Source: Sphyrna mokarran (taxonomy: Eukaryota). From it: a DNA stretch of 64,000 nt. This document shows positions 1 through 64,000 of this stretch, piece by piece (the stretch's first letter is position 1; each line of letters starts with the position of its first letter). The position numbers were made by a program, and so were the translations under genes. The DNA is taken from positions 62,806,001-62,870,000 of the forward strand of contig JAGIQG010000004.1 in assembly GCA_024679065.1 (NCBI GenBank), in the 5' to 3' direction. Below the pieces are notes generated by a model. That model was not told where the DNA came from. It made no database searches and saw only the letters and a list, made by a program, of their open reading frames with translations.

Positions 1-101
1 GTAATCTTCTTGGTAACCTAGTCTACTTACTGTAATAAATTTTAAACGACAACCTTTATACTAGGGATTATATATATTACCCACCATCACTCCCCGCTTT
101 T
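1..101 (-). mobile_element. Polypurine tract and start of the ERV 3' LTR (runs off the window)
   Basis: Minus strand AAAAGCGGGGAG (101-90) is directly followed by TGATGG from 89, just downstream of env. Confidence 0.55.
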
Positions 102-199
102 GGGACTGGGGTTTAGCCCAAGATAAGGCATCTAACTAGAGCTGCCAAACACCGGTTCCTTCATTCCGAAGGACAACTGGTCCCTTCGTATCATTTCTT

Positions 200-1400
200 G
201 CTCCACTTAATTACTATCATTGATACCATTCTTACTGCGGACTTCGACAGCCTTGCACAGTCACATTAACGAGTATAATCAATGTCAATATCAGCTTGAA
301 CATTATTGCAATCTGGGATTGATGTTCCCAGAGTACTCAGCCATTCTAATAGCCACGTACCCAAGGTAAACAATGACGGCTGTTTAAGTTTCTGCGCGTC
401 TTTTCTGCTGTGAGCAGCCAGAGAATAGTTATGTTTTCTGTACGATCTGGTATATAGATTCAACGCTCTGAAACAATCACTGCGCATGTCCCACCTCTCT
501 CTGACAAAACATAACTCAATTCCTATTGATGCTGAAGCACCATATTACCAGCTCTTTTTATTGCAGTTAGGACAGTAGCTGTGTCATTCTCTACTTGTTC
601 CAAAATGGAGATCAATATTACAAACTCGCGCATTGTCTTAGCCACTCCACAGCTGGGAAACAGTACGCCAAAGAATCGTTCTCTTTGTGAAATTGCTGTC
701 GAATTCTTGACAAGGGAAGACTTTTCTGAGTGTGTTATATGCATGAGAGCACACACCAAGTTAACACGGTCCCTTCCATCGAATAGGGAACCAAGATCAT
801 GCTTTATGTCTACAGATCGAATATTTGCCATTGGATGTTGGGTAAGTATTGTTCCCTTTAATATAATAGAATATGATGTATGACTGGTCCCTTTTGGGTG
901 GACTCTAGTAATTCAAACTGTTTTGACCCACATTGTAGTTGCGTTCACTTACACCTAAATTCTTTGCATGGCTTTTCAAATTCTCCACACAGTAATTCCC
1001 CTTTGGTTCGAGTTTGACTGTTTCAAAATCAGATTACGAAATGACATCTTTAGCTTATGGATAGGTATGCACCATCTCAAATAACCAATCTTCTCTTCAC
1101 AATCCATACCGCTATTGAACTTTCTCCACAACTTTGTGTTGTCAAATTCTAGCATGTGGTGTCAAGAATATCCAGCTATTATCAATCCTGGCCATGTCAG
1201 GGGTGTTGGTTTAAAGGCATCCCTTCTCTGGCCTGGATGAGGATATGTGAACAAACATAACATCTTGACTGGTTAATCATATTTTCGTATCGGCCACATC
1301 CATCTTCCCCATTCTGAAACTGGACTGCAATGTGAGGGGATGCGGGGATTGTGAATCAAAGTAAATAGGGGATGACAACGGGATTTGTACTCTATTTCAA
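200..1400 (-). mobile_element. env: Endogenous retrovirus env (gamma-type TM subunit), decayed
   Basis: Fusion-peptide-like RFFGVLFPSCGVA and a heptad repeat, then MVLQHQ*ELSYVLSERGGTCAVIVSER*IYIPD (~445-545). This is a degenerate ISD/CX6CC region (LQNRxxLDxxxAxxGGxC...CCxYIPD), followed by a Trp-rich membrane-proximal segment. The upstream limit is approximate. Confidence 0.75.
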
Positions 1401-1632
1401 GAATAGATTATCTCTATGCTAAGTTAAAAGGGGGGCCCAAATCCAAAAAGCTGGATATTAGTCATGCTTACAAACCGCTGGAACTGGAAGACGACTTCAG
1501 AGAGTTAGTTACAATAGGTATTAACAACTGGTTGTATCAAGGCACCCGATTGCCATTGGGTGCTTCATCAGCCTGTGCCAATTCTCAGTACACCATGGAA
1601 AACTTGCTAAAATGAATGCCCTATGTTGTCTT

Positions 1633-1917
1633 GTAGGGCGCATAATGGCACAGTGCTTAGCACTGCTGCATCACATCGCCAGGAAACCAGGTTCAATTCC
1701 TTGCTGTACATTATCCCTGAGCCTGCACAGGTTTCTTCCGGGTGTTCTGACTTCCTCCCATTGTCCGAAAGACGGGCTGATTAGATTCAATGACCATACT
1801 AAATTCTCCCTTACTGTATCTGAACAGGCGCCGGAGTGTGGGGCTAGTGGATTTTCACAGTAACTTCATTGCAGTTTCATATAAATATACGTTTGACACT
1901 AATTAAATAAACTTTAA
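1633..1917 (+). mobile_element. tRNA-derived SINE (V-SINE/HE1-like)
   Basis: Head GGCACAGTGCTTAGCACTGCTGC...GGTTCAATTCC (A/B boxes), partial central domain, A-rich tail. Confidence 0.75.
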
Positions 1918-3219
1918 ACGATATCTTATTGAAAGGAATGCTACCCGAGTAACGTCGTGCAAACCTGCAGCAGGTCCCGAACAGTATGAAATCAGCTGGC
2001 ATGTGTTTAATATAATTTACATCCTTTAGCTGATTGGATTACCTACCTCGGTTTCAAAGTGGACGAATAAGGGTTGTATCCCTTCGGATACAAGTGAAAA
2101 CTATTAAGGCAGCATGTGCGTCGAAGAATGCGATAGAATTGATCTCCTTCCAGGAAATGATCAATTCATTCTGAAGGCTCCTGCCTTCAATAACCATGGC
2201 CACGCTTACCAGGTTTTAAAATAACATCAACAGTAGATGTAGGGAGGCACGCAGGCAAAAAGTTTCAACCCAAGTAAAGCAGGCTTCGCAATCAACGACA
2301 CGCTCATTCACTTGTACCCGAGCACACAATTAGTAGTCACGTGTATGTGTCACTGTATAGAAATGACGAAGTGCGATTCCATAGAGTTACTGTTGGGCCG
2401 GAGAGATCACATGTGTTTGCTTGGAGAAGGTCGCCAAATGCTGAGAAAAACTAGTTACAATTCAACAGAAAAAGCCTAGTAGGCATTTATGATTAGGAGG
2501 AATGTTAGCAGTGCATATATGGGCCCCACTCCTGTCAAGGCAAAAGCCAATGCTGGGGCTTTTCCTTGAGATATCCCAATGCCTCTTATTATCTCGGCTA
2601 TGGTGCAAAGAGACGTCTTGTTGCTGACAGCAGACAACTGTGCACTCCTGCATCGGACAGGAGCACAAATCCCTAAAGTAGTTGAGCTTTGTCACCTCCC
2701 ACTGCCAGATGCCGCACGGTGACCACTTATGTCAAAAAAATAGTGTTGGTTTTCACAATGTGAAAACCCTGCCTTGTCTCAGCAACCCACATTAGTAATG
2801 GACACATAGAAAACCATTGTTATTGTAGATCAGAAAATGGTGCAGTTAGGCTGGCACTTCGAGAATGCAGAGCACATAAAGACATTTATAATGCAGGAAT
2901 AATGCACAACATAATCCACAAAGATGGGAGTGCCGTTGCGGGGAGGGGTGGAGGGGGGATGTGGAGGGATTGGGTGCATCCCTTTTCATCACCCGAGGAG
3001 CGATGGCCAATGATCCAAGCTGATGCATATTTTGACCACACATAAGTGGACATTTTGACAAGATAATACATCTAGTGGCCTGACATGAGAGAAAACTTGA
3101 ACATAATTGCGTTTTTGGAAACGTTTCAGACAAAACAAACGCTCCAATATTGAAACTGAATCTTTGGAAATGATCATGCCGTCGTGGTTGACCTTCATAT
3201 AGATTTTCCTGGGCCCTTA

Positions 3220-3683
3220 ATTTGGGAGGGAGATGGGGCGGCTGTTTACGGGTATCGTACATAATGTCTGCCTGTTCAAGGACTCCCGAAACTGGCACAA
3301 CGATGCAACTCTGCCAGCGGCCTTTCAGCCATCGAAGGTGCATTACCCGCAGAAAAAGCGAATGGATTAGGTGCCCTCATACACTGCCATTGCAGGTCCC
3401 TCCATGAGACTTGTCCACAGAATTCGGAGATTCCCTTGGTCCAAATTTGGGCATCGAATGCCTCAAGTTCACAAGGTGGTGTAGATGAAGCCGAAACCTT
3501 TCCCTTCCGAAGGTGCACCCATTTTCTGACACAAATGACCGACATGTTTCTGCTGTCTGAGGCTCTGTGTCTCATGGACATACGAAACCGGCCCTGACTT
3601 CTCCATAAGTCTCCTCGGCAAACAGGATATTTTGCCACCAAATACTCTTTCAAAACGAGTTTGACAATACTAAGTTGTGGCAC
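3220..3683 (-). mobile_element. Inverted second copy of the Gypsy pol 3' end inside the integrase
   Basis: Minus strand EKSGPVSYV...KHVGHL (GPY/F-like). 3261-3475 is a diverged reverse complement of 4655-4870. Confidence 0.7.
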
Positions 3684-4312
3684 ATGTACTTAATCCTTGT
3701 AGATGCCTATTCCAAGTGGCTGAAGTGTCAACTCATGGGATCCACTACAACTAAATTTATTTTGATAAACTGAGTTGAATCTTCATGGTTATCCTCTTAC
3801 ACACGTGGCCGACAAGATTCTTCACTCGAAGGCCCTTTATCTCTAAGATGGTAACAGAACATCGAACGGGATTTATGGCTGACAATTTTCCGACTTTCAT
3901 GAAGCATAATGACATCAGTGTGTCAGGACTGTTCTCGATGCCTGAAATAGTTTGGAGGAGACAGCCGTAGAGTTATTATTCGCTTCTATTAAGAAGGAGG
4001 GAGTTGCTATTTGGATTTTAGACTATTACTATTTGGATTTTCAAACATTTGCTGCCCTGTCGCACTCTATTTCATTTCTCAACTGGGGTCACGTTTGCAC
4101 GACTGCTAATGAGTCAGTGCCTGCGTACTTGCTTAGACTTAATTTTGGTCAATTGTCGAGAATGGAAGAGGTTAGGCAAGCCTCTCAGAACGAGTATCAT
4201 GATTCTCAGAAAGGGGCAGTCTTTTAGTGTTGATGATCTCGTTTTGTAAAGGTGTTTTGGTAACGGAACCTCTTTCATGTCAAGAAGAGCGGCAGAGAAG
4301 AAAAATCGGTTT

Positions 4313-4465
4313 TATAGAACATAGAACATTACAGCTCAGAACAGGCCCTTCGGCCTTCGATGTTGCGCCGACCAATATAAAAAGCAATGACCCTCCGAAC
4401 AAAACCATTCCCTTCTCTTCCATATACTTATCAACTAACCTCTTAAACGCCACCAAACTTTACTG
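4313..4465 (-). mobile_element. CR1 LINE 3' end fragment
   Basis: (ATAGAAC)n tail plus the conserved CR1 terminal sequence acaggcccttcggcc. Confidence 0.85.
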
Positions 4466-4474
4466 GGCCTTCGA

Positions 4475-4623
4475 GTGAAAACGCATATCGGCCAGGTATG
4501 TAAGAGAGTTAAGTATTCTTTCGATGTCTCCTGTATGAAAGGAATGGTTTGCCTGTATAGCGCGCAGGGATCAGTATTTTTCACTGTAAATACATGTGAC
4601 AATAATAAATCAAATCAAATCAA
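4475..4623 (+). mobile_element. Rex1/Babar-like LINE 3' tail
   Basis: Ends ...tacatgtgacaataataaatcaaatcaaatc, the same tail as the copy at 43150-43527. Confidence 0.6.
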
Positions 4624-6150
4624 GTGGGTCCAATATCGGTTTCATCCAAACAAGCTTGTGAACTTGAGACTTTCGATGCCCAGATTTGGAACAGGGAACC
4701 TCTGAATTCTGTGCACCAGAGACCAGAAGGGGCCAGCAAAGGCCTAGCATCGGAGACAGCTACTCCGTTCGCTTCTTCTGTGGATCATATGCCTTCAACT
4801 GCCGAAGCGCCGCTGACAGAGGTGCATCGTTCTTCCAGTGTCCGGAGTCTCTGAACAGGCGGACATTATGACTAGCCCCAACCATTGCCACCACTCACCC
4901 GACCGCTCACTCACCAAAATCCCGCACCCACCACCACTAATCTTGCTGCATATAACTATAATTACCTTTTGTTTCAGCACAGTTGTAGCTCACAAAGTTC
5001 GGAGGGAAGCCATTTGTTAGCATGACACTTTTACGAGATGATTTTCCAGGCTAAGCCACGGCGCCACAACAGATGGAGTGCAATTGTGCAAACGTTGGTC
5101 AATCAGCAATAAGTGCGCGCATTCCCAGGAATGAAAGTGGGCAAAGTCAATTGGAGGACTGTTAGGAGCAGGCATGTTTCGCTGGTTGCAAATTGTTTAG
5201 ATATAAACTGTTGAATGAATATTTTTATTTTGTACACTTGCTATACCGAATTGTCGGGTCACGGTTTTTCCAAGGTCAATTAAGCTTCGCTCACAGTGAT
5301 GTGAATTTTGAATCACACGTAAGCAAGACTAGATATGAATGGGAGAAATCCTTCCGTAAAATCATTCGTGGATGAAATGTTTGTTTGCAGGCAATCATTG
5401 GAATTTTATTCATAGATTTTTGATAATGCAACTCGACTATGCGAGGCTCAGATATTGGACTCCAGAGCCTGAGCTTAGAGTCTATAGATTTTTTTTTTGT
5501 AGTGATTAATACTTAACATGCTGCAATTTTCTGAACTGATTTGTTATGACATGGGCTGATTTTCAAGGGCTATATTTTGTTTTCTGCGACAGTAATCTGA
5601 ACAACTCGCCCTTCTGCAGCAATTCCATCATTTGTCTAACACAAATATATTTCAATTGCAACTCATATTTAATATGCACGTTTCAATACACAACCAACAA
5701 ACTGCACTGTTACCCTAACTAATACCAGGTTGCTTGCACAAAAGTGCAGCCTTTTCCATTATATCTACACTCATGTCATGAAGTGTGCAATCACTGGATT
5801 AGATGTTCTCACTAAGCATAGAATGAACCATTGAATAGAGACTTGGTTTTAATGTGGTGAAATCGAGACACGAAAACAGATGGGGGTCACCGGGGCGGGG
5901 GGTTATGGGCGGCAGTAGCAAAGACCTCAGAAGATAAGGTCATGCTCTAAATGTACTGAAGAGGAAAAGCATGAAGCATCAATGGGCAGAATGAAAGTAG
6001 GGAATGTCAATTATGACATTAAATGCAACAAATAAATGCAGGACTCATTTCGAAGTCAGAATGAAAACTACGTGCACTCAAGGACATGAAGGGCTCCAGC
6101 ACCAATATTGGAATATCACTTTACGCAGAACATGGAACTTATTTTCCTTT

Positions 6151-8830
6151 ACATAGAACATTACAGGGCAGAACCAGCCCTTCGGCCCTCGATGTTGCGA
6201 TGACCAATTAAGTAAAAGCAATGACCGTCTAACCTAAACCATTTCCTTTTCGTCCATAAACCTATCCACGGACCTCTTAAACGCCCCCAAACTTGGCGTA
6301 TCTACAACTGCAGCAGGCAGGGCATTCCATACCCTTACCACACTCTGGGTGAAGAACCTACCTCTGACATCCGTTCTATAACTACCACCCCTTAATTTAA
6401 AGCTATGTTCCCTCGTGCTAGCTTTCTCCATCCGAGGAAAAAGGCTATCACTGTCCACCCTATCTAAACCTCTAATCATCTTATATGTTTCAATAAAGTC
6501 TCTTCTTAGCTGCCTTCTTTCTCACGAAAACAACCTCAAATCCCTCAGCCTCTCCTCATAGGACCTGCCCTCCATACCAGGCAACATCCTGGTAAACCTC
6601 CTCTGCACCCTCTCCAATGCCTCCACATCTTTCTTATAATGTGGGGACCAGAACTGTATACAATACTTCAAGTGCGGCCGCACTAGAGTTTTGTACAGTT
6701 GCAACATGACGTTGAGGCTCCGAAATTCAATCCCCCTACCAGTAAAAGCCAAGACTCCGTATGCCTTCTAAACAACCTTAACAACTTGATTGCCAACTTT
6801 CAGGGATATATGCACATATACACCAAGATCCCTCTGTTCATCAACACTATTAAGAGTCCTACCATTAGTCCTATACTCTACACATTTGTTATTCCTGCCA
6901 AAGTGAATTACCTCACACTTTTCCACATTAAACTCCATTTGCCACCTCTCGGCCCAGCTCTGCAACTTGTCCAAGTCTCTCTGCAAACTAGAACACCCCT
7001 CTTCACTATCTACCACTCTTCCGACTTTGGTGTCATCCGCAAATTTACTAATCCATCCTTCAATACCCTCATCCAGATCATTTATAAAAATTACAAACAG
7101 CAGGGGCCCCAAAACAGATCCTGAGGTACACCACTTGTAACCGAACTCCACGATGAATATCTTCCATCAACCACTACCCTCTGTCTTCTATCTGCTAGCC
7201 AATTCCTAATCCAATTAGCTAAATCACCTCAATCCCATACATCTGCATTTTCTGCAGAAGCTTTCCATGGGCCACCTTATCGAACGCCTTACTAAAGTCC
7301 ATATATACCACATCAACTGCCTTACCCCCATCCACCTCTTTGGTCACTTTTTCAAAAAACTCAATAAGGTTAGTAAGGCACGACCTACCCTTCACAAAAC
7401 CATGCTGACTATCCCAAATCAATTCATTTCTCTCTAAATAACTATAAATCCTATCCCTAATAATTCTCTCCAATACTTTGCCCACAACAGAAGTAAGACT
7501 CACCAGTCTATAATTCCCAGGAAAGTCTCTATTCCCCTTCTTGAACAATGGGACAACATTCACTATCCTCCAGTCTTCCTGCACTATACCTGTAACCAAC
7601 GACGACCTGAAGATCAGAGCCAGAGGCTCTGCAATCGCCTCTCTCGCCTCCCAGAGAATCCTAGGGTAAATCCCGTCCGGCCCAGAAGACTTATCTATTT
7701 TCAAACCCTCAAGAATATCTGGCACCTCCTCCTTATCTACTTCAATAGTTTCCAGTTTACAACCCTGTATCCCAGTGTTCTCCACAACTACATTTACTTC
7801 TCCCTGCGTGAATACCGAAGAGAAATATTTGTTCAGTGCCTCTCCAATCTCTTCAGGCTCCACGTATAACTTCCCGCTGCTGTCTCTGACTTGCCCTAAT
7901 CTTGCCCTAACCAATTTTCTATTCTTAACATATCTAAAGAGATCTGTAGGATTCTCCTTGATCCTATCAGCCAAAGTTTTCTCGTGTCCTCTTTTACCTC
8001 TTCTTAACTCACTCTTTAGCTCCCCCCTGGCTAATCTATAGCTTTCCAGTGCACTAACTGAGCCTTCAAGCCTCATCCTGACATAAGCCTCCTTTTTCCT
8101 TTTAACCAGCGAATTTTCTTTTTTAGTACACCACGGTTCCCTTCCTTGACCATTTCCTCCTTACCTGACAGGGACATACTTATCAAGGACTCGCAGTAGC
8201 TGCTCCTTGAATAAGCTCCACATTTCAGATGTTCCCAGCCCCTGTAGTTTCCTAGTCCAACCTATGCACCCTAATTCTCTCCTGATAGCCTCATAATTAC
8301 CATTCCCCCAGCTATAACTACTGCCCCCAGGTTCATGCCTACACCTTTCTATCACTAAGGTGAACGTAACCGAATTGTGGTCACTATCACCAAAATGTTC
8401 ACCAACTTCCAAGCCTAACACCTGTCCTGGCTCATGTCCAGCACCAACTCCAATGCAGCCTCACCTCTAGTTGGCCTATCTACATACTGAGTGAAAAAAC
8501 CTTCCTGCACACTTTGTATAAAAACTGACCCCTCTAACGATCTAGAGCTATAGCTATTCCAATCAATATTAGTAAAGTTAAAGTCTTCCATAACAATTAC
8601 CCTATTACTTTCACGCCTGTCCAGAATCGTCTTTGCAATCCTTTCCTCTACCTGTCTAGAACTTTTAGGAGGTCTACAAAAGACTCCCAACAGGGTGAAC
8701 TCTCCTCTCCTATTTCTAATCTCAGCCCATACTACCTCAACAGACAAGTCCTCATCAACCTTCCTTTCTGTTACTGTGATACAGTCTTTGACTAATAATG
8801 CCACTCCTCCCCCCCTTCTACCACCTTCTC
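6151..8830 (-). mobile_element. 5'-truncated CR1 LINE ORF2 (endonuclease + RT), subfamily 'A'
   Basis: ORF fragments [48 protein letters not shown], RPHLxYC; CR1 tail at 6151. Confidence 0.95.
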
Positions 8831-8833
8831 TAC

Positions 8834-10373
8834 TCCGGGTCTACTACTCTGGGTCCATGGGTCTCTTAAATCTGCCCCGCAAGTGGAGGATGTGGTGAAG
8901 AAAGCATATTTGTACTGGCCTTCATTAATAGAGGAATTGAGTTTAGGAGTCGGGAGGTAATGCTGCGACTTTATAAGACCCTTGTGAGACTCCACTTGGA
9001 GTATTGTGTACAGTTCTGGTCGCCTCACTATAGGAAGGATGTGGAAGCTATTGAGAGGGTGCAGAGGAGGTTTACAAGGATGTTGCCTGGATTGGGGACA
9101 TGCCTTACGAAGATAGGTTGAGAGAGCTATGTCTCTTCTCCCTGGCGAGACGAAGGTTGAGAAGCGACCTGAAAGAAGTTTATAAAATATTGAGATGTAG
9201 ACTTAGAGGAGATCTAGTAGAGGTAAACAAGTTTCTGAGGGGTATAGATAGAGTAAACAGGGTTAAGCTTTTTCCTAGGATGAACTCGAATAGCACGAGG
9301 GGTCACGGGCTTAGGGTGAGGGGAGTAAGGTATAATTTGGATGCTAGAGCGCGTTTTTTCACACAGAGGGTGGTGGGGGTATGGAATGCACTAAGTAAAG
9401 TGGTGGAGGCAAGTACTCTGGAGTTATTTAAGAGATACTTAGACGAACACAAGAACAGAATGGGAATGGAGGGGTATAGAAAACTGTTTTAAAATAGGGA
9501 TCATGAGCCTTGGGAGTCCCTGGGAAGTGTGTAAATAGATGATGACATTGATGTGTTTGTTTTTATCCCACAGGTGCTTTGGTCCACCGTGTTGTCTAAC
9601 GAGGGGCATATACGCGATGGGTCGTGAGAGGGTTGTTCTTGGATTTTTTTTTCGAGAGTATCCTAGTGCTTCACGTCGTTAGTGTGCGCTTGACCTGGAC
9701 CACTTGATGGGCAACAGGACAGCTCAGTGACTATCACTGTGCTGTGCAGATATATGGATTTGGGCTAGTGTGTGTGGGAGTTTGCGCATTCTCCCCGTGC
9801 TTGCGTGGGTTTTCTCCGGGTGCTCCGGTTCCCTCCCGTATCCCTGGGATGTGCTCTTAGACTAATTGGGAAAACAAATTCTCCCTAAATTGTCTCAAAT
9901 TTGGTTTTTAATCCATAGATCTATAAACATAGACAGGGATCGCGGGTAGCGGTGGGAACATCGGGGTGGCGGCACGGGCTCGTTGGGCCGAAGGGCCTGT
10001 TTCCCGTGCTTTTGTTTCTTTGTTCTTTGAATAGATAGGGTGGATTCTCGGAGTCTATTTCCCAGGGATGAAATAGTCGCTACGAGAGGACACAGGTTTA
10101 AGGTGCTGGGGGAGGGGGGGGGGGGCGGCAAGTACAGAGGAGTTGCTAGAGGTAAACTTTTCACTCAGCGGGTGGTGAGTGAATGGAATCGGTTGCCATC
10201 AGTGGTGGTAGAGGCGAACTGGCTGGGGTCTTTTAAGAGACTTCTGGATGAGTACTTGGGATTTAATGGGATTGAGAATTACAGATAGTTCTATGGCCTG
10301 GTAAGTATAGATATGATCGGCACAACTAGTGAGCCGAAGGGCCTGTTTGTGCTACAGTGTTCTATGTTCTATG
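8834..10373 (+). mobile_element. CR1 3' fragment (subfamily 'B') split by a nested CR1
   Basis: ORF2 C-terminus at 8834-9195 resumes at 10029 (GIDRVDS) and ends in a TTCTATG tail. Confidence 0.85.
9196..10028 (+). mobile_element. Nested CR1 3' fragment (subfamily 'C') with a long SINE-containing 3'UTR
   Basis: A second RLRGDL...FFTQRVV...YRKLF* followed by a ~540-nt UTR. Homologous to 60470-61272. Confidence 0.85.
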
Positions 10374-13300
10374 CTGGCCAAACTCACTTGTAATGCTGCT
10401 AACACAAATGTAGCGACATATTAAATGATAATTTCCACGTTTACTTTGGAGTGTTTCAGTTACAGCTCAGAATTGCCCCCTACAAGCCGACATCTGATAG
10501 TTGCGATTCTGACTGAATTTGTATGTTCAGAGAACGGCTGCATCTGTTCAATCTCGGTGGCCAATGCATTCCGGAGCCATTGTACCTTCTTATCCATCTA
10601 ATATTAAAGTTCGCCGCAATTATTGCTTCAGTCAGTGAGGCTCCGTTGCGTAGGACACATTATATTCAATGAAAAGTGGTATAAAGTAATGTATAAACGT
10701 AATTATTGAAATTTCGGTGACCTGATAACTCAATTAAACCTGAAAAGCTTACTTTGTGTGTCTTTTATTTTTGCTTTGTCATCTGAGTGTTATTTTTAGG
10801 TGCGTGGCAGAGTATTGATGACTGGTGAACGGGGAATGGCTGTTATAATTTCGGCATTACAGGAGATTAAGGTTAAATTATAATCACGGGAAGAAAGAGA
10901 CTGCTCACTTTTTCGCCTCGTCGTGATTTCTTTCCATTACGGTCCAATTGTTCCACTTCGCCAGCCCATTCATTTTGTTTGTCATATATACATATAATGT
11001 GATAGTTGATTACAAGGACTGCTTCTTCAGGTATTTTAAGTTTTATATTTTACAGTAGCTTAGCAGCAAGGATGGCAAACAAGCATCAACAGATTACTTA
11101 TGTATAATGATAATTGAAAAAAAGGAACGTTGTTGCTCCAGAACAACAGTGACCGCCAATTGGTGCAGCAAAATGACCCGCCTTTTCTAAGTACTTCGTA
11201 TGTTGCAAACTATGGTCATCAATAATGCTGTCATTAGCTTACCCCCGTCGCCCAATATTCATGGAGCTGTGGTTGAAACATCGATGAGTCAGTAAAAATG
11301 TTGATCATGAAATCGTCACAATGTGTGCCAGAATGCCATTTAACTGATCTGCTAATAAAATCACTATACTAACACACTATTCGGCATTGAGTCAACCGTT
11401 CTGCTTTCTGCAAATGCAAGAGTTTACAAAGATTCTCTGCAATGCAATTGCCATGCAATAAATAGCGCACTTCACGGTGAAGGCAGTAATCTTGCAAGGT
11501 CTCTTTCCAACTCCCATCGCTTTTCTCTGGCAAGATATAATGCATTCAAAATATTGTTTGTGGGCCGAAACTTAGTGGTAATGCTGAAATTTTAATAGGC
11601 CTTATACTCAAGCCTCAAAGTTGCTGAATTCATACCTGGAAATTTAAAGGAACAATTATTGCCTTGAGGAGCGATTGTACCTCTGACTGTAGCAGTTTGC
11701 AGATTTCAGTGATGGAATCTTTATTGCGGTTTGAGCATCTCTTACACATTTCCTCGATCAGGTTTCGTTGTACGAATTGATCCCTTGGGACTATCAAGAG
11801 TTATGTCCTAATTTGCCCAAACTTGAAAACCATTTTTCAGGGCTGCCTTTCATCCTACCCTGTTGCAGGTTTTCGGACTACACTTTGAAACATGTCTGGG
11901 AGCAATGAAATTTTACAGCAGTCCTGTAATTTTCATTTTTGATTTTCATCAAAAAAAATCACAAAACGTACTGGAAAACCTGAAATATGAGAAGGATGTG
12001 GGCATCTGTGGACTTTCAAAACATCTAGACATATACAATTCAGGAACTAATGTATGAACATTGATTACGGCGTCCAAATGGAGCTACCAGCTGTCAAAAA
12101 CCTGCACCTTCGCAGATCAATTTGCCGACCAAAATACCGTTGGAACTCCCAAAATCCAGCGCTACAGAGTCCACATTCTCACACGGCATGTTTATTGTGG
12201 ATTTTTCAAGCTGATTTGTTGAAGAGCCACATCGATGGTTCTTGCGCTCACGCAGCTCACAACTCTTCAGAGGACAATCCCTTTCAAATAATCTACTGTA
12301 ACCTAAAATTCCAGCTGAAAAGCCGGAGGAAACTGAGTGAACAACGATACTTACAAGGCATGGCCAGAGACATTGTCTATCCTTAATTCATTGTCACAAA
12401 TAAATTTTGAATTATATGTTTGTCCATTGCTCTTGTCCTTATCTCACTTATCAGGATCCTTGCACATTTCTATACAAAACATGTTCTCCTCATTTTCTGT
12501 TCTTCTCAATATTCCCTGTAGGGAACGCCCCAGCCTACTTAAGACGATTTATTTTTTGCGTAGCGAGTAGTCTATGATCAATGGTTTTGCGGTCTCCTTA
12601 CCCTCCTGTACATTCATCACATATTACTTTAGTTTAAGACTTCCTTTTGTCTGTATAACGGAATTTGTGTCTGTGTTAAGCTGTTTGAATCATTCTCAGG
12701 CCAGTAAATTATGCAACAGGCCAAACTCTCCTGCCTCCCAAGTGGTGACTTCTTTTCAGTGAATAAACCATGGGAAAGTTCTTCTTTACTACCTTTTTTA
12801 GGAAGCAGAAACACATATTCTCGATCACAGCATACATCGATTATGTCAAATAGCCTAATAATGAAAGCCACAACTTGAAAACAAACATTGCACATTACAG
12901 TTGTTCTGCGCTAGTTATGCACCAAACTCCGGGGCTATGTATGGGTTCTTGACTCGTAACGTGTCAAATCGTTCACTATTTCCTACAATAGGGTTCCTAA
13001 GCATGTTGTTGTGCTATTTGGACTGATGTGCGGTCATTACAGGTTTTGTCTCAATTTTTAAAATTTCAGCTCCATAGGGAAAAGAAGTTGAAAGGAAACC
13101 GTAGGGGGAAAGAAAACAATGGGCCTGTACTTTGCTCTTTTATCCGCTGATTTTCTTGAGTAATCCTCAGAGAATTTTGGAGAATTTCTATGCATAAAAT
13201 ACAAAAAATCAAAAATTCGTAACGGCCCAGGAAGTTTTAACCACTGCATTGTATATGGATCGGGGCCCAGTAGCGAAACGGTCCGCGTGATACCTGTTGA

Positions 13301-13494
13301 ATCTTGAAATTGTGACTTTTTCTAAAATATCTAGCTGTTTTAACAGATTTGGACAAAATAATGACAATATGTTCTCGACACATTGACTGGATGTTACACT
13401 TCATTGTGATTATTGAATACGTAGGTAACTTCGCGTCGTTGTAAAGCAAAAGCCAGTTCAGACTCTGTTGCTGTGGCTCATTGACTGGTTAAGA

Positions 13495-13543
13495 ATGCCG
13501 TCAAGTGTGATGTACTTCTCTGTCCTTGCGCTCGTTTTCACGG
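13495..13543 (+). pseudogene. Gene A candidate leader exon
   Basis: ATG gives MPSSVMYFSVLALVFT+G, hydrophobic, ~170 nt upstream of the V exon. The phase-1 donor GTTCCA is weak. Confidence 0.55.
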
Positions 13544-13709
13544 GTTCCAGTTCATTTTCTACGTGGTTTGCTTATTATTTCGCGCAATTTCCAAGCTGTA
13601 TATTAATTCATCATGTTTCCTTGTACTTGAGACAATTTAAGTAACTCAACAAACCCGTGCTTTTTATCCTACTATTGCTCTGGGTTAATTAGATTTTGAT
13701 TTTCATTAG

Positions 13710-14034
13710 GCTCTGGTCAATCGGTGGTGAAAGTAACTCAGCTACCTGCGAGTGTGAGCAAAAACAAGACGTACAAATGTGCCCTTTCATTGCTCGCTTC
13801 CTTTCTTTCAAGACGGTCCGGTTGTGAGTATACAATGGTGGAAACACGATGACAACCAACATATACGCACAGAAGAAAATGGCCAAAAAGTAACTGGATT
13901 AAAGACAATATTCAGTGGTTTTCTTCAGATCAACAATGTGATCTTGCAAGACGCAGAGGTATACTATTGCACTGTCACTCATCGAGGTAGTATTGCTGGT
14001 AATGGGATGGGCTCTAATTTATCTGTACGAGCAG
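13710..14034 (+). pseudogene. Gene A V-set (VJ-type) exon, frameshifted
   Basis: Acceptor ttttcattag; SGQSVVKVTQLPASVSK, then a +1 shift in the A5 run at ~13760-13764, then TNVPFHCSLP...IQWWK...FLQI...DAEVYYC...GNGMGSNLSVRA; donor G|GTTTGG. Paralogous to gene B exon 2. Confidence 0.85.
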
Positions 14035-14671
14035 GTTTGGATGAAATCAGATTGAGAGATTCATAATGAATAATTCGCACGTCAAAGCATGTCTCCACTG
14101 TGCGTCGAATGTTGGTTCCTAGCAGAAGGCTTTGTTATCGTTTGTTGGGATTTGGATGATTCTAGTTAGGGCAAAACGTATTTGTTCATTCCAATCCTCT
14201 TGTGCTTGGCTTTTGATCAAGTTAGTTAAAATTAAAACACATTGCACTGGACCTTCGTTCTCATATAGGCCAGAACAAGCAAAGATGGCAGCAGAGCCGC
14301 CGGTTCAACCACACACGCAATTTCTGATTGTTTCGTATGTATATATTCACGTTGCAATAATTATAAGAATTGTTTCCTCTAATTGAAATTACAGTTTTCT
14401 ATCCAGCAGAAAAGAAAACACATGGACTATGTATGCAACTCATTTACTATTCATTCGCTGATAATTTGAATTTAGCGTCGCTATTGTTATTGCTTTATAC
14501 ATCTATTTCTTATGATAAAAGCCGTGCACGGTGGAGATCTATGTACAGCACAAACCAACGCGATCTATTCTGTAAGGCAACACGGTGTTGTCGAAAAAAG
14601 AGGCCGAAACAGCTGAGAGACTGTTAAGCTTTTTCGATGACCAAGCATTTTCCCTTTCTTTCATTTCATAG

Positions 14672-14983
14672 TTCCACCAACTCGGCTGGAAGTTAATTCT
14701 CAGTATCCCGAAAATGACTCACCGGCGCTTCCTGCTGTTCTATACTCAACGTCTCACTTTTACCCGAAGAATATCAATTTCACTTGATACAAGGATGGCA
14801 TCAAAGCTACAGGAATGATAAAGACCATAATTGAATCCAGGACTGATGGGCTATATGAAGCTTTTAGTCGTTTGCAAGAGACGCAGTCTATCCAATTAGG
14901 AACTATGTACACCTGTCTGGTGACCCGCAGCACTCTTCACGTTTCAGCGTCCGTCACTCATATTATCACCAATCGCAATACAG
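14672..14983 (+). pseudogene. Gene A C1-set exon with premature stop
   Basis: Acceptor tttcatttcatag, donor G|GTAAGC. VPPTRL...VLYSTSHFYPKNINFT*YKDG...GLYE...YTCLVT: the B-strand Cys is Tyr (TAC 14743-14745) and the conserved Trp is TGA (14785-14787). Confidence 0.88.
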
Positions 14984-17900
14984 GTAAGCATTCTGATAGA
15001 GGAATATAACTTCAAAAAATATGCAATCTGGCATATCCGTGTAGATTTTTTGAAGAAAAGAAAAAGTTTCATTTCGTCCCACGTCACAGATTTGCTTTAA
15101 GTTAATTTGCTTCAACCGTATCTTCAAGTGCCTTTTTTGAAAAGTTAGTTAATTGTTCCTGAAACTTCCTGCATCTTCCTAACCACCGCGGAAAAGCGTT
15201 CTTCTTAAATTCCATCTATCTTAGACAAAAAAAAAATCTACTTGACTGTGGCTTATCTATGCAATTGAAAAAGTATACGTACATTTGTTCTCCATCGAAA
15301 TCAGTTGTAGCTCGATTCATTCTTTCAAATTGCATTTACGCTTCCCTGCTGTAATAGGAAAAAAATCATAGTGTCTCATATCTCTCAAAGTAACTAAAGA
15401 GATTCGGCCCTTCCAACGTCCTGGGCATTTTTCTTCGATATTTCCTGAGGTGAACTGACGATTATTGTGTTTAGTTGTTCAGCAAAGAACTGAGTAATCT
15501 CCTAAGTCTGACATCATATTTTAGGTTTTCTGATTTAATAAAGTCACTATTTATAAAATTGAATTAATTCCAGAATCATTCCTAAGAAACTTACAGTCTT
15601 GTCCAGCCACGCCCAAAGACTTGTGCATGTGCAGCTTTAAATTTTATTGCTTTTGGCTAAAAAAAATACCTTTTTGGCCATAGGTGCACTCCATTATTTT
15701 CTCCCCCAGAATCTCATTGTCATTATTATTCGTATTACATTGCATTTATATTTCGTCTGTTCACGTTGGCAGTCTTGTTGTACTATTGTGAAGTTTCCTA
15801 CTGTTGTGCACGGTGCATGGACTATTAATATATTTTTTATGAGCCACTGACTTCGAAACTGTACTCGATATTTCCTAGTCCGTGTCATTGAGTTGCTTAT
15901 ATCCAGCACTGGTCTCACAATTATGGCGGCTGAAGATTGGGGTCTTGTCACAAATATGGTCTTTATAAATGTTTGCTCAGTTTGCAGTTACCAATAGACC
16001 CCCAAAAATAATTCTCACATAGGCAACTTCTCTCCTTCATTGTCCCCACCCCGCCCAGAGAAAACATTAAATCTGGTCTTGATTTAGACAAATTACAATG
16101 TAAATTTGCCAACGATATCTCCTCTCCAAGCACCGTTTTCCCGAAGTCTCATGCTTCCTCCTTCACCACTGAAAATTAGCTCTTTGCAAACGGTCAATGA
16201 TCCATATCTCTATATTGCTATTTTTTTCGAGGAATCTCCCTCCCCCCTCCCCCCCACACGCCACTCGCCACCCAACTGTCGCTACCCGCACCCCCGCCAA
16301 TCACCGAAGAATGTCAGGTTCTATTTGAATAAGAATGTTTCCAAAATTACAATAGACATAAATAGCATTGCTCAACTAATAACCAATGGGTCATAATGAA
16401 CTTGGTTTTGCAATGTTCCCAACCTATCAATTTTGTACTTGTTTATGGCTATCTGCAAAATTATATTATTCTCCATATTTCAGCCACGGTCCTCAAATTG
16501 TCACGTCTATGGATGAAAACAAAATCTTGCGGGTATTCGAAATATGAAATGAAAAGCAGCAAATGCAGTATAAATTCACAGGGCCTTGCAGGATCAGTAG
16601 AAAGACGCAGAGTTAGCGTCTTGGATCTAAATAAACCTTCTGCAGAATAGTTTTGTGGGATGCTGAGTTTATCCAGCATTTTTGCATTTTAATGCTATTT
16701 ATCCTTACATCCGTAATGCACTTGAATGAATTGTAGAAAGAAGAGCTCTGATTCGTTTTCTCAGAGAGCTTGTTCCCAATCATTCCGCAAACATAAACTT
16801 TTAAGACATACTCACCTGTCTTTGCTGGAAATGCATATATCAACTACTATTATCATTCTTTCAGATAGATTTTGCCCACCGTCCACGACATCATAGTTTT
16901 TCTAATTTACTTTGTATTTCTTAACCATTTACTTTTGCTGTATGACATTGATTTATCTATTCACTATCCTTGCAGGTTGTTGCACTACACTTCCGCCATT
17001 GGGTGCCTGTCTGTGTCTGATATTAAATTTAATAGCCTCCTGATCTGATTTGGTCTAATTGCAAAAGCGGTGCTTCTCCAAACTCACCAAATCACTGCAG
17101 ACACACATTCCCTAAATCTCTACTCTGCAACTCCATTTCCTCTCATCCCTGCAAAAAGCTGATGCCGGTATTGCTGCTTATCAGCGCAACAGAAGTGCCA
17201 CGCGTGATTTGTCAGCGCTTAACATGACTTCTTGATTTTTTTTCTATTTATCATCATCAGCTACAGTCTAGATATCTCGCAGGCATCCAAAAAGCACCTT
17301 AACATCTTGCCGACAAAAGCTCTTGAAAATTTTCCCTCCGTTTAAGACGTATGTTGCCATTCCTATTTTGATGTGTGTTATCCTCCAGTTTGCTATTGCC
17401 CCTACATTTGAGAACAAGTTAGCATTCTCAAACTTGAATCAATAAAATTCTTATATCAAGTAAAACATTCATAATCATGCCGATCCCTCGGGAATTCCAA
17501 TGCACAACTCTCTAGTATATGATATAAAAACAATGGTACTTCACCAATGTCTTTCAACCATGCATCAGGTATAGATGTGAAAAGCGAAATTCTTCGTCAG
17601 AATTTCATCATGTGAAAAGAGGGTTTGTGCCTTGCTGCTTGACTCTTTATTAAATTTCGTTCATTGTAGCTCAGGAGCTTCATTCTGCTGGGACTGCTAC
17701 ACATGAAGTCAGTCAGCCAAGAGAGTGCAACGTTTACTGGCCTCCCTTATTCAATTTTTGAAGTTGCCACGTTCATTTAGCCTGATGCTTTGTATTGCTG
17801 AAGGAGCATGCGGTATTAGAAATGACTGGCAAACCAGAGAACTGGAATAATGTTCTCTGGTAAATTAGGGATAGTCAGCATGGCTTCGTCAGAAGTAAGT

Positions 17901-18362
17901 TATGCGTAACAAATTTGACAGTTTTTTTTTTGAAAATGTGATCGAGTGAGTGGATGAGGGAAGTGAAGGTGATGTAGTATATATAAATTCCAGTAAAGCC
18001 TCTGATAAGATCCCACATGAGAGATTGAGTGAAAGGCTTGAAGCATATGGAGTTCAGGGGACTTGGCGAGTTGAATCCAAAACTAGTTGCGTAATATAGG
18101 ACACAACGGGTGATGTTGGAAGGCTTAAGTAACTGGAGACCGGAGTCCAGTGGAATATCACACGGTTCAGTGCTGGCTTCCTTCTTGTTAAATGTATACA
18201 TTTTGTAGACGATTATGGCAGGCTGAGGAGGGTGAGGGGGATGGTGGGGGCATGATTGCATTGGATATCAAGATTAATAATGGTGTAAATAGTGAATATG
18301 AAGGTTATATTTTACAGAAATAAATAGATAGCTGTTCACATGTTTAAGCAGTGGGAAATGGT

Positions 18363-20050
18363 ATTTTGATTTGATTTTTTATTACTGTTACATGTATGGA
18401 TTTACAGTGAAAAGTATTGTTTCTTGCGCGCTATAAGACACAACATATCGTTCATAGAGAAGGAAACGAAAAATAACTATGTTATAGCCATAGTAAGGGT
18501 ATAGAGGAAGATCAAATTCATGCAAGGTAAGTCCATTCAAAAGTCATACCGCATCAAAGAAGAAACTGTCCTTGAGTCGGTCGGTTGGTAGATTGGTTGA
18601 CCTCAGAAGTTTGAATCTTTTTCTCGAACAGAGAAAATAGAAGAGAAGACGTCCGGAATGCGTGGCATTTTTAATTATATTGTATGTTTTGCCGAGGCAA
18701 CAGAAAGTGTAGACAGAGTCATAGAACATAGAACATAGAACACTACAGCACAAACAGGCCCTTCGGCCCACAAGTTGTGCTGAACACATCAAAACCTACC
18801 CAGCCACAGACCTATCTATAACCCCCAATCCCATTGGATCCCATATACTCATCCAGAAGTCTTTTAAAAGACCCCAGCGAGTTCGCCTCGACCACCACCG
18901 ACGGCAGCCGATTCCATTCACTTACCACCCTCTGAGTGAAAAACTTTCCCCTAGCATCCCCTCTGTACTTGCTTCCCTGCACCTTAAATCTGTGCCCTCT
19001 CGTCGCGACCATTTCAGCCCTGGGAAATAGTCTCTGAGAGTCCACCCTATCTATTCCTCTCAACATCTTGTAAACCTCTATCAGGTCGCCTCTCAACCTT
19101 CGTCTCTCCAGGGAGAACAGTCCCAGCTCCCTCAACCTGTCTTCATAAGGCATGCCTCCCAATCCAGGCAACATCCTTGTAAATCTCCTCTGCACCCTTT
19201 CAGTAGCTTCCACGTCCTTCGTATAGTGAGGCGACCAGAACTGCGCACAGTACTCTAAGTGTGGTCTGACAAAGGTCCGATAAAGCTGCAGCATTACCTC
19301 CTGACTCCTGAACTCAATCCCTCGATGAATGAAGGCCAGTACACCGTAAGCTTTCTTAACCACATCCTCCACCTGGGAGGCCGATTTGAGAGTCTTATGG
19401 ACCCGGACCCCAAGATCCCTCTGCTCTTCCACACAGCTAAGACTCCTACCTTTGATAGTGTACTCATTCATCCCGTTGGATCTGCCAAAATGGACCACAA
19501 CACATTTATCCGCGTTGAAGTCCATCTGCCACTTCTCCGCCCAGTCTTGCATCTTGTCGATGTCATGCTGCAACTTCTGACATCCCTCCAGACCATCCAC
19601 AACACCACCGACCTTCGTGTCATCGGCGAACTTACTCACCCATCCCTCCACTTCCTCATCCAGGTCATTTATGAAAATGACAAACAGCAAGGGTCCTAGA
19701 ACAGATCCCTGGGGCACTCCACTGGTGACCGACCTCCATGCAGAAAAAGAGCCATCCACAACCACCCTCTGCCTTCTGCAGGCAAGCCAGTTCTGGATCC
19801 ACAAGACCAAAGCCCCTTGGATCCCATGACCTCTCACCTTCTCAATGGATGTCAATGGATGGGAGGCTGTTTTGCGCGATGGATTGGGCTACATTCACAA
19901 CCTTTTGTACTTCCTTGCGTGTTAGGCGAAGCAGGAGCCTTACCAAGCTATGATGCAACCAGAAAGAATGCTTTCAATGGTGCATCTGTAAAAGTTGATG
20001 AGCATCGTAGCTCAAATGCCTAATTGCCTTAGTCTCATGAGAAAGTGTTT
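18363..20050 (-). mobile_element. Rex1/Babar-like LINE 3' fragment, split by a CR1
   Basis: C-terminus IIKNATHSGRLLFYFL...DRLKDSFF and an AATCA-type tail. The two halves rejoin across 18720/19851 and match 43150-43200. Confidence 0.7.
18721..19845 (-). mobile_element. Young 5'-truncated CR1 (subfamily 'B')
   Basis: Uninterrupted 347-aa RT C-terminal ORF (QGSVLGP, FADD), nearly identical by eye to 28970-30089. Confidence 0.95.
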
Positions 20051-20657
20051 AACTCTCATAAGTGAAAGGTGAAAAAATAACAAGGCATGGGGCATTTAAT
20101 AAATGGCAAGACAGTAGGAAGTTGAGAGCAACAGATATGTTAGGACATTTATTCACAGATCCCTGAAGTTGGCAGAAGTAGATGTATCCTACGTTGGGCC
20201 TTCTACACAGTCCGTTCAAAAAACTGCCCTGAATATATTTCAGGAACTCTACCTCCTCCTAACAGTTGCTTTCATTAGTCGTGACACAGAGCATAACAGC
20301 AAGGAGATACTACTGATTCTGCAGGGAATGTTTGTTAGCTCACATCTGGAGTACTCTCTGCTGCTGTATGCATCTCGCTACAGGAAGGATGTGATTGCAC
20401 TAGGAGAGGTTACATGTGAGATTCATGAATATGCGAATTAGGATGCAGCACTTGACTTGCAAGGAGAGACTGTATAGGTTTCGTTTCTTTTCCTTAAAGC
20501 AGAAAATGCTGAGCGGGATATCATTGAGGTGTCCAAGGTTGTGGAAAGTTTGGAAAGGATGGATAGGAAGTAGCTCTTCCCCTTGGTTGAGGGTTCAATC
20601 AAGAAGTTGCATTATGTTAGGGTAAGAGGCAGGAGATTCAGTGGGATTAAAGAAAAT

Positions 20658-20783
20658 GAGCAGAATTTTAACCGATCATATGCTCAACGTCCGTCAATCC
20701 TGCCCGAAGTCAATGGAAAAGGCCATTCTCCAAGCTTCGCCTGCCCCTCGGAATCGGGGGGAGCGACACCGTAAAATTCCGGT
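20658..20783 (+). mobile_element. Possible short MITE
   Basis: Imperfect terminal inverted repeats cagaatttta ... taaaattccg around ~120 bp. Confidence 0.35.
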
Positions 20784-20999
20784 GATCAGGAACTGGAATG
20801 AACGGCCTCGGAATTTGATAGAAGACGGAAAGCTTACAATCATTAACAATTTTTTTTTGGTTGAGCACTTGATTCATCATAACACTCAAGGATATCGGAG
20901 ACGTGCTTGCAAATTGGATTAACACAAATTTGGTCATATATATCGTCCGAGCAGACTCAGTGGACCGAAATGCATTTTCTGCACTGTAAAAGTCTATGA

Positions 21000-21300
21000 T
21001 TCTGTGGCCTGCGTTCGAATCTTACCACAGCAGACGTTCACATTTAAATTAAATAATTCATCAGAAATTAAAAATTCTAATGATTACCATAAAACCATTC
21101 TCCATTGTAGTGCAATCCCATCTAGTCCAATTCTTTAAGGAGGGAAATCTGCCATGCATTGCTGTTGTGGCCTTAACATGATTACGGAGACACAACATTG
21201 TGGATAACTGTGAAATGTCCTCAGGTCAAAGGTCATTACGGATGGGCAATATATATCATTCCAGTTAGTGGTACCCACGTAACATGAATTAATAATAAAA
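21000..21300 (+). mobile_element. Degenerate tRNA-derived SINE of a second type
   Basis: B-box-like gttcgaatc, internal aggagggaaatctgcc, 3' gatgggcaata...catgaattaataataaaa. Confidence 0.45.
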
Positions 21301-22409
21301 TGCCTTTTAAAATTTCAGTCATCTTCAGGTGGTTTTCACTAATCATTCCTGTGGTCGATCAAATAGTTCAACCAACTTCATCAGGTAAAATTTCTGCTTT
21401 AACATATCTGAATGCTTCAGTTCTGATGATGGCTCCTCCTAATTCGAAACGTTGGCTCTCCAAAGATGTTGTCAGACCTGCTGAATTTTTTTAGAATTTT
21501 CTGTTTCTGTTTCAGATTCCAAAATTCACAGCCTTTTAGTTTTATCTGAACATTTTGTCCCTTCTTGACCAATATTATTATATTGGCACTTAGCTGTCAA
21601 ATGACCTTGTTATCTTTTCCATTACTATATTTCGTTTTACTGACTCATAAATTATTCGACTATTGCCATGCAATCTCGCCAGCGTTGCGATCCACCACCC
21701 TCATTAATTTGTTACTTATTACCTTTGATATTCTCCCCAGTTATTTTGTTCGTATACACTTCTGTAATTGTGATATGGTATTTTCCATCTCGGTATTTTT
21801 GTGAAATTTGTATTGTACCGCAGATGTACAATACGTCTGATTGTTTTCGACCGTAACTGAAAATTAATTCTTCCAGTCTAAACTCACCGTAGATGGTCCA
21901 CGGTCTACTGCTTTGCTTACACCATGCTAGAAATACAAATAGGCTTAAACTTGGGAACTATTATAGCTTTTTTTTAAAAGAAAACTTCTTCACTCTACGT
22001 TGGCGGAAGGAAACCGTTCCGCCGATTGATTCCTGTCAATTTGATATTTCACACAAAGTAAATATTTGAAGTCATATACTTCGGCCTTGTTTCACCCAGA
22101 AGCACAGGGGCAACCAAAATGTCAATAAGGCCAAGGTACCCTAGTGATAAATGTATTTTTACACGAATTTTACGAAATCGCCAAATAATCGTTAGCTGGT
22201 CGGGGGAGAAGTCGATGTCGAGGTTATGCTTCCATTCAACTGACCCGGTTGATGCAGTTTGAATGGTTGTGATTCCAACAGGAAGGGATATTTTAGAGCA
22301 GTAATGCGATGAGTGGGTGATGTGTTGGCTTGAGGCCACGGTCACAAACACTTCCATAAACTTACATTGTAGGTTTTTTGACTACACATTCACTGGACAG
22401 ATAGCTATC

Positions 22410-22750
22410 ATTACAGAATCACTACAGTGCAGAAGCAGGCGACTTGGCCCATCAAATCTGCACCGACCACAATCCCACCCAGGCCCTATCACCATATCTC
22501 TACATATTTACCCATTAATCCCTCTAACCTACGCATCTCAGGACAGGAAGGGGCGATTTTAGCATGGTCAATCAACGTACCCCGCACATCTTTGGACTGT
22601 AGGAGGAAACTGGAGCATCCAGAGAAAACCTACGCAGGCACGAGGAGAATGTGCAAACTCCAGACAGACAGGGACCTAAGCCGAGAATCGAACCCAGGTC
22701 ATCGGCGCTGCTAAGCAGCAGTGCTAACCACTGCGCTACCGTGCCTCCCT
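22410..22750 (-). mobile_element. V-SINE/HE1-like SINE
   Basis: Minus-strand tRNA head GGCACGGTAGCGCAGTGGTTAGCACTGCTGC, V-domain GGAGTTTGCACATTCTCC..., CR1-like tail. Confidence 0.85.
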
Positions 22751-23747
22751 GGTGCTATCGCTGAAGTGTTGTTCAGATTTTTAGTGACAGAATCATGCAA
22801 TTTCGACATAGGGATTAGGTATCAGAGTGCGATGAGTTGTGTTTGCAATTAAATCGCAAATAAGAGTTTCAATATAATCACTTTGTGCGCATGGAACGTG
22901 TTCCGGTATGTGTTTATGTGTTTATGTGTGTGAACGGATGGTGAGAGCACTGAATTTAATGCAGGTGCGCGTTTGTTTCCGTCTCTGCCGATGAGTTTCG
23001 GTATCCTGGAAAGGGCTTTGTTAGCTGACCATGTTTGTGCTCCGGCGCGTTGTCACAAACGCGTTGCATCAGACTGATTCCGGGCTATTTTCTCTCAATG
23101 TTTCGGAAAATAATCCTCATGACTTCCATTAATATTATATTTACGATATTTGAAATCTCCTGAGCCTGGTTGCGCACTGCCAGGTGAAATCGGATGTGTG
23201 AAGTAGTGTAGAGCGGGTTTAATTTTCTGCACCACAGAACACCCGGCAGACTTGGTTTTGAGATTCGCATTCGCCTTAATATTTCCATTAGGTTTCCGAG
23301 GTGCTGCCAGTAGTTCAAGAATGATACAAAGGCATCTTAATCGCGCAGACATGACAAGCTGTGGCATCCCCGAAATGATTAATCCACACACTGTCTTTCT
23401 TCATAATATTTATGGGTGGCCCTTCTCCGATAAAGTCATGGTCATTAGTACATACCAACGATTGGACACTGGTTTTCCAGCCTAAACTACCCTAGAATAA
23501 CCAAAAAATACTCAGCAGCGATGCATTTCCTCTGAAAGCTTATTTCAGATAAGATGAACTTCAGCCAACGTAGTACCTATACTATCGCTTCAGCAACTCG
23601 ATAGCCAGGGAAGATCATGCCGTGTTCTTTAGCTGATCCTCACCAAACACGAAGTGGGCGAAGTGCACGATCATTTAAGGCATATCTTCGCTGTTAAATT
23701 GGACAGAGGAGCGCCTCAGATTCATAAGTTTTATTTGAATTCTGCAG

Positions 23748-23873
23748 GTGGTACCATCACCCATTGATGGTACCATCACCCATTGCTGACCTCTGCAGCT
23801 TCTTCTGGCGGATTTGTTTCATTGATGCTGTGTACTATAACTCTGAAGCGGCGTCTGTCAAAGAAAAATAACG
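23748..23873 (+). pseudogene. Gene A transmembrane exon (uncharged TM), disrupted
   Basis: Acceptor gaattctgcag. An 18-bp tandem duplication gives an in-frame TGA (23765-23767); downstream reads LLTSAASSGGFVSLMLCTITL-KRRLSKKNN. The phase-1 donor is mutated to G|ATAAGA. Confidence 0.7.
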
Positions 23874-24632
23874 ATAAGAAGGAATATAACCTTTTTGGTC
23901 CAAAGAAAATGCGTCTAAGAGCTTCTTTCTATGCGCACAAATTATAGAATCATAAAAACTTTAGAACGCAGAAGGAGGTTATTCGGCCTATCGAACCCTA
24001 ACTGACAACAAAAAACCCTTTATCCCATATATTTACTCTGCTGATGCTTCTGATACAAAGGGGCATTTAGCATAACTAATCAACATACATCTTTGGACTG
24101 AGGGAGGGAACCGGAGCCGACTCTAACAGAATAGCAAGAACAATAGTTTGTTGCCTCCCAGTGACGGAGACATTGCTCAACATAACAGTATAGGCTAGTT
24201 TTAAGAAGTTTTGACACTTCACAATCACCTTCGTCCGCTTCATTTACGAAGGTATTAACTGTCCGTTTATTGCGCACGGTTTCCTACCAGTATGACACCA
24301 GTTTCGACTTTGGAAAGTATGCCGGAGTTTCTGAGACATGTTAAATAATCCGAAGGGACACGTGGTCCAAATTAGTTTCCAGCAAACCAATCATTTAACT
24401 GTCTTTGCTGTTACTGAACCTGTATCATCATCATCTGAATTTTCCAGTCAATGGCTGATTGTCCACCAGGCGCCTAAGAAATTCCCTTCTCCAGAGCAAA
24501 ACATGTCAGAAATCAAATAATACCTTGAAACAAATATTGATATCTGTTTAATGTTATTATTTATATTGACCTAACCAGATGTGTCTTTTTCGGATGCTTA
24601 AATGTTTCATTTCAAATGCCATTTGTTTCCAG

Positions 24633-24676
24633 GAATGCAAAAGTATGACAACAGATCCAAATATCCTGATCAGGAG
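24633..24676 (+). pseudogene. Gene A first cytoplasmic exon
   Basis: Acceptor tttgtttccag, donor GAG|GTACGT, 44 nt, phase 1 in and phase 0 out: GMQKYDNRSKYPDQE. Phases fit the TM exon upstream and the phase-0 exons downstream. Confidence 0.6.
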
Positions 24677-26178
24677 GTACGTTTGCACAACCTCAGTCTT
24701 AATGTTTCTGAATTCAATCTATTTAATGGAAGGACGATAATTATTTATCATATTGCTCCGAGACTTATACAACATAGATTTAATTCGGCTCTCGTCGAAA
24801 AAATACGTTATAAAATGGAATGTCAAGTGCCCGACGCAACTTAATTATAACAACAATGTCCCAGTTTTTAACACGCAGATTAAAATACATTACAATGTAG
24901 GCACTATGTCTTTGCTGGTATACCATATATTCTCATTATTAGAAGCAAGAAGGAGTGCAGCAGTATCAAATCTGAAGAGTAACCGTTATAGTTTGAGATT
25001 TACATTCAGTGCAAACGTGACCATGCGGCTTTTGGTTTTATTCCAAAATGGTGTAAAGCTTCGCAGAAAAATTAATTCACCGTCCTCAACGTATATGAAA
25101 CACCTAAAACCGCAGTCAATACCGTTGGTTGTGGTCTTAATTCCGCTTGAAGTTTCTTTACAAAGCAGCACAACCTGTTTATTCAAGCAGTACTGAAAAA
25201 TAATAATGTCTTATTTGGCCATTCGCATACGTTCATAATTAACATAAACTTTCTCATAAAGTCACAGGCTGCAGATGCCAGCATTGCAGTCTGGAGAGCC
25301 AAATTCTGCCAAAATATATTGGTGGCAAAATAAATGCATTGGCTAAATCGGTAAAAACCTAGAAGAAAACTAACTCAAAATCAATTTTCCCTTCATTCCC
25401 CCCCCTCCCCCATTGTCAGAATTCAGTTAAGAGTTGGCTTCATAGCATGTTCCTTTGCACGCAAATGCAATTCATCATGCCAGTGTATACTTTTCAATGT
25501 AGTGCAGAAGGTGCTATTCAAGCTATATATCTCGGAGTGTGTATATCTTCCGTTGCACCCACCCCCTTTTGCCTCTGGAAGGACACGATTGTCAGAGGTA
25601 GAAAGCAAGGGTTATTCACAATACCGGTTCGGCAAATGAAAATATAGTTGTATCAGGCAGTATTGAGCAATTAGTTCCACATTCTTCACAGTTTAGAAGA
25701 TAGAGATGATCTTTGTGAATAATATCGTTCTTTACGGACTTGACAGTTATGAAGTGAAGAAATTGTTCCTTGGGAGCACTGTGGAGAGGCAGCGATTTGC
25801 GAGTGGAGAGCTTGTGAGTGAGTAGAGCGATTTTTTAAGTCTAAATTTTACTAGTTTTTTAAAACTTTTTAAACTTGTAAACCCGGAAGGTGTTGCAAAG
25901 CACCTTGGGTAGTGTAGTTTTTTTTCAACCTCACTATAAATTGGAGTGGTGTGGAATCCCGATACTCTACACAAGTAGAATATCCCAACCCCCCTCCTCC
26001 TCTAACCTAAAAAGGAGAGAGAGAGAGAGGAGCTCTGAGAAGGAGCAGGTAAGTTTGTTTTTGTGTGAGCTGTAAGGTCCTTGGCTCACAGGGCCTAAGC
26101 AAAAAGGGGAGGCAAGGTAAGTTTTTTTTTAAATCTTTCTTACTTTTTTTTTCTCTGGGTTACTAAAAAGGGGCAAGC

Positions 26179-27096
26179 ATGGGTGTGAGGCCAGCATGTT
26201 GTTGCCAGTGTAACATGTGGGAGGTCTTGGAGGCTCCTGGTCTCCCAGATGTCCATACCTGTGATCGCTGTGTGGAGCTGCACTCCCTACGGGACCAGGT
26301 AAAAGAACTGAAAATGCAGCTTGAGGACCTTCGACTCATTAGGGAGAATGAGGAGATTATTGATAGGAGCTACAGACAAGTAGCACACCAGGGCAAAGGG
26401 AAGAAGGCACATGGGTAACTATTAGGAACGGGAAACCTCAGGTGATGGAGAGTACACCGGTGGATGTCCCCCTTCAAAATAAGTACTCTTGCCTGAGTAC
26501 TACTGTGGGGGACAGCTCATCCAAGGGAGGCAGCGGTGGCCAGCTCCCTGGAGCTGAACAAAAACAAAAAACTAAAAAACAGAGCAAAAAGGCAGTGCTT
26601 ATAGGGGACTCCCTAGTGAGGGGGGCGGACAGGCGTTTTTGTGGACGCAGACAGGAGTCGCGGATGGTGGTATGTCTCCCTGGAGCTGGGATTCGGGATG
26701 TTTCTGGACATCCCAGACATCCTGAAAGGGGAGGTTGAGGAACTGGAAGTTGTGGTACATATAGGTACTACTGACATAGGCAGGAAGAGGGAAGTGGGCA
26801 TGAACAGGGATTATAGGGAACTGGGTAGGCAGCTGAGGAAGAGGAAAGCGAAGGTAGTAATCTCAGGATTGCTGCCTGCGCCTCTGGAGAGTGAGAGCAG
26901 GAATAGTATGAGGTGGAGGTCGAATACGTGACTGAGGGACTGGAGCAGGGGGCAGGGATTCCGGTTCCTGGATCATTGGGACCTCTTTAGGGGCAGGTGT
27001 GACCTGTACAGCAAAGCCGGGTGGCACCTGAATCCCAGGGGGACTAATATCTTGGCGGGAAGACTGGCTAGGGCTACTGGGGGGACTTTAAACTAG
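26179..27096 (+). pseudogene. CR1 ORF1: Zn finger, coiled coil and SGNH/GDSL esterase domain (frameshifted)
   Basis: CCQC...CDRC, heptad LRDQVKELKMQLEDL, LIGDSLVRG, VVHIGTTD, GWHLN; ends TLN*. Confidence 0.88.
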
Positions 27097-27117
27097 AAAA
27101 GTTAGGGGGAGGGAATA

Positions 27118-29999
27118 GTGATGTGGAGCAAGGAAGTTAGCTCCCAGGTAGGGAAGGACTCTAGGCAGGATGAGAGGCAGGTTAGACGAGTGGGGGAGAA
27201 GGGAAATGTTCAGTCTGAGGGGCTGAGGTGTGTCTATTTTAATGCCAGGAGTGTAGTAAATAAGGTGGATGAACTTAGGGCGTGGATTGCTGCTTGGGAT
27301 TGTGATGTGATGGCCATTACAGAGACTTGGATGTCTCAGGGACACGACTGGGTACTACAGGTCCCGGATTCAGATCCTTCAGGAAGGACAGGGAGGGAGG
27401 CAAAAGAGATGGTGGAGTGGCACTGTTGATCAGGGACAGTGTCATGGCTGCAGAGAAGGTGGATACCGAAGAGGGAATGTCTACGGAGTCTCTGTGGGTG
27501 GAAGTTAGGAATAGCAAAGGGTCGGTGACGTTGCTGGGTATATTCTATAGGCCGCCCAATAGTGACAGGGAAGTTGACGTGCAGATAGGGAAACAGATAC
27601 TGGAGAGATGTAGAAATAATAGAGTTGTTGTGATGGGAGACTTCAATTTCCCAAACATCGACTGGAATATCCCAAGGGTAAGGGGTTTGGATGGGGAGGA
27701 GCTTGTTAGGTGTATTCAGGAGGGTTTCCTGACACAGCACGTGGACAACCCTACGAGTGGAGAAGCTGTACCTGACCTGGTACTAGCTAATGAACCAGGA
27801 CAGGTGATGGATCTCTCGGTAGGAGAGCATCTTGGGGATGGAGATCATAATTCTATCTCCTTCACCCTTGCATTGGAAAAGGATAGGATCAGGCAGGCTA
27901 GAAAGGTGTTTGTCTGGAATAAGGGGAAATATGAAGACATCAGGCAGATGTTGGGGCGAATAAACTGGAAGAAGGTGTTCTTGGGGAAAAGCACAGAAGG
28001 AAGGTGGCAGATATTCAAGGAATGCTTGTCTGGAGCTCTGCACGACAACGTTCCAGTGAGACAAGGAGGTTTTGGTAGGTCGAGGGAACCATGGTGCACG
28101 AAGGTTGTGGTGAACCTAGTCAGGAAGAAAGGAAAGGTGTAATAAAAGGTTCATCTGCTAGGGGATATTGGGGATCTAGAGAAGTATAAGGCTTATAGAA
28201 GAGAGCTTAAAAAGGAAATTAGGAGAGCCAGAAGGGGTCATGAGAAGGCCTTGGCTGGTAGGATTAAAGAGAATCCCAAGTTCTTGTACAAATAAGTGAA
28301 AAGTAAAAGGATGAGAAGAGAAGGGATAGGACCTATAAAAGGTGAAGGGGGAAAAGTCTGTATGGAACCGGAAGAAATGGCAGAGGTGCTTAATGGGTAC
28401 TTTGCCTCAGTATTCACGATGGAAAGTGATCTGGGAGGATGCATTACAAGTTTGCGGCAGACTGAAAAGATTGAGTATGTAGATATTAAGGAAGCGGATG
28501 TGTTAGAACTTTTAAATGTTATCAAGATAGACAAGTCTCCGGGACCAGACGGGATGTACCCCAGGTTATTGCGGGAGGTGAGGGATGTCATTGTAGAGCC
28601 CCTGGCGATGATCTTTGCATCGTCGATGGAGACGGGAGAGGTTCCGGAGGATTGGAGGATTGCGGATGTGGTCCCTATTTTCAAGAAAGGGAACAGGGAT
28701 AGTCCCGGAAATTACCGACCAGTGAGTCTGACCTCAGTGGTTGGAAGGCTGAAGGAGACGCTTCTGAGGGACAAGATTTACGAGCATTTGGAGAAGTTTA
28801 GGTTGATTAGAAATAGTCAGCATGGTTTTGTAAAAGGCAAGTCGTGCCTTACGAGCTTAGTTGAGTTCTTCGAAAATGTGACTGAACACATTGACGAAGG
28901 CAAAGCAGTGGGCGTGGTGTACATGGACTTCTGCAAGGCATTTGACAAGGTCCCCCATGCAAGACTTCTTGAGAAGGTGAGAGGGCATGGGATCCAAGGG
29001 GCTTTGGCCTTGTGGATCCAGAACTGGCTTGCCTGCAGAAGGCAGAGGGTGGTTGTGGATGGCTCTTTTTCTGCATGGAGGTTGGTCACCAGTGGGGTGC
29101 CCCAGGGATCTGTTCTAGGACCCTTGCTGTTTGTCATTTTCATAAATGACCTGGATGAGGAAGTGGAAGGATGGGTGAGTAAGTTCGCCGATGACACGAA
29201 GGTCGGTGGTGTTGTGGATGGTCTGGAGGGATGTCAGAAGTTGCAGCATGACATCGACAGGATGCAAGACTGGCGGAGAAGTGGCAGATGGACTTCAACG
29301 CGGATAAATGTGTTGTGGTCCATTTTGGCAGATCCAACGGGATGAATGAGTACACTATCAAAGTTAGGAGTCTTAGCTGTGTGGAAGAGCAGAGGGATCT
29401 TGGGGTCCGGGTCCATAAGACTCTCAAATCGGCCTCCCAGGTGGAGGATGTGGTTAAGAAAGCTTACGGTGTACTGCCTTCATTCATCGAGGGATTGAGT
29501 TCAGGAGTCAGGAGGTAATGCTGCAGCTTTATAGGACCCTTGTCAGACCACACTTAGAGTACTGTGCGCAGTTCTGGTCGCCTCACTATAGGAAGGACGT
29601 GGAAGCTACTGAAAGGGTGCAGAGGAGACTTACAAGGATGTTGCCTGGTTTGGGAGGCATGCCTTATGAAGACAGGTTGAGGGAGCTGGGACTGTTCTCC
29701 CTGGAGAGACGAAGGTTGAGAGGCGACCTGATAGAGGTTTACAAGATGGTGAGAGGAATAGATAGGGTGGACTCTCAGAGACTATTTCCCAGGGCTGAAA
29801 TGGTCGCGACGAGAGGGCACAGATTTAAGGTGCAGGGAAGCAAGTACAGAGGGGATGCTAGGGGAAAGTTTTTCACTCCGAGGGTGGTGAGTGAATGGAA
29901 TCGGCTGCCGTCGGTGGTGGTCGAGGCGAACTCGCTGGGTCTTTTAAAAGACTTCTGGATGAGTATATGGGATCCAATGGGATTGGGGGTTATAGATAG
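27118..29999 (+). pseudogene. CR1 ORF2: APE endonuclease + reverse transcriptase (disrupted)
   Basis: YFNARS, ITETW, MGDFNFP, GDHN, PGPDG, NYRPVSLTS, QGSVLGP and FADD, spread over several frames. Confidence 0.93.
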
Positions 30000-30550
30000 G
30001 TCTATGGCTGGGTAGGTTTTGATGTGTTTGGCACAACGTGTGGGCCGAAGGGCCTGTTTGTGCTGTAGTGTTCTGTGTTCTATGTTCTAAATGATTCAGT
30101 GGTTAAAATTCAAAATACGTGTTCAATTTATCAGAATAAGTATTGACAAATGTTTTTCTTAAATTAAGTATAATTATGAGCATTCTTTATATTAAAACCT
30201 TGGGTGCTCAATTGTTGACTACATTTCATAAATGCGCTGAACACTGCGGTAGTACTATGCGGCTAAATGACATAGACATCACGTCAGATTATGAAATGTT
30301 AGTTACATCTTATTCAATTCCGCAATAAGTTACAAGAGCCAAATGGCTTACTCCAATGCTTATTTCAACGTTGTCTTTTAGTAAAACTGTTTTCTAGGAT
30401 CTTTGGATGACAATTGTTTTTTTTTCCATTCTTATCCATAATTCTGAATGTTTACATCTTAGATTCAATTTGAAGCGAAAGCATGAAATAAAATCGTAGA
30501 TATAAGTAAACGTATATAGACATAGATGTTTTATCTTTCAATCCATGCAG

Positions 30551-30649
30551 GAAGGAACAGATGTGATGACGCCTGATGCTGAACTGGATATGAATAATTT
30601 CCGGACGGCACCAAAACTAAAACATCAAGAAAGGACAGTTTATGCCCAG
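30551..30649 (+). pseudogene. Gene A cytoplasmic exon with degenerate tyrosine motifs
   Basis: Acceptor ttttatctttcaatccatgcag, phase 0: EGTDVMTPDAELDMNNFRTAPKLKHQERTVYAQ. DAEL is one base from YAEL. No GT at the expected end (CAG|GGAGAT). Confidence 0.55.
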
Positions 30650-31561
30650 GGAGATTTGCAAATAGCAGTGTTTAGACGCAGTCGAACTGCAATAATCAGG
30701 CTGGGATTTCAATGTTTTTGTTTTTGCGTATGCAGTCATCTAAAGGTCAAGTAATAGTTTTCGCAATGCCTGGATGGAATGAAGTCCTCTGATTCCTCGA
30801 CAGGTTTTGCCGGAGAACAATTTTCAGTGATGTGAATCTTTGATTGGAGTGCTGCGCAGCTGCATTCTTTGTTTTTTTGAAATTCACGACGTGAGCCGAT
30901 TTGCTGCACAATAGCCTTGGTCATTGAGGAAAATGATGAGGAGAGTCCAATATCGTCAAAGGGCGGTTAGGTTGTGGGATCTGTGATTTTTTTGAAAATT
31001 TTGTTGTATTGGTTCCTTTCACGCTGATATAGGCTTTCTCGTGATATGTCTTGGCATTATGGCATTGATCATGGAGGCTGGTGCGAAATGAGAACAATAA
31101 ATTGTATTGGTAATTTCCGTGTGTAGCAGCTAATTGGACTGATGTAAAACTTCTCAATGAGCCGCCATGTTGCAATATCCCTCCTTATCAGAGATGGCGC
31201 GATGTTGATCACGACTGGGAACCAGGGAAGTTTAATTGAGCGGAGGCAACCAAGTTGATATGCATTGTTATATTCATCTGGGTATCTTCGAAATAAATAG
31301 AGGGTGAGTTCTCAATCCTGGTGCACAGTATTCTGTTGTCTAATGGAGGATGGCAATGGCTGAGATCCTTAAGATTTGTGCGCCTGGACAAATTGATGAA
31401 GAGATTATTTCCAAGTTCACTTGAAATGAAATGCTTCCACTGCTGCCTTGAAATTGCTGCACTCATAACAGTTTTATAAATCCTGTCTATTACAATGTTT
31501 TGACGAAGATTAGACTTCTAACATATCGAGCTAATGATTTTTTCTACCAATCTTTATACAG

Positions 31562-31804
31562 ACTAAAACAATTCACCGGGAAAATAAGGTGACCTACGCT
31601 GCGCTAGCGAACGCAGCTCCAAAGAAAGCAGATAAGCCTAATTATAAAGAGAAAAGTACAGTTTATGATTCGCACGGAAAAGCAGAGAGCAGGCACTGGT
31701 CACACGCAAGGAGAGGACGAGTAATATTCTCATTCAACGCAGAATTCGCTGTTATTGATACTTATAGCGAAATGCGACACCATTATGCGAATACCGCGAA
31801 ATGA
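31562..31804 (+). pseudogene. Gene A terminal cytoplasmic exon with ITIM
   Basis: Acceptor tttttctaccaatctttatacag, phase 0: TKTIHRENKVTYAAL...EKSTVYDS...DTYSEM...*. VTYAAL matches the ITIM consensus (I/V/L/S)xYxx(L/V). Confidence 0.7.
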
Positions 31805-33229
31805 GGCAGAGAACGACAGCTCAGAGAAATGCTACAAACCATTATATATAAAAAAGAAACGACTCTTTCAGTAATTTAGGATCAAAAACATGCATTTTCA
31901 AGTACAGCGGATGAGTTCTGTTGGTTCAGTGTGAAGTAAATTTTATGTAATGACTCCTCATAATGCCAGAAAATCGGACTACGAAATCTTCCCCAGTTCT
32001 ACATTGACATAATAGCCTATATTGTTATCTGAAACCTTCTCTGGTAATTGCATCATTAATCTTATCACTCGAAATGTAAAGTTTTGTCACTGGCCCAAGG
32101 CGGGGTTGGAGCAGTATGATTAGGGGCGCAACGAAAGGAGATCAAATACAGCTGATTTTCAATAAATCACTTACTTTCGGAACTTACTGCGGTAAATATG
32201 CTTTAAGGAACTTAACCAACGTGAATGCTTATATGGAGTAAATTCAACAGATAGCGTCAGAGCTTTTTTTTTCCTGATCGATCATTTATTAGTTCGCCAG
32301 CTACTGCCAAGATAAAGTATATTCACATTAACAGTCCGTTTTAACGTTTAATAAATACATGAGTTTGGAATTAAAAAATAAAGAATAAATTAGTCGTGTT
32401 GTGCTGGTCTTCTACGAACTAACCTCAGGACACTTAGGTGCGGGTTACGCTCATTTCTTCAACCTTCATGCATAGAGAGCAGTGTCTCAGTCACTCCAGT
32501 TGCAGCACTCAGATCGAGGAAGAGATTCCTAGATCATTTGTCTATATTTATAATCTCAAACATTGAATATTGTTTTATATTCAATCTTAAGAGCGCATAG
32601 GTTTATTCTTAAACATTTCATCTCATGCAAGTCTGTTATTTCCTCCTGGCAAGAGATTATTTGGCTTTTCTTGACTCCTCTAATTCAATGTCTGTTCTTC
32701 CAAAAACAAGCTGCAATTGAAAAAAAGGCGGAAAAATGAACTATGCAACGAATTATTAAGCGATTGGAGGGAGAAACTGTAAAAAATAATCATGTTAATT
32801 GCCAGCAAAACTGAAATAAATTATGACTATAATAGCCTTGCGTTATGACATGTAATATAAGGAAAGGCATATATGGAGGGAGGGAAGAAATGAAAGCAAA
32901 AATAATTGTTCTGCGATAAAGTGAATGGAATGATTAAGTGACAAAAGGGATAATAATATGGGCGGTAATTGGACTAGAAAAACAAAAAAATTACATCTGG
33001 ATTAATTTTGTGTATTGATTATTGTTTTAACTATTTTGCTTTGAACGTTGCCTAATTGCACTTATGGTTTTTCAAATTAATTCTGTGCCCTAAGTTTCTC
33101 ACACAATGCACTGTAGGAGGAAAAAGATGGAGAGGAAATATAAGTCAAATGGCACCACGTATTTCTTCAGATGACGTGGATATCGCGCACATAAAAAGAA
33201 CGTGCATACCAACTGGCTTATAGGAACGA

Positions 33230-34900
33230 GGATATGAATTAGGAGCAGCAGTAAACCACTCGACCACTCTACCTTATTCTGCCAAACAATAAGAACGTTG
33301 CTGACTGACTGTAATTAAATACCGCATTTCTATCTACCCTAGATAGCCTTTCACTGGTTTATTAATCAAGAAGCAATCTAATCAGCCTTAAAAGACTGCG
33401 CTGCTACTGTCTTTGGAGGATGAGAGTATCAGAGACTCATAACCTTCTCAAAGAAAACAAATTGTATCTCTGACTTAATGTGTGACTTTAAAAAAAAAAA
33501 GACAGTGCCTCCTAGTTTTATAATCTCCTACAAGAGGAAATACTTTTTTCCACAGCCATCTTGCCGATATCCCTTCACGATTTCAATCGAGCCATCTTTT
33601 ATTCTTCTGAACACTGATAATCTCAATGTGAACATTTCTTCATAAAACAATCAGTCCAGTCTTGGTACTCATCCAGTAAACTGCTTCTGACTAATTTACA
33701 TGTTTCCTTAAATAAGGAGACTTCAGTCTCCTTCAGTCTCCTATAACACTTCAGTTGCGAACTCACTAATGCGCTGCAAAACACCCTTACTCCCATAATC
33801 AATTTCCCCTAAAATGAAATGTAACACTTTATTATTTTTTTTCTATTTACCTGCTGTGCCAGCATACTAGCGTTTTGTGACTCACGCACTAGGAAGTTCT
33901 CACCATCCTTTTATTGTTTTAGTTTTTCAAGCGAATATGGTCAATTTCAAGTGTTCGAACATTAAACCCCATTTGCCAGAATTTTGCTGAAACATTTAAC
34001 CCAATTCTTACGCTCTCCTTACAATTTAGATTCCTATTTATGTTTGTCTCATCAGCAAGAATAGCCACCGAACTGCCAGTTCTCTCATATAATTCATGTA
34101 TAAATTGTGGAAGTTGAAGCGCCATTATCGATCCTTGTGATTTCTCAGGGAACGTCAATAAATTGGACAAACATGGGTTTTCTCACAAATCCATACTGAC
34201 TCTGGCAGATTTCTTGAAATTTTCCCAAGTCCCCAAGATCTTTAGCAATTGTTTCCGACAATTTCCCTGTGTTAGTTGTTGATCAAATGACCTGTAGTTT
34301 CCTGTTTTACGTCTGTTGTCCATATTGAATAAAAGAGTTACATTTTTCGGTCTTCCCATATATTGGAACCTTTTCCGAATGTAAAAGGTAAAAGATTTAT
34401 TTATTAGTCACAAGTAAGGCTTAAATTAACACTGCAATAAAGTCAGTGTGAAAGTCCTCTTCCCGCTATATTCTGGCGCCTGCTCGGGTCAATGCACCTA
34501 ACCAGCACGTTTCAAACCATGGGAGGAAACTCCACGCAGATAGTGACCCAAGCTGCGAATCAAAATCAGAACCTTGGAGCTGTGGGAGGGAAGCAGTGCT
34601 AACCACTGTACCACCGTGTCACGTTGGAATTTTGGGGAAAATGGAACATCTATCTAGCCATTTATTTAAGTGATTACAGTTAAGTGTGTTGGGATACGGG
34701 AATTTGTAAGCCACAGACTCAACAATTTGCTTAGTATCACTTTCTTGGTTATTGTAATTTTCCTGAGTTCCTCCAGCCCTCATATTTACTGATTTTCAGC
34801 TGTTTCTGAAATGCTACTTCTGTCCCCTATTGTGAAAACCAACGAAAAAATCTTGTTTTATTCATCCACCATAGCCAGAAGCTGCCTTGCAAATTTCCCA
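33230..34900 (-). mobile_element. Old CR1-like fragment with an inserted SINE (34390-34620)
   Basis: Degenerate reverse-strand RT sequence (FWQMGFNV). SINE head agcagtgctaaccactgtaccaccgtg at ~34600. Confidence 0.6.
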
Positions 34901-35032
34901 AAAGTATTTTGCATATGACTATTGCTCACTTCACTTATTAGCTATTTCCTTATTTCAACATCTGTGGAACCTCTGACTGCCCGCCCTTGCATTAAAGCCA
35001 GCATTCCCATTATTATCAATCGGTTTGCCATT

Positions 35033-35745
35033 CATAGAACATAGAACATAGAACATTACAGCACAGAACAGGCCCTTCGGCCTTCGATGTTGCGCTGACC
35101 AATATAAAAAGCAATGCACCTCCAAACTAAACCATTCCCTTCTCTTCCATATACTTATCAACTAACCTCTTAAACGCCACCAAACTTGGCGCATCTACAA
35201 CTGCTGCAGGCAGGGCATTCCACTCCCGAACCACCCTTTGGGTAAAGAACCTGCCTCTGATATCCGTCCTATAACTATCACCCTTAATTTAAAGCTGTGT
35301 CCCCTCGTGCTAGCTTTCTCCATCCTAGGAAAAAGGCTATCACTGTCCACCCTATCTAAACCTCTAATCATCTTACATGTTTCGATCAGGTCCCCTCTTA
35401 GCCTCCTCCTTTCTAACGAAAACAACCTCAAATCCCAGCCTCTCCTCATAAGACATGCCCTCCATACCAGGCAACATCCTGGTAAACCTCCTCTGTACCC
35501 TCTCCAATGCCTCCCCATCTTTCTTATAATGCGGTGACCAGAACTGCATATGGAAGAGAAGGGAATGGTTTAGTTTGGAGGGGCATTGCTTTTTATTTTG
35601 GTCGGCACAACATCGAAGGCCGAAGGGCCTGTTCTGTGCTGTATTGTTCTATGTTCTATGTTCTATGTTCTAATACTCCAAGTGCGGCCGCACTAGAGTT
35701 TTGTACAGTTGCAACATGACGTTGCGGCTCCGAAATTCAATCCCT
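35033..35745 (-). mobile_element. CR1 3' fragment (subfamily 'A') containing an oppositely oriented ~120-bp CR1 tail (35549-35670)
   Basis: ORF2 C-terminus on the minus strand, broken at gaactgca|...|taatactcc by a plus-strand tail ending (TTCTATG)3. Confidence 0.9.
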
Positions 35746-35849
35746 AATTCGATGGTCTTTCGAGGACAAGTGGGGCCGTGGAGATATTAGCCCCTTACTG
35801 CAGAAGCCCCAGAAATTCTGTAGTTCCCTGAGTCGTATTCGGGGCTTCT

Positions 35850-36180
35850 TGGCAGCACAGTCGTTAGCACTGCTGCTTCACAGCTGCAAGGACCTAGGTT
35901 CTATTCCCGGCTGGGTCAGGTCTGTGTGAAGTTTGCACATTCTCTTCGTATCTGCATGGGTTTCCTGCGGGTGCTCTAGTTTCCTCCCATAGTGTAAAGA
36001 TGTGCAGGTTAGGCTGATTAGGCATGCTAAAAAAAATATCTCCACTGTCCTGAAATGCGTAGATTAGTGGGTAAATATGTAGGGAAATGGGGATAAGGCC
36101 TGGGTGGGATTGTGGTCAGTGCAGACTCAATGGGCCGAATAGCCTCTTTCTGTACTGTAGGGTTTCTAGGATTTTATGTA
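35850..36180 (+). mobile_element. V-SINE/HE1-like SINE
   Basis: tRNA head, V-domain gtttgcacattctc...tttcctcccatag, CR1-like tail. Confidence 0.85.
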
Positions 36181-36311
36181 TCCCATCACTGATATTGGTA
36201 AAGTTTAAAGTGGAATTAAATGTTATTTTAAATCTTAAACCTATGCTTTCTTGTCACTGACTCCAAAATTAAGGGGACAAAAGCAAATTCCTTCCCTTCT
36301 ATCCTATCCAT

Positions 36312-36610
36312 GTGACACACTGGTTAGCACTGCTGGCTCACTGCGCCAGGGACACCGTTTGGGTCAGTGCCTGTATGGATTTTCCACGTTCTTCCCGCGT
36401 CTGCGTATGTTTCTCCCGAGTGCTCTCGCTTCATGCCACAGTCCAAAGATATGCGTATTATATTGATTAGCCATGCTAAATCGCCCCTTTGTGCCTGAAG
36501 GTTAACTCGGGTAAATGCATGGGGTCATAGCGTTTGGGTAGGATTGTGATCTTTGCAGACCCGATGGCCTCAATAGCCTCCTTCTACACTCTAGGATTCT
36601 ATGATTCTAT
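36312..36610 (+). mobile_element. V-SINE/HE1-like SINE
   Basis: Same structure as the 35850 copy but more diverged; ends ctaggattctatgattctat. Confidence 0.8.
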
Positions 36611-37560
36611 ACCCTTCTCAAATTTGCATACCTCAATCAAATCCTGAATGAACCTCCTCTGCTCCACGGAGAATAATATCAGCCTAACTAGTCTTTAATT
36701 AAGTTTAAACCCTCCAGTCTATGCAACATCCTGGTGCCTATCACCTGCATCCTCTCTTTGAGATCACATCTCTCCTATAGCATGGCGCCCAGAAGAGCAC
36801 ACAACATTCTAGCAGTGACCGAACGACTGTTTGATAGAGCGTCATCATAACCTTCTTATTATTATGTTCCATGCCACGGTTAAAAGAGGCAATTAATCGA
36901 TCAGCCCCTTCTTGTCTCCAGACCCGATGCATATCCATCCGTTAAGTGGGAAAAAAAGTGGAACTAAATGATGTGTTGCCTTCTTGTGACTGACTCTGTA
37001 TTTGCAAAGCTCTGTCCGTCTAACCAGGTCATCTCTACCGCCGTGTAATCTAAGATTTCCTTCCTCACTACTTGCCACACCATTACTTCATGTGCCCTTT
37101 GCCAACTTACTGATTACGGAATATTCCCGTCTAGATCATTGAATTACAAAAAGAAAAATAGGATCCAGCACCAATCCCTGTGTTACATCACTGGATACAG
37201 ACTTCCGGTCACGAAAATAATATTCGATTCCCACCGTCTGATTTCTGCCACGAAGTCAATTTTGATTTCCAACTTGCCAAATTGCCTTGGATTTCATGGA
37301 CTCTTACTTCTTTGATCATTTTTCTTGTATGCGACATTGTGAAACGCCTTAGTGATGTCCGTGTAGAGTATATTAACTGCCCTGCCCCCATCGACACATT
37401 CACTTACCACCTCGAAACATGCAATCATCTTGATAGACGCGATTTACCGTTAACAAACGGCAAATCACCAGGCCCTTCTTGGCTAACCCCCGCCCCCCCC
37501 CCCCCCCCAAATAGAGATTAATTATGTCCCTCATATTTTTTCTAAATAATTTCCTGCCAT
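36611..37560 (-). mobile_element. Old CR1 RT fragment
   Basis: Minus-strand LYQTVVRSLLECCVLFWAPCYRRD and VRVHEIQGNLASW. Confidence 0.7.
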
Positions 37561-37979
37561 GGTATTAAATTCTCTGACATGTAATGGCTTGCGATTAGCA
37601 ACTGAAAACCAGATATTCAGCAAAACTAGTTACCTGTCTTATCGTGTAGGCAGACATAATACTGGTATGCCTAATCCCACTGCCATTTACATATTGCCAG
37701 TTGTCCCTGGCCCCTGCTCTCATCTCCACCACCTCGGCGCCCCCATGTTGCCCCTATGCCCATTGGAATCAAGTTTCCGACTAGCTGTTTGGTTGCTCAC
37801 CCAAACCCTTTTTTCATTTCTTCATTTTCCACTCAGTAACATTCTTCTTATCGTATTTGGCAGAGAAAAAAAGAAAATCGAATTCCAAAATGTCTCCACA
37901 GCCCTGATACAATTATCTATTGACTGCCACTAACTAAAATTGTGAACAATGTTTATGGTCCAGGAGGTCAATGCACAAA

Positions 37980-39585
37980 TAGTAGATAAGGAGGATAAGG
38001 AGGATGAAGTAGATAAGGAGGATGTGCTCGATATTCTTGAGGACATGAAGTTAGATAAGTCCCCTGGGCCGGACGGAATTTACCCTAGGATTCTCTGGGA
38101 GGCAAGAGAGGCTCTGATCTTCAGGTCGTCATTGGTTACAGGTATAGTGCCGGAAGACTGGAGGATAGCGAATGTGGTCCCATTGTTCAAGAAGGGGAAT
38201 AGAGACTTTCCTGGGAATTATAGACTGGTGAGTCTTACTTCTGTTGTGGGCAAAGTATTGGAGAGAATTATTAGGGATAGGATTTATAGTTATTTAGAGA
38301 GAAACAAATTGATTGGGGATAGTCAGCATGGTTTTGTGAAGGGTAGGTCGTGCCTTACTAACCTTATTGAGTTTTTTGAAAAAGTGACCAAAGAGGTGGA
38401 TGGGGGTAAGGCAGTTGATGTGGTATATATGGACTTTAGTAAGGCGTTCGATAAGGTGCCCCCTGGAAGGCTTCTGCAGAAAATGCAGATGTATGGGATT
38501 GAGGGTGATTTAGCTAATTGGATTAGGAATTGGCTAGCTGATAGAAGACAGAGGGTGGTGGTTGTGGGAAATTATTCATCATAGAGTTCGGTTACAAGTG
38601 GTGTACCTCAGGGATGTGTTTTGGGGCCCCTGCTGTTTGTAATTTTTATAAATGATCTGGATGAGGATACTGAAGGATGGATTAGTAAATTTGCAGATGA
38701 CACCAAAGTCGGAGGAGTGGTAGATAGTGAAGAGGGGTGTAATAGTTTGCAGAGAGACTTGGACAAGTTGCAGAGCTGGGCCGAGAGGTGGCAAATGGAG
38801 TTTAATGCGGGGAAGTGTGAGGTAATTCACTTTGGCAGGAATAACAAATGTGTAGAGTATAGGGCTAATGGTAGAACTCTTAGTAGTGTTGATGAACAGA
38901 GGGATCTTGGTGTATATGTGCATAGATCCCTGAAAGTTGGCAATCAAGTCGATAAGGTTGTTAAGAAGGCATACGGAGTCTTAGCTTTTATAGGTAGGGG
39001 GATTGAATTTCGGAGCCGCAACGTCATGTTGCAACTGTACAAAACTCTAGTGCGGCCGCACTTGGAGTATTGTGTGCAGTTCTGGTCCCCGCATTATAAG
39101 AAACATGTGGAGGCATTGAAGAGGGTACAGAGGAGGTTTACCAGGATGTTGCCTGGTATGGAGGGCAGGTCTCATGAAGAGAGGCTGAGGGATTTGAGGT
39201 TGTTTTTGTTAGATGGAGGCGGCTAAGAGGAGACCTTTTTGAAACATATAAGATGATTAGAGGTTTAGATAGGGTGGACAGTGACAGCCTTTTTCCTTGG
39301 ATGGTGAAAGCTAGCACGAGGGGACATAGCTTTAAATTAAGGGGTGATAGTTATAGGACGGATGTCAGAGGTAGGTTCTTTACCCAGAGGGTGGTAAGGG
39401 TATGGAATGCCCTGCCTGCTGCAGTTGTAGATGCGCCAAGTTTGGTGGCGTTTAAGAGGTTAGTAGATAAGTTTATGGATGAAAAGGGAATGGTTTAGGT
39501 TAGAGGGTCATTGCTTTTTCTTAATTGGTCGGCGCAACATCGAAGGCCGAAGGGCCTGTTCTGCGCTGTAATGTTCTATGTTCTA
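37980..39585 (+). mobile_element. 5'-truncated CR1 (subfamily 'A'), RT region
   Basis: ORFs 37949, 38621 and 39253 carry RT motifs; tail at 39585; micro-duplications gtagataaggaggat at the 5' junction. Confidence 0.95.
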
Positions 39586-40211
39586 AATTGTTGCGAGCTC
39601 AGATGTGTGTGTAACCTTACTCCAACGCCGAAGAAAGGATATCCAAAAGAAAGCTCATACGATTGTTATGAAAGGAGCTTCAATAATCTTTCCTTCAGTC
39701 AGAGAACGGCCATGTTTAGTAATTTATTTATGTTTCATATACGTATTACGCAAATCACAGCATGAGTGACGAAGGAAAATGTGTCAACGTCATGTTGATT
39801 TTGGCTTGGTTAGTGCAATTTCCTATCTCCATGAGGAAAAAGTTACACCTGCTTTTACTGACGGTTCAGCGCGCGCACGTCTTTTACAAGCTGGTGTGAA
39901 AGCCATGGATAGTGACTTTTAATTTCTTGTCCGTTCCTCCACAATTATCGAGGAAGTACCAGGTCGTCTCCGTCGCGGGGAATTTTGTGCCGCTCTGGCT
40001 ACAAATAATTATGAGAGCTAAAATAAGCAAGTTATGCTTATTATGATATGATAAACAAGTCTGATTATTATGTTATGATAAATAAGTCTGATTTTCGCTT
40101 CATGTTATAAAATCCCTACTCGATACTTCTTGTATAATTGTGAAGTATTTCGTTATTGATGAATTAGCAGAAAGGAAACAAATTGACATATTGGAACGTT
40201 GTCTTCAATAC

Positions 40212-41169
40212 TTTATTCAATCTCAAAACCATGTTATAACGCATGCATCTTCACTAATAATTTAGCTGGTTGTGTTTGCATGGGGACCCCGCGGAACACT
40301 AAATCAACCTATTGAACGTTAGTTTTAACTGCACAATCAAAGTAATTGAACCAGGAGCATTCGCAGTTGCTGAATTTTGGAGGTTGGACACATTAGAAAA
40401 AAATCGTTTACAAGGCGATGATCGTAGGTACTACAAACCACATTGCGAGGGCATTTTTGATATTTTGAATCATTAATTCTTTAATTTAGCTCATTAATTA
40501 TGTAACAAACTTTTTTTAAGAAAAGAGCCACACCAACTGACAAAATACCAGTTTATGTTGACAATTATTCCAAGCAGTGATATTACATGTCACAAAGACC
40601 GTCACAAAATATTCATATTGCAGGCGACCCAAAAATTAGTGCATCAAATTTGATTATGTACGAGACGGAAACACGATTTTTTTTAAAAAATTCAGTAAGG
40701 AAAAAGTTATTAGAGTAGGCGGGAAAGTGAAGTTAGATATTATCATGTCAGATCAGTTCTGATGTAACCAGGGAAGGCTAGATGCGCCGAATGCAGTATT
40801 TCTGCCCATGTGTTTTAAAATCTAAAACGAAAATCAGGTAATCTTCAAGCTCAGGAATTAAGTATTAATATTTTAAAAAGCTGCCAGGAATTAACAGTTT
40901 CATGGTAACCAGGCCCGTGTTAAGTGCGACATTGGACTATCCCCACAAAAGAAATCAAAGGGATCATTGGACAAGGCAGCAATGTAGTGACTGGACCCAC
41001 TCCATCCAACGAGATAAGCAACTTTCTGTTATATGTAATCGGTTTTCGGGTTAGTCATATATTCCCTCGATCGCGAGGCAGATGTTTCAGTCTTGACATT
41101 TGCTCCTTAGTAAGAAATTGTGCCTCCAATGTCACAAGCGAATGAAAGACCACACAATCTTATCAATAT
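40212..41169 (-). other. Candidate non-coding terminal (3'UTR) exon of gene B
   Basis: The strong donor right after the stop (42334) requires a downstream exon. A good acceptor ttttttctgtcgtttcgttgatttag ends at 41170, and there is an AATAAA on the minus strand at 40217-40212. The end point is uncertain. Confidence 0.35.
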
Positions 41170-41977
41170 CTAAATCAACGAAACGACAGAAAAAATAGTA
41201 TTGGATATGTTAAATCGTTTGAATAAGTTTGACATTTTAACCAGTGCTACATTTGTTATCTTGTTTTGTAACCAGTAGCATTCTCGCAAATAATTTTCAC
41301 ATTGTCAGTCATTAAATTGTCACCTTTATATCAGCATATGGCGTCACATTCTGGATTTTAATTATTAAGACACTTTTCCGCCGTAGATGTTCTAATTTTG
41401 AATGCCCACAATATTAGCCTTTGTAAAAAAATACTTCAAGTAATAAAATTAAATTAATATTTGTAGGTTTTGAGGCTTATACGAAAAGAATAAACTTTAA
41501 ATAACTCTACGCCATATCCATAAATGAACACAATACGGTGATGAATTTAAATTGTTAGAAGAGAAGCTGTAGCAGATAAGTAAATTGTTGTTCTCAGCTT
41601 TTTACTTTAATTAGTTAAAACAACACCTTTATGATGTTTTTTTTTCTTTTTAGGAAGCTATGAAATTGATTAAAATATGTGTAAAGTGGACGATTCTTCC
41701 AAAAGTATTTTCCAAAATAGTACAGCAATTTTCACTGCTCCTCATATATTTCGACATTGTTCCCCACAACTACTTATTTATATAAGCACCTTGCTGTCAT
41801 GTTATGAAGAATACTTCACAATTAAGATAAATTTCTCCTTTAAGACAACATGACACTCTTTGATAGCTCAGATAAATTTAGAGTTGAAGCTTTGGCTTTA
41901 ATGACTAGCAATGAACAATGCACGAGCATGTTCGTATGCAACATTTTTTTAAGAACGCATCCGTTTGTAACATTGTA

Positions 41978-42102
41978 GATAGTAAACTCGCTATTTGATA
42001 GTAAGCGAGTTTACTATCAAATAAATCGGTTGGATTTAAAACTGGAGTTGCCAGACTTCTTACTGTGTTTACCCCAGTCCAACGCCGGCATCTCTACATC
42101 AC
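41978..42102 (+). repeat. Perfect hairpin abutting a repeat terminus (Penelope-like end, tentative)
   Basis: 15-bp perfect inverted repeat at 41978-41992 / 42004-42018, followed by aaataaatcggttggatttaaaactgg...ccagtccaacgccggcatctc. Confidence 0.5.
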
Positions 42103-42114
42103 ATCTGCTTGGGC

Positions 42115-42282
42115 ACACAGAAGCAGAATTTAACTGGGCTAATTCACGTAATCAACACGACTTTCAGGCTGCTAGGTGAAACCAGAGGACCTGGCGGAAA
42201 CCCACGCGTACACAAGGACAATGCGCGGACTCCACACAGACGGTGACCACCGGAGCCCCAGGCACTGTGAGAAAGCACCATG
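42115..42282 (-). mobile_element. Degenerate V-SINE
   Basis: Minus-strand tgtgtggagtccgcgcattgtccttgtgtacgcgtgggtttcc. Confidence 0.65.
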
Positions 42283-42336
42283 GGTGAAACGCGCAAATGT
42301 TCTATCCCATACTCTGTAATAATGTTTTTCTTACCT

Positions 42337-42443
42337 TTAAAATGGGCACCTTTTGAAATGGAGCACAATGATAATTGCCAGGATGAGAATCACGATGAAT
42401 CCGAACACAAAACGAGGAATCAGAGCAACGTAGAGCCTATGAA
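42337..42443 (-). CDS. Gene B exon 4: transmembrane segment containing Arg, short tail and stop
   Basis: Acceptor ttctgtatgttag, phase 1: VHRLYVALIPRFVFGFIVILILAIIIVLHFKRCPF*. TAA at 42339-42337 is followed by AG|GTAAGA. Joined CDS is 58+321+300+107 = 786 nt (261 aa). Confidence 0.85.
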
Positions 42444-43029
42444 CTAACATACAGAAATCATAGGAATCGTCAGTTCATTGTAAGTGGCATGTTTCGGCTA
42501 CAATAAAATGAGACAGACAAATTTATAATTTCAATCTGTATGTGAATTTTGAATCAGGAAGGGAATAAAATGTTAATGTTCCGCCATATGTTCCCATTGC
42601 ATTAAAAACGGGAGCGTTGAGTTAACATAGGACAATGGAAGGATGAAGAAATCAGTCCACATGAAATCATCTACGCTCCGCGATTTGTCAAGTTCAGCAA
42701 ATCCAAGCAAATTGCAATTATGCCTCAAAGGTATATCTTATTTATATCTAACAGAGTTAATAATTTGCTAGTTACCTAATTACAAGATCACTTTTTTGCA
42801 CTTGAAATATTCGCCTGACCCCCGCATCACACCGCACAACCTCGTGTAATATTTTTCACTTTATCTTGAAAAGTACAGCTATAGAAGACTTTGTTTTTGG
42901 TAGTAACATTAATGTTCATGGAACTAAGGTCTCAGTAGACTTGGTGGAATTAGCTGTTTTTCTTTGTTTTGCGCAATTTATGCGCATAGTTGAAAAAATG
43001 ATTTCAATTTTTATGTTTTATTTTCAGCA

Positions 43030-44790
43030 TATGGATCAAATTATAGGCTTCAAGAACTTTACTAAGAATGGTAAATTGTGTCTGCAAAATGAGGCATGGT
43101 TAGTAAGTTTGCGGATGACACCAAGATTGGTGGCACAGTTGACAGTTAATGCAAACTAACCTCCCATCCATTGACTCTGTCTACACTTCTCGCTGCCTCG
43201 GCAAAGCAGCCAGTATAATTAAGGACCCCGCGCACCCTGCACATTTTCTCTTCCACTTTCTTCTATTGGGAAAAAAAATACATTGATTTCAGGTCACTTA
43301 CCAACCGTCTCAAAAACAGTTTCCGCCCTGCTGCTGCCAGGCTTTTGAATGGACTTATCTTGCACTAAGTTGATCTTTCTTTACACCCTAGCTATGACTG
43401 TAAGACTGAATTCCGTACTCTGTTTTCCTTCTATATGAAGGGTATGATTTATCTGTATAGGGCGCAAGAAATAATTGTCACATGTTAATACATGTGATAA
43501 TAATAAATCAAGTCAGATCAAATCAAAAAAGTTATATGGGTTTGCAATCGAATATTGATCAATTGGACCAATCGGCTGATGATTAGTGGATGGAGTTTTA
43601 TTTAAATAAATGTGAGGTGATGCATTTTAGTAGATCAGCCGAGGGCAGGACCTATTCAGTTTATAGTAGAGCGTTGGGGAGAGATATAGAACGAAGAGAT
43701 CTAGGAGTACAGGTTCATAGTTCCTTCAAAATGGAATCACAGGTGGACAGAGTGATGAAGAAGGCATTCGGCATTTTAGGTTTCATTGGTCAGAATATTG
43801 AATGCAAGAGTTGGACATCTTGTTTACGTTGTACGTGATATTAGTAAGACCACACTTGGGATACTGTGTACAGCTCTGTATATACTACCATAGAAATCAT
43901 ATTAATAAACTAGGAAGACTGTATAAAAAATTTACGAGGATGCTATCGGGATATGATGGATTTAGCTATAAGGAGAGGTTTGATAGAATGAGATTTATAT
44001 ATTTCTTTTCACCTGGAGGAAGGAGGCTTAAGGGTGATCTTACAGAGGTCCATAAGATGATGAGGGACATAGATCAGCTGGATAGTTAACATATTTTCGC
44101 CAAAACAGTGGAGCCTAAAACTAGAGGCTGTACGTTAAAGCTGAGAGAGAAGAGTCACAAAAGTGTCCAGAGGGTGGTGAATATCAAGCCGATCGATGTA
44201 GTAGTGAAGTCAAGTACAATTTTGTCTTTTGAAAAGCATTTAGAAAGTTACATTGGTAAGGCATATAGATACGTATGATCCAAATGCGGGCAATCGAGAA
44301 AAGAGCGACACGGGCAAGCTGTGCCGAAGTGCCTGTTTCCATGTTGTAACCCTCTGTTACTTTGTGACTCTACCGGGATTTGATGGTTTGAGGTACAAGG
44401 AGAGGTTGGATTGATTGGGACTCTTTTCCCGGGAGCACCTGAGACATCCGGGTGATTTATAGGGGCCTATAAAATATTAAGCGGAATAGATAAGGCAGAT
44501 AATCAACACCATTCCCCAAGGTAGGGGAGTCTAAAACAGGAGGTCATAAGTTTAAAATGAGAGCGGAGAGATGCAAAGGGATCTAGAGGTACATTTCTTT
44601 CACTCAGTGCGTGTCTGGAACGAGCTGTCAGATGCAGTTGCGTGGTGGTACGGTTTTGTCTTTTAAGACGCAGTTAGATAGTTCGACAGCTACATGTGTA
44701 AGCTGGGTATAGAGGGATATGGGCCAAACGTGGGAACTTGGGACTAGGTTAGGTGTGAAAGGCAAGGGCAGCATGGACAATTTCCAGGTG
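43030..44790 (+). mobile_element. Old CR1 fragments (two 3' ends) with a nested Rex1/Babar fragment (43150-43527)
   Basis: SKFADDTKIGG at ~43100 is interrupted by a Rex1 C-terminus and AATCA tail, resumes with MEFYLNKCEVMHF; a second CR1 end lies at 44370-44790. Confidence 0.75.
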
Positions 44791-45054
44791 AAAATCCTTG
44801 CGTTATCTATTCACCTACAGTTCATGAAGTGCAAGATAATCACAGAGATGCGAATTAAGGCTTCAACTGGATTTACTTAACGTCCTAAACTGGCGATTTT
44901 GGAATTTGGAGGCATAATAACAAATGTCCTACTTTATCCGATAAACAGACTTAACAAGTTAGCTTTGAGACGTCCTAACAGAAAAACATGATTTGCGTTC
45001 TGGTTTTAGAGCATTCTAATGCGATAGGCAAGATTATCTTATATAAACATAGGC

Positions 45055-46150
45055 GTAGAAAACATAAATAAGAGGAATAGGAATAGGCCATTCGGCACTT
45101 CAAACCTCTATCTCCATTCATTCTGAGCATGGTATTTCCTTCAAGTCAGTAACCTGATCTGCCCTTCCCCATATCCTTTGATCCCATTATCCATAAAAGC
45201 TAAATAACTCCTTCCTAAAATCGTGCAATATTTTTCGCTTCAACTGCTTTCTCTGGTAGCGTGTTGCAGAGGCTTGCCGCTCTCGAGGTAAAGAAACGTC
45301 GCCTCAAATGAGTGTTTTTCTTTTTAACCCCGTATCTTTAGACTATGCCCCATGTTTCTGGACTCCCCCAACATTAAACTCCACTTTCTCTACCATAATA
45401 TTTGTCCTTTTAGAATTTTCAATGTTTCTATAAGGTTCGTCCTGCTCATTATTTTGTACTCGAGCGAGCAAACTCTTAGCCGAATAAATCTCTCCTCATT
45501 ACTGAATCCCTCTATCCCGGCAATAAGTCTAGCAAACTCCTTCTGTAGCAAGAACTCCGTTCCTCAGATAAAGAGACAAAAGCTGAATACAGTATTCAAG
45601 GCGTTGAATACTGTATATACAGGAGTCCTGTATATTTACCGCAAAACATGCTTGCTTCTCTAATGGCATTCTCTATGTGGCCATAATGCAATTTGTCTTG
45701 TTTACTGTCTGATGCACATACATGCTTATCTAGAATGATTAATGTACTATTTCAGCCAAATTTCGTTGTACATTCCCCTTTCAGTCTAAAACCTCTCAGA
45801 TCATATTTTGTCTTCCAGCTTTTGCTACCACACCACCCTGAACCGCGATGCATTTGCCCACTCAATCATTTTTTTCCAAATCTTTGCATCCCCATCAAAA
45901 CTCGTCCTCCTACCCAGTTTTGTATCATCTGCAAAATTCGAGATATTTCATTTAGTTCCATAATTTAAATCGTCCATATATGTTGTGAATATCTGAATTC
46001 CCAGCACCGATCCCTCCTGTGCTCCACTAGTCAATGCCTGCCTTTCGGGAAAAATAAGATCCATCTATTCTTTGTTTCCTGTACGCCAACCAGTTTTCTA
46101 TTCATCTCAATATACAGTCCCCAATTCGAAATACTTTTATTTTGAACGAG
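45055..46150 (-). mobile_element. Old CR1 3' fragment
   Basis: Tail-like taggccattcggc and reverse-strand FADDTK (tttgtatcatctgcaaaat). Confidence 0.65.
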
Positions 46151-46758
46151 GTAATAAGCATAAGAAAATAAATGTCAACATTGAATAGCTATGGTCGACC
46201 TTTCTTGGATAGAAGGAGAAGTCGGCTAAGGAATCATGAACCATAGAATAGAAGGACATTTCTGTATTACAGCTACTGTTCACGGCTTTCGGGAATATTT
46301 AAAGAGGAAGGATTGATTAAGGACTGCAGCTGTAGAGCAAACAGATGCAATTTCTACAAGCAAATGTTATTTTCAATGGACAAAGGAACAGGGTTATTTC
46401 CTTTGACAAGTAATTTGATGCAGGTAGAATATTGGGCACAAAGGACCGGTGTTTTCGAAAATTATTCAGGGAAGTGGAACGACAGAACTGGAAACAGAAA
46501 ATTCTGAGTCTAGATGGGCTTCTACCATTTAGCAATGGTTTTAATGAGTACTCCAACAACAACGGCCGTGTGCAGAGTTGAAATCTGTCAGTGTGAGAAG
46601 AATGATAGTTGAATTATAATAAGTGCACGATACCCCATGAGACGCCTTATATGTAAAGGCATTACTTCCAGTACCGATGAATCATGCTGTCTAGCCTCAT
46701 TAATAATCTGTAAATAAATAGTCTTAATAATACTGGTTTGCTCTACTATTTGTCTCAC

Positions 46759-47058
46759 CTTTCCAACTTAGAACATTGAAGGTGGCATTAACCGGAATAG
46801 TAAGCGTGCGATGAGTTACTTGGCACGTTACGTAACGGACAGTTCGAGTGACAACCAAATAGCTGATAAGTTCATAAAGTCCTTCGGAATTTAGATATTT
46901 AAATGTGTTTATCCCAGTTGCAATACGAAAGCCATCCTTATACCACGTTACATTGATATCATCCGGGTAAAAAGCCGCCGTTTTACAAGAAATATTTAGA
47001 AATTCGGATGTATTATTCGCAAGTAACTCGGACTTAATGCTCAACGGATTTGGAGGAA
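46759..47058 (-). CDS. Gene B exon 3: C1-set Ig domain
   Basis: Acceptor ttttattttgcag, donor G|GTGAGA, 300 nt, phase 1-1, open. Translation VPPNPLSI...NISCKTAAFYPDDINVTWYKDG...GLYELISYL...VTCQVTHRTL carries the C1 signatures CxxxxFYPxxIxVxW and CxVxH. Confidence 0.93.
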
Positions 47059-48576
47059 CTGCAAAATAAAACAAAGCAGACGTATTACAACGACTGTGTT
47101 CATCTTTGCTGTGTAACCAACATTTTGTCCAGTCATTAGATTTGCACTGACCTTAAATTGTCTGTGATACTTTACACTAGCGTTCACTACGATTAGAGAG
47201 CAAATATTGCACCCTTTAAAAGGTATGGAGAAACAGTGTGAGGAATGCAAACAGCTGTGCATCTCTGTTATGCATTAAGTTCAATACAAAGAAAACATAT
47301 AACTTTTTTCTAAACCCAAGGAATGTTCGCTGCTGTATCCAATTCAATGGAAACACACAAAGTCAAATTGCGAGCAAATAAATGCATTATTAAGGAAAAG
47401 TGACGAATGAGACAGAACAAAATCGAACATTTGCATTGTACTAATATCTTCCTAAATTGCTAAAAATAATTAAAATCTGAATGAATGTACGATCGGTATA
47501 TTAATCGTTGCAAGAGAGACTGCAGAATGAAAATATTCTTTGCTTGAGTTCTGAATTGCTTGCACGGATTTAGTAGTTACGATTGAATTAAGTGTAACGC
47601 ACTAATGCTTTTCCACTGCGGTCAATCTTGGAGAGCTACAATTTAACCGCAACTGCTGGAGAAAACGCTCTCTGCGAGAGAAAAAAAAATCCCAATATCC
47701 TTGTTTGACTGTTCATAGCTGGTGGATCAAATTTGCTCCCCCATTAACAAAGGGAAGTCTTATTATGCAACGCCGTCAAATGTAAAACGAGATCCACTCT
47801 TAAGTGATGAAGATTCACAAGGGACTAATCGATAGAAGAGGAAACAACAATTAGCATTTTAATCCAGGGCACTGAAAATAGAATTATAACTAATTCTCCA
47901 AATTAATGTTTGAGATATTCCTGGATAAAATATGCCATAGTTGTCTGATTTTCGGTACACTGTTGGATTTTATTTTTCGTTACTGAAAGCCCGGTGTGCA
48001 ATGCAGTCTATAAAGTATCGAGGGGATATTTTCAAGAACAATAGTTTTCCTTCCGAATGGCTAGATTTTCATGTTGGCCGATGCAGGGTTGGAAGCCAAG
48101 TAGTAGTTCTATCACACGACATGTCCCAATGCATTTTATTAACTTCAATTGAAATACAAATCACAAGAGCGTAAAAGGTGCTACAAATTCTTTATATTCC
48201 ACTTTGGCGGGAAGTCAAGATTTATGGCAACTTCTTCATCAATCGAATAGCAATGAATTTGAATTTCAGTTCTCACACACAACCCTGAATGAATTGAATT
48301 GTTATCACAGTGGAAATCGCTTTATATCGGCTTAATATTTTGTTGTTTCTACTATCCCACCCACACACACACCTTTGACTTTTTATGTTATTTTGCAGCA
48401 CAGCATTAAAACTTGGAGTATAATTTTCAGTTGCAATGCAAAGAGCGGATCGATCGCAAATGTTTCTCATCAGAGGTATTGAAAACAATAAGCAATGAAC
48501 ATATTCATTTAATACGTATTCGATTTCACTTGTTATGAATTATAAAATTAATGATGTGTGACCGATTTTCGCTTAC

Positions 48577-48897
48577 CGTAGACAACAAGCTTCGACCCAG
48601 TTCCATTTGCAAAGAGGCGATCCCGATGTTTTACTCCGCAGTAATAGACCCCTGAGTCCCCGGCGTAGAGCTTCAGGAGCTGAAGAGAGGCTTCGCCTTT
48701 CTTCAAAAGACGAGTTACTTTTCTGCTGTCATTTCGTGACTGTAGAAAGTCAGTATCATCCAGTTTCCACCAATATATATTCACATTCGAAATGTCATTA
48801 AAAAGAGGAAATGCGCAATAAAAGGTAACGTTTTCACCTGCTAGCCGGTGAGCACTTTCGGGCGCTTGGGACACTTTTACCTGACCATTAGCAACAT
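48577..48897 (-). CDS. Gene B exon 2: V-set Ig domain with germline-encoded J-like G strand (VJ-type)
   Basis: Acceptor ttcttcctcacag, donor G|GTAAGC, 321 nt, open. Translation VKVSQAP...NVTFYC...IYWWK...ASLQL...DSGVYYC...FANGTGSKLVVY has B-strand Cys, C-strand Trp, DxxxYxC and GxGSxLxV. Confidence 0.93.
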
Positions 48898-49084
48898 CTG
48901 TGAGGAAGAAATGTAAACAATAAAAATCATCTATAGCACGAAAAAAAAGGGAAAAAAAAAGAAAGATTTTGTGCCGATCGGAGAGATGAGGCTTAGCAAG
49001 GGTTTGGGGAGGGGGGAAGGTGTTCGGTTGGAAGGGAAGGTATGTTCGGAGGGGGAGTGGGATGGCAAGGTGTCAAATACATAC

Positions 49085-49142
49085 CTGCTTGAATAATGAC
49101 GAGAACATTTACATATAAATGCAAAACAGCGTCCAGAAGCAT
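49085..49142 (-). CDS. Gene B exon 1: signal peptide of a VJ-C1 Ig-superfamily receptor
   Basis: ATG at 49142 gives MLLDAVLHLYVNVLVIIQA+G, then the phase-1 donor G|GTATGT. 58 nt; hydrophobic leader. Confidence 0.85.
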
Positions 49143-49574
49143 TTCCAACAATAGAAACTATCAGTTCGCCTCTCGGTGAACCTTAAGCCTAGCTTGTTCC
49201 GAAACAGCATACACAGTTAACTCGCCAAGTTGAGTCCACGTGCTGTCCGTGTAGTGAATGAGGCAAGGCATCAGATAAGGGAACGGTTAGTCCTGAGCAT
49301 AGTACGTAGTCAGCACATTTGAATAATTACTCGTAAGTAACCGCAAAGATTTGCTTCTGAGCTGATTAACCTAATGGTCGACGTGGAAAACGTGATCGAA
49401 ATGGATAATTAAACTGATATTCATAATCAAATATAAGTGGCTATGAAATTGAAAATATTACTTCAGCACTGAATTATATTTTAAATTAGTTCAGCGGGTT
49501 CAACATCTTTGCTCAAGTGAAGTATGTGATAAATAAAAATTGGTGTGCATTCATTAAACAAATTGCCTCGGGAA

Positions 49575-51150
49575 GTATAAGAACATGTCAATTAGGAGCA
49601 GGAGTAGACAATTCAGTCCATCGAGCCCGCTTCGCCGTTTACCGTGGTCTTGACTTGGTCTTAACTCCATCCTGCTGCCTATTCCTTATAGCCCTTTATC
49701 CTTCATTTTCAGCGGAATTCAATCTATTTCTTTCCTGAAGCTGTTGATTGATTCAGTCTTCACTGCACTCTGAGGTAGTCAATTTCACAAATTCACGATT
49801 CTCTGAGAGAAGTACTTTCTCCTCCTGTCAAGTTTGAATCTACTTGCTCTTACTCTATATCTGTGAAATCTTGTTCTGATCATTCCACAACGGGAATATC
49901 TGTTCAACATTCACCTGATATTCCCCTTTAGCATTTTGTATACGTGGATCAGAACCCTTCCCCCTCCCCCACTTCTGAACTCCAGCAGGTACAAGCCCAA
50001 CTGATAATAAACTAACTATTCTAAGGCTAATGCATGTGGGTGTCTCTTCCTAATTTCTGCGAACCCTTCTCTATATAACTACAAAACCGTAGATATTCGG
50101 CCCGTCTTGTCCATGCTGACCCATAGAAATCTAAGTGTCCTTTCTAATCCCATCTTCCTGCAGAATACAGCACATATAGAGCAGAAAAACGTACTTCTTA
50201 AGAGTTAACATTTTCTGCTTCTACCACATAGAACATAGAACATAGAACATAGAACAATACAGCACAGAACAGGCCCTTCGGCCTTCGATGTTGTGCCACA
50301 AAAAATAATGCACCTAGATCCAGACACTCACCATGTTCTGCGTAAAAAAGATCATTTGTTTATGTGTCCTCTATTCCTTTTGCCACTTAGCTTGAATCGA
50401 TGACTCTTTAGTTGTTGAAGTCTCTAATAAGGGAAAGGGATTCTTCCTATCCAGTCTCTTTCTCTATCCCGCATAAAACACCTCAATCCTGTCACCAATC
50501 TCTCCTCGTAGTCCTGGCAGCACTCCAGCAAATCTTCTCTGCAGTTTTTCCAGAGCAATTTCGTCCTTCCTTGAAAGTAGTGACCAGAATTGCACACAAT
50601 ACTCCACTTGTGGCCTCACGAGCGTCGTGCACCATCCCATCATTATATGCCGAGCTTTGTTGTCTTAACCTCTGCCAATGAAGGAGAGTATCATAAATGT
50701 CCTCTTTACAATCTTATTTACCTCTGTTGCAAATTCTAGTGGCTGTGCATGTGCAAGCCAAGATTTCTCACTTCATTTACCCCTCTCAGTATTTTCCCGT
50801 GTATTGTGAGTTTTCTTTCGCTGTTTGATGTTGTTAAATGCATCACCTCGCACTGGACAGAGTTGAACTCTATCTGCCACTTTCCTGTCCACTCCACCAA
50901 CTCATCTGTCATTTTGGACAGCTATCCTCTATACGGCATTTTTTTTTTTGCGTTTCGCGTGCAAAATATATATAGGGGCTCCAAGGCTGAGCTCTGTGAA
51001 ACACCACTTGAAAGGGCTTTCCATTTGCAAGTGCAGCCGTCGACTATTATCATTTGTTTCCTGTTGCTCAGGCAATTTGCTCTATAACCTGTTTCCCATG
51101 TTTTTGTTTACTTTTTTGTCCAGTCTACCATTGAATATGTGTCTATTCAT
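49575..51150 (-). mobile_element. Cluster of old CR1 3' fragments with a short young CR1 tail (50226-50297)
   Basis: Degenerate CR1 termini; gaccagaattgcacacaatactcc (EYCVQFWS on the minus strand); (CATAGAA)4. Confidence 0.65.
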
Positions 51151-51609
51151 TTTTTTTGTTGTAGCAAATAGTTACATCTTAAAGTTGCCTTACTGATCTA
51201 GCCATGAAGTAACTCCACATGAAATAAAAGTTATCTGACAATTCTATCCTCTGCTATATTGCGCAGAAAGCGCAGCAATGCATATCACGAAGATTTGATC
51301 ATTTGTATTTCCATTATTACTGCTTTCCAGCGACATTACTTTACAGAAGTTCACAATTCCTGCTTACAATTGATGCATATCCAAAGTTAATCAGAGGGCA
51401 CAATCAAAACAGAGCACACAATGTTAAACATAGCCATACTGGCTATCGTCAGCACACATTGAAAGTAAAGCAGGTATGACATTATTTAGGTGTAAATGCT
51501 CAGTATTTAAATATTTCCTTCAACTTCTAGCATCTTGTATCTTTTCAATACAATCGCTTACCCATTCAAATGTCTCTATGTAAAGATTGGTCAGCTGACC
51601 AATATGATA

Positions 51610-51967
51610 GGACCTTATCGAAACATATAAGATGATTAGAGGTTTAGATAGAGTGGACAGCGATAGCTTTTTTCCTAGGATGGAGAAAGCTAGCACGAGG
51701 GGACACAGCTTTAAATTAAGGGGTGATAGTTATAGGACGGATATCAGAGGTAGGTTCTTTACCCAGAGGGTGGTTAGGGAGTGGAATGCCCTGCCTGCGG
51801 CAGTTGTAGATGCGCCAAGTTTGGTGGCGTTTAAGAGGTTAATTGATAAGTTTATGGAAGAGAAGGGAATGGTTTAGTTTGGAGGGTCATTGCTTTTTTC
51901 GTAATTGGTCAGTGCAACATCGAAGGCCGAAAGGCCTGTTCTGCGCTGTAATGTTCTATGTTCTATG
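51610..51967 (+). mobile_element. CR1 3' end (subfamily 'A')
   Basis: MIRGLDRVDS...EEKGMV* plus tail. Confidence 0.92.
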
Positions 51968-52132
51968 AATATAATAAACAAACATGTCGCCATTTAGAGA
52001 GGGTGGGTCCAGTTATTAACACAAGATAGATTAACATACAATGTATGTCATTTTTATATAAATCATACATTTTCATTGAATTCTAATACACATCGATGCT
52101 CGAAAAATTATCTAGTTATCTGGCGATATAAT

Positions 52133-52667
52133 ATAGAACATAGAACATAGAACATTACAGCACAGAACAGGCCCTTCGGCCTTCGATGTTGTGCCGACCA
52201 AAATAAAAAGCAATGCCCCTCCAAACTAAACCATTCCCTTCTCTTCCATATACTTATCAATTAACCTCTTAAACGCCACCAAACTTGGCGCATCTACGAC
52301 AGCTGCAGGCAGGGCATTCCATTCCCTAATCACTCTTTGAGTAAAGAACCTACCTCTGATATCCGTCCTATAACTCATACCCCTTAATTTAAAGCTGTGT
52401 CCCCTCGTGCTAGCTTTCTCCATCCTAGGAAAAAGGCTATCACTGTCCACCCTATCTAAACCTCTAATCATCTTATATGCTTCAATAAGATCCCCTCTTA
52501 GCCGCCTCCTTTCTAACGAAAACAACCTCAAATCCTTCAACCTCTCTTCATAGGACCTGCCCTCCATACCAGGCAACATCCTGGTAAACCTCCTCTGTAC
52601 CCTCTCCAATGCCTCCACATCTTTCTTATAATGTGGGGACCAGAACTGCACACAATACTCCAAGTGC
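52133..52667 (-). mobile_element. CR1 3' end (subfamily 'A')
   Basis: 147-aa ORF2 C-terminus plus tail. Confidence 0.92.
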
Positions 52668-53149
52668 ATGTAACTGATAGTTCAGGGAAAGGGCAGCCAG
52701 TCAATGCGACATGTTTGAATTAGCAAAGCAATGTATAAGATGCTTATCAAGAGCAGAAGCTGAGGCCTCGTGGAGCTAACACAATGTATTAGCGTGAAGT
52801 AATGATAGGATGACAAAAGGAAACATAACATTTCTATGTCTTTGATGAAGTAGGGCCAGGATCAGTAAACAGAATTTAGCTACTTGCAACATATTTAATC
52901 ATTTGGACAAAAACCAAGAGCAACCTGACTGATGTAAAGTTAGAGGGCAATATAACAAACAAGAAATGAACAAAACTGGAATAAGTGGTTTAGTGAAGGC
53001 CAGCAAGGTGAAAAGTGAAGCATAATGTAAGCAATTATGTGGTTATCTTCTTTGGTCGTAATAATATGACTTTTTTTTTAGAAGAAAAGCTTAAAGTTTC
53101 AAACTTTAATGTTCAGAAATATTTGGTGGTACTTGAGTAATGAGTGTAG

Positions 53150-53550
53150 AAAGTTAACCTAGAGATCACTCACAACACTTGCATAGTATTTGAAACTGAC
53201 ATGAGCTTTAGTCTTCATATCTCCATGCGTGTTAAGACCATTCAATTCCACTTCCACAATGTCACTGGACTTCACATCGATCACCGGAGTACGATTTTTG
53301 ATTCAGTCATTCCCACATTCACTACCTCTTGAATGGTCTATTCTGGAAGATTGCACTCAAATCTTTTCCATTATACTTCGATAAACTAAAAGGCATCCAA
53401 ACTTGTTCTCCTTGTGCTTCCATGCACCATCTTCTGTTCACATTTCACAACTGTGTTGACTGGTGTACAATATCTGCACCACAAGCAACCTTGTAGTTTG
53501 AAATTCGCAACCTTGCTTCCCAATCTTCCAATGGTTTAACGGTTCCACTA
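53150..53550 (+). mobile_element. Old L2-like LINE fragment
   Basis: Degenerate similarity by eye to the L2 RT C-terminal region (...TFTTS..., ...IQ.CS). Confidence 0.35.
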
Positions 53551-53967
53551 TTTGCAATATTGTCCAGTATCGCAAATTGTTAAAATAATTATGTTTATGC
53601 AACTAGAATACTCGAGGAAAAATAAATATAAAAATGGACAGAAAGAATTTCTCCCAACGTGGACAAAAAAGAATGTAACTAAAGCAAATGTTGCTTTTGA
53701 GTTGTGACAATTTAATAATACGAAACAAGGGAATGACAAAGACTTGTAACATGTGTTTGTAACTGTCTCTAAGTTAGGAGACAAAGCAATTGTAGAACAT
53801 TAAGAAAATAAAGAATGGAAAGAGCTTCAGAAAATTCATAACATTGATTGCAAAAAGTAAATGCTCAGTATGTTAGTAACCCCTAGTCCACATCCTGATG
53901 AGTTGAATCCTAATTTATTTTCTTAATGTCTGGTAGAATTGACTGCCGTAGATAGAGGAGATACTAA

Positions 53968-55650
53968 AACATAGAACACAGAATATAGAACACTACAGCA
54001 CGAACAGTCCCTTCGGCCCACAAGTTGTGCCGATCATATCAGTATCTACCAGGCCATACAAATATCTGTAACTCCCAATCCCATTAAATCCCATGTACTC
54101 ATCCAGAAGTCTCTTAAAAGACCCCAGCCAGTTCGTCTCTAGCACCACTGACGGCAGCCAATTCCATTCACTCACCACCCTCTGAGTGAAAAATTTACCT
54201 CTGACATCTCCTCTGTACTTGCTCCCCAGCACCTTAAACCTGTGTCCTCTCGTAGCGACTATTTCAGCCCTGGGAAATAGCCTCCGAAAATCCACCCTAC
54301 CTATTCCTGTCAAGGTCTTATAAATCTTTATCAGGTCGCCTCTCAACCTTCGTCTCTCCAGTGAGAAGAGACCTAGCTCCCTCAACCTATCTGCATAAGG
54401 CATGTCTCCCAATCCAGGCCACATCCTTGCAAATCTCTTTTGCACTCTTTCGATAGCTTCCACATCCTTCCTATAGTGAGGCGAGCAGAACTGCACACAG
54501 TGCTCCAAGTGGGGTCTGACAAGGGTCTTATAAAGTTGCAGCACTACCTCCCGACTCCTAAACTCAATCCCTCGATTAATGAAGGCAAGTAAACCATATG
54601 CTTTCTTGACCACATCCTCCACTTGCGGGGCCAATTTATGAGTCCTATGGACCCGGACCCCAAGATCCTTCTGATCCTCAGCACTGCTAAGACTCCTACC
54701 CTTGATATTATACTCCTTCATCCTATTGGTCCTGCCAAAATGGACCACCATACATTTATTCGCATTGAAGTCCTTCTGCCACTTCTCCGCCCTGTCTTGC
54801 ATCATATCTATATCTCGCTGCAACTTCTGACATCCCTCCAGACACAACACCACCAACATTCATATCGTCGACTAACTTACTAACCCATCCCTCCACTTCC
54901 TCATCCAGGTCATTTATGAAAATGACAAACAGCAAGGGTTCTAGAACAGATCTCTGGGGCACTCCACTGGTAACTGACCTCCATGCAGAAAAAGACCCAT
55001 TCACAACCACTCTCTGCCTTCTGCAGGCAAGCCAGTTCTGGATCCACAAGGCCAAAGCCCCTTGGATCCATGCCCTCTCAACCTTCTCAAGAAGTCTTGC
55101 ATGGGGACCTTATCAAATGTCTTGCTGAAAGCCATGTAAACCACATCCAACTGCTTTTCCTTCGTCAATGTGTTCAGTCACATTTTCAATGAACTCAACG
55201 AGGCTTGTAAGGCACAAACTGCCCTTAACAAAGACGTGTTGACTATTTCCAATCATATTGAATTTCTCTAAATGCTCATAAAACCTGTCCCTCAGAATCC
55301 TCTCCATCAGCCTACCAACCATTAAGGTCAGACTCACTGGTCAGTAATTCCCTGGGCTACACCTGTTCCCTTCCTTAAAAATAGGCACCACATCCACAAT
55401 CCTCCAATCTCCCGGAACCTCTCCCATCTCCAGTCTCCATCGAAGATGCAAAGATCATCGCCAAGGTCTCTGCAATCACTTCCCTCGCCTCCCACAGTAA
55501 CCTGGGGCACATCCCATCCGGACTCGGCGACTTATCTACCTTGATGGAATTTAACAATTCCAACACATCCTCTTTCTTAATGTCCACATACTCAATCTTT
55601 TCAGTTTGCTGCAATCCTGCAGTACAACCTCCCAGATCACTTTCCAGTAC
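53968..55650 (-). mobile_element. 5'-truncated CR1 (subfamily 'B'-like)
   Basis: ORFs 53993, 54756, 55113 and 55375 carry RT motifs; tail at 53968. Confidence 0.93.
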
Positions 55651-55689
55651 TGTTTTTAATTTTGTACAATACAGAGTTCTTGAAAAAGA

Positions 55690-57400
55690 CCTAAGTTACT
55701 GGCAAGCAAATTCATGTGAAGAAAGGATTAAGTCAGAAACCAGGCAATTATATGGTCTGATGTCTAAGATCTGTCGTTGAGGAAATGCTTACATCCATTC
55801 TCAATGAAGTAGCCGAAGAGCATTAGAAAATCAAAACAGTCGTGTAAAGTTAATATGTTTTTGTGGAAAAAGTCTGTTTTAGAAGACTTTATTACAGTTC
55901 ATTGAGGAAGTATCACACAGAGCGCATAAGAAGAACAAGCGTAGAGTGTTTGAGTTGCCAAATGCCATTCAATATAATGTGCAGAAAAAAATGTTGCAAA
56001 CCAGGGAGAATATTTTGCTGTTGAGTGCATTGTTTTAGAATGGTCGAACGATTATCTAATAGAGAGAAAACAGCACAACGTTCATTTGGTCATTTGTAAA
56101 TTGGCAACTTGTAACTATTACCATGGTGGCGGCATTATAATGTAATGGTTAACACTGCTGCCTCACAGGCCAGGCGCCAAGGTTCAATTCCAGCTTTGGA
56201 TAACCGTCTGTGTTGAGTTTGCACTTTCTCCCCGTTTTTGTGTGGGTTTCTTCCGCGTGCTTCATTTTCCTCCCACAGTCCAAAGGTGAATGGATTAGGT
56301 TGATTGGCCATGCTGAATTGCCCCTAGTGTCAGGAGGATTATGACTGTAAATATATGGGGTTATGGAATGGGCTCCAGGTGGGATTATTGTTGGTACAGG
56401 CTTGATGGGGCAATTGACCTCTTCCTGTACCGTAGATTATATGATTAAGCACTTCAAGGGTCAGTGCCAGGGCCTCAACTAATTACAATCTATATGAAAG
56501 TTTTGGATGAAAGATCCTAAAATATTGCATTCAGATTTTCCAACAACGCAAGATAAGTGTGAAACTAATTGATGAGAATCTTCAAGTACATATAACCGCC
56601 ATAACTGAGTGATCAAAATTGGTACATGGGGTAAAAGGTGAGTATGGTCACCCGAATGAAAAATACATAAAAACATGAAAGAAGTAATACTTCGGAGTGT
56701 TGTGTCACAGAACGATAAATCTTCCTGCATGTAGTCGAACTTGTAAGCATGCAGGGGTAACTAGTAATTATAAACGCAAATTCAATTTTGGTCTTTATTG
56801 CAAGGATGGAGCATAAAATTAGGGAAGTTTTGTTACATGTGGGGGAAGCATTGATCAAACTACACATCTGTCGGTATGTAACCTTCTGTCTTCCTCATTT
56901 GAAAATGGATAATGCTTGCTTTGGAGTTCGGAGAACTTCCTTATTTTAGTTCATGAGTTGAACATTTGTCAATATGAGACACATTCGACTAGTTACTTCT
57001 ATAGTTACTAAAAGTGGAAAAACTGAAAGGCGATCTTATGAAAATAAACAATGTTATAGGGGGTTCTGAAAAGAGAATACCAACATGACGTTTTCCTCCT
57101 TGAGCAATGTAGGATTAGGGGCACAGTTTCCAAATAAGAAGCCATGTATTTGAAGTAGTAATGAGAGGCAATTTCTTCTCTCAGACTATCATTCCCTGAA
57201 ATGTAGCACACAGAAGATTAGATTATGCTATGGATTCGATTCTTAGAGAGATTTTCAATTAGAAATTGTTTGTTCTGGAGAAAAGTCAGAAAAGTTGAAT
57301 TAAGACCAGTCACTTTTGCAATGCCCGTATTGAATGGTCATACAGGCTGGAGGGCAAAATTGCCGGTATTTGCTCCTATTATCTTCTTATTCCCATATTC
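55690..57400 (+). mobile_element. Old CR1 RT fragment with a nested V-SINE (56125-56445)
   Basis: Degenerate ccaggcaattatatggtctgatgtcta (PGNYxxVSL); the RT resumes with caagggtcagtgccagggcc (QGSVLGP) right after the SINE. Confidence 0.7.
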
Positions 57401-58159
57401 CGTTGAGCATTTACGGTTGACTGTTCTCCAACACTGATTGCCTTCCGTTCAGTTTATAAGCTCTCCAACTTCCGAACGTTTTTTACTCTTTTTAAAGGCA
57501 CTAAGAACTTAATTGCTAAGGGAAGCATTTGATCATCGGCCCGAATATTACCTTATGTAGATTGATGACGGATTTGATCATGCAACTCAACTATTAGGCA
57601 TCCTGAGACACATCATTACGTTTACAGCATAGCATTGCTCGTGATACCTGAATTTTCAATGTTGTGCATACCAAAATTAGTATTTCTTCCACAAACTTTT
57701 GCATAGAAGTGCAAATACTGACTTTGCTTGAGTAATTTTATTGCCAAATTACTCTCAGGTCCGAGAAACTGACAAAGGTATCAGCAGATTCCAAATTTGT
57801 GTTGTTTATTGTTATAGCAATTCGGTAAAAAAAAAGATGGTTGGGAAAGTATCTCTACAATTCTAAATCTACTCGAGCCTACAGTTGTCAGCCCCTTCTG
57901 AAAAGCTTTGATCCTTTAATGCATTCTTACAGAGTGACAGGAGGGCACAGACATGCGCAAAACAGCAATGCTCATAACAGATGAAAATTTCAATCGGCTC
58001 AGCTTAAAAAGACTACCATCTATTCGGAATTTGGTGTATATTTCATAAAAAAATCACACTGAATGGCACAGAAAGCATGGAAAAAATGAATAAACTGAAG
58101 AAAACATGGGCTATGGCAGGCCATGCAACATGCTATTTGTTGCATAAAAGAGAAATACG

Positions 58160-59110
58160 GAAACATAGAATATTGAAACAGAATTAGAGCATTCGGCTCT
58201 GCGAGCATGCTCCGCTTTCAATATGACCATGGCAAATTACCTAACTCAATAGCCTGATCTCATTTCCCAACAGACACCTGCCCGACCCAACCCATCTCCC
58301 AAATATCTTTTGATTCCCGTCACCCCAAGACTTGTATCCAACTCCTTCTTGATAACATGCAATGATTTGGCTTTAACGGCTTCCTCGGATTTAGTATTTA
58401 TTTTGCTGAATACATGTCCATTCAGCTGTGTCCTAGAAGGTTTACCATATATCCTTAGACTATGATCCTTGATCATCGTGAACATTCTTCCTGCATCCAC
58501 CGTGTTTGTTTCTGCCAGACTTTTGCACCTTTCTATGAGATTCCCATTTCTTCTTCTGAACTCAAGCGGACATTGTTCTTACCGACTCAATCTATCTCCA
58601 TTTGACAGTCCCGCTTTCCGAAGAATATGTCTGATAAATCATCTCTGCACTCCCTCAGAAGCAATAATATTCTTTTTCAGATAAGCAGATAAAAACTGCG
58701 CAAAATTATTCAAGGCGTGGCTTCACCAAGGCCCTATGTAATGGGCACAAGGCATCCCCGCTCCTGTACTCGAATTCTGCCTCTCTGAAGGCTAATATAT
58801 CATTGTATCTACTGTACCTATATCCTTACCTTCAGCCACTGCTGTGCGAGGTCGTTCTATGCGCATTCTCTGTCTCAAATGTAACCACTCATATTATAGT
58901 CTGCCTTGCTGATTTTGCTACAGAAGTAGATAGCCTCACATCATCCACATTGCAACACATCTGTCATGCATGTGCCTTCTCACTCAGCTTGTCCAAATCA
59001 CTTAACCACAATTCTGCATTCTCTTAACAGCCCAACCTCAATTCCGCTTCATCTTCACTGATAAATTGGAGAAATGGCACTTAATTTCATCTTCTGAATC
59101 ACTGACATAA
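58160..59110 (-). mobile_element. Old CR1 3' fragment
   Basis: Minus-strand MDAGRMF...HSLRIYGKP; aaacatagaa tail remnant. Confidence 0.65.
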
Positions 59111-59249
59111 TATAAACACACGTTTGAACTGTTTGCTAGGGTATTTAAGCCTTTCCAAAATACCTCGATGATTTTGTATCCTTTCCTTTCTACTCCCTGA
59201 TCAATATATTCTATACACTACAGATGCAATAGCAACAGGAAGGTTTACG

Positions 59250-61272
59250 CAGGAGATATATTAGGCTGATAGCTTGGGTAGATAGATGGCAGATGGAATT
59301 CAATCCTGATAAATGCGAGGTGATGCATTTCGAGAGAACTAATGTAGGAGAAAGGTATATAGAACATAGAACATTACAGCGCAGAACAGGCCCTTCGGCC
59401 CTCGATGTTGCGCCGACCAATTAAGGAAAAGCAATGACCCTTTAACCTAAACCATTCCCTTTTCATCCATAAATCTATCTACTGACCTCTTAAACGCCCC
59501 CAAACTTGGCGCATCTACAACTGCAGCAGGCAGGGCATTCCATATCCTTATCACCCTCTGGGTAAAGAAACTACCTCTGACATCCGTCCTATAACTACCA
59601 CTCCTTAATTTAAAGCTATGTCCCCTCGTGCTAGCTTTCTCCATCCTAGGAAAAAAGGCTATCACTGTCCACCCTATCTAAACCTCTAATATATGTTTCA
59701 ATAAGGTCTCCTCTTAGCCACCTTCTTTCTAACGAAAACAAGCTCCATTCCCTCAGCCTCTCCTCATAAGACCTGCCCTCCCTACCAGGCAACATCCTGG
59801 TAAACCTCCTCTGCACCCTCTCCAATGCCTCCACATCTTTCTTATAATGTGGGGACCAGAACTGTACACAATGCTCCAAGTGCGGCCGCACTAGAGTTTT
59901 GTACAGTTGCAACATGACGTTGCGGCTCCGAAATTCAATCCCCCTACCAATAAAAGCCAAGACTCCGTATGCCTTCTTAACAACCTTATCGACTTGATTG
60001 CCAACTTTCAGGGATCTATGCACATATACACCAAGATCCCTCTGTTCATCAACAGTATTAAGAGTTCTACCATTAGCCCTATACTCTACACATTTGTTAA
60101 AGGGTAGACCTATGGTAAAGGGTAGACCTTTAAGAGTATAGGAACGCAGAGGGACCTGGGGGTGGAGGCACACAGGTCTCTGAAGGTGGCAGAGCAGGTG
60201 GAGAGGTTGTGAAGAAAGCATATGGTATGCTAGCCTTCATAGAAAGGGTATCGAGTACAAGATCTGGTCTTTAATGTTGCAGTTGTATAGAACGTTGGTT
60301 CGACCTCATTTGGAATACTGCGTCCGGTTCTGGTCGCCTTACTACCGGAAGGACGTGGAGACTCTGGAGAGGGTGCAGAGGACGTTTACCAGGATGTTGC
60401 TTGGTATGGAAGGTTTGAGTTACGAGGAGAGGCTAGCAAATTAGGGCTGTTTTCTTTAGAAAGACGTAGACTGAGAGGAGATCTAATAGAGGTATATAAG
60501 ATTATGAGAGGTATAGATAAACAGTGGTAAGCTTTTTTCTAGGTTGTAATCAAATACCACGAGAGGTGAGGTACAATTTGGATGCTAGAGGGAGTTTGTT
60601 TTTCGCACAGAGGGTGGTGGAGGTATGGAAAGCGCTGCCAAGCAAGGTGGTGGAGGCAGACACACTGGAGTTATTTAAGAGTTACTTAGATGGGCACATG
60701 AACAGAATGGGAATGGAGAGATATAGAAAACTGATTTAAAATAGGGATCATGAGCCTTAGGAGTTCCCTGGGAATTGTGTAAGTTGTGAATGATGTTGAT
60801 GCATATTTTGTTTTATCCTGCAGGTACTTCGGTCGCCTTGTTGTCTAACAAGAGGCATACACGCGATGAGTGGTGAGAGGGCTGCTCTTGGATTTTTCGA
60901 GAGTATCCTAGTGCTTCACGTCATTAGTGCACACTTGACCTGGACCATTTGATGGGCAATACGACAGCTCAGAATATCATTGTGATGTGCAAATTCATGG
61001 ATTTGGGCCTGTGTCTGGGGCAGTTTGCGCATTCTCCCCGTGCTTGTGTGGGTTTTCCCTGGTGCTCCGGTTTCCTCCCACATCCCAAAGATGTGCTCTT
61101 TGGCTGATTGGCAAAGAAAATTCTCCCTAAATTGTCTCGCAAATTTGGTTCCAATGCAGATTTCTATAAACATAGGCAAGGGTCATGGGTGGAAGTGGGG
61201 ACATCGAGGTGGCGGCGCGGGATCGTTGGACCGAAGGACCCGTTTCTCGTGCTGTTTTGTTCTTTGTTCACA
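59250..61272 (+). mobile_element. CR1 subfamily 'C' 3' part with SINE-containing 3'UTR, split by a nested CR1
   Basis: WVDRWQMEFNPDKCEVMHF at ~59275 resumes at ~60100; the 3'UTR is collinear with 9490-10028. Confidence 0.85.
59358..60095 (-). mobile_element. CR1 3' fragment (subfamily 'A') nested in subfamily 'C'
   Basis: ORFs 59646 and 59447; tail at 59358. Confidence 0.92.
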
Positions 61273-62609
61273 GTAAAGTACTGCAAAAAGCGGATATGTA
61301 TGCGTTTTGAGCAATTTTCATCAGAAATCAGTCTAGTCGTACTGGACAGTTAGTATGATTAGTGATAAAATTCCTTGGGCAACTAGGCATTCATGATGTT
61401 AACTTCCGTCCTACCTGCAAAATAGGTCGGCAACAAAACTCGAGGTCTTATTTATAGTGAATATCACCAGCTATGACATGGTCTGCATGCTTGGCGAAAA
61501 GTGCGCGAGGAAATTCTTCCTGGCAAGTAATCTAAAATAATGCTCTTTCCAACAGCAAATAAGTCACAAAATTAAGGACATAGCGCTATTTGAAGAGAGA
61601 AGTAATTACCTTAGTGGGACAAAAACTGCAGTGGGGATCACTTACGTAATACTGCGAGAAATACAATTGTGACCTTCTACAACATAATAACCATTAACGC
61701 ACACAAGAAGAGCTGAACCAGTTTCGTTTCCTCTGTGGTCAGTAGTTTGGACCCAATCATTCAATATCACCTAGATATGTTACTTTCTTCAAAACAATTA
61801 AAAAAGATTCTTCGTTTTTAACGTTATTGCAGTCAGACATTTTAACAAAGCCATTGACCTACTTTTGATATTTTTACCATTTGCAGAAAGCGCAGCGATG
61901 GAGTTGAGAGTTGGAATGGTAATATGAATGTCTACAAAGATTAATACATAGCAAGATTTACTGCCTAAAGCTGAACTGCAAATTGACAAAATGATGATAT
62001 TATTGAGTCAGAATATAGTCACAATAGTTCGCCGAAGTAGTTACATCAGAATTTAATGCACTTTTATTACAATCTATTTCCCATGGTGAATTCTGTCGAC
62101 GTTTCCAAGTATCGACATTGTAGTTGTTAGCTGCCTAATATCTGTTCCTCACTAGTTCTCACCTTGCTCTACTTTCTGACACAGATTAAAACTAGGCCCT
62201 CCATTATTATGTAATATTATTTCAATAAATGTTTAAGATTTCACAATTTATAATATAGTGATATCTTCATCACCCGGAGTGTATATTTGCGATTGTCTAT
62301 GCATGACCGTACTGCTGTCGTGTGGCTTCATTCAATACAGTTTATTTTTGCAAATGTATTTCGAGAAGTGTATAGCCTTATAGGAACTCAAAGTGATCCA
62401 TGATTTGCAAAGGCCATGTATCATTTCCCAAACACCGGCACGCTATAGTTCTTAAAATGATATTCAGCAGTTGCCTTATTTTTTAATTCGTTGCAGTAAC
62501 AACCCTGTATTGATTATAACATTTTTTTCTAAGTTGCGTTCTCAACTTGTTCTCGTCAATTCAAATATAGTCGTCGCAAACATAACGGACATGTCCATTT
62601 ATCAATAAT

Positions 62610-62720
62610 TAATGGGATTGGGGGTTATAGATAGGCCTGGGAGGTAGGGGTTTGATCGGAGCAACTTGTGGGCCGAAGGATCTATTTGTGCTGTAGTGTT
62701 TTATTTTGTATGTTCTATGT
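62610..62720 (+). mobile_element. Short CR1 3' tail
   Basis: aatgggattgggggttatagatag...ggccgaagg...ttctatgtt. Confidence 0.8.
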
Positions 62721-62721
62721 T

Positions 62722-64000
62722 AACATAGAACAATACAGCACAAACAGGCCCTTCGGCCCACGAGTTGCACCGATCACATCTACCATTCCACAGACCTATC
62801 TATAACCCCCTATCCTATTCTTTTCCATATACTCATCCAGAAATCTTTTAAAAGACTTCAGTGAGTTTGCCTCAACAACCTCCGACGGCAGTCGGTTCCA
62901 TTCACTCACCACCCTCTGAGTGAAAAACTTATCCCTGACATCTCCTTTGTATTTGCTTCCCTGCACCTTAAATCTGTGTCCTCTCGTAGTGACCATTTCA
63001 GCTCGGGGAAATAGTCTCTGAGAGTCCACCCTATCTATTCCTCTCAACATTTTATAAACCTCTATCAGGTCGCCTCTCAACCTACGTCTCTCCAGTGAGA
63101 AGAGTCCCAGCTCCCTCAACCTATCTTCATAAGGCCTGCCTCCCAATCCAGGCAGCATCCTTGTAAATCTCCTCTGAACTCTCTCAATAGCCTCTACATC
63201 CTTCCTATAATGAGGCGACCAGAACTGCGCACAATACTCCAACTGGGGTCTGACAAGAGTCTTATAGAGCTGCATCATTACCGCCTGACTCCTAAACTCT
63301 ATCCCTCGATTAATGAAGGCCAGTACACCGTACGCCTTCTTGACCACTTTCTCCACCTGCGATTTAAGAGTCCTATGGACCCGGACCCCGAGATCTTTCT
63401 GCTCTATAACACAGCTAAGACTCCTACCCCTTATATTGTACTCCTTCATCCCATTATTCCTGCCAAAATGGACCACTACGCATTTATTCGCGTTGAAGTC
63501 CATCTGCCACTTCTCCGCCCAGTCTTGCATCCTGTCTATGTCCCACTGCAACTTTCAGCATCCCTCCAGACTATCCACAACAACACCGGCCTTTGTATCG
63601 TCGGTGAACTTACTAATCCATCCCTCCACTTCCTCATCCAGGTCATTTATGAAAATGACAAACAGCAGGGGTCCCAGAACAGATCCCTGGGGCACTCCAC
63701 CGGTTACCGACCTCCATGCAGAACAAGACCCATCCACAACCACTCTCTGCCTTCTGCCGTGAAGCCAGTTCTGGATCCACGAGGCCAAACCCCCTTGGAT
63801 CCCATGAACTCTCACCTTCTCCAGAAGCCTTGCATGTTGGACCTTATCAAACGCCTTACTAAAGTCCATGTACACTACGCCCACCGCCCTTCCTTCGTCA
63901 ATGTGTTCAGTCACATTTTTGAAGAACTCAGCTAAGCTCGTAAGGCATGATCTGCCCTTGACAAAACCATGCTGACAATTTCTAATCAGTCCAAACTTCT
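62722..64000 (-). mobile_element. CR1 RT/3' part (subfamily 'B'-like), continues beyond the window
   Basis: ORFs 62796 and 63555 with DFSKAFD, QGSVLGP and FTDD. Confidence 0.95.

What the first reader, a model, noticed from the sequence alone, without database searches (positions are those of the whole stretch)
42337..49142. Intact 261-aa activating-type receptor (L-VJ-C1-TM[Arg]-short tail)
Seen: four exons with canonical GT-AG sites join in frame without stops. The TM exon lies ~4.3 kb from C1 and is absent from the ORF track in the correct frame. The TM LYVALIP-R-FVFGFIVILILAIIIVL has Arg toward its outer end, and the tail HFKRCPF has no Tyr motif. About 8 N-x-S/T sequons are present, with no spare Cys in the ectodomain. 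Established: an outer-leaflet TM Arg is how NKp30, NKp46, LILRA and GPVI recruit FcR-gamma/CD3-zeta, whereas SIRP-beta1 uses a central Lys with DAP12. Inference: an FcR-gamma/CD3-zeta-coupled receptor with a SIRP- or TCR-like ectodomain.
Basis: partly seen in the sequence, partly recalled or inferred. Interest (0 to 1): 0.8.

Follow-up and report, generated by a model that had tools for sequence, protein, structure and literature searches.

The report
Shark non-rearranging paired immune receptor
This is an intact shark gene for a surface protein built like one chain of an antibody or T-cell receptor but without gene rearrangement; it is likely the activating member of a shark-and-ray family of paired on/off immune receptors, and it lies tail-to-tail with a broken copy of the inhibitory type.

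Summary
Observation confirmed. Four GT-AG exons join to 786 nt, 261 aa: split leader, single-exon VJ, one C1, TM with Arg237, 7-residue Tyr-free tail. Predicted orthologues in six named sharks use the same TM exon; five keep the Arg, one has Gln. The gene belongs to an elasmobranch VJ-C1 family (59 TM-bearing clusters) with two TM classes: Arg plus short tail, and uncharged plus long ITIM tail. A broken ITIM-type paralogue lies tail-to-tail at 13.5-31.7 kb. Most likely it is an activating receptor that recruits FcR-gamma or CD3-zeta through the Arg; this is inferred, with no RNA or binding data. It fails defining tests for SIRP (one C1), TCR/Ig (no RSS, no pairing residues), UrIg and B7-H6, and the white-shark orthologue appears to lie off the MHC chromosome that holds NCR3. 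No held paper describes the family, but the main shark NCR3 paper could not be read. The Arg/short-tail link is strong in raw counts but not significant after phylogenetic control.

The parts
49085..49142 (-). Leader exon (19 codons + 1 nt); the leader is completed by about 5 residues of the next exon (split leader), cleavage predicted before Gln25
   Evidence: Sequence; orthologues P0004, P0005, P0006, P0119 have a like leader (9/16, 9/19, 7/19, 11/17 identical); cleavage site inferred from small residues at -3/-1, no SignalP run
48577..48897 (-). Single-exon VJ domain, Cys47-Cys106 (59 apart), G-strand GxG motif preceded by an Asn sequon (N117)
   Evidence: Pfam V-set; 95/106 identical to Mustelus P0001; model pLDDT 88
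46759..47058 (-). C1-set domain exon, Cys151-Cys205
   Evidence: Pfam C1-set 43.4 bits; 87/99 identical to P0001
42337..42443 (-). Stalk, TM (Arg237, then 17 uncharged residues 238-254), 7-residue Tyr-free tail and stop
   Evidence: 26/31 identical to P0001, unique best match in the window
42329..42336 (-). Splice donor 2 nt after the stop codon; probably leads to a last exon that is now untranslated (not located)
   Evidence: Sequence; lamniform and orectolobiform orthologues read on past this point; search for the last exon in 31800-42334 found nothing clear
13495..13543 (+). Tentative leader exon of a broken ITIM-type paralogue
   Evidence: Best match to the P0028 leader (36 vs 32 next; weak)
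13710..14034 (+). VJ exon of the paralogue, 325 nt, frameshifted near 13757
   Evidence: (63.5 bits)
14672..14983 (+). C1 exon of the paralogue; B-strand Cys replaced by Tyr (14743-14745), TGA at the C-strand Trp (14785-14787)
   Evidence: 75.3 bits
23748..23873 (+). Uncharged-class TM exon of the paralogue, with a 19-bp tandem duplication (23749-23785) and no GT at the expected donor
   Evidence: (65 vs 40 next)
30551..30649 (+). Cytoplasmic exon of the paralogue; GG where homologues splice
   Evidence: weak match to P0007; closer likeness to the P0047 tail printed, judged by eye
31562..31666 (+). Last cytoplasmic exon of the paralogue with an ITIM (VTYAAL, 31589-31606)
   Evidence: (E 5e-8 to P0007)

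Best explanation
The gene has an intact frame for a germline-encoded type I membrane protein (VJ-C1-TM-short tail) and is likely the activating member of an elasmobranch paired-receptor family, predicted to signal by docking an FcR-gamma or CD3-zeta dimer on its transmembrane Arg237. Shown: the exon structure and open frame; orthologues in three shark orders; ITIM-tailed paralogues, one of them broken in this window; two TM classes in the family. Inferred: expression on leukocytes; action as a monomer (glycan site at the J-motif Phe/Trp position, polar C1 face, no spare Cys); ligand binding by the short V domain; Arg-Asp assembly with the adaptor, ITAM phosphorylation and Syk/ZAP-70 signalling, opposed by ITIM paralogues with like ectodomains. 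The ligand is unknown; the one-to-one conservation of this member suggests a conserved host ligand more than a fast-changing pathogen one (inference).
For: Arg at this site in 5 of 6 named orthologues. In the model of the catshark orthologue the TM helix starts at 244 and the Arg is its 4th residue, matching the position-3 Arg of FcalphaRI and the rule that FcR-gamma partners carry an N-terminal TM Arg while type I DAP12 partners carry a central Lys (PMC1440944, passages); NKp30 and NKp46 use a TM Arg with zeta/FcR-gamma (PMC6514059, passages). Of 59 family clusters with a detectable TM, 12 share the pattern [R/Q]-x16-[D/E/V]-[H/Y] (10 R, 2 Q); most others have Gly or another uncharged residue at the aligned place. 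By a fixed rule, 15 Arg-bearing members have a median tail of 18 aa against 80 aa in 44 others (p 3e-5) and ITIM-like motifs in 3 of 15 against 25 of 44 (p 0.018). A few members of the other TM class also show Arg at or next to the Gly site and have tails of 10-35 aa without ITIM (P0015, P0040, P0049, P0061, P0088). The Arg-class TM sits on C1 domains that do not form one clade (7 changes; AU p 2e-44), the mosaic expected of paired receptors. An ITIM-type paralogue is in the same window.
Against: No transcript or binding data. The Chiloscyllium orthologue P0005 and the Arg-class member P0077 have Gln instead of Arg. After phylogenetic control the Arg/tail link is not significant: 10 independent pairs, median p 0.45 (any ITIM), 0.125 (tail of 60 aa or less), 0.22 (fewer than 2 ITIMs). 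19 of 44 non-Arg members also lack an ITIM, 3 of 15 Arg members have one, and the rule counted an ITIM-type protein (P0009) as Arg-bearing and missed P0015. The 17 uncharged residues after the Arg plus His-Phe could span the membrane with the Arg at the interface. The acidic residue 17 places after the Arg, present in 10 of 12 Arg-class members, is Leu here and Val in catsharks. All homologues are gene predictions. I found no held paper documenting shark FcR-gamma; a review states only that CD3 chains are annotated or cloned in sharks (PMC6795676, passage).
Confidence: 0.6

Rival explanations
1. A non-signalling surface ligand or decoy (B7-H6-like role): the Arg only anchors the helix at the membrane surface and the protein is bound by another receptor.
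For: Gln in 1 of 6 orthologues; tail length varies from about 3 to 19 aa among orthologues; one orthologue per species in species-tree order, unlike fast-turnover activating receptors; NCBI's automatic name for two orthologues is 'NCR3 ligand 1-like'; best phmmer hits of the V domain are B7-family CD276 and PD-L1.
Against: The V has a J-type GxG motif and a Cys spacing of 59 against 72-73 in B7-H6/tapasin-like proteins, with 22-26% identity to them; the same TM pattern recurs on unrelated ectodomains (P0022); paralogues carry ITIMs.
Confidence: 0.2
2. It is one of the already published shark NCR3 (NKp30) family subtypes, carrying a C1 domain and lying outside the MHC; mechanism as in the best explanation, novelty much lower.
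For: Single VJ exon, TM Arg and short tail are the NKp30 signature (PMC6514059); eight nurse shark NCR3 accessions exist (MT914154-914161, PMC12227049) that I could not compare; I recall they were called highly divergent.
Against: The five white-shark genes labelled NCR3 are on chr19, whose gene list ends at 115.6 Mb (PMC10751288 supplement), while orthologue P0006 lies on a 193.5-Mb contig; NKp30 is described with one Ig domain.
Confidence: 0.2
3. An invariant TCR- or light-chain-like chain that pairs with a second V-C1 chain and signals through CD3.
For: L-VJ-C1-TM layout with split leader; a full-length profile and model match light chains and TCR chains; TCR-alpha also uses an N-terminal TM Arg with zeta (recalled).
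Against: No interchain Cys; no second basic TM residue; Asn sequon at the J-motif Phe/Trp place (27 of 60 scored family V domains); no Gln after the C-strand Trp; Lys after the C1 B-strand Cys where a light chain has Leu (alignment; polar E/K/T/Q/N/R in 66 of 71 family C1 domains). That these positions form the pairing faces is recalled.
Confidence: 0.07
4. A decaying gene: frame still open but silent or mis-spliced, with a tail cut by a frameshift.
For: The stop lies 2 nt before a strong donor and other orders read on; the neighbouring paralogue is dead; the V branch to the window is longer than to Mustelus (0.097 vs 0.007, quick tree).
Against: All splice sites and core Cys/Trp are intact; Mustelus ends at the same residue and both catsharks two residues earlier, so the short tail is old and not an assembly slip; 88-90% identity to Mustelus in V and C1.
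Confidence: 0.07

Closest known systems
NKp30 / NCR3 (including shark MHC-linked NCR3 genes)
   Same: Non-rearranging single-exon VJ, TM Arg, short tail, predicted zeta/FcR-gamma coupling
   Different: Extra C1 domain; white-shark orthologue apparently not on the MHC chromosome; 19% identity to human NKp30 at Foldseek rank 38, not standing out from other V domains
SIRP family (SIRP-alpha ITIM / SIRP-beta1 DAP12)
   Same: VJ plus C1 ectodomain; paired inhibitory and activating members; NCBI names many ITIM paralogues 'SIRP-alpha-like'
   Different: One C1 instead of two; outer Arg instead of central Lys; a true SIRP-like protein (P0142, E 1e-52 to SIRP-alpha) aligns to this V over only 37 aa
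FcR-gamma-coupled LRC receptors (FcalphaRI, NKp46, GPVI, LILRA, chicken CHIR-A)
   Same: Arg near the N-terminus of the TM, short tail, ITIM counterparts; the acidic residue 17 places after the Arg in most Arg-class members resembles their TM end (recalled, not tested)
   Different: Their ectodomains are C2-type; this one is VJ-C1
UrIg / UrIg2 (elasmobranch non-rearranging Ig-like genes)
   Same: Single-exon VJ, split leader, C1 domain, sharks and rays
   Different: One C1, no interchain Cys, TM with Arg, paired multigene family, apparently neither in the MHC nor in the AgRC (white-shark chr19 and chr27)
TCR-alpha / Ig light chain
   Same: L-VJ-C1 architecture; TM Arg and very short tail as in TCR-alpha (recalled)
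   Different: No RSS or V/J split, shorter V, no pairing residues, no interchain Cys
PRARP and Xenopus VJ-C1 genes (Fu 2019, Ohta 2019; recalled and as cited in PMC10751288)
   Same: Non-rearranging VJ-C1 membrane proteins
   Different: Reported from bony vertebrates; no named bony-vertebrate protein came near this family or 68 (best 70 bits against 249-399 for elasmobranch members); not compared directly

Membership tests
FcR-gamma/zeta-coupled activating member of a paired receptor family (works-like) | [quoted passage not shown] | tested here: met
   Arg237; 4th residue of the TM helix in the orthologue model
FcR-gamma/zeta-coupled activating member of a paired receptor family (works-like) | Short tail without Tyr motifs | tested here: met
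   7 residues, no Tyr; short in all 6 orthologues
FcR-gamma/zeta-coupled activating member of a paired receptor family (works-like) | Linked ITIM-bearing paralogues with like ectodomains | tested here: met
   Broken paralogue in the window; P0009 shares the contig length of P0005, P0010 that of P0014
FcR-gamma/zeta-coupled activating member of a paired receptor family (works-like) | Arg and short tail go together across independent lineages | tested here: inconclusive
   Raw p 3e-5 to 0.018; independent pairs median p 0.125-0.45
FcR-gamma/zeta-coupled activating member of a paired receptor family (works-like) | Physical, Arg-dependent association with the adaptor | not testable with these tools
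NCR3/NKp30 | Single-exon VJ domain and TM Arg | tested here: met
NCR3/NKp30 | One Ig domain only (as in human NKp30) | tested here: not met
   C1 exon present; definition from PMC6514059
NCR3/NKp30 | Location in the MHC class III region | tested here: not met
   Indirect, white shark only: P0006 on a 193.5-Mb contig vs chr19 gene list ending at 115.6 Mb; the window shows no marker gene
NCR3/NKp30 | V domain groups with NKp30 or the nurse shark NCR3 sequences | tested here: inconclusive
   NKp30 at Foldseek rank 38, 19% identity; nurse shark sequences not available
SIRP | V-C1-C1 ectodomain | tested here: not met
   Only one C1 between V and TM in six-frame profile scans; orthologues also have one
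SIRP | Activating member with a central TM Lys | tested here: not met
   No charged residue in 238-254
SIRP | Sequence affinity to SIRP above other Ig proteins | tested here: inconclusive
   Family profile vs SIRP-alpha 91.5 bits, among antibody chains and UrIg2 at 70-118; V 29% to P0150
SIRP | Synteny with the SIRP locus | not testable with these tools
   No genome held
TCR / Ig (rearranging or germline-joined) | RSS-flanked V and J segments | tested here: not met
   One 3-mismatch hit each for 12- and 23-RSS, at chance level (0.66 and 0.84 expected) and away from the V exon
TCR / Ig (rearranging or germline-joined) | Interchain Cys and V-V / C-C pairing residues | tested here: not met
   role of the positions recalled
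UrIg / UrIg2 | Three or more C1 domains, disulfide-linked homodimer | tested here: not met
   One C1, no spare Cys; definition from PMC12227049
B7-H6 (NCR3LG1) / tapasin-like V-C1 | Long B7-type V domain | tested here: not met
   Cys spacing 59 vs 72-73 and 22-26% identity to P0160, P0113, P0169; P0160 typed
PRARP / tetrapod VJ-C1 genes | Orthology by tree and synteny | not tested

The most novel reading that the evidence does not exclude
Sharks and rays keep a large, undescribed cluster of non-rearranging two-domain VJ-C1 membrane receptors in activating and inhibitory pairs, outside the MHC and the Ig/TCR complex, and this gene is a conserved activating member that signals through zeta/FcR-gamma by a TM Arg: a living model of the membrane-bound VJ-C1 precursor of the T-cell receptor, and a candidate for the missing shark NK-cell receptor system, whose Arg-type TM exon is shuffled between ectodomains and shared with a second, multi-V receptor family.
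Probability: 0.15. Interest if true: 0.8.

Novelty: new variant of a known kind. Interest (0 to 1): 0.5.

Why it matters
Non-rearranging VJ-C1 genes are sought as relatives of the exon that the RAG transposon split; PMC12227049 (Fig. 2 legend) posits a two-domain VJ-C1 precursor. This family has that layout in membrane form, with on/off pairs. It offers cloneable candidates for shark innate or NK-like receptors, now hidden under misleading automatic names (tapasin-related, Ig lambda, NCR3 ligand, SIRP-alpha, TCR-beta), and a direct test of whether Arg-based FcR-gamma/zeta coupling predates the bony vertebrates. The signalling logic itself is textbook, and the orthologues are already predicted in public annotation.

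Tried and rejected
No whole genome is held, so synteny and dN/dS could not be done. No RNA holder was listed for 46700-49200; no reads were laid. The cluster-member look-up could not be made, so most of P0013-P0160 have no species. A two-copy complex prediction of the P0004 ectodomain gave no verdict (0.11 against a mark of 0.32). Assembly-slip idea for the early stop (one extra T in the T run): rejected because Mustelus ends at the same residue. A stalk mini-exon like the extra 10 residues of the catsharks: none found in the 4,315-nt intron. Downstream tail exon: none found. Further V or C1 exons: only 2 V and 2 C1 in the window. The TM exon had no PDB sequence match at E 10. Fold searches gave only the generic Ig fold: top Z 14.7-13.8 (rmsd 1.7-2.5, 92-102 aligned) shared by NCAM, VNAR, CD79b and Fv chains; VNARs led Foldseek by a hair; light chains for the whole model with rmsd 8-13. 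Human NKp30, SIRP and B7-H6 were not among the 51 phmmer hits of the V domain at E 0.001, which excludes nothing. P0022 did not hit NKp30 at E 1e-5, so I could not call it NCR3. ESM Atlas gave only generic V-C1 clusters. Earlier findings: none. Kinlein 2021, Ohta 2019 and Dornburg and Yoder 2022 are not held; the elephant shark supplement gave no hits for adaptor or receptor names.
Full report
1. Observation. They give 786 nt, 261 residues and a stop. Pfam calls exon 2 V-set and exon 3 C1-set above the curated cut-offs. The eight sequons, the four ectodomain Cys and the Tyr-free tail are as described. The weak point was the 4.3-kb jump from C1 to the TM exon. A search with the V exon returned 8 proteins among 142 candidates; six are orthologues from Mustelus asterias, Cetorhinus maximus, Scyliorhinus torazame, S. 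canicula, Chiloscyllium plagiosum and Carcharodon carcharias. All six continue into a homologue of this TM exon; four do so directly after C1, the two catsharks after 10 extra residues. Their ends match 42443-42337 far better than any other place in the window. These are gene predictions; I saw no reads. By 90% (V) and 88% (C1) identity to Mustelus the window is probably from a carcharhiniform shark (inference).

2. The tail. A strong donor follows the stop by 2 nt. Lamniform and orectolobiform orthologues read on for 5-9 more residues without an ITIM, Mustelus stops at the same residue as the window and the catsharks two residues earlier. The very short tail is therefore a carcharhiniform trait, and no inhibitory tail is hidden behind an assembly error. 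A stop so close to a last junction would not be expected to trigger decay (established rule, recalled); the last exon was not found.

3. Surroundings. Profile scans of all six frames find two V and two C1 exons in the window. The second pair belongs to a + strand paralogue (13.5-31.7 kb), convergent with the finding, with an uncharged-class TM exon and tail exons with an ITIM. It is broken in at least five places: V frameshift, C1 Cys-to-Tyr and Trp-to-stop, a 19-bp duplication and a lost donor in the TM exon, a lost donor in a tail exon. The rest of the long ORFs are reverse-transcriptase-like repeat pieces (read by eye).

4. The family. A profile of 12 proteins found 169 clusters at E 1e-30 or better among 1.84 billion representatives; the best 150 were listed. 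Of the 160 proteins then held I kept those of at most 520 aa with V score 75 or more or C1 score 65 or more and a detectable TM: 59; longer proteins, generic Ig proteins and models without TM were dropped, and P0161-P0169 came later and are not in the counts. Named members are from sharks of five orders plus Mobula and Leucoraja; within a species they share one contig length, which points to one chromosome. The best named non-elasmobranch hit scored 70 bits against 249-399; that search uses a word index and the unnamed clusters have no species, so the range is not closed. Two TM classes stand out: 12 of 59 have [R/Q]-x16-[D/E/V]-[H/Y], and most others have a Gly-rich uncharged start. Heptranchias P0164 has the Arg class too, so it is older than the split of the two shark superorders. 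Arg goes with short tails (median 18 vs 80 aa; ITIM-like in 3 of 15 vs 25 of 44; tail of 60 aa or less in 14 of 15 vs 14 of 43). With kinship controlled the trend points the same way (6.4 vs 1.0 pairs on average for tail length) but is not significant (median p 0.125; 0.45 and 0.22 for the two ITIM measures); the tail-length cut was chosen after the first result. In the C1 tree the window gene and its six orthologues form one clade (100/99) in species order; the quick V tree agrees with weak support (80). The Arg-class TM is spread over several C1 clades among ITIM members, and one clade is rejected (AU p 2e-44, 13 rows vs 65, about 100 columns; test run after seeing the tree). This suggests that ectodomain and TM exons have been recombined. 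The same Arg-x16-Glu TM ends a six-V protein of another family (P0022) whose relatives carry ITIMs (P0071, P0103); these give the nearest outside matches to the V domain among 16 proteins compared (31-37%).

5. Ectodomain. The V model is confident (pLDDT 88). The Cys spacing is 59 (38 of 58 scored family V domains; 54-60 in all), against 60-66 in SIRP-like and 72-73 in B7-H6-like proteins: a short V, close in length to shark VNAR (alignment ranges). Fold matches are generic. The place of the J-motif Phe/Trp is an Asn sequon (N117; 27 of 60 scored family members), the C1 residue after the B-strand Cys is Lys where a light chain has Leu, and there is no interchain Cys. From recalled knowledge of Fab and TCR interfaces this argues for a monomer. 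No RSS above chance.

6. Mechanism. Shown: anatomy, orthology, paired paralogues. From the literature: FcR-gamma partners carry an Arg in the N-terminal TM segment and DAP12 partners of type I a central Lys (PMC1440944); activating paired receptors have short tails and a basic TM residue (PMC3601082); NKp30 and NKp46 use Arg with zeta/FcR-gamma (PMC6514059). In the orthologue model the Arg is the 4th residue of the TM helix. Inferred: ligand binding by V, clustering, Arg-Asp coupling to an FcR-gamma or zeta dimer, ITAM signalling, balanced by ITIM paralogues. I put this at 0.6. Against it: Gln in one orthologue, the non-significant independent-pairs tests, loss of the acidic residue at +17 in this gene, and no direct evidence in hand for shark FcR-gamma. 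Rivals: ligand or decoy 0.2; dimeric TCR-like chain 0.07; decaying gene 0.07. Separately, 0.2 that it is a published shark NCR3 subtype.

7. Comparison. It works like NKp30 or an LRC activating receptor and is organised like SIRP, but it fails a defining test for each family (see Membership tests). White-shark NCR3 genes lie at 101.9-102.3 Mb of chr19, whose list ends at 115.6 Mb, and the Ig/TCR complex with UrIg2 is on chr27; the orthologue's contig is 193.5 Mb. Chr27 is excluded only on the assumption that chromosomes are numbered by size.

8. Novelty. Nine searches of the held library (judged from listings and abstract starts) showed no description of a paired VJ-C1 receptor family in sharks. 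The library lacks most subscription papers, among them Kinlein 2021 (shark NCR3), Ohta 2019 (VJ-C1 genes) and Dornburg and Yoder 2022, which I know only from recall and citation; they and their supplements may cover these genes. What I saw: PMC12227049, abstract, parts 1-3 of 8, passages, supplement search, Table S1 part 1 of 2; PMC10751288, passages, section 11, supplement searches, parts 6-7 of 98; PMC1440944, PMC3601082, PMC6514059, PMC6795676, PMC11599192, passages; PMC3964593, supplement search only.

Noticed in passing
window 13495-31666 (+): Broken ITIM-type paralogue, tail-to-tail with the finding; the activating-type gene is intact while its inhibitory neighbour is dead. A small exon expected between its TM and first tail exon was not located.
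   Followed up: yes
P0022, P0050, P0071, P0103 (unnamed library): A second paired family with 3-6 tandem V domains; P0022 ends in the same Arg-x16-Glu TM, P0071 and P0103 in ITIM tails. Could be shark NCR3-like genes; species unknown.
   Followed up: partly
P0005 (Chiloscyllium plagiosum), P0077: Gln at the Arg site: natural loss-of-coupling candidates.
   Followed up: no
P0015, P0040, P0049, P0061, P0088: Members of the uncharged TM class with Arg at or next to the usual Gly site and short tails without ITIM: possible separate origins of activating forms (P0061 has a near-identical ectodomain to ITIM-bearing P0016).
   Followed up: partly
P0003, P0004 (Scyliorhinus): Ten extra stalk residues between C1 and TM, and a fifth ectodomain Cys, both absent here.
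   Followed up: partly
PMC10751288 supplement, reedfish chr12, 0.3-12.5 Mb: A cluster with the same mix of automatic names (SIRP-alpha-like, tapasin-related, NCR3LG1-like); may or may not be a bony-fish counterpart.
   Followed up: no
window 6200-9500, 17900-20000, 26400-30100, 35100-39500, 52200-55800, 59600-63900: Many reverse-transcriptase and endonuclease-like pieces of LINE (CR1-type, recalled) repeats fill the introns and spacers.
   Followed up: no
P0001, P0002, P0014: The public models have wrong-looking N-termini (no leader, in P0014 a repeat-derived stretch); the window's leader agrees with P0004-P0006 and P0119.
   Followed up: no
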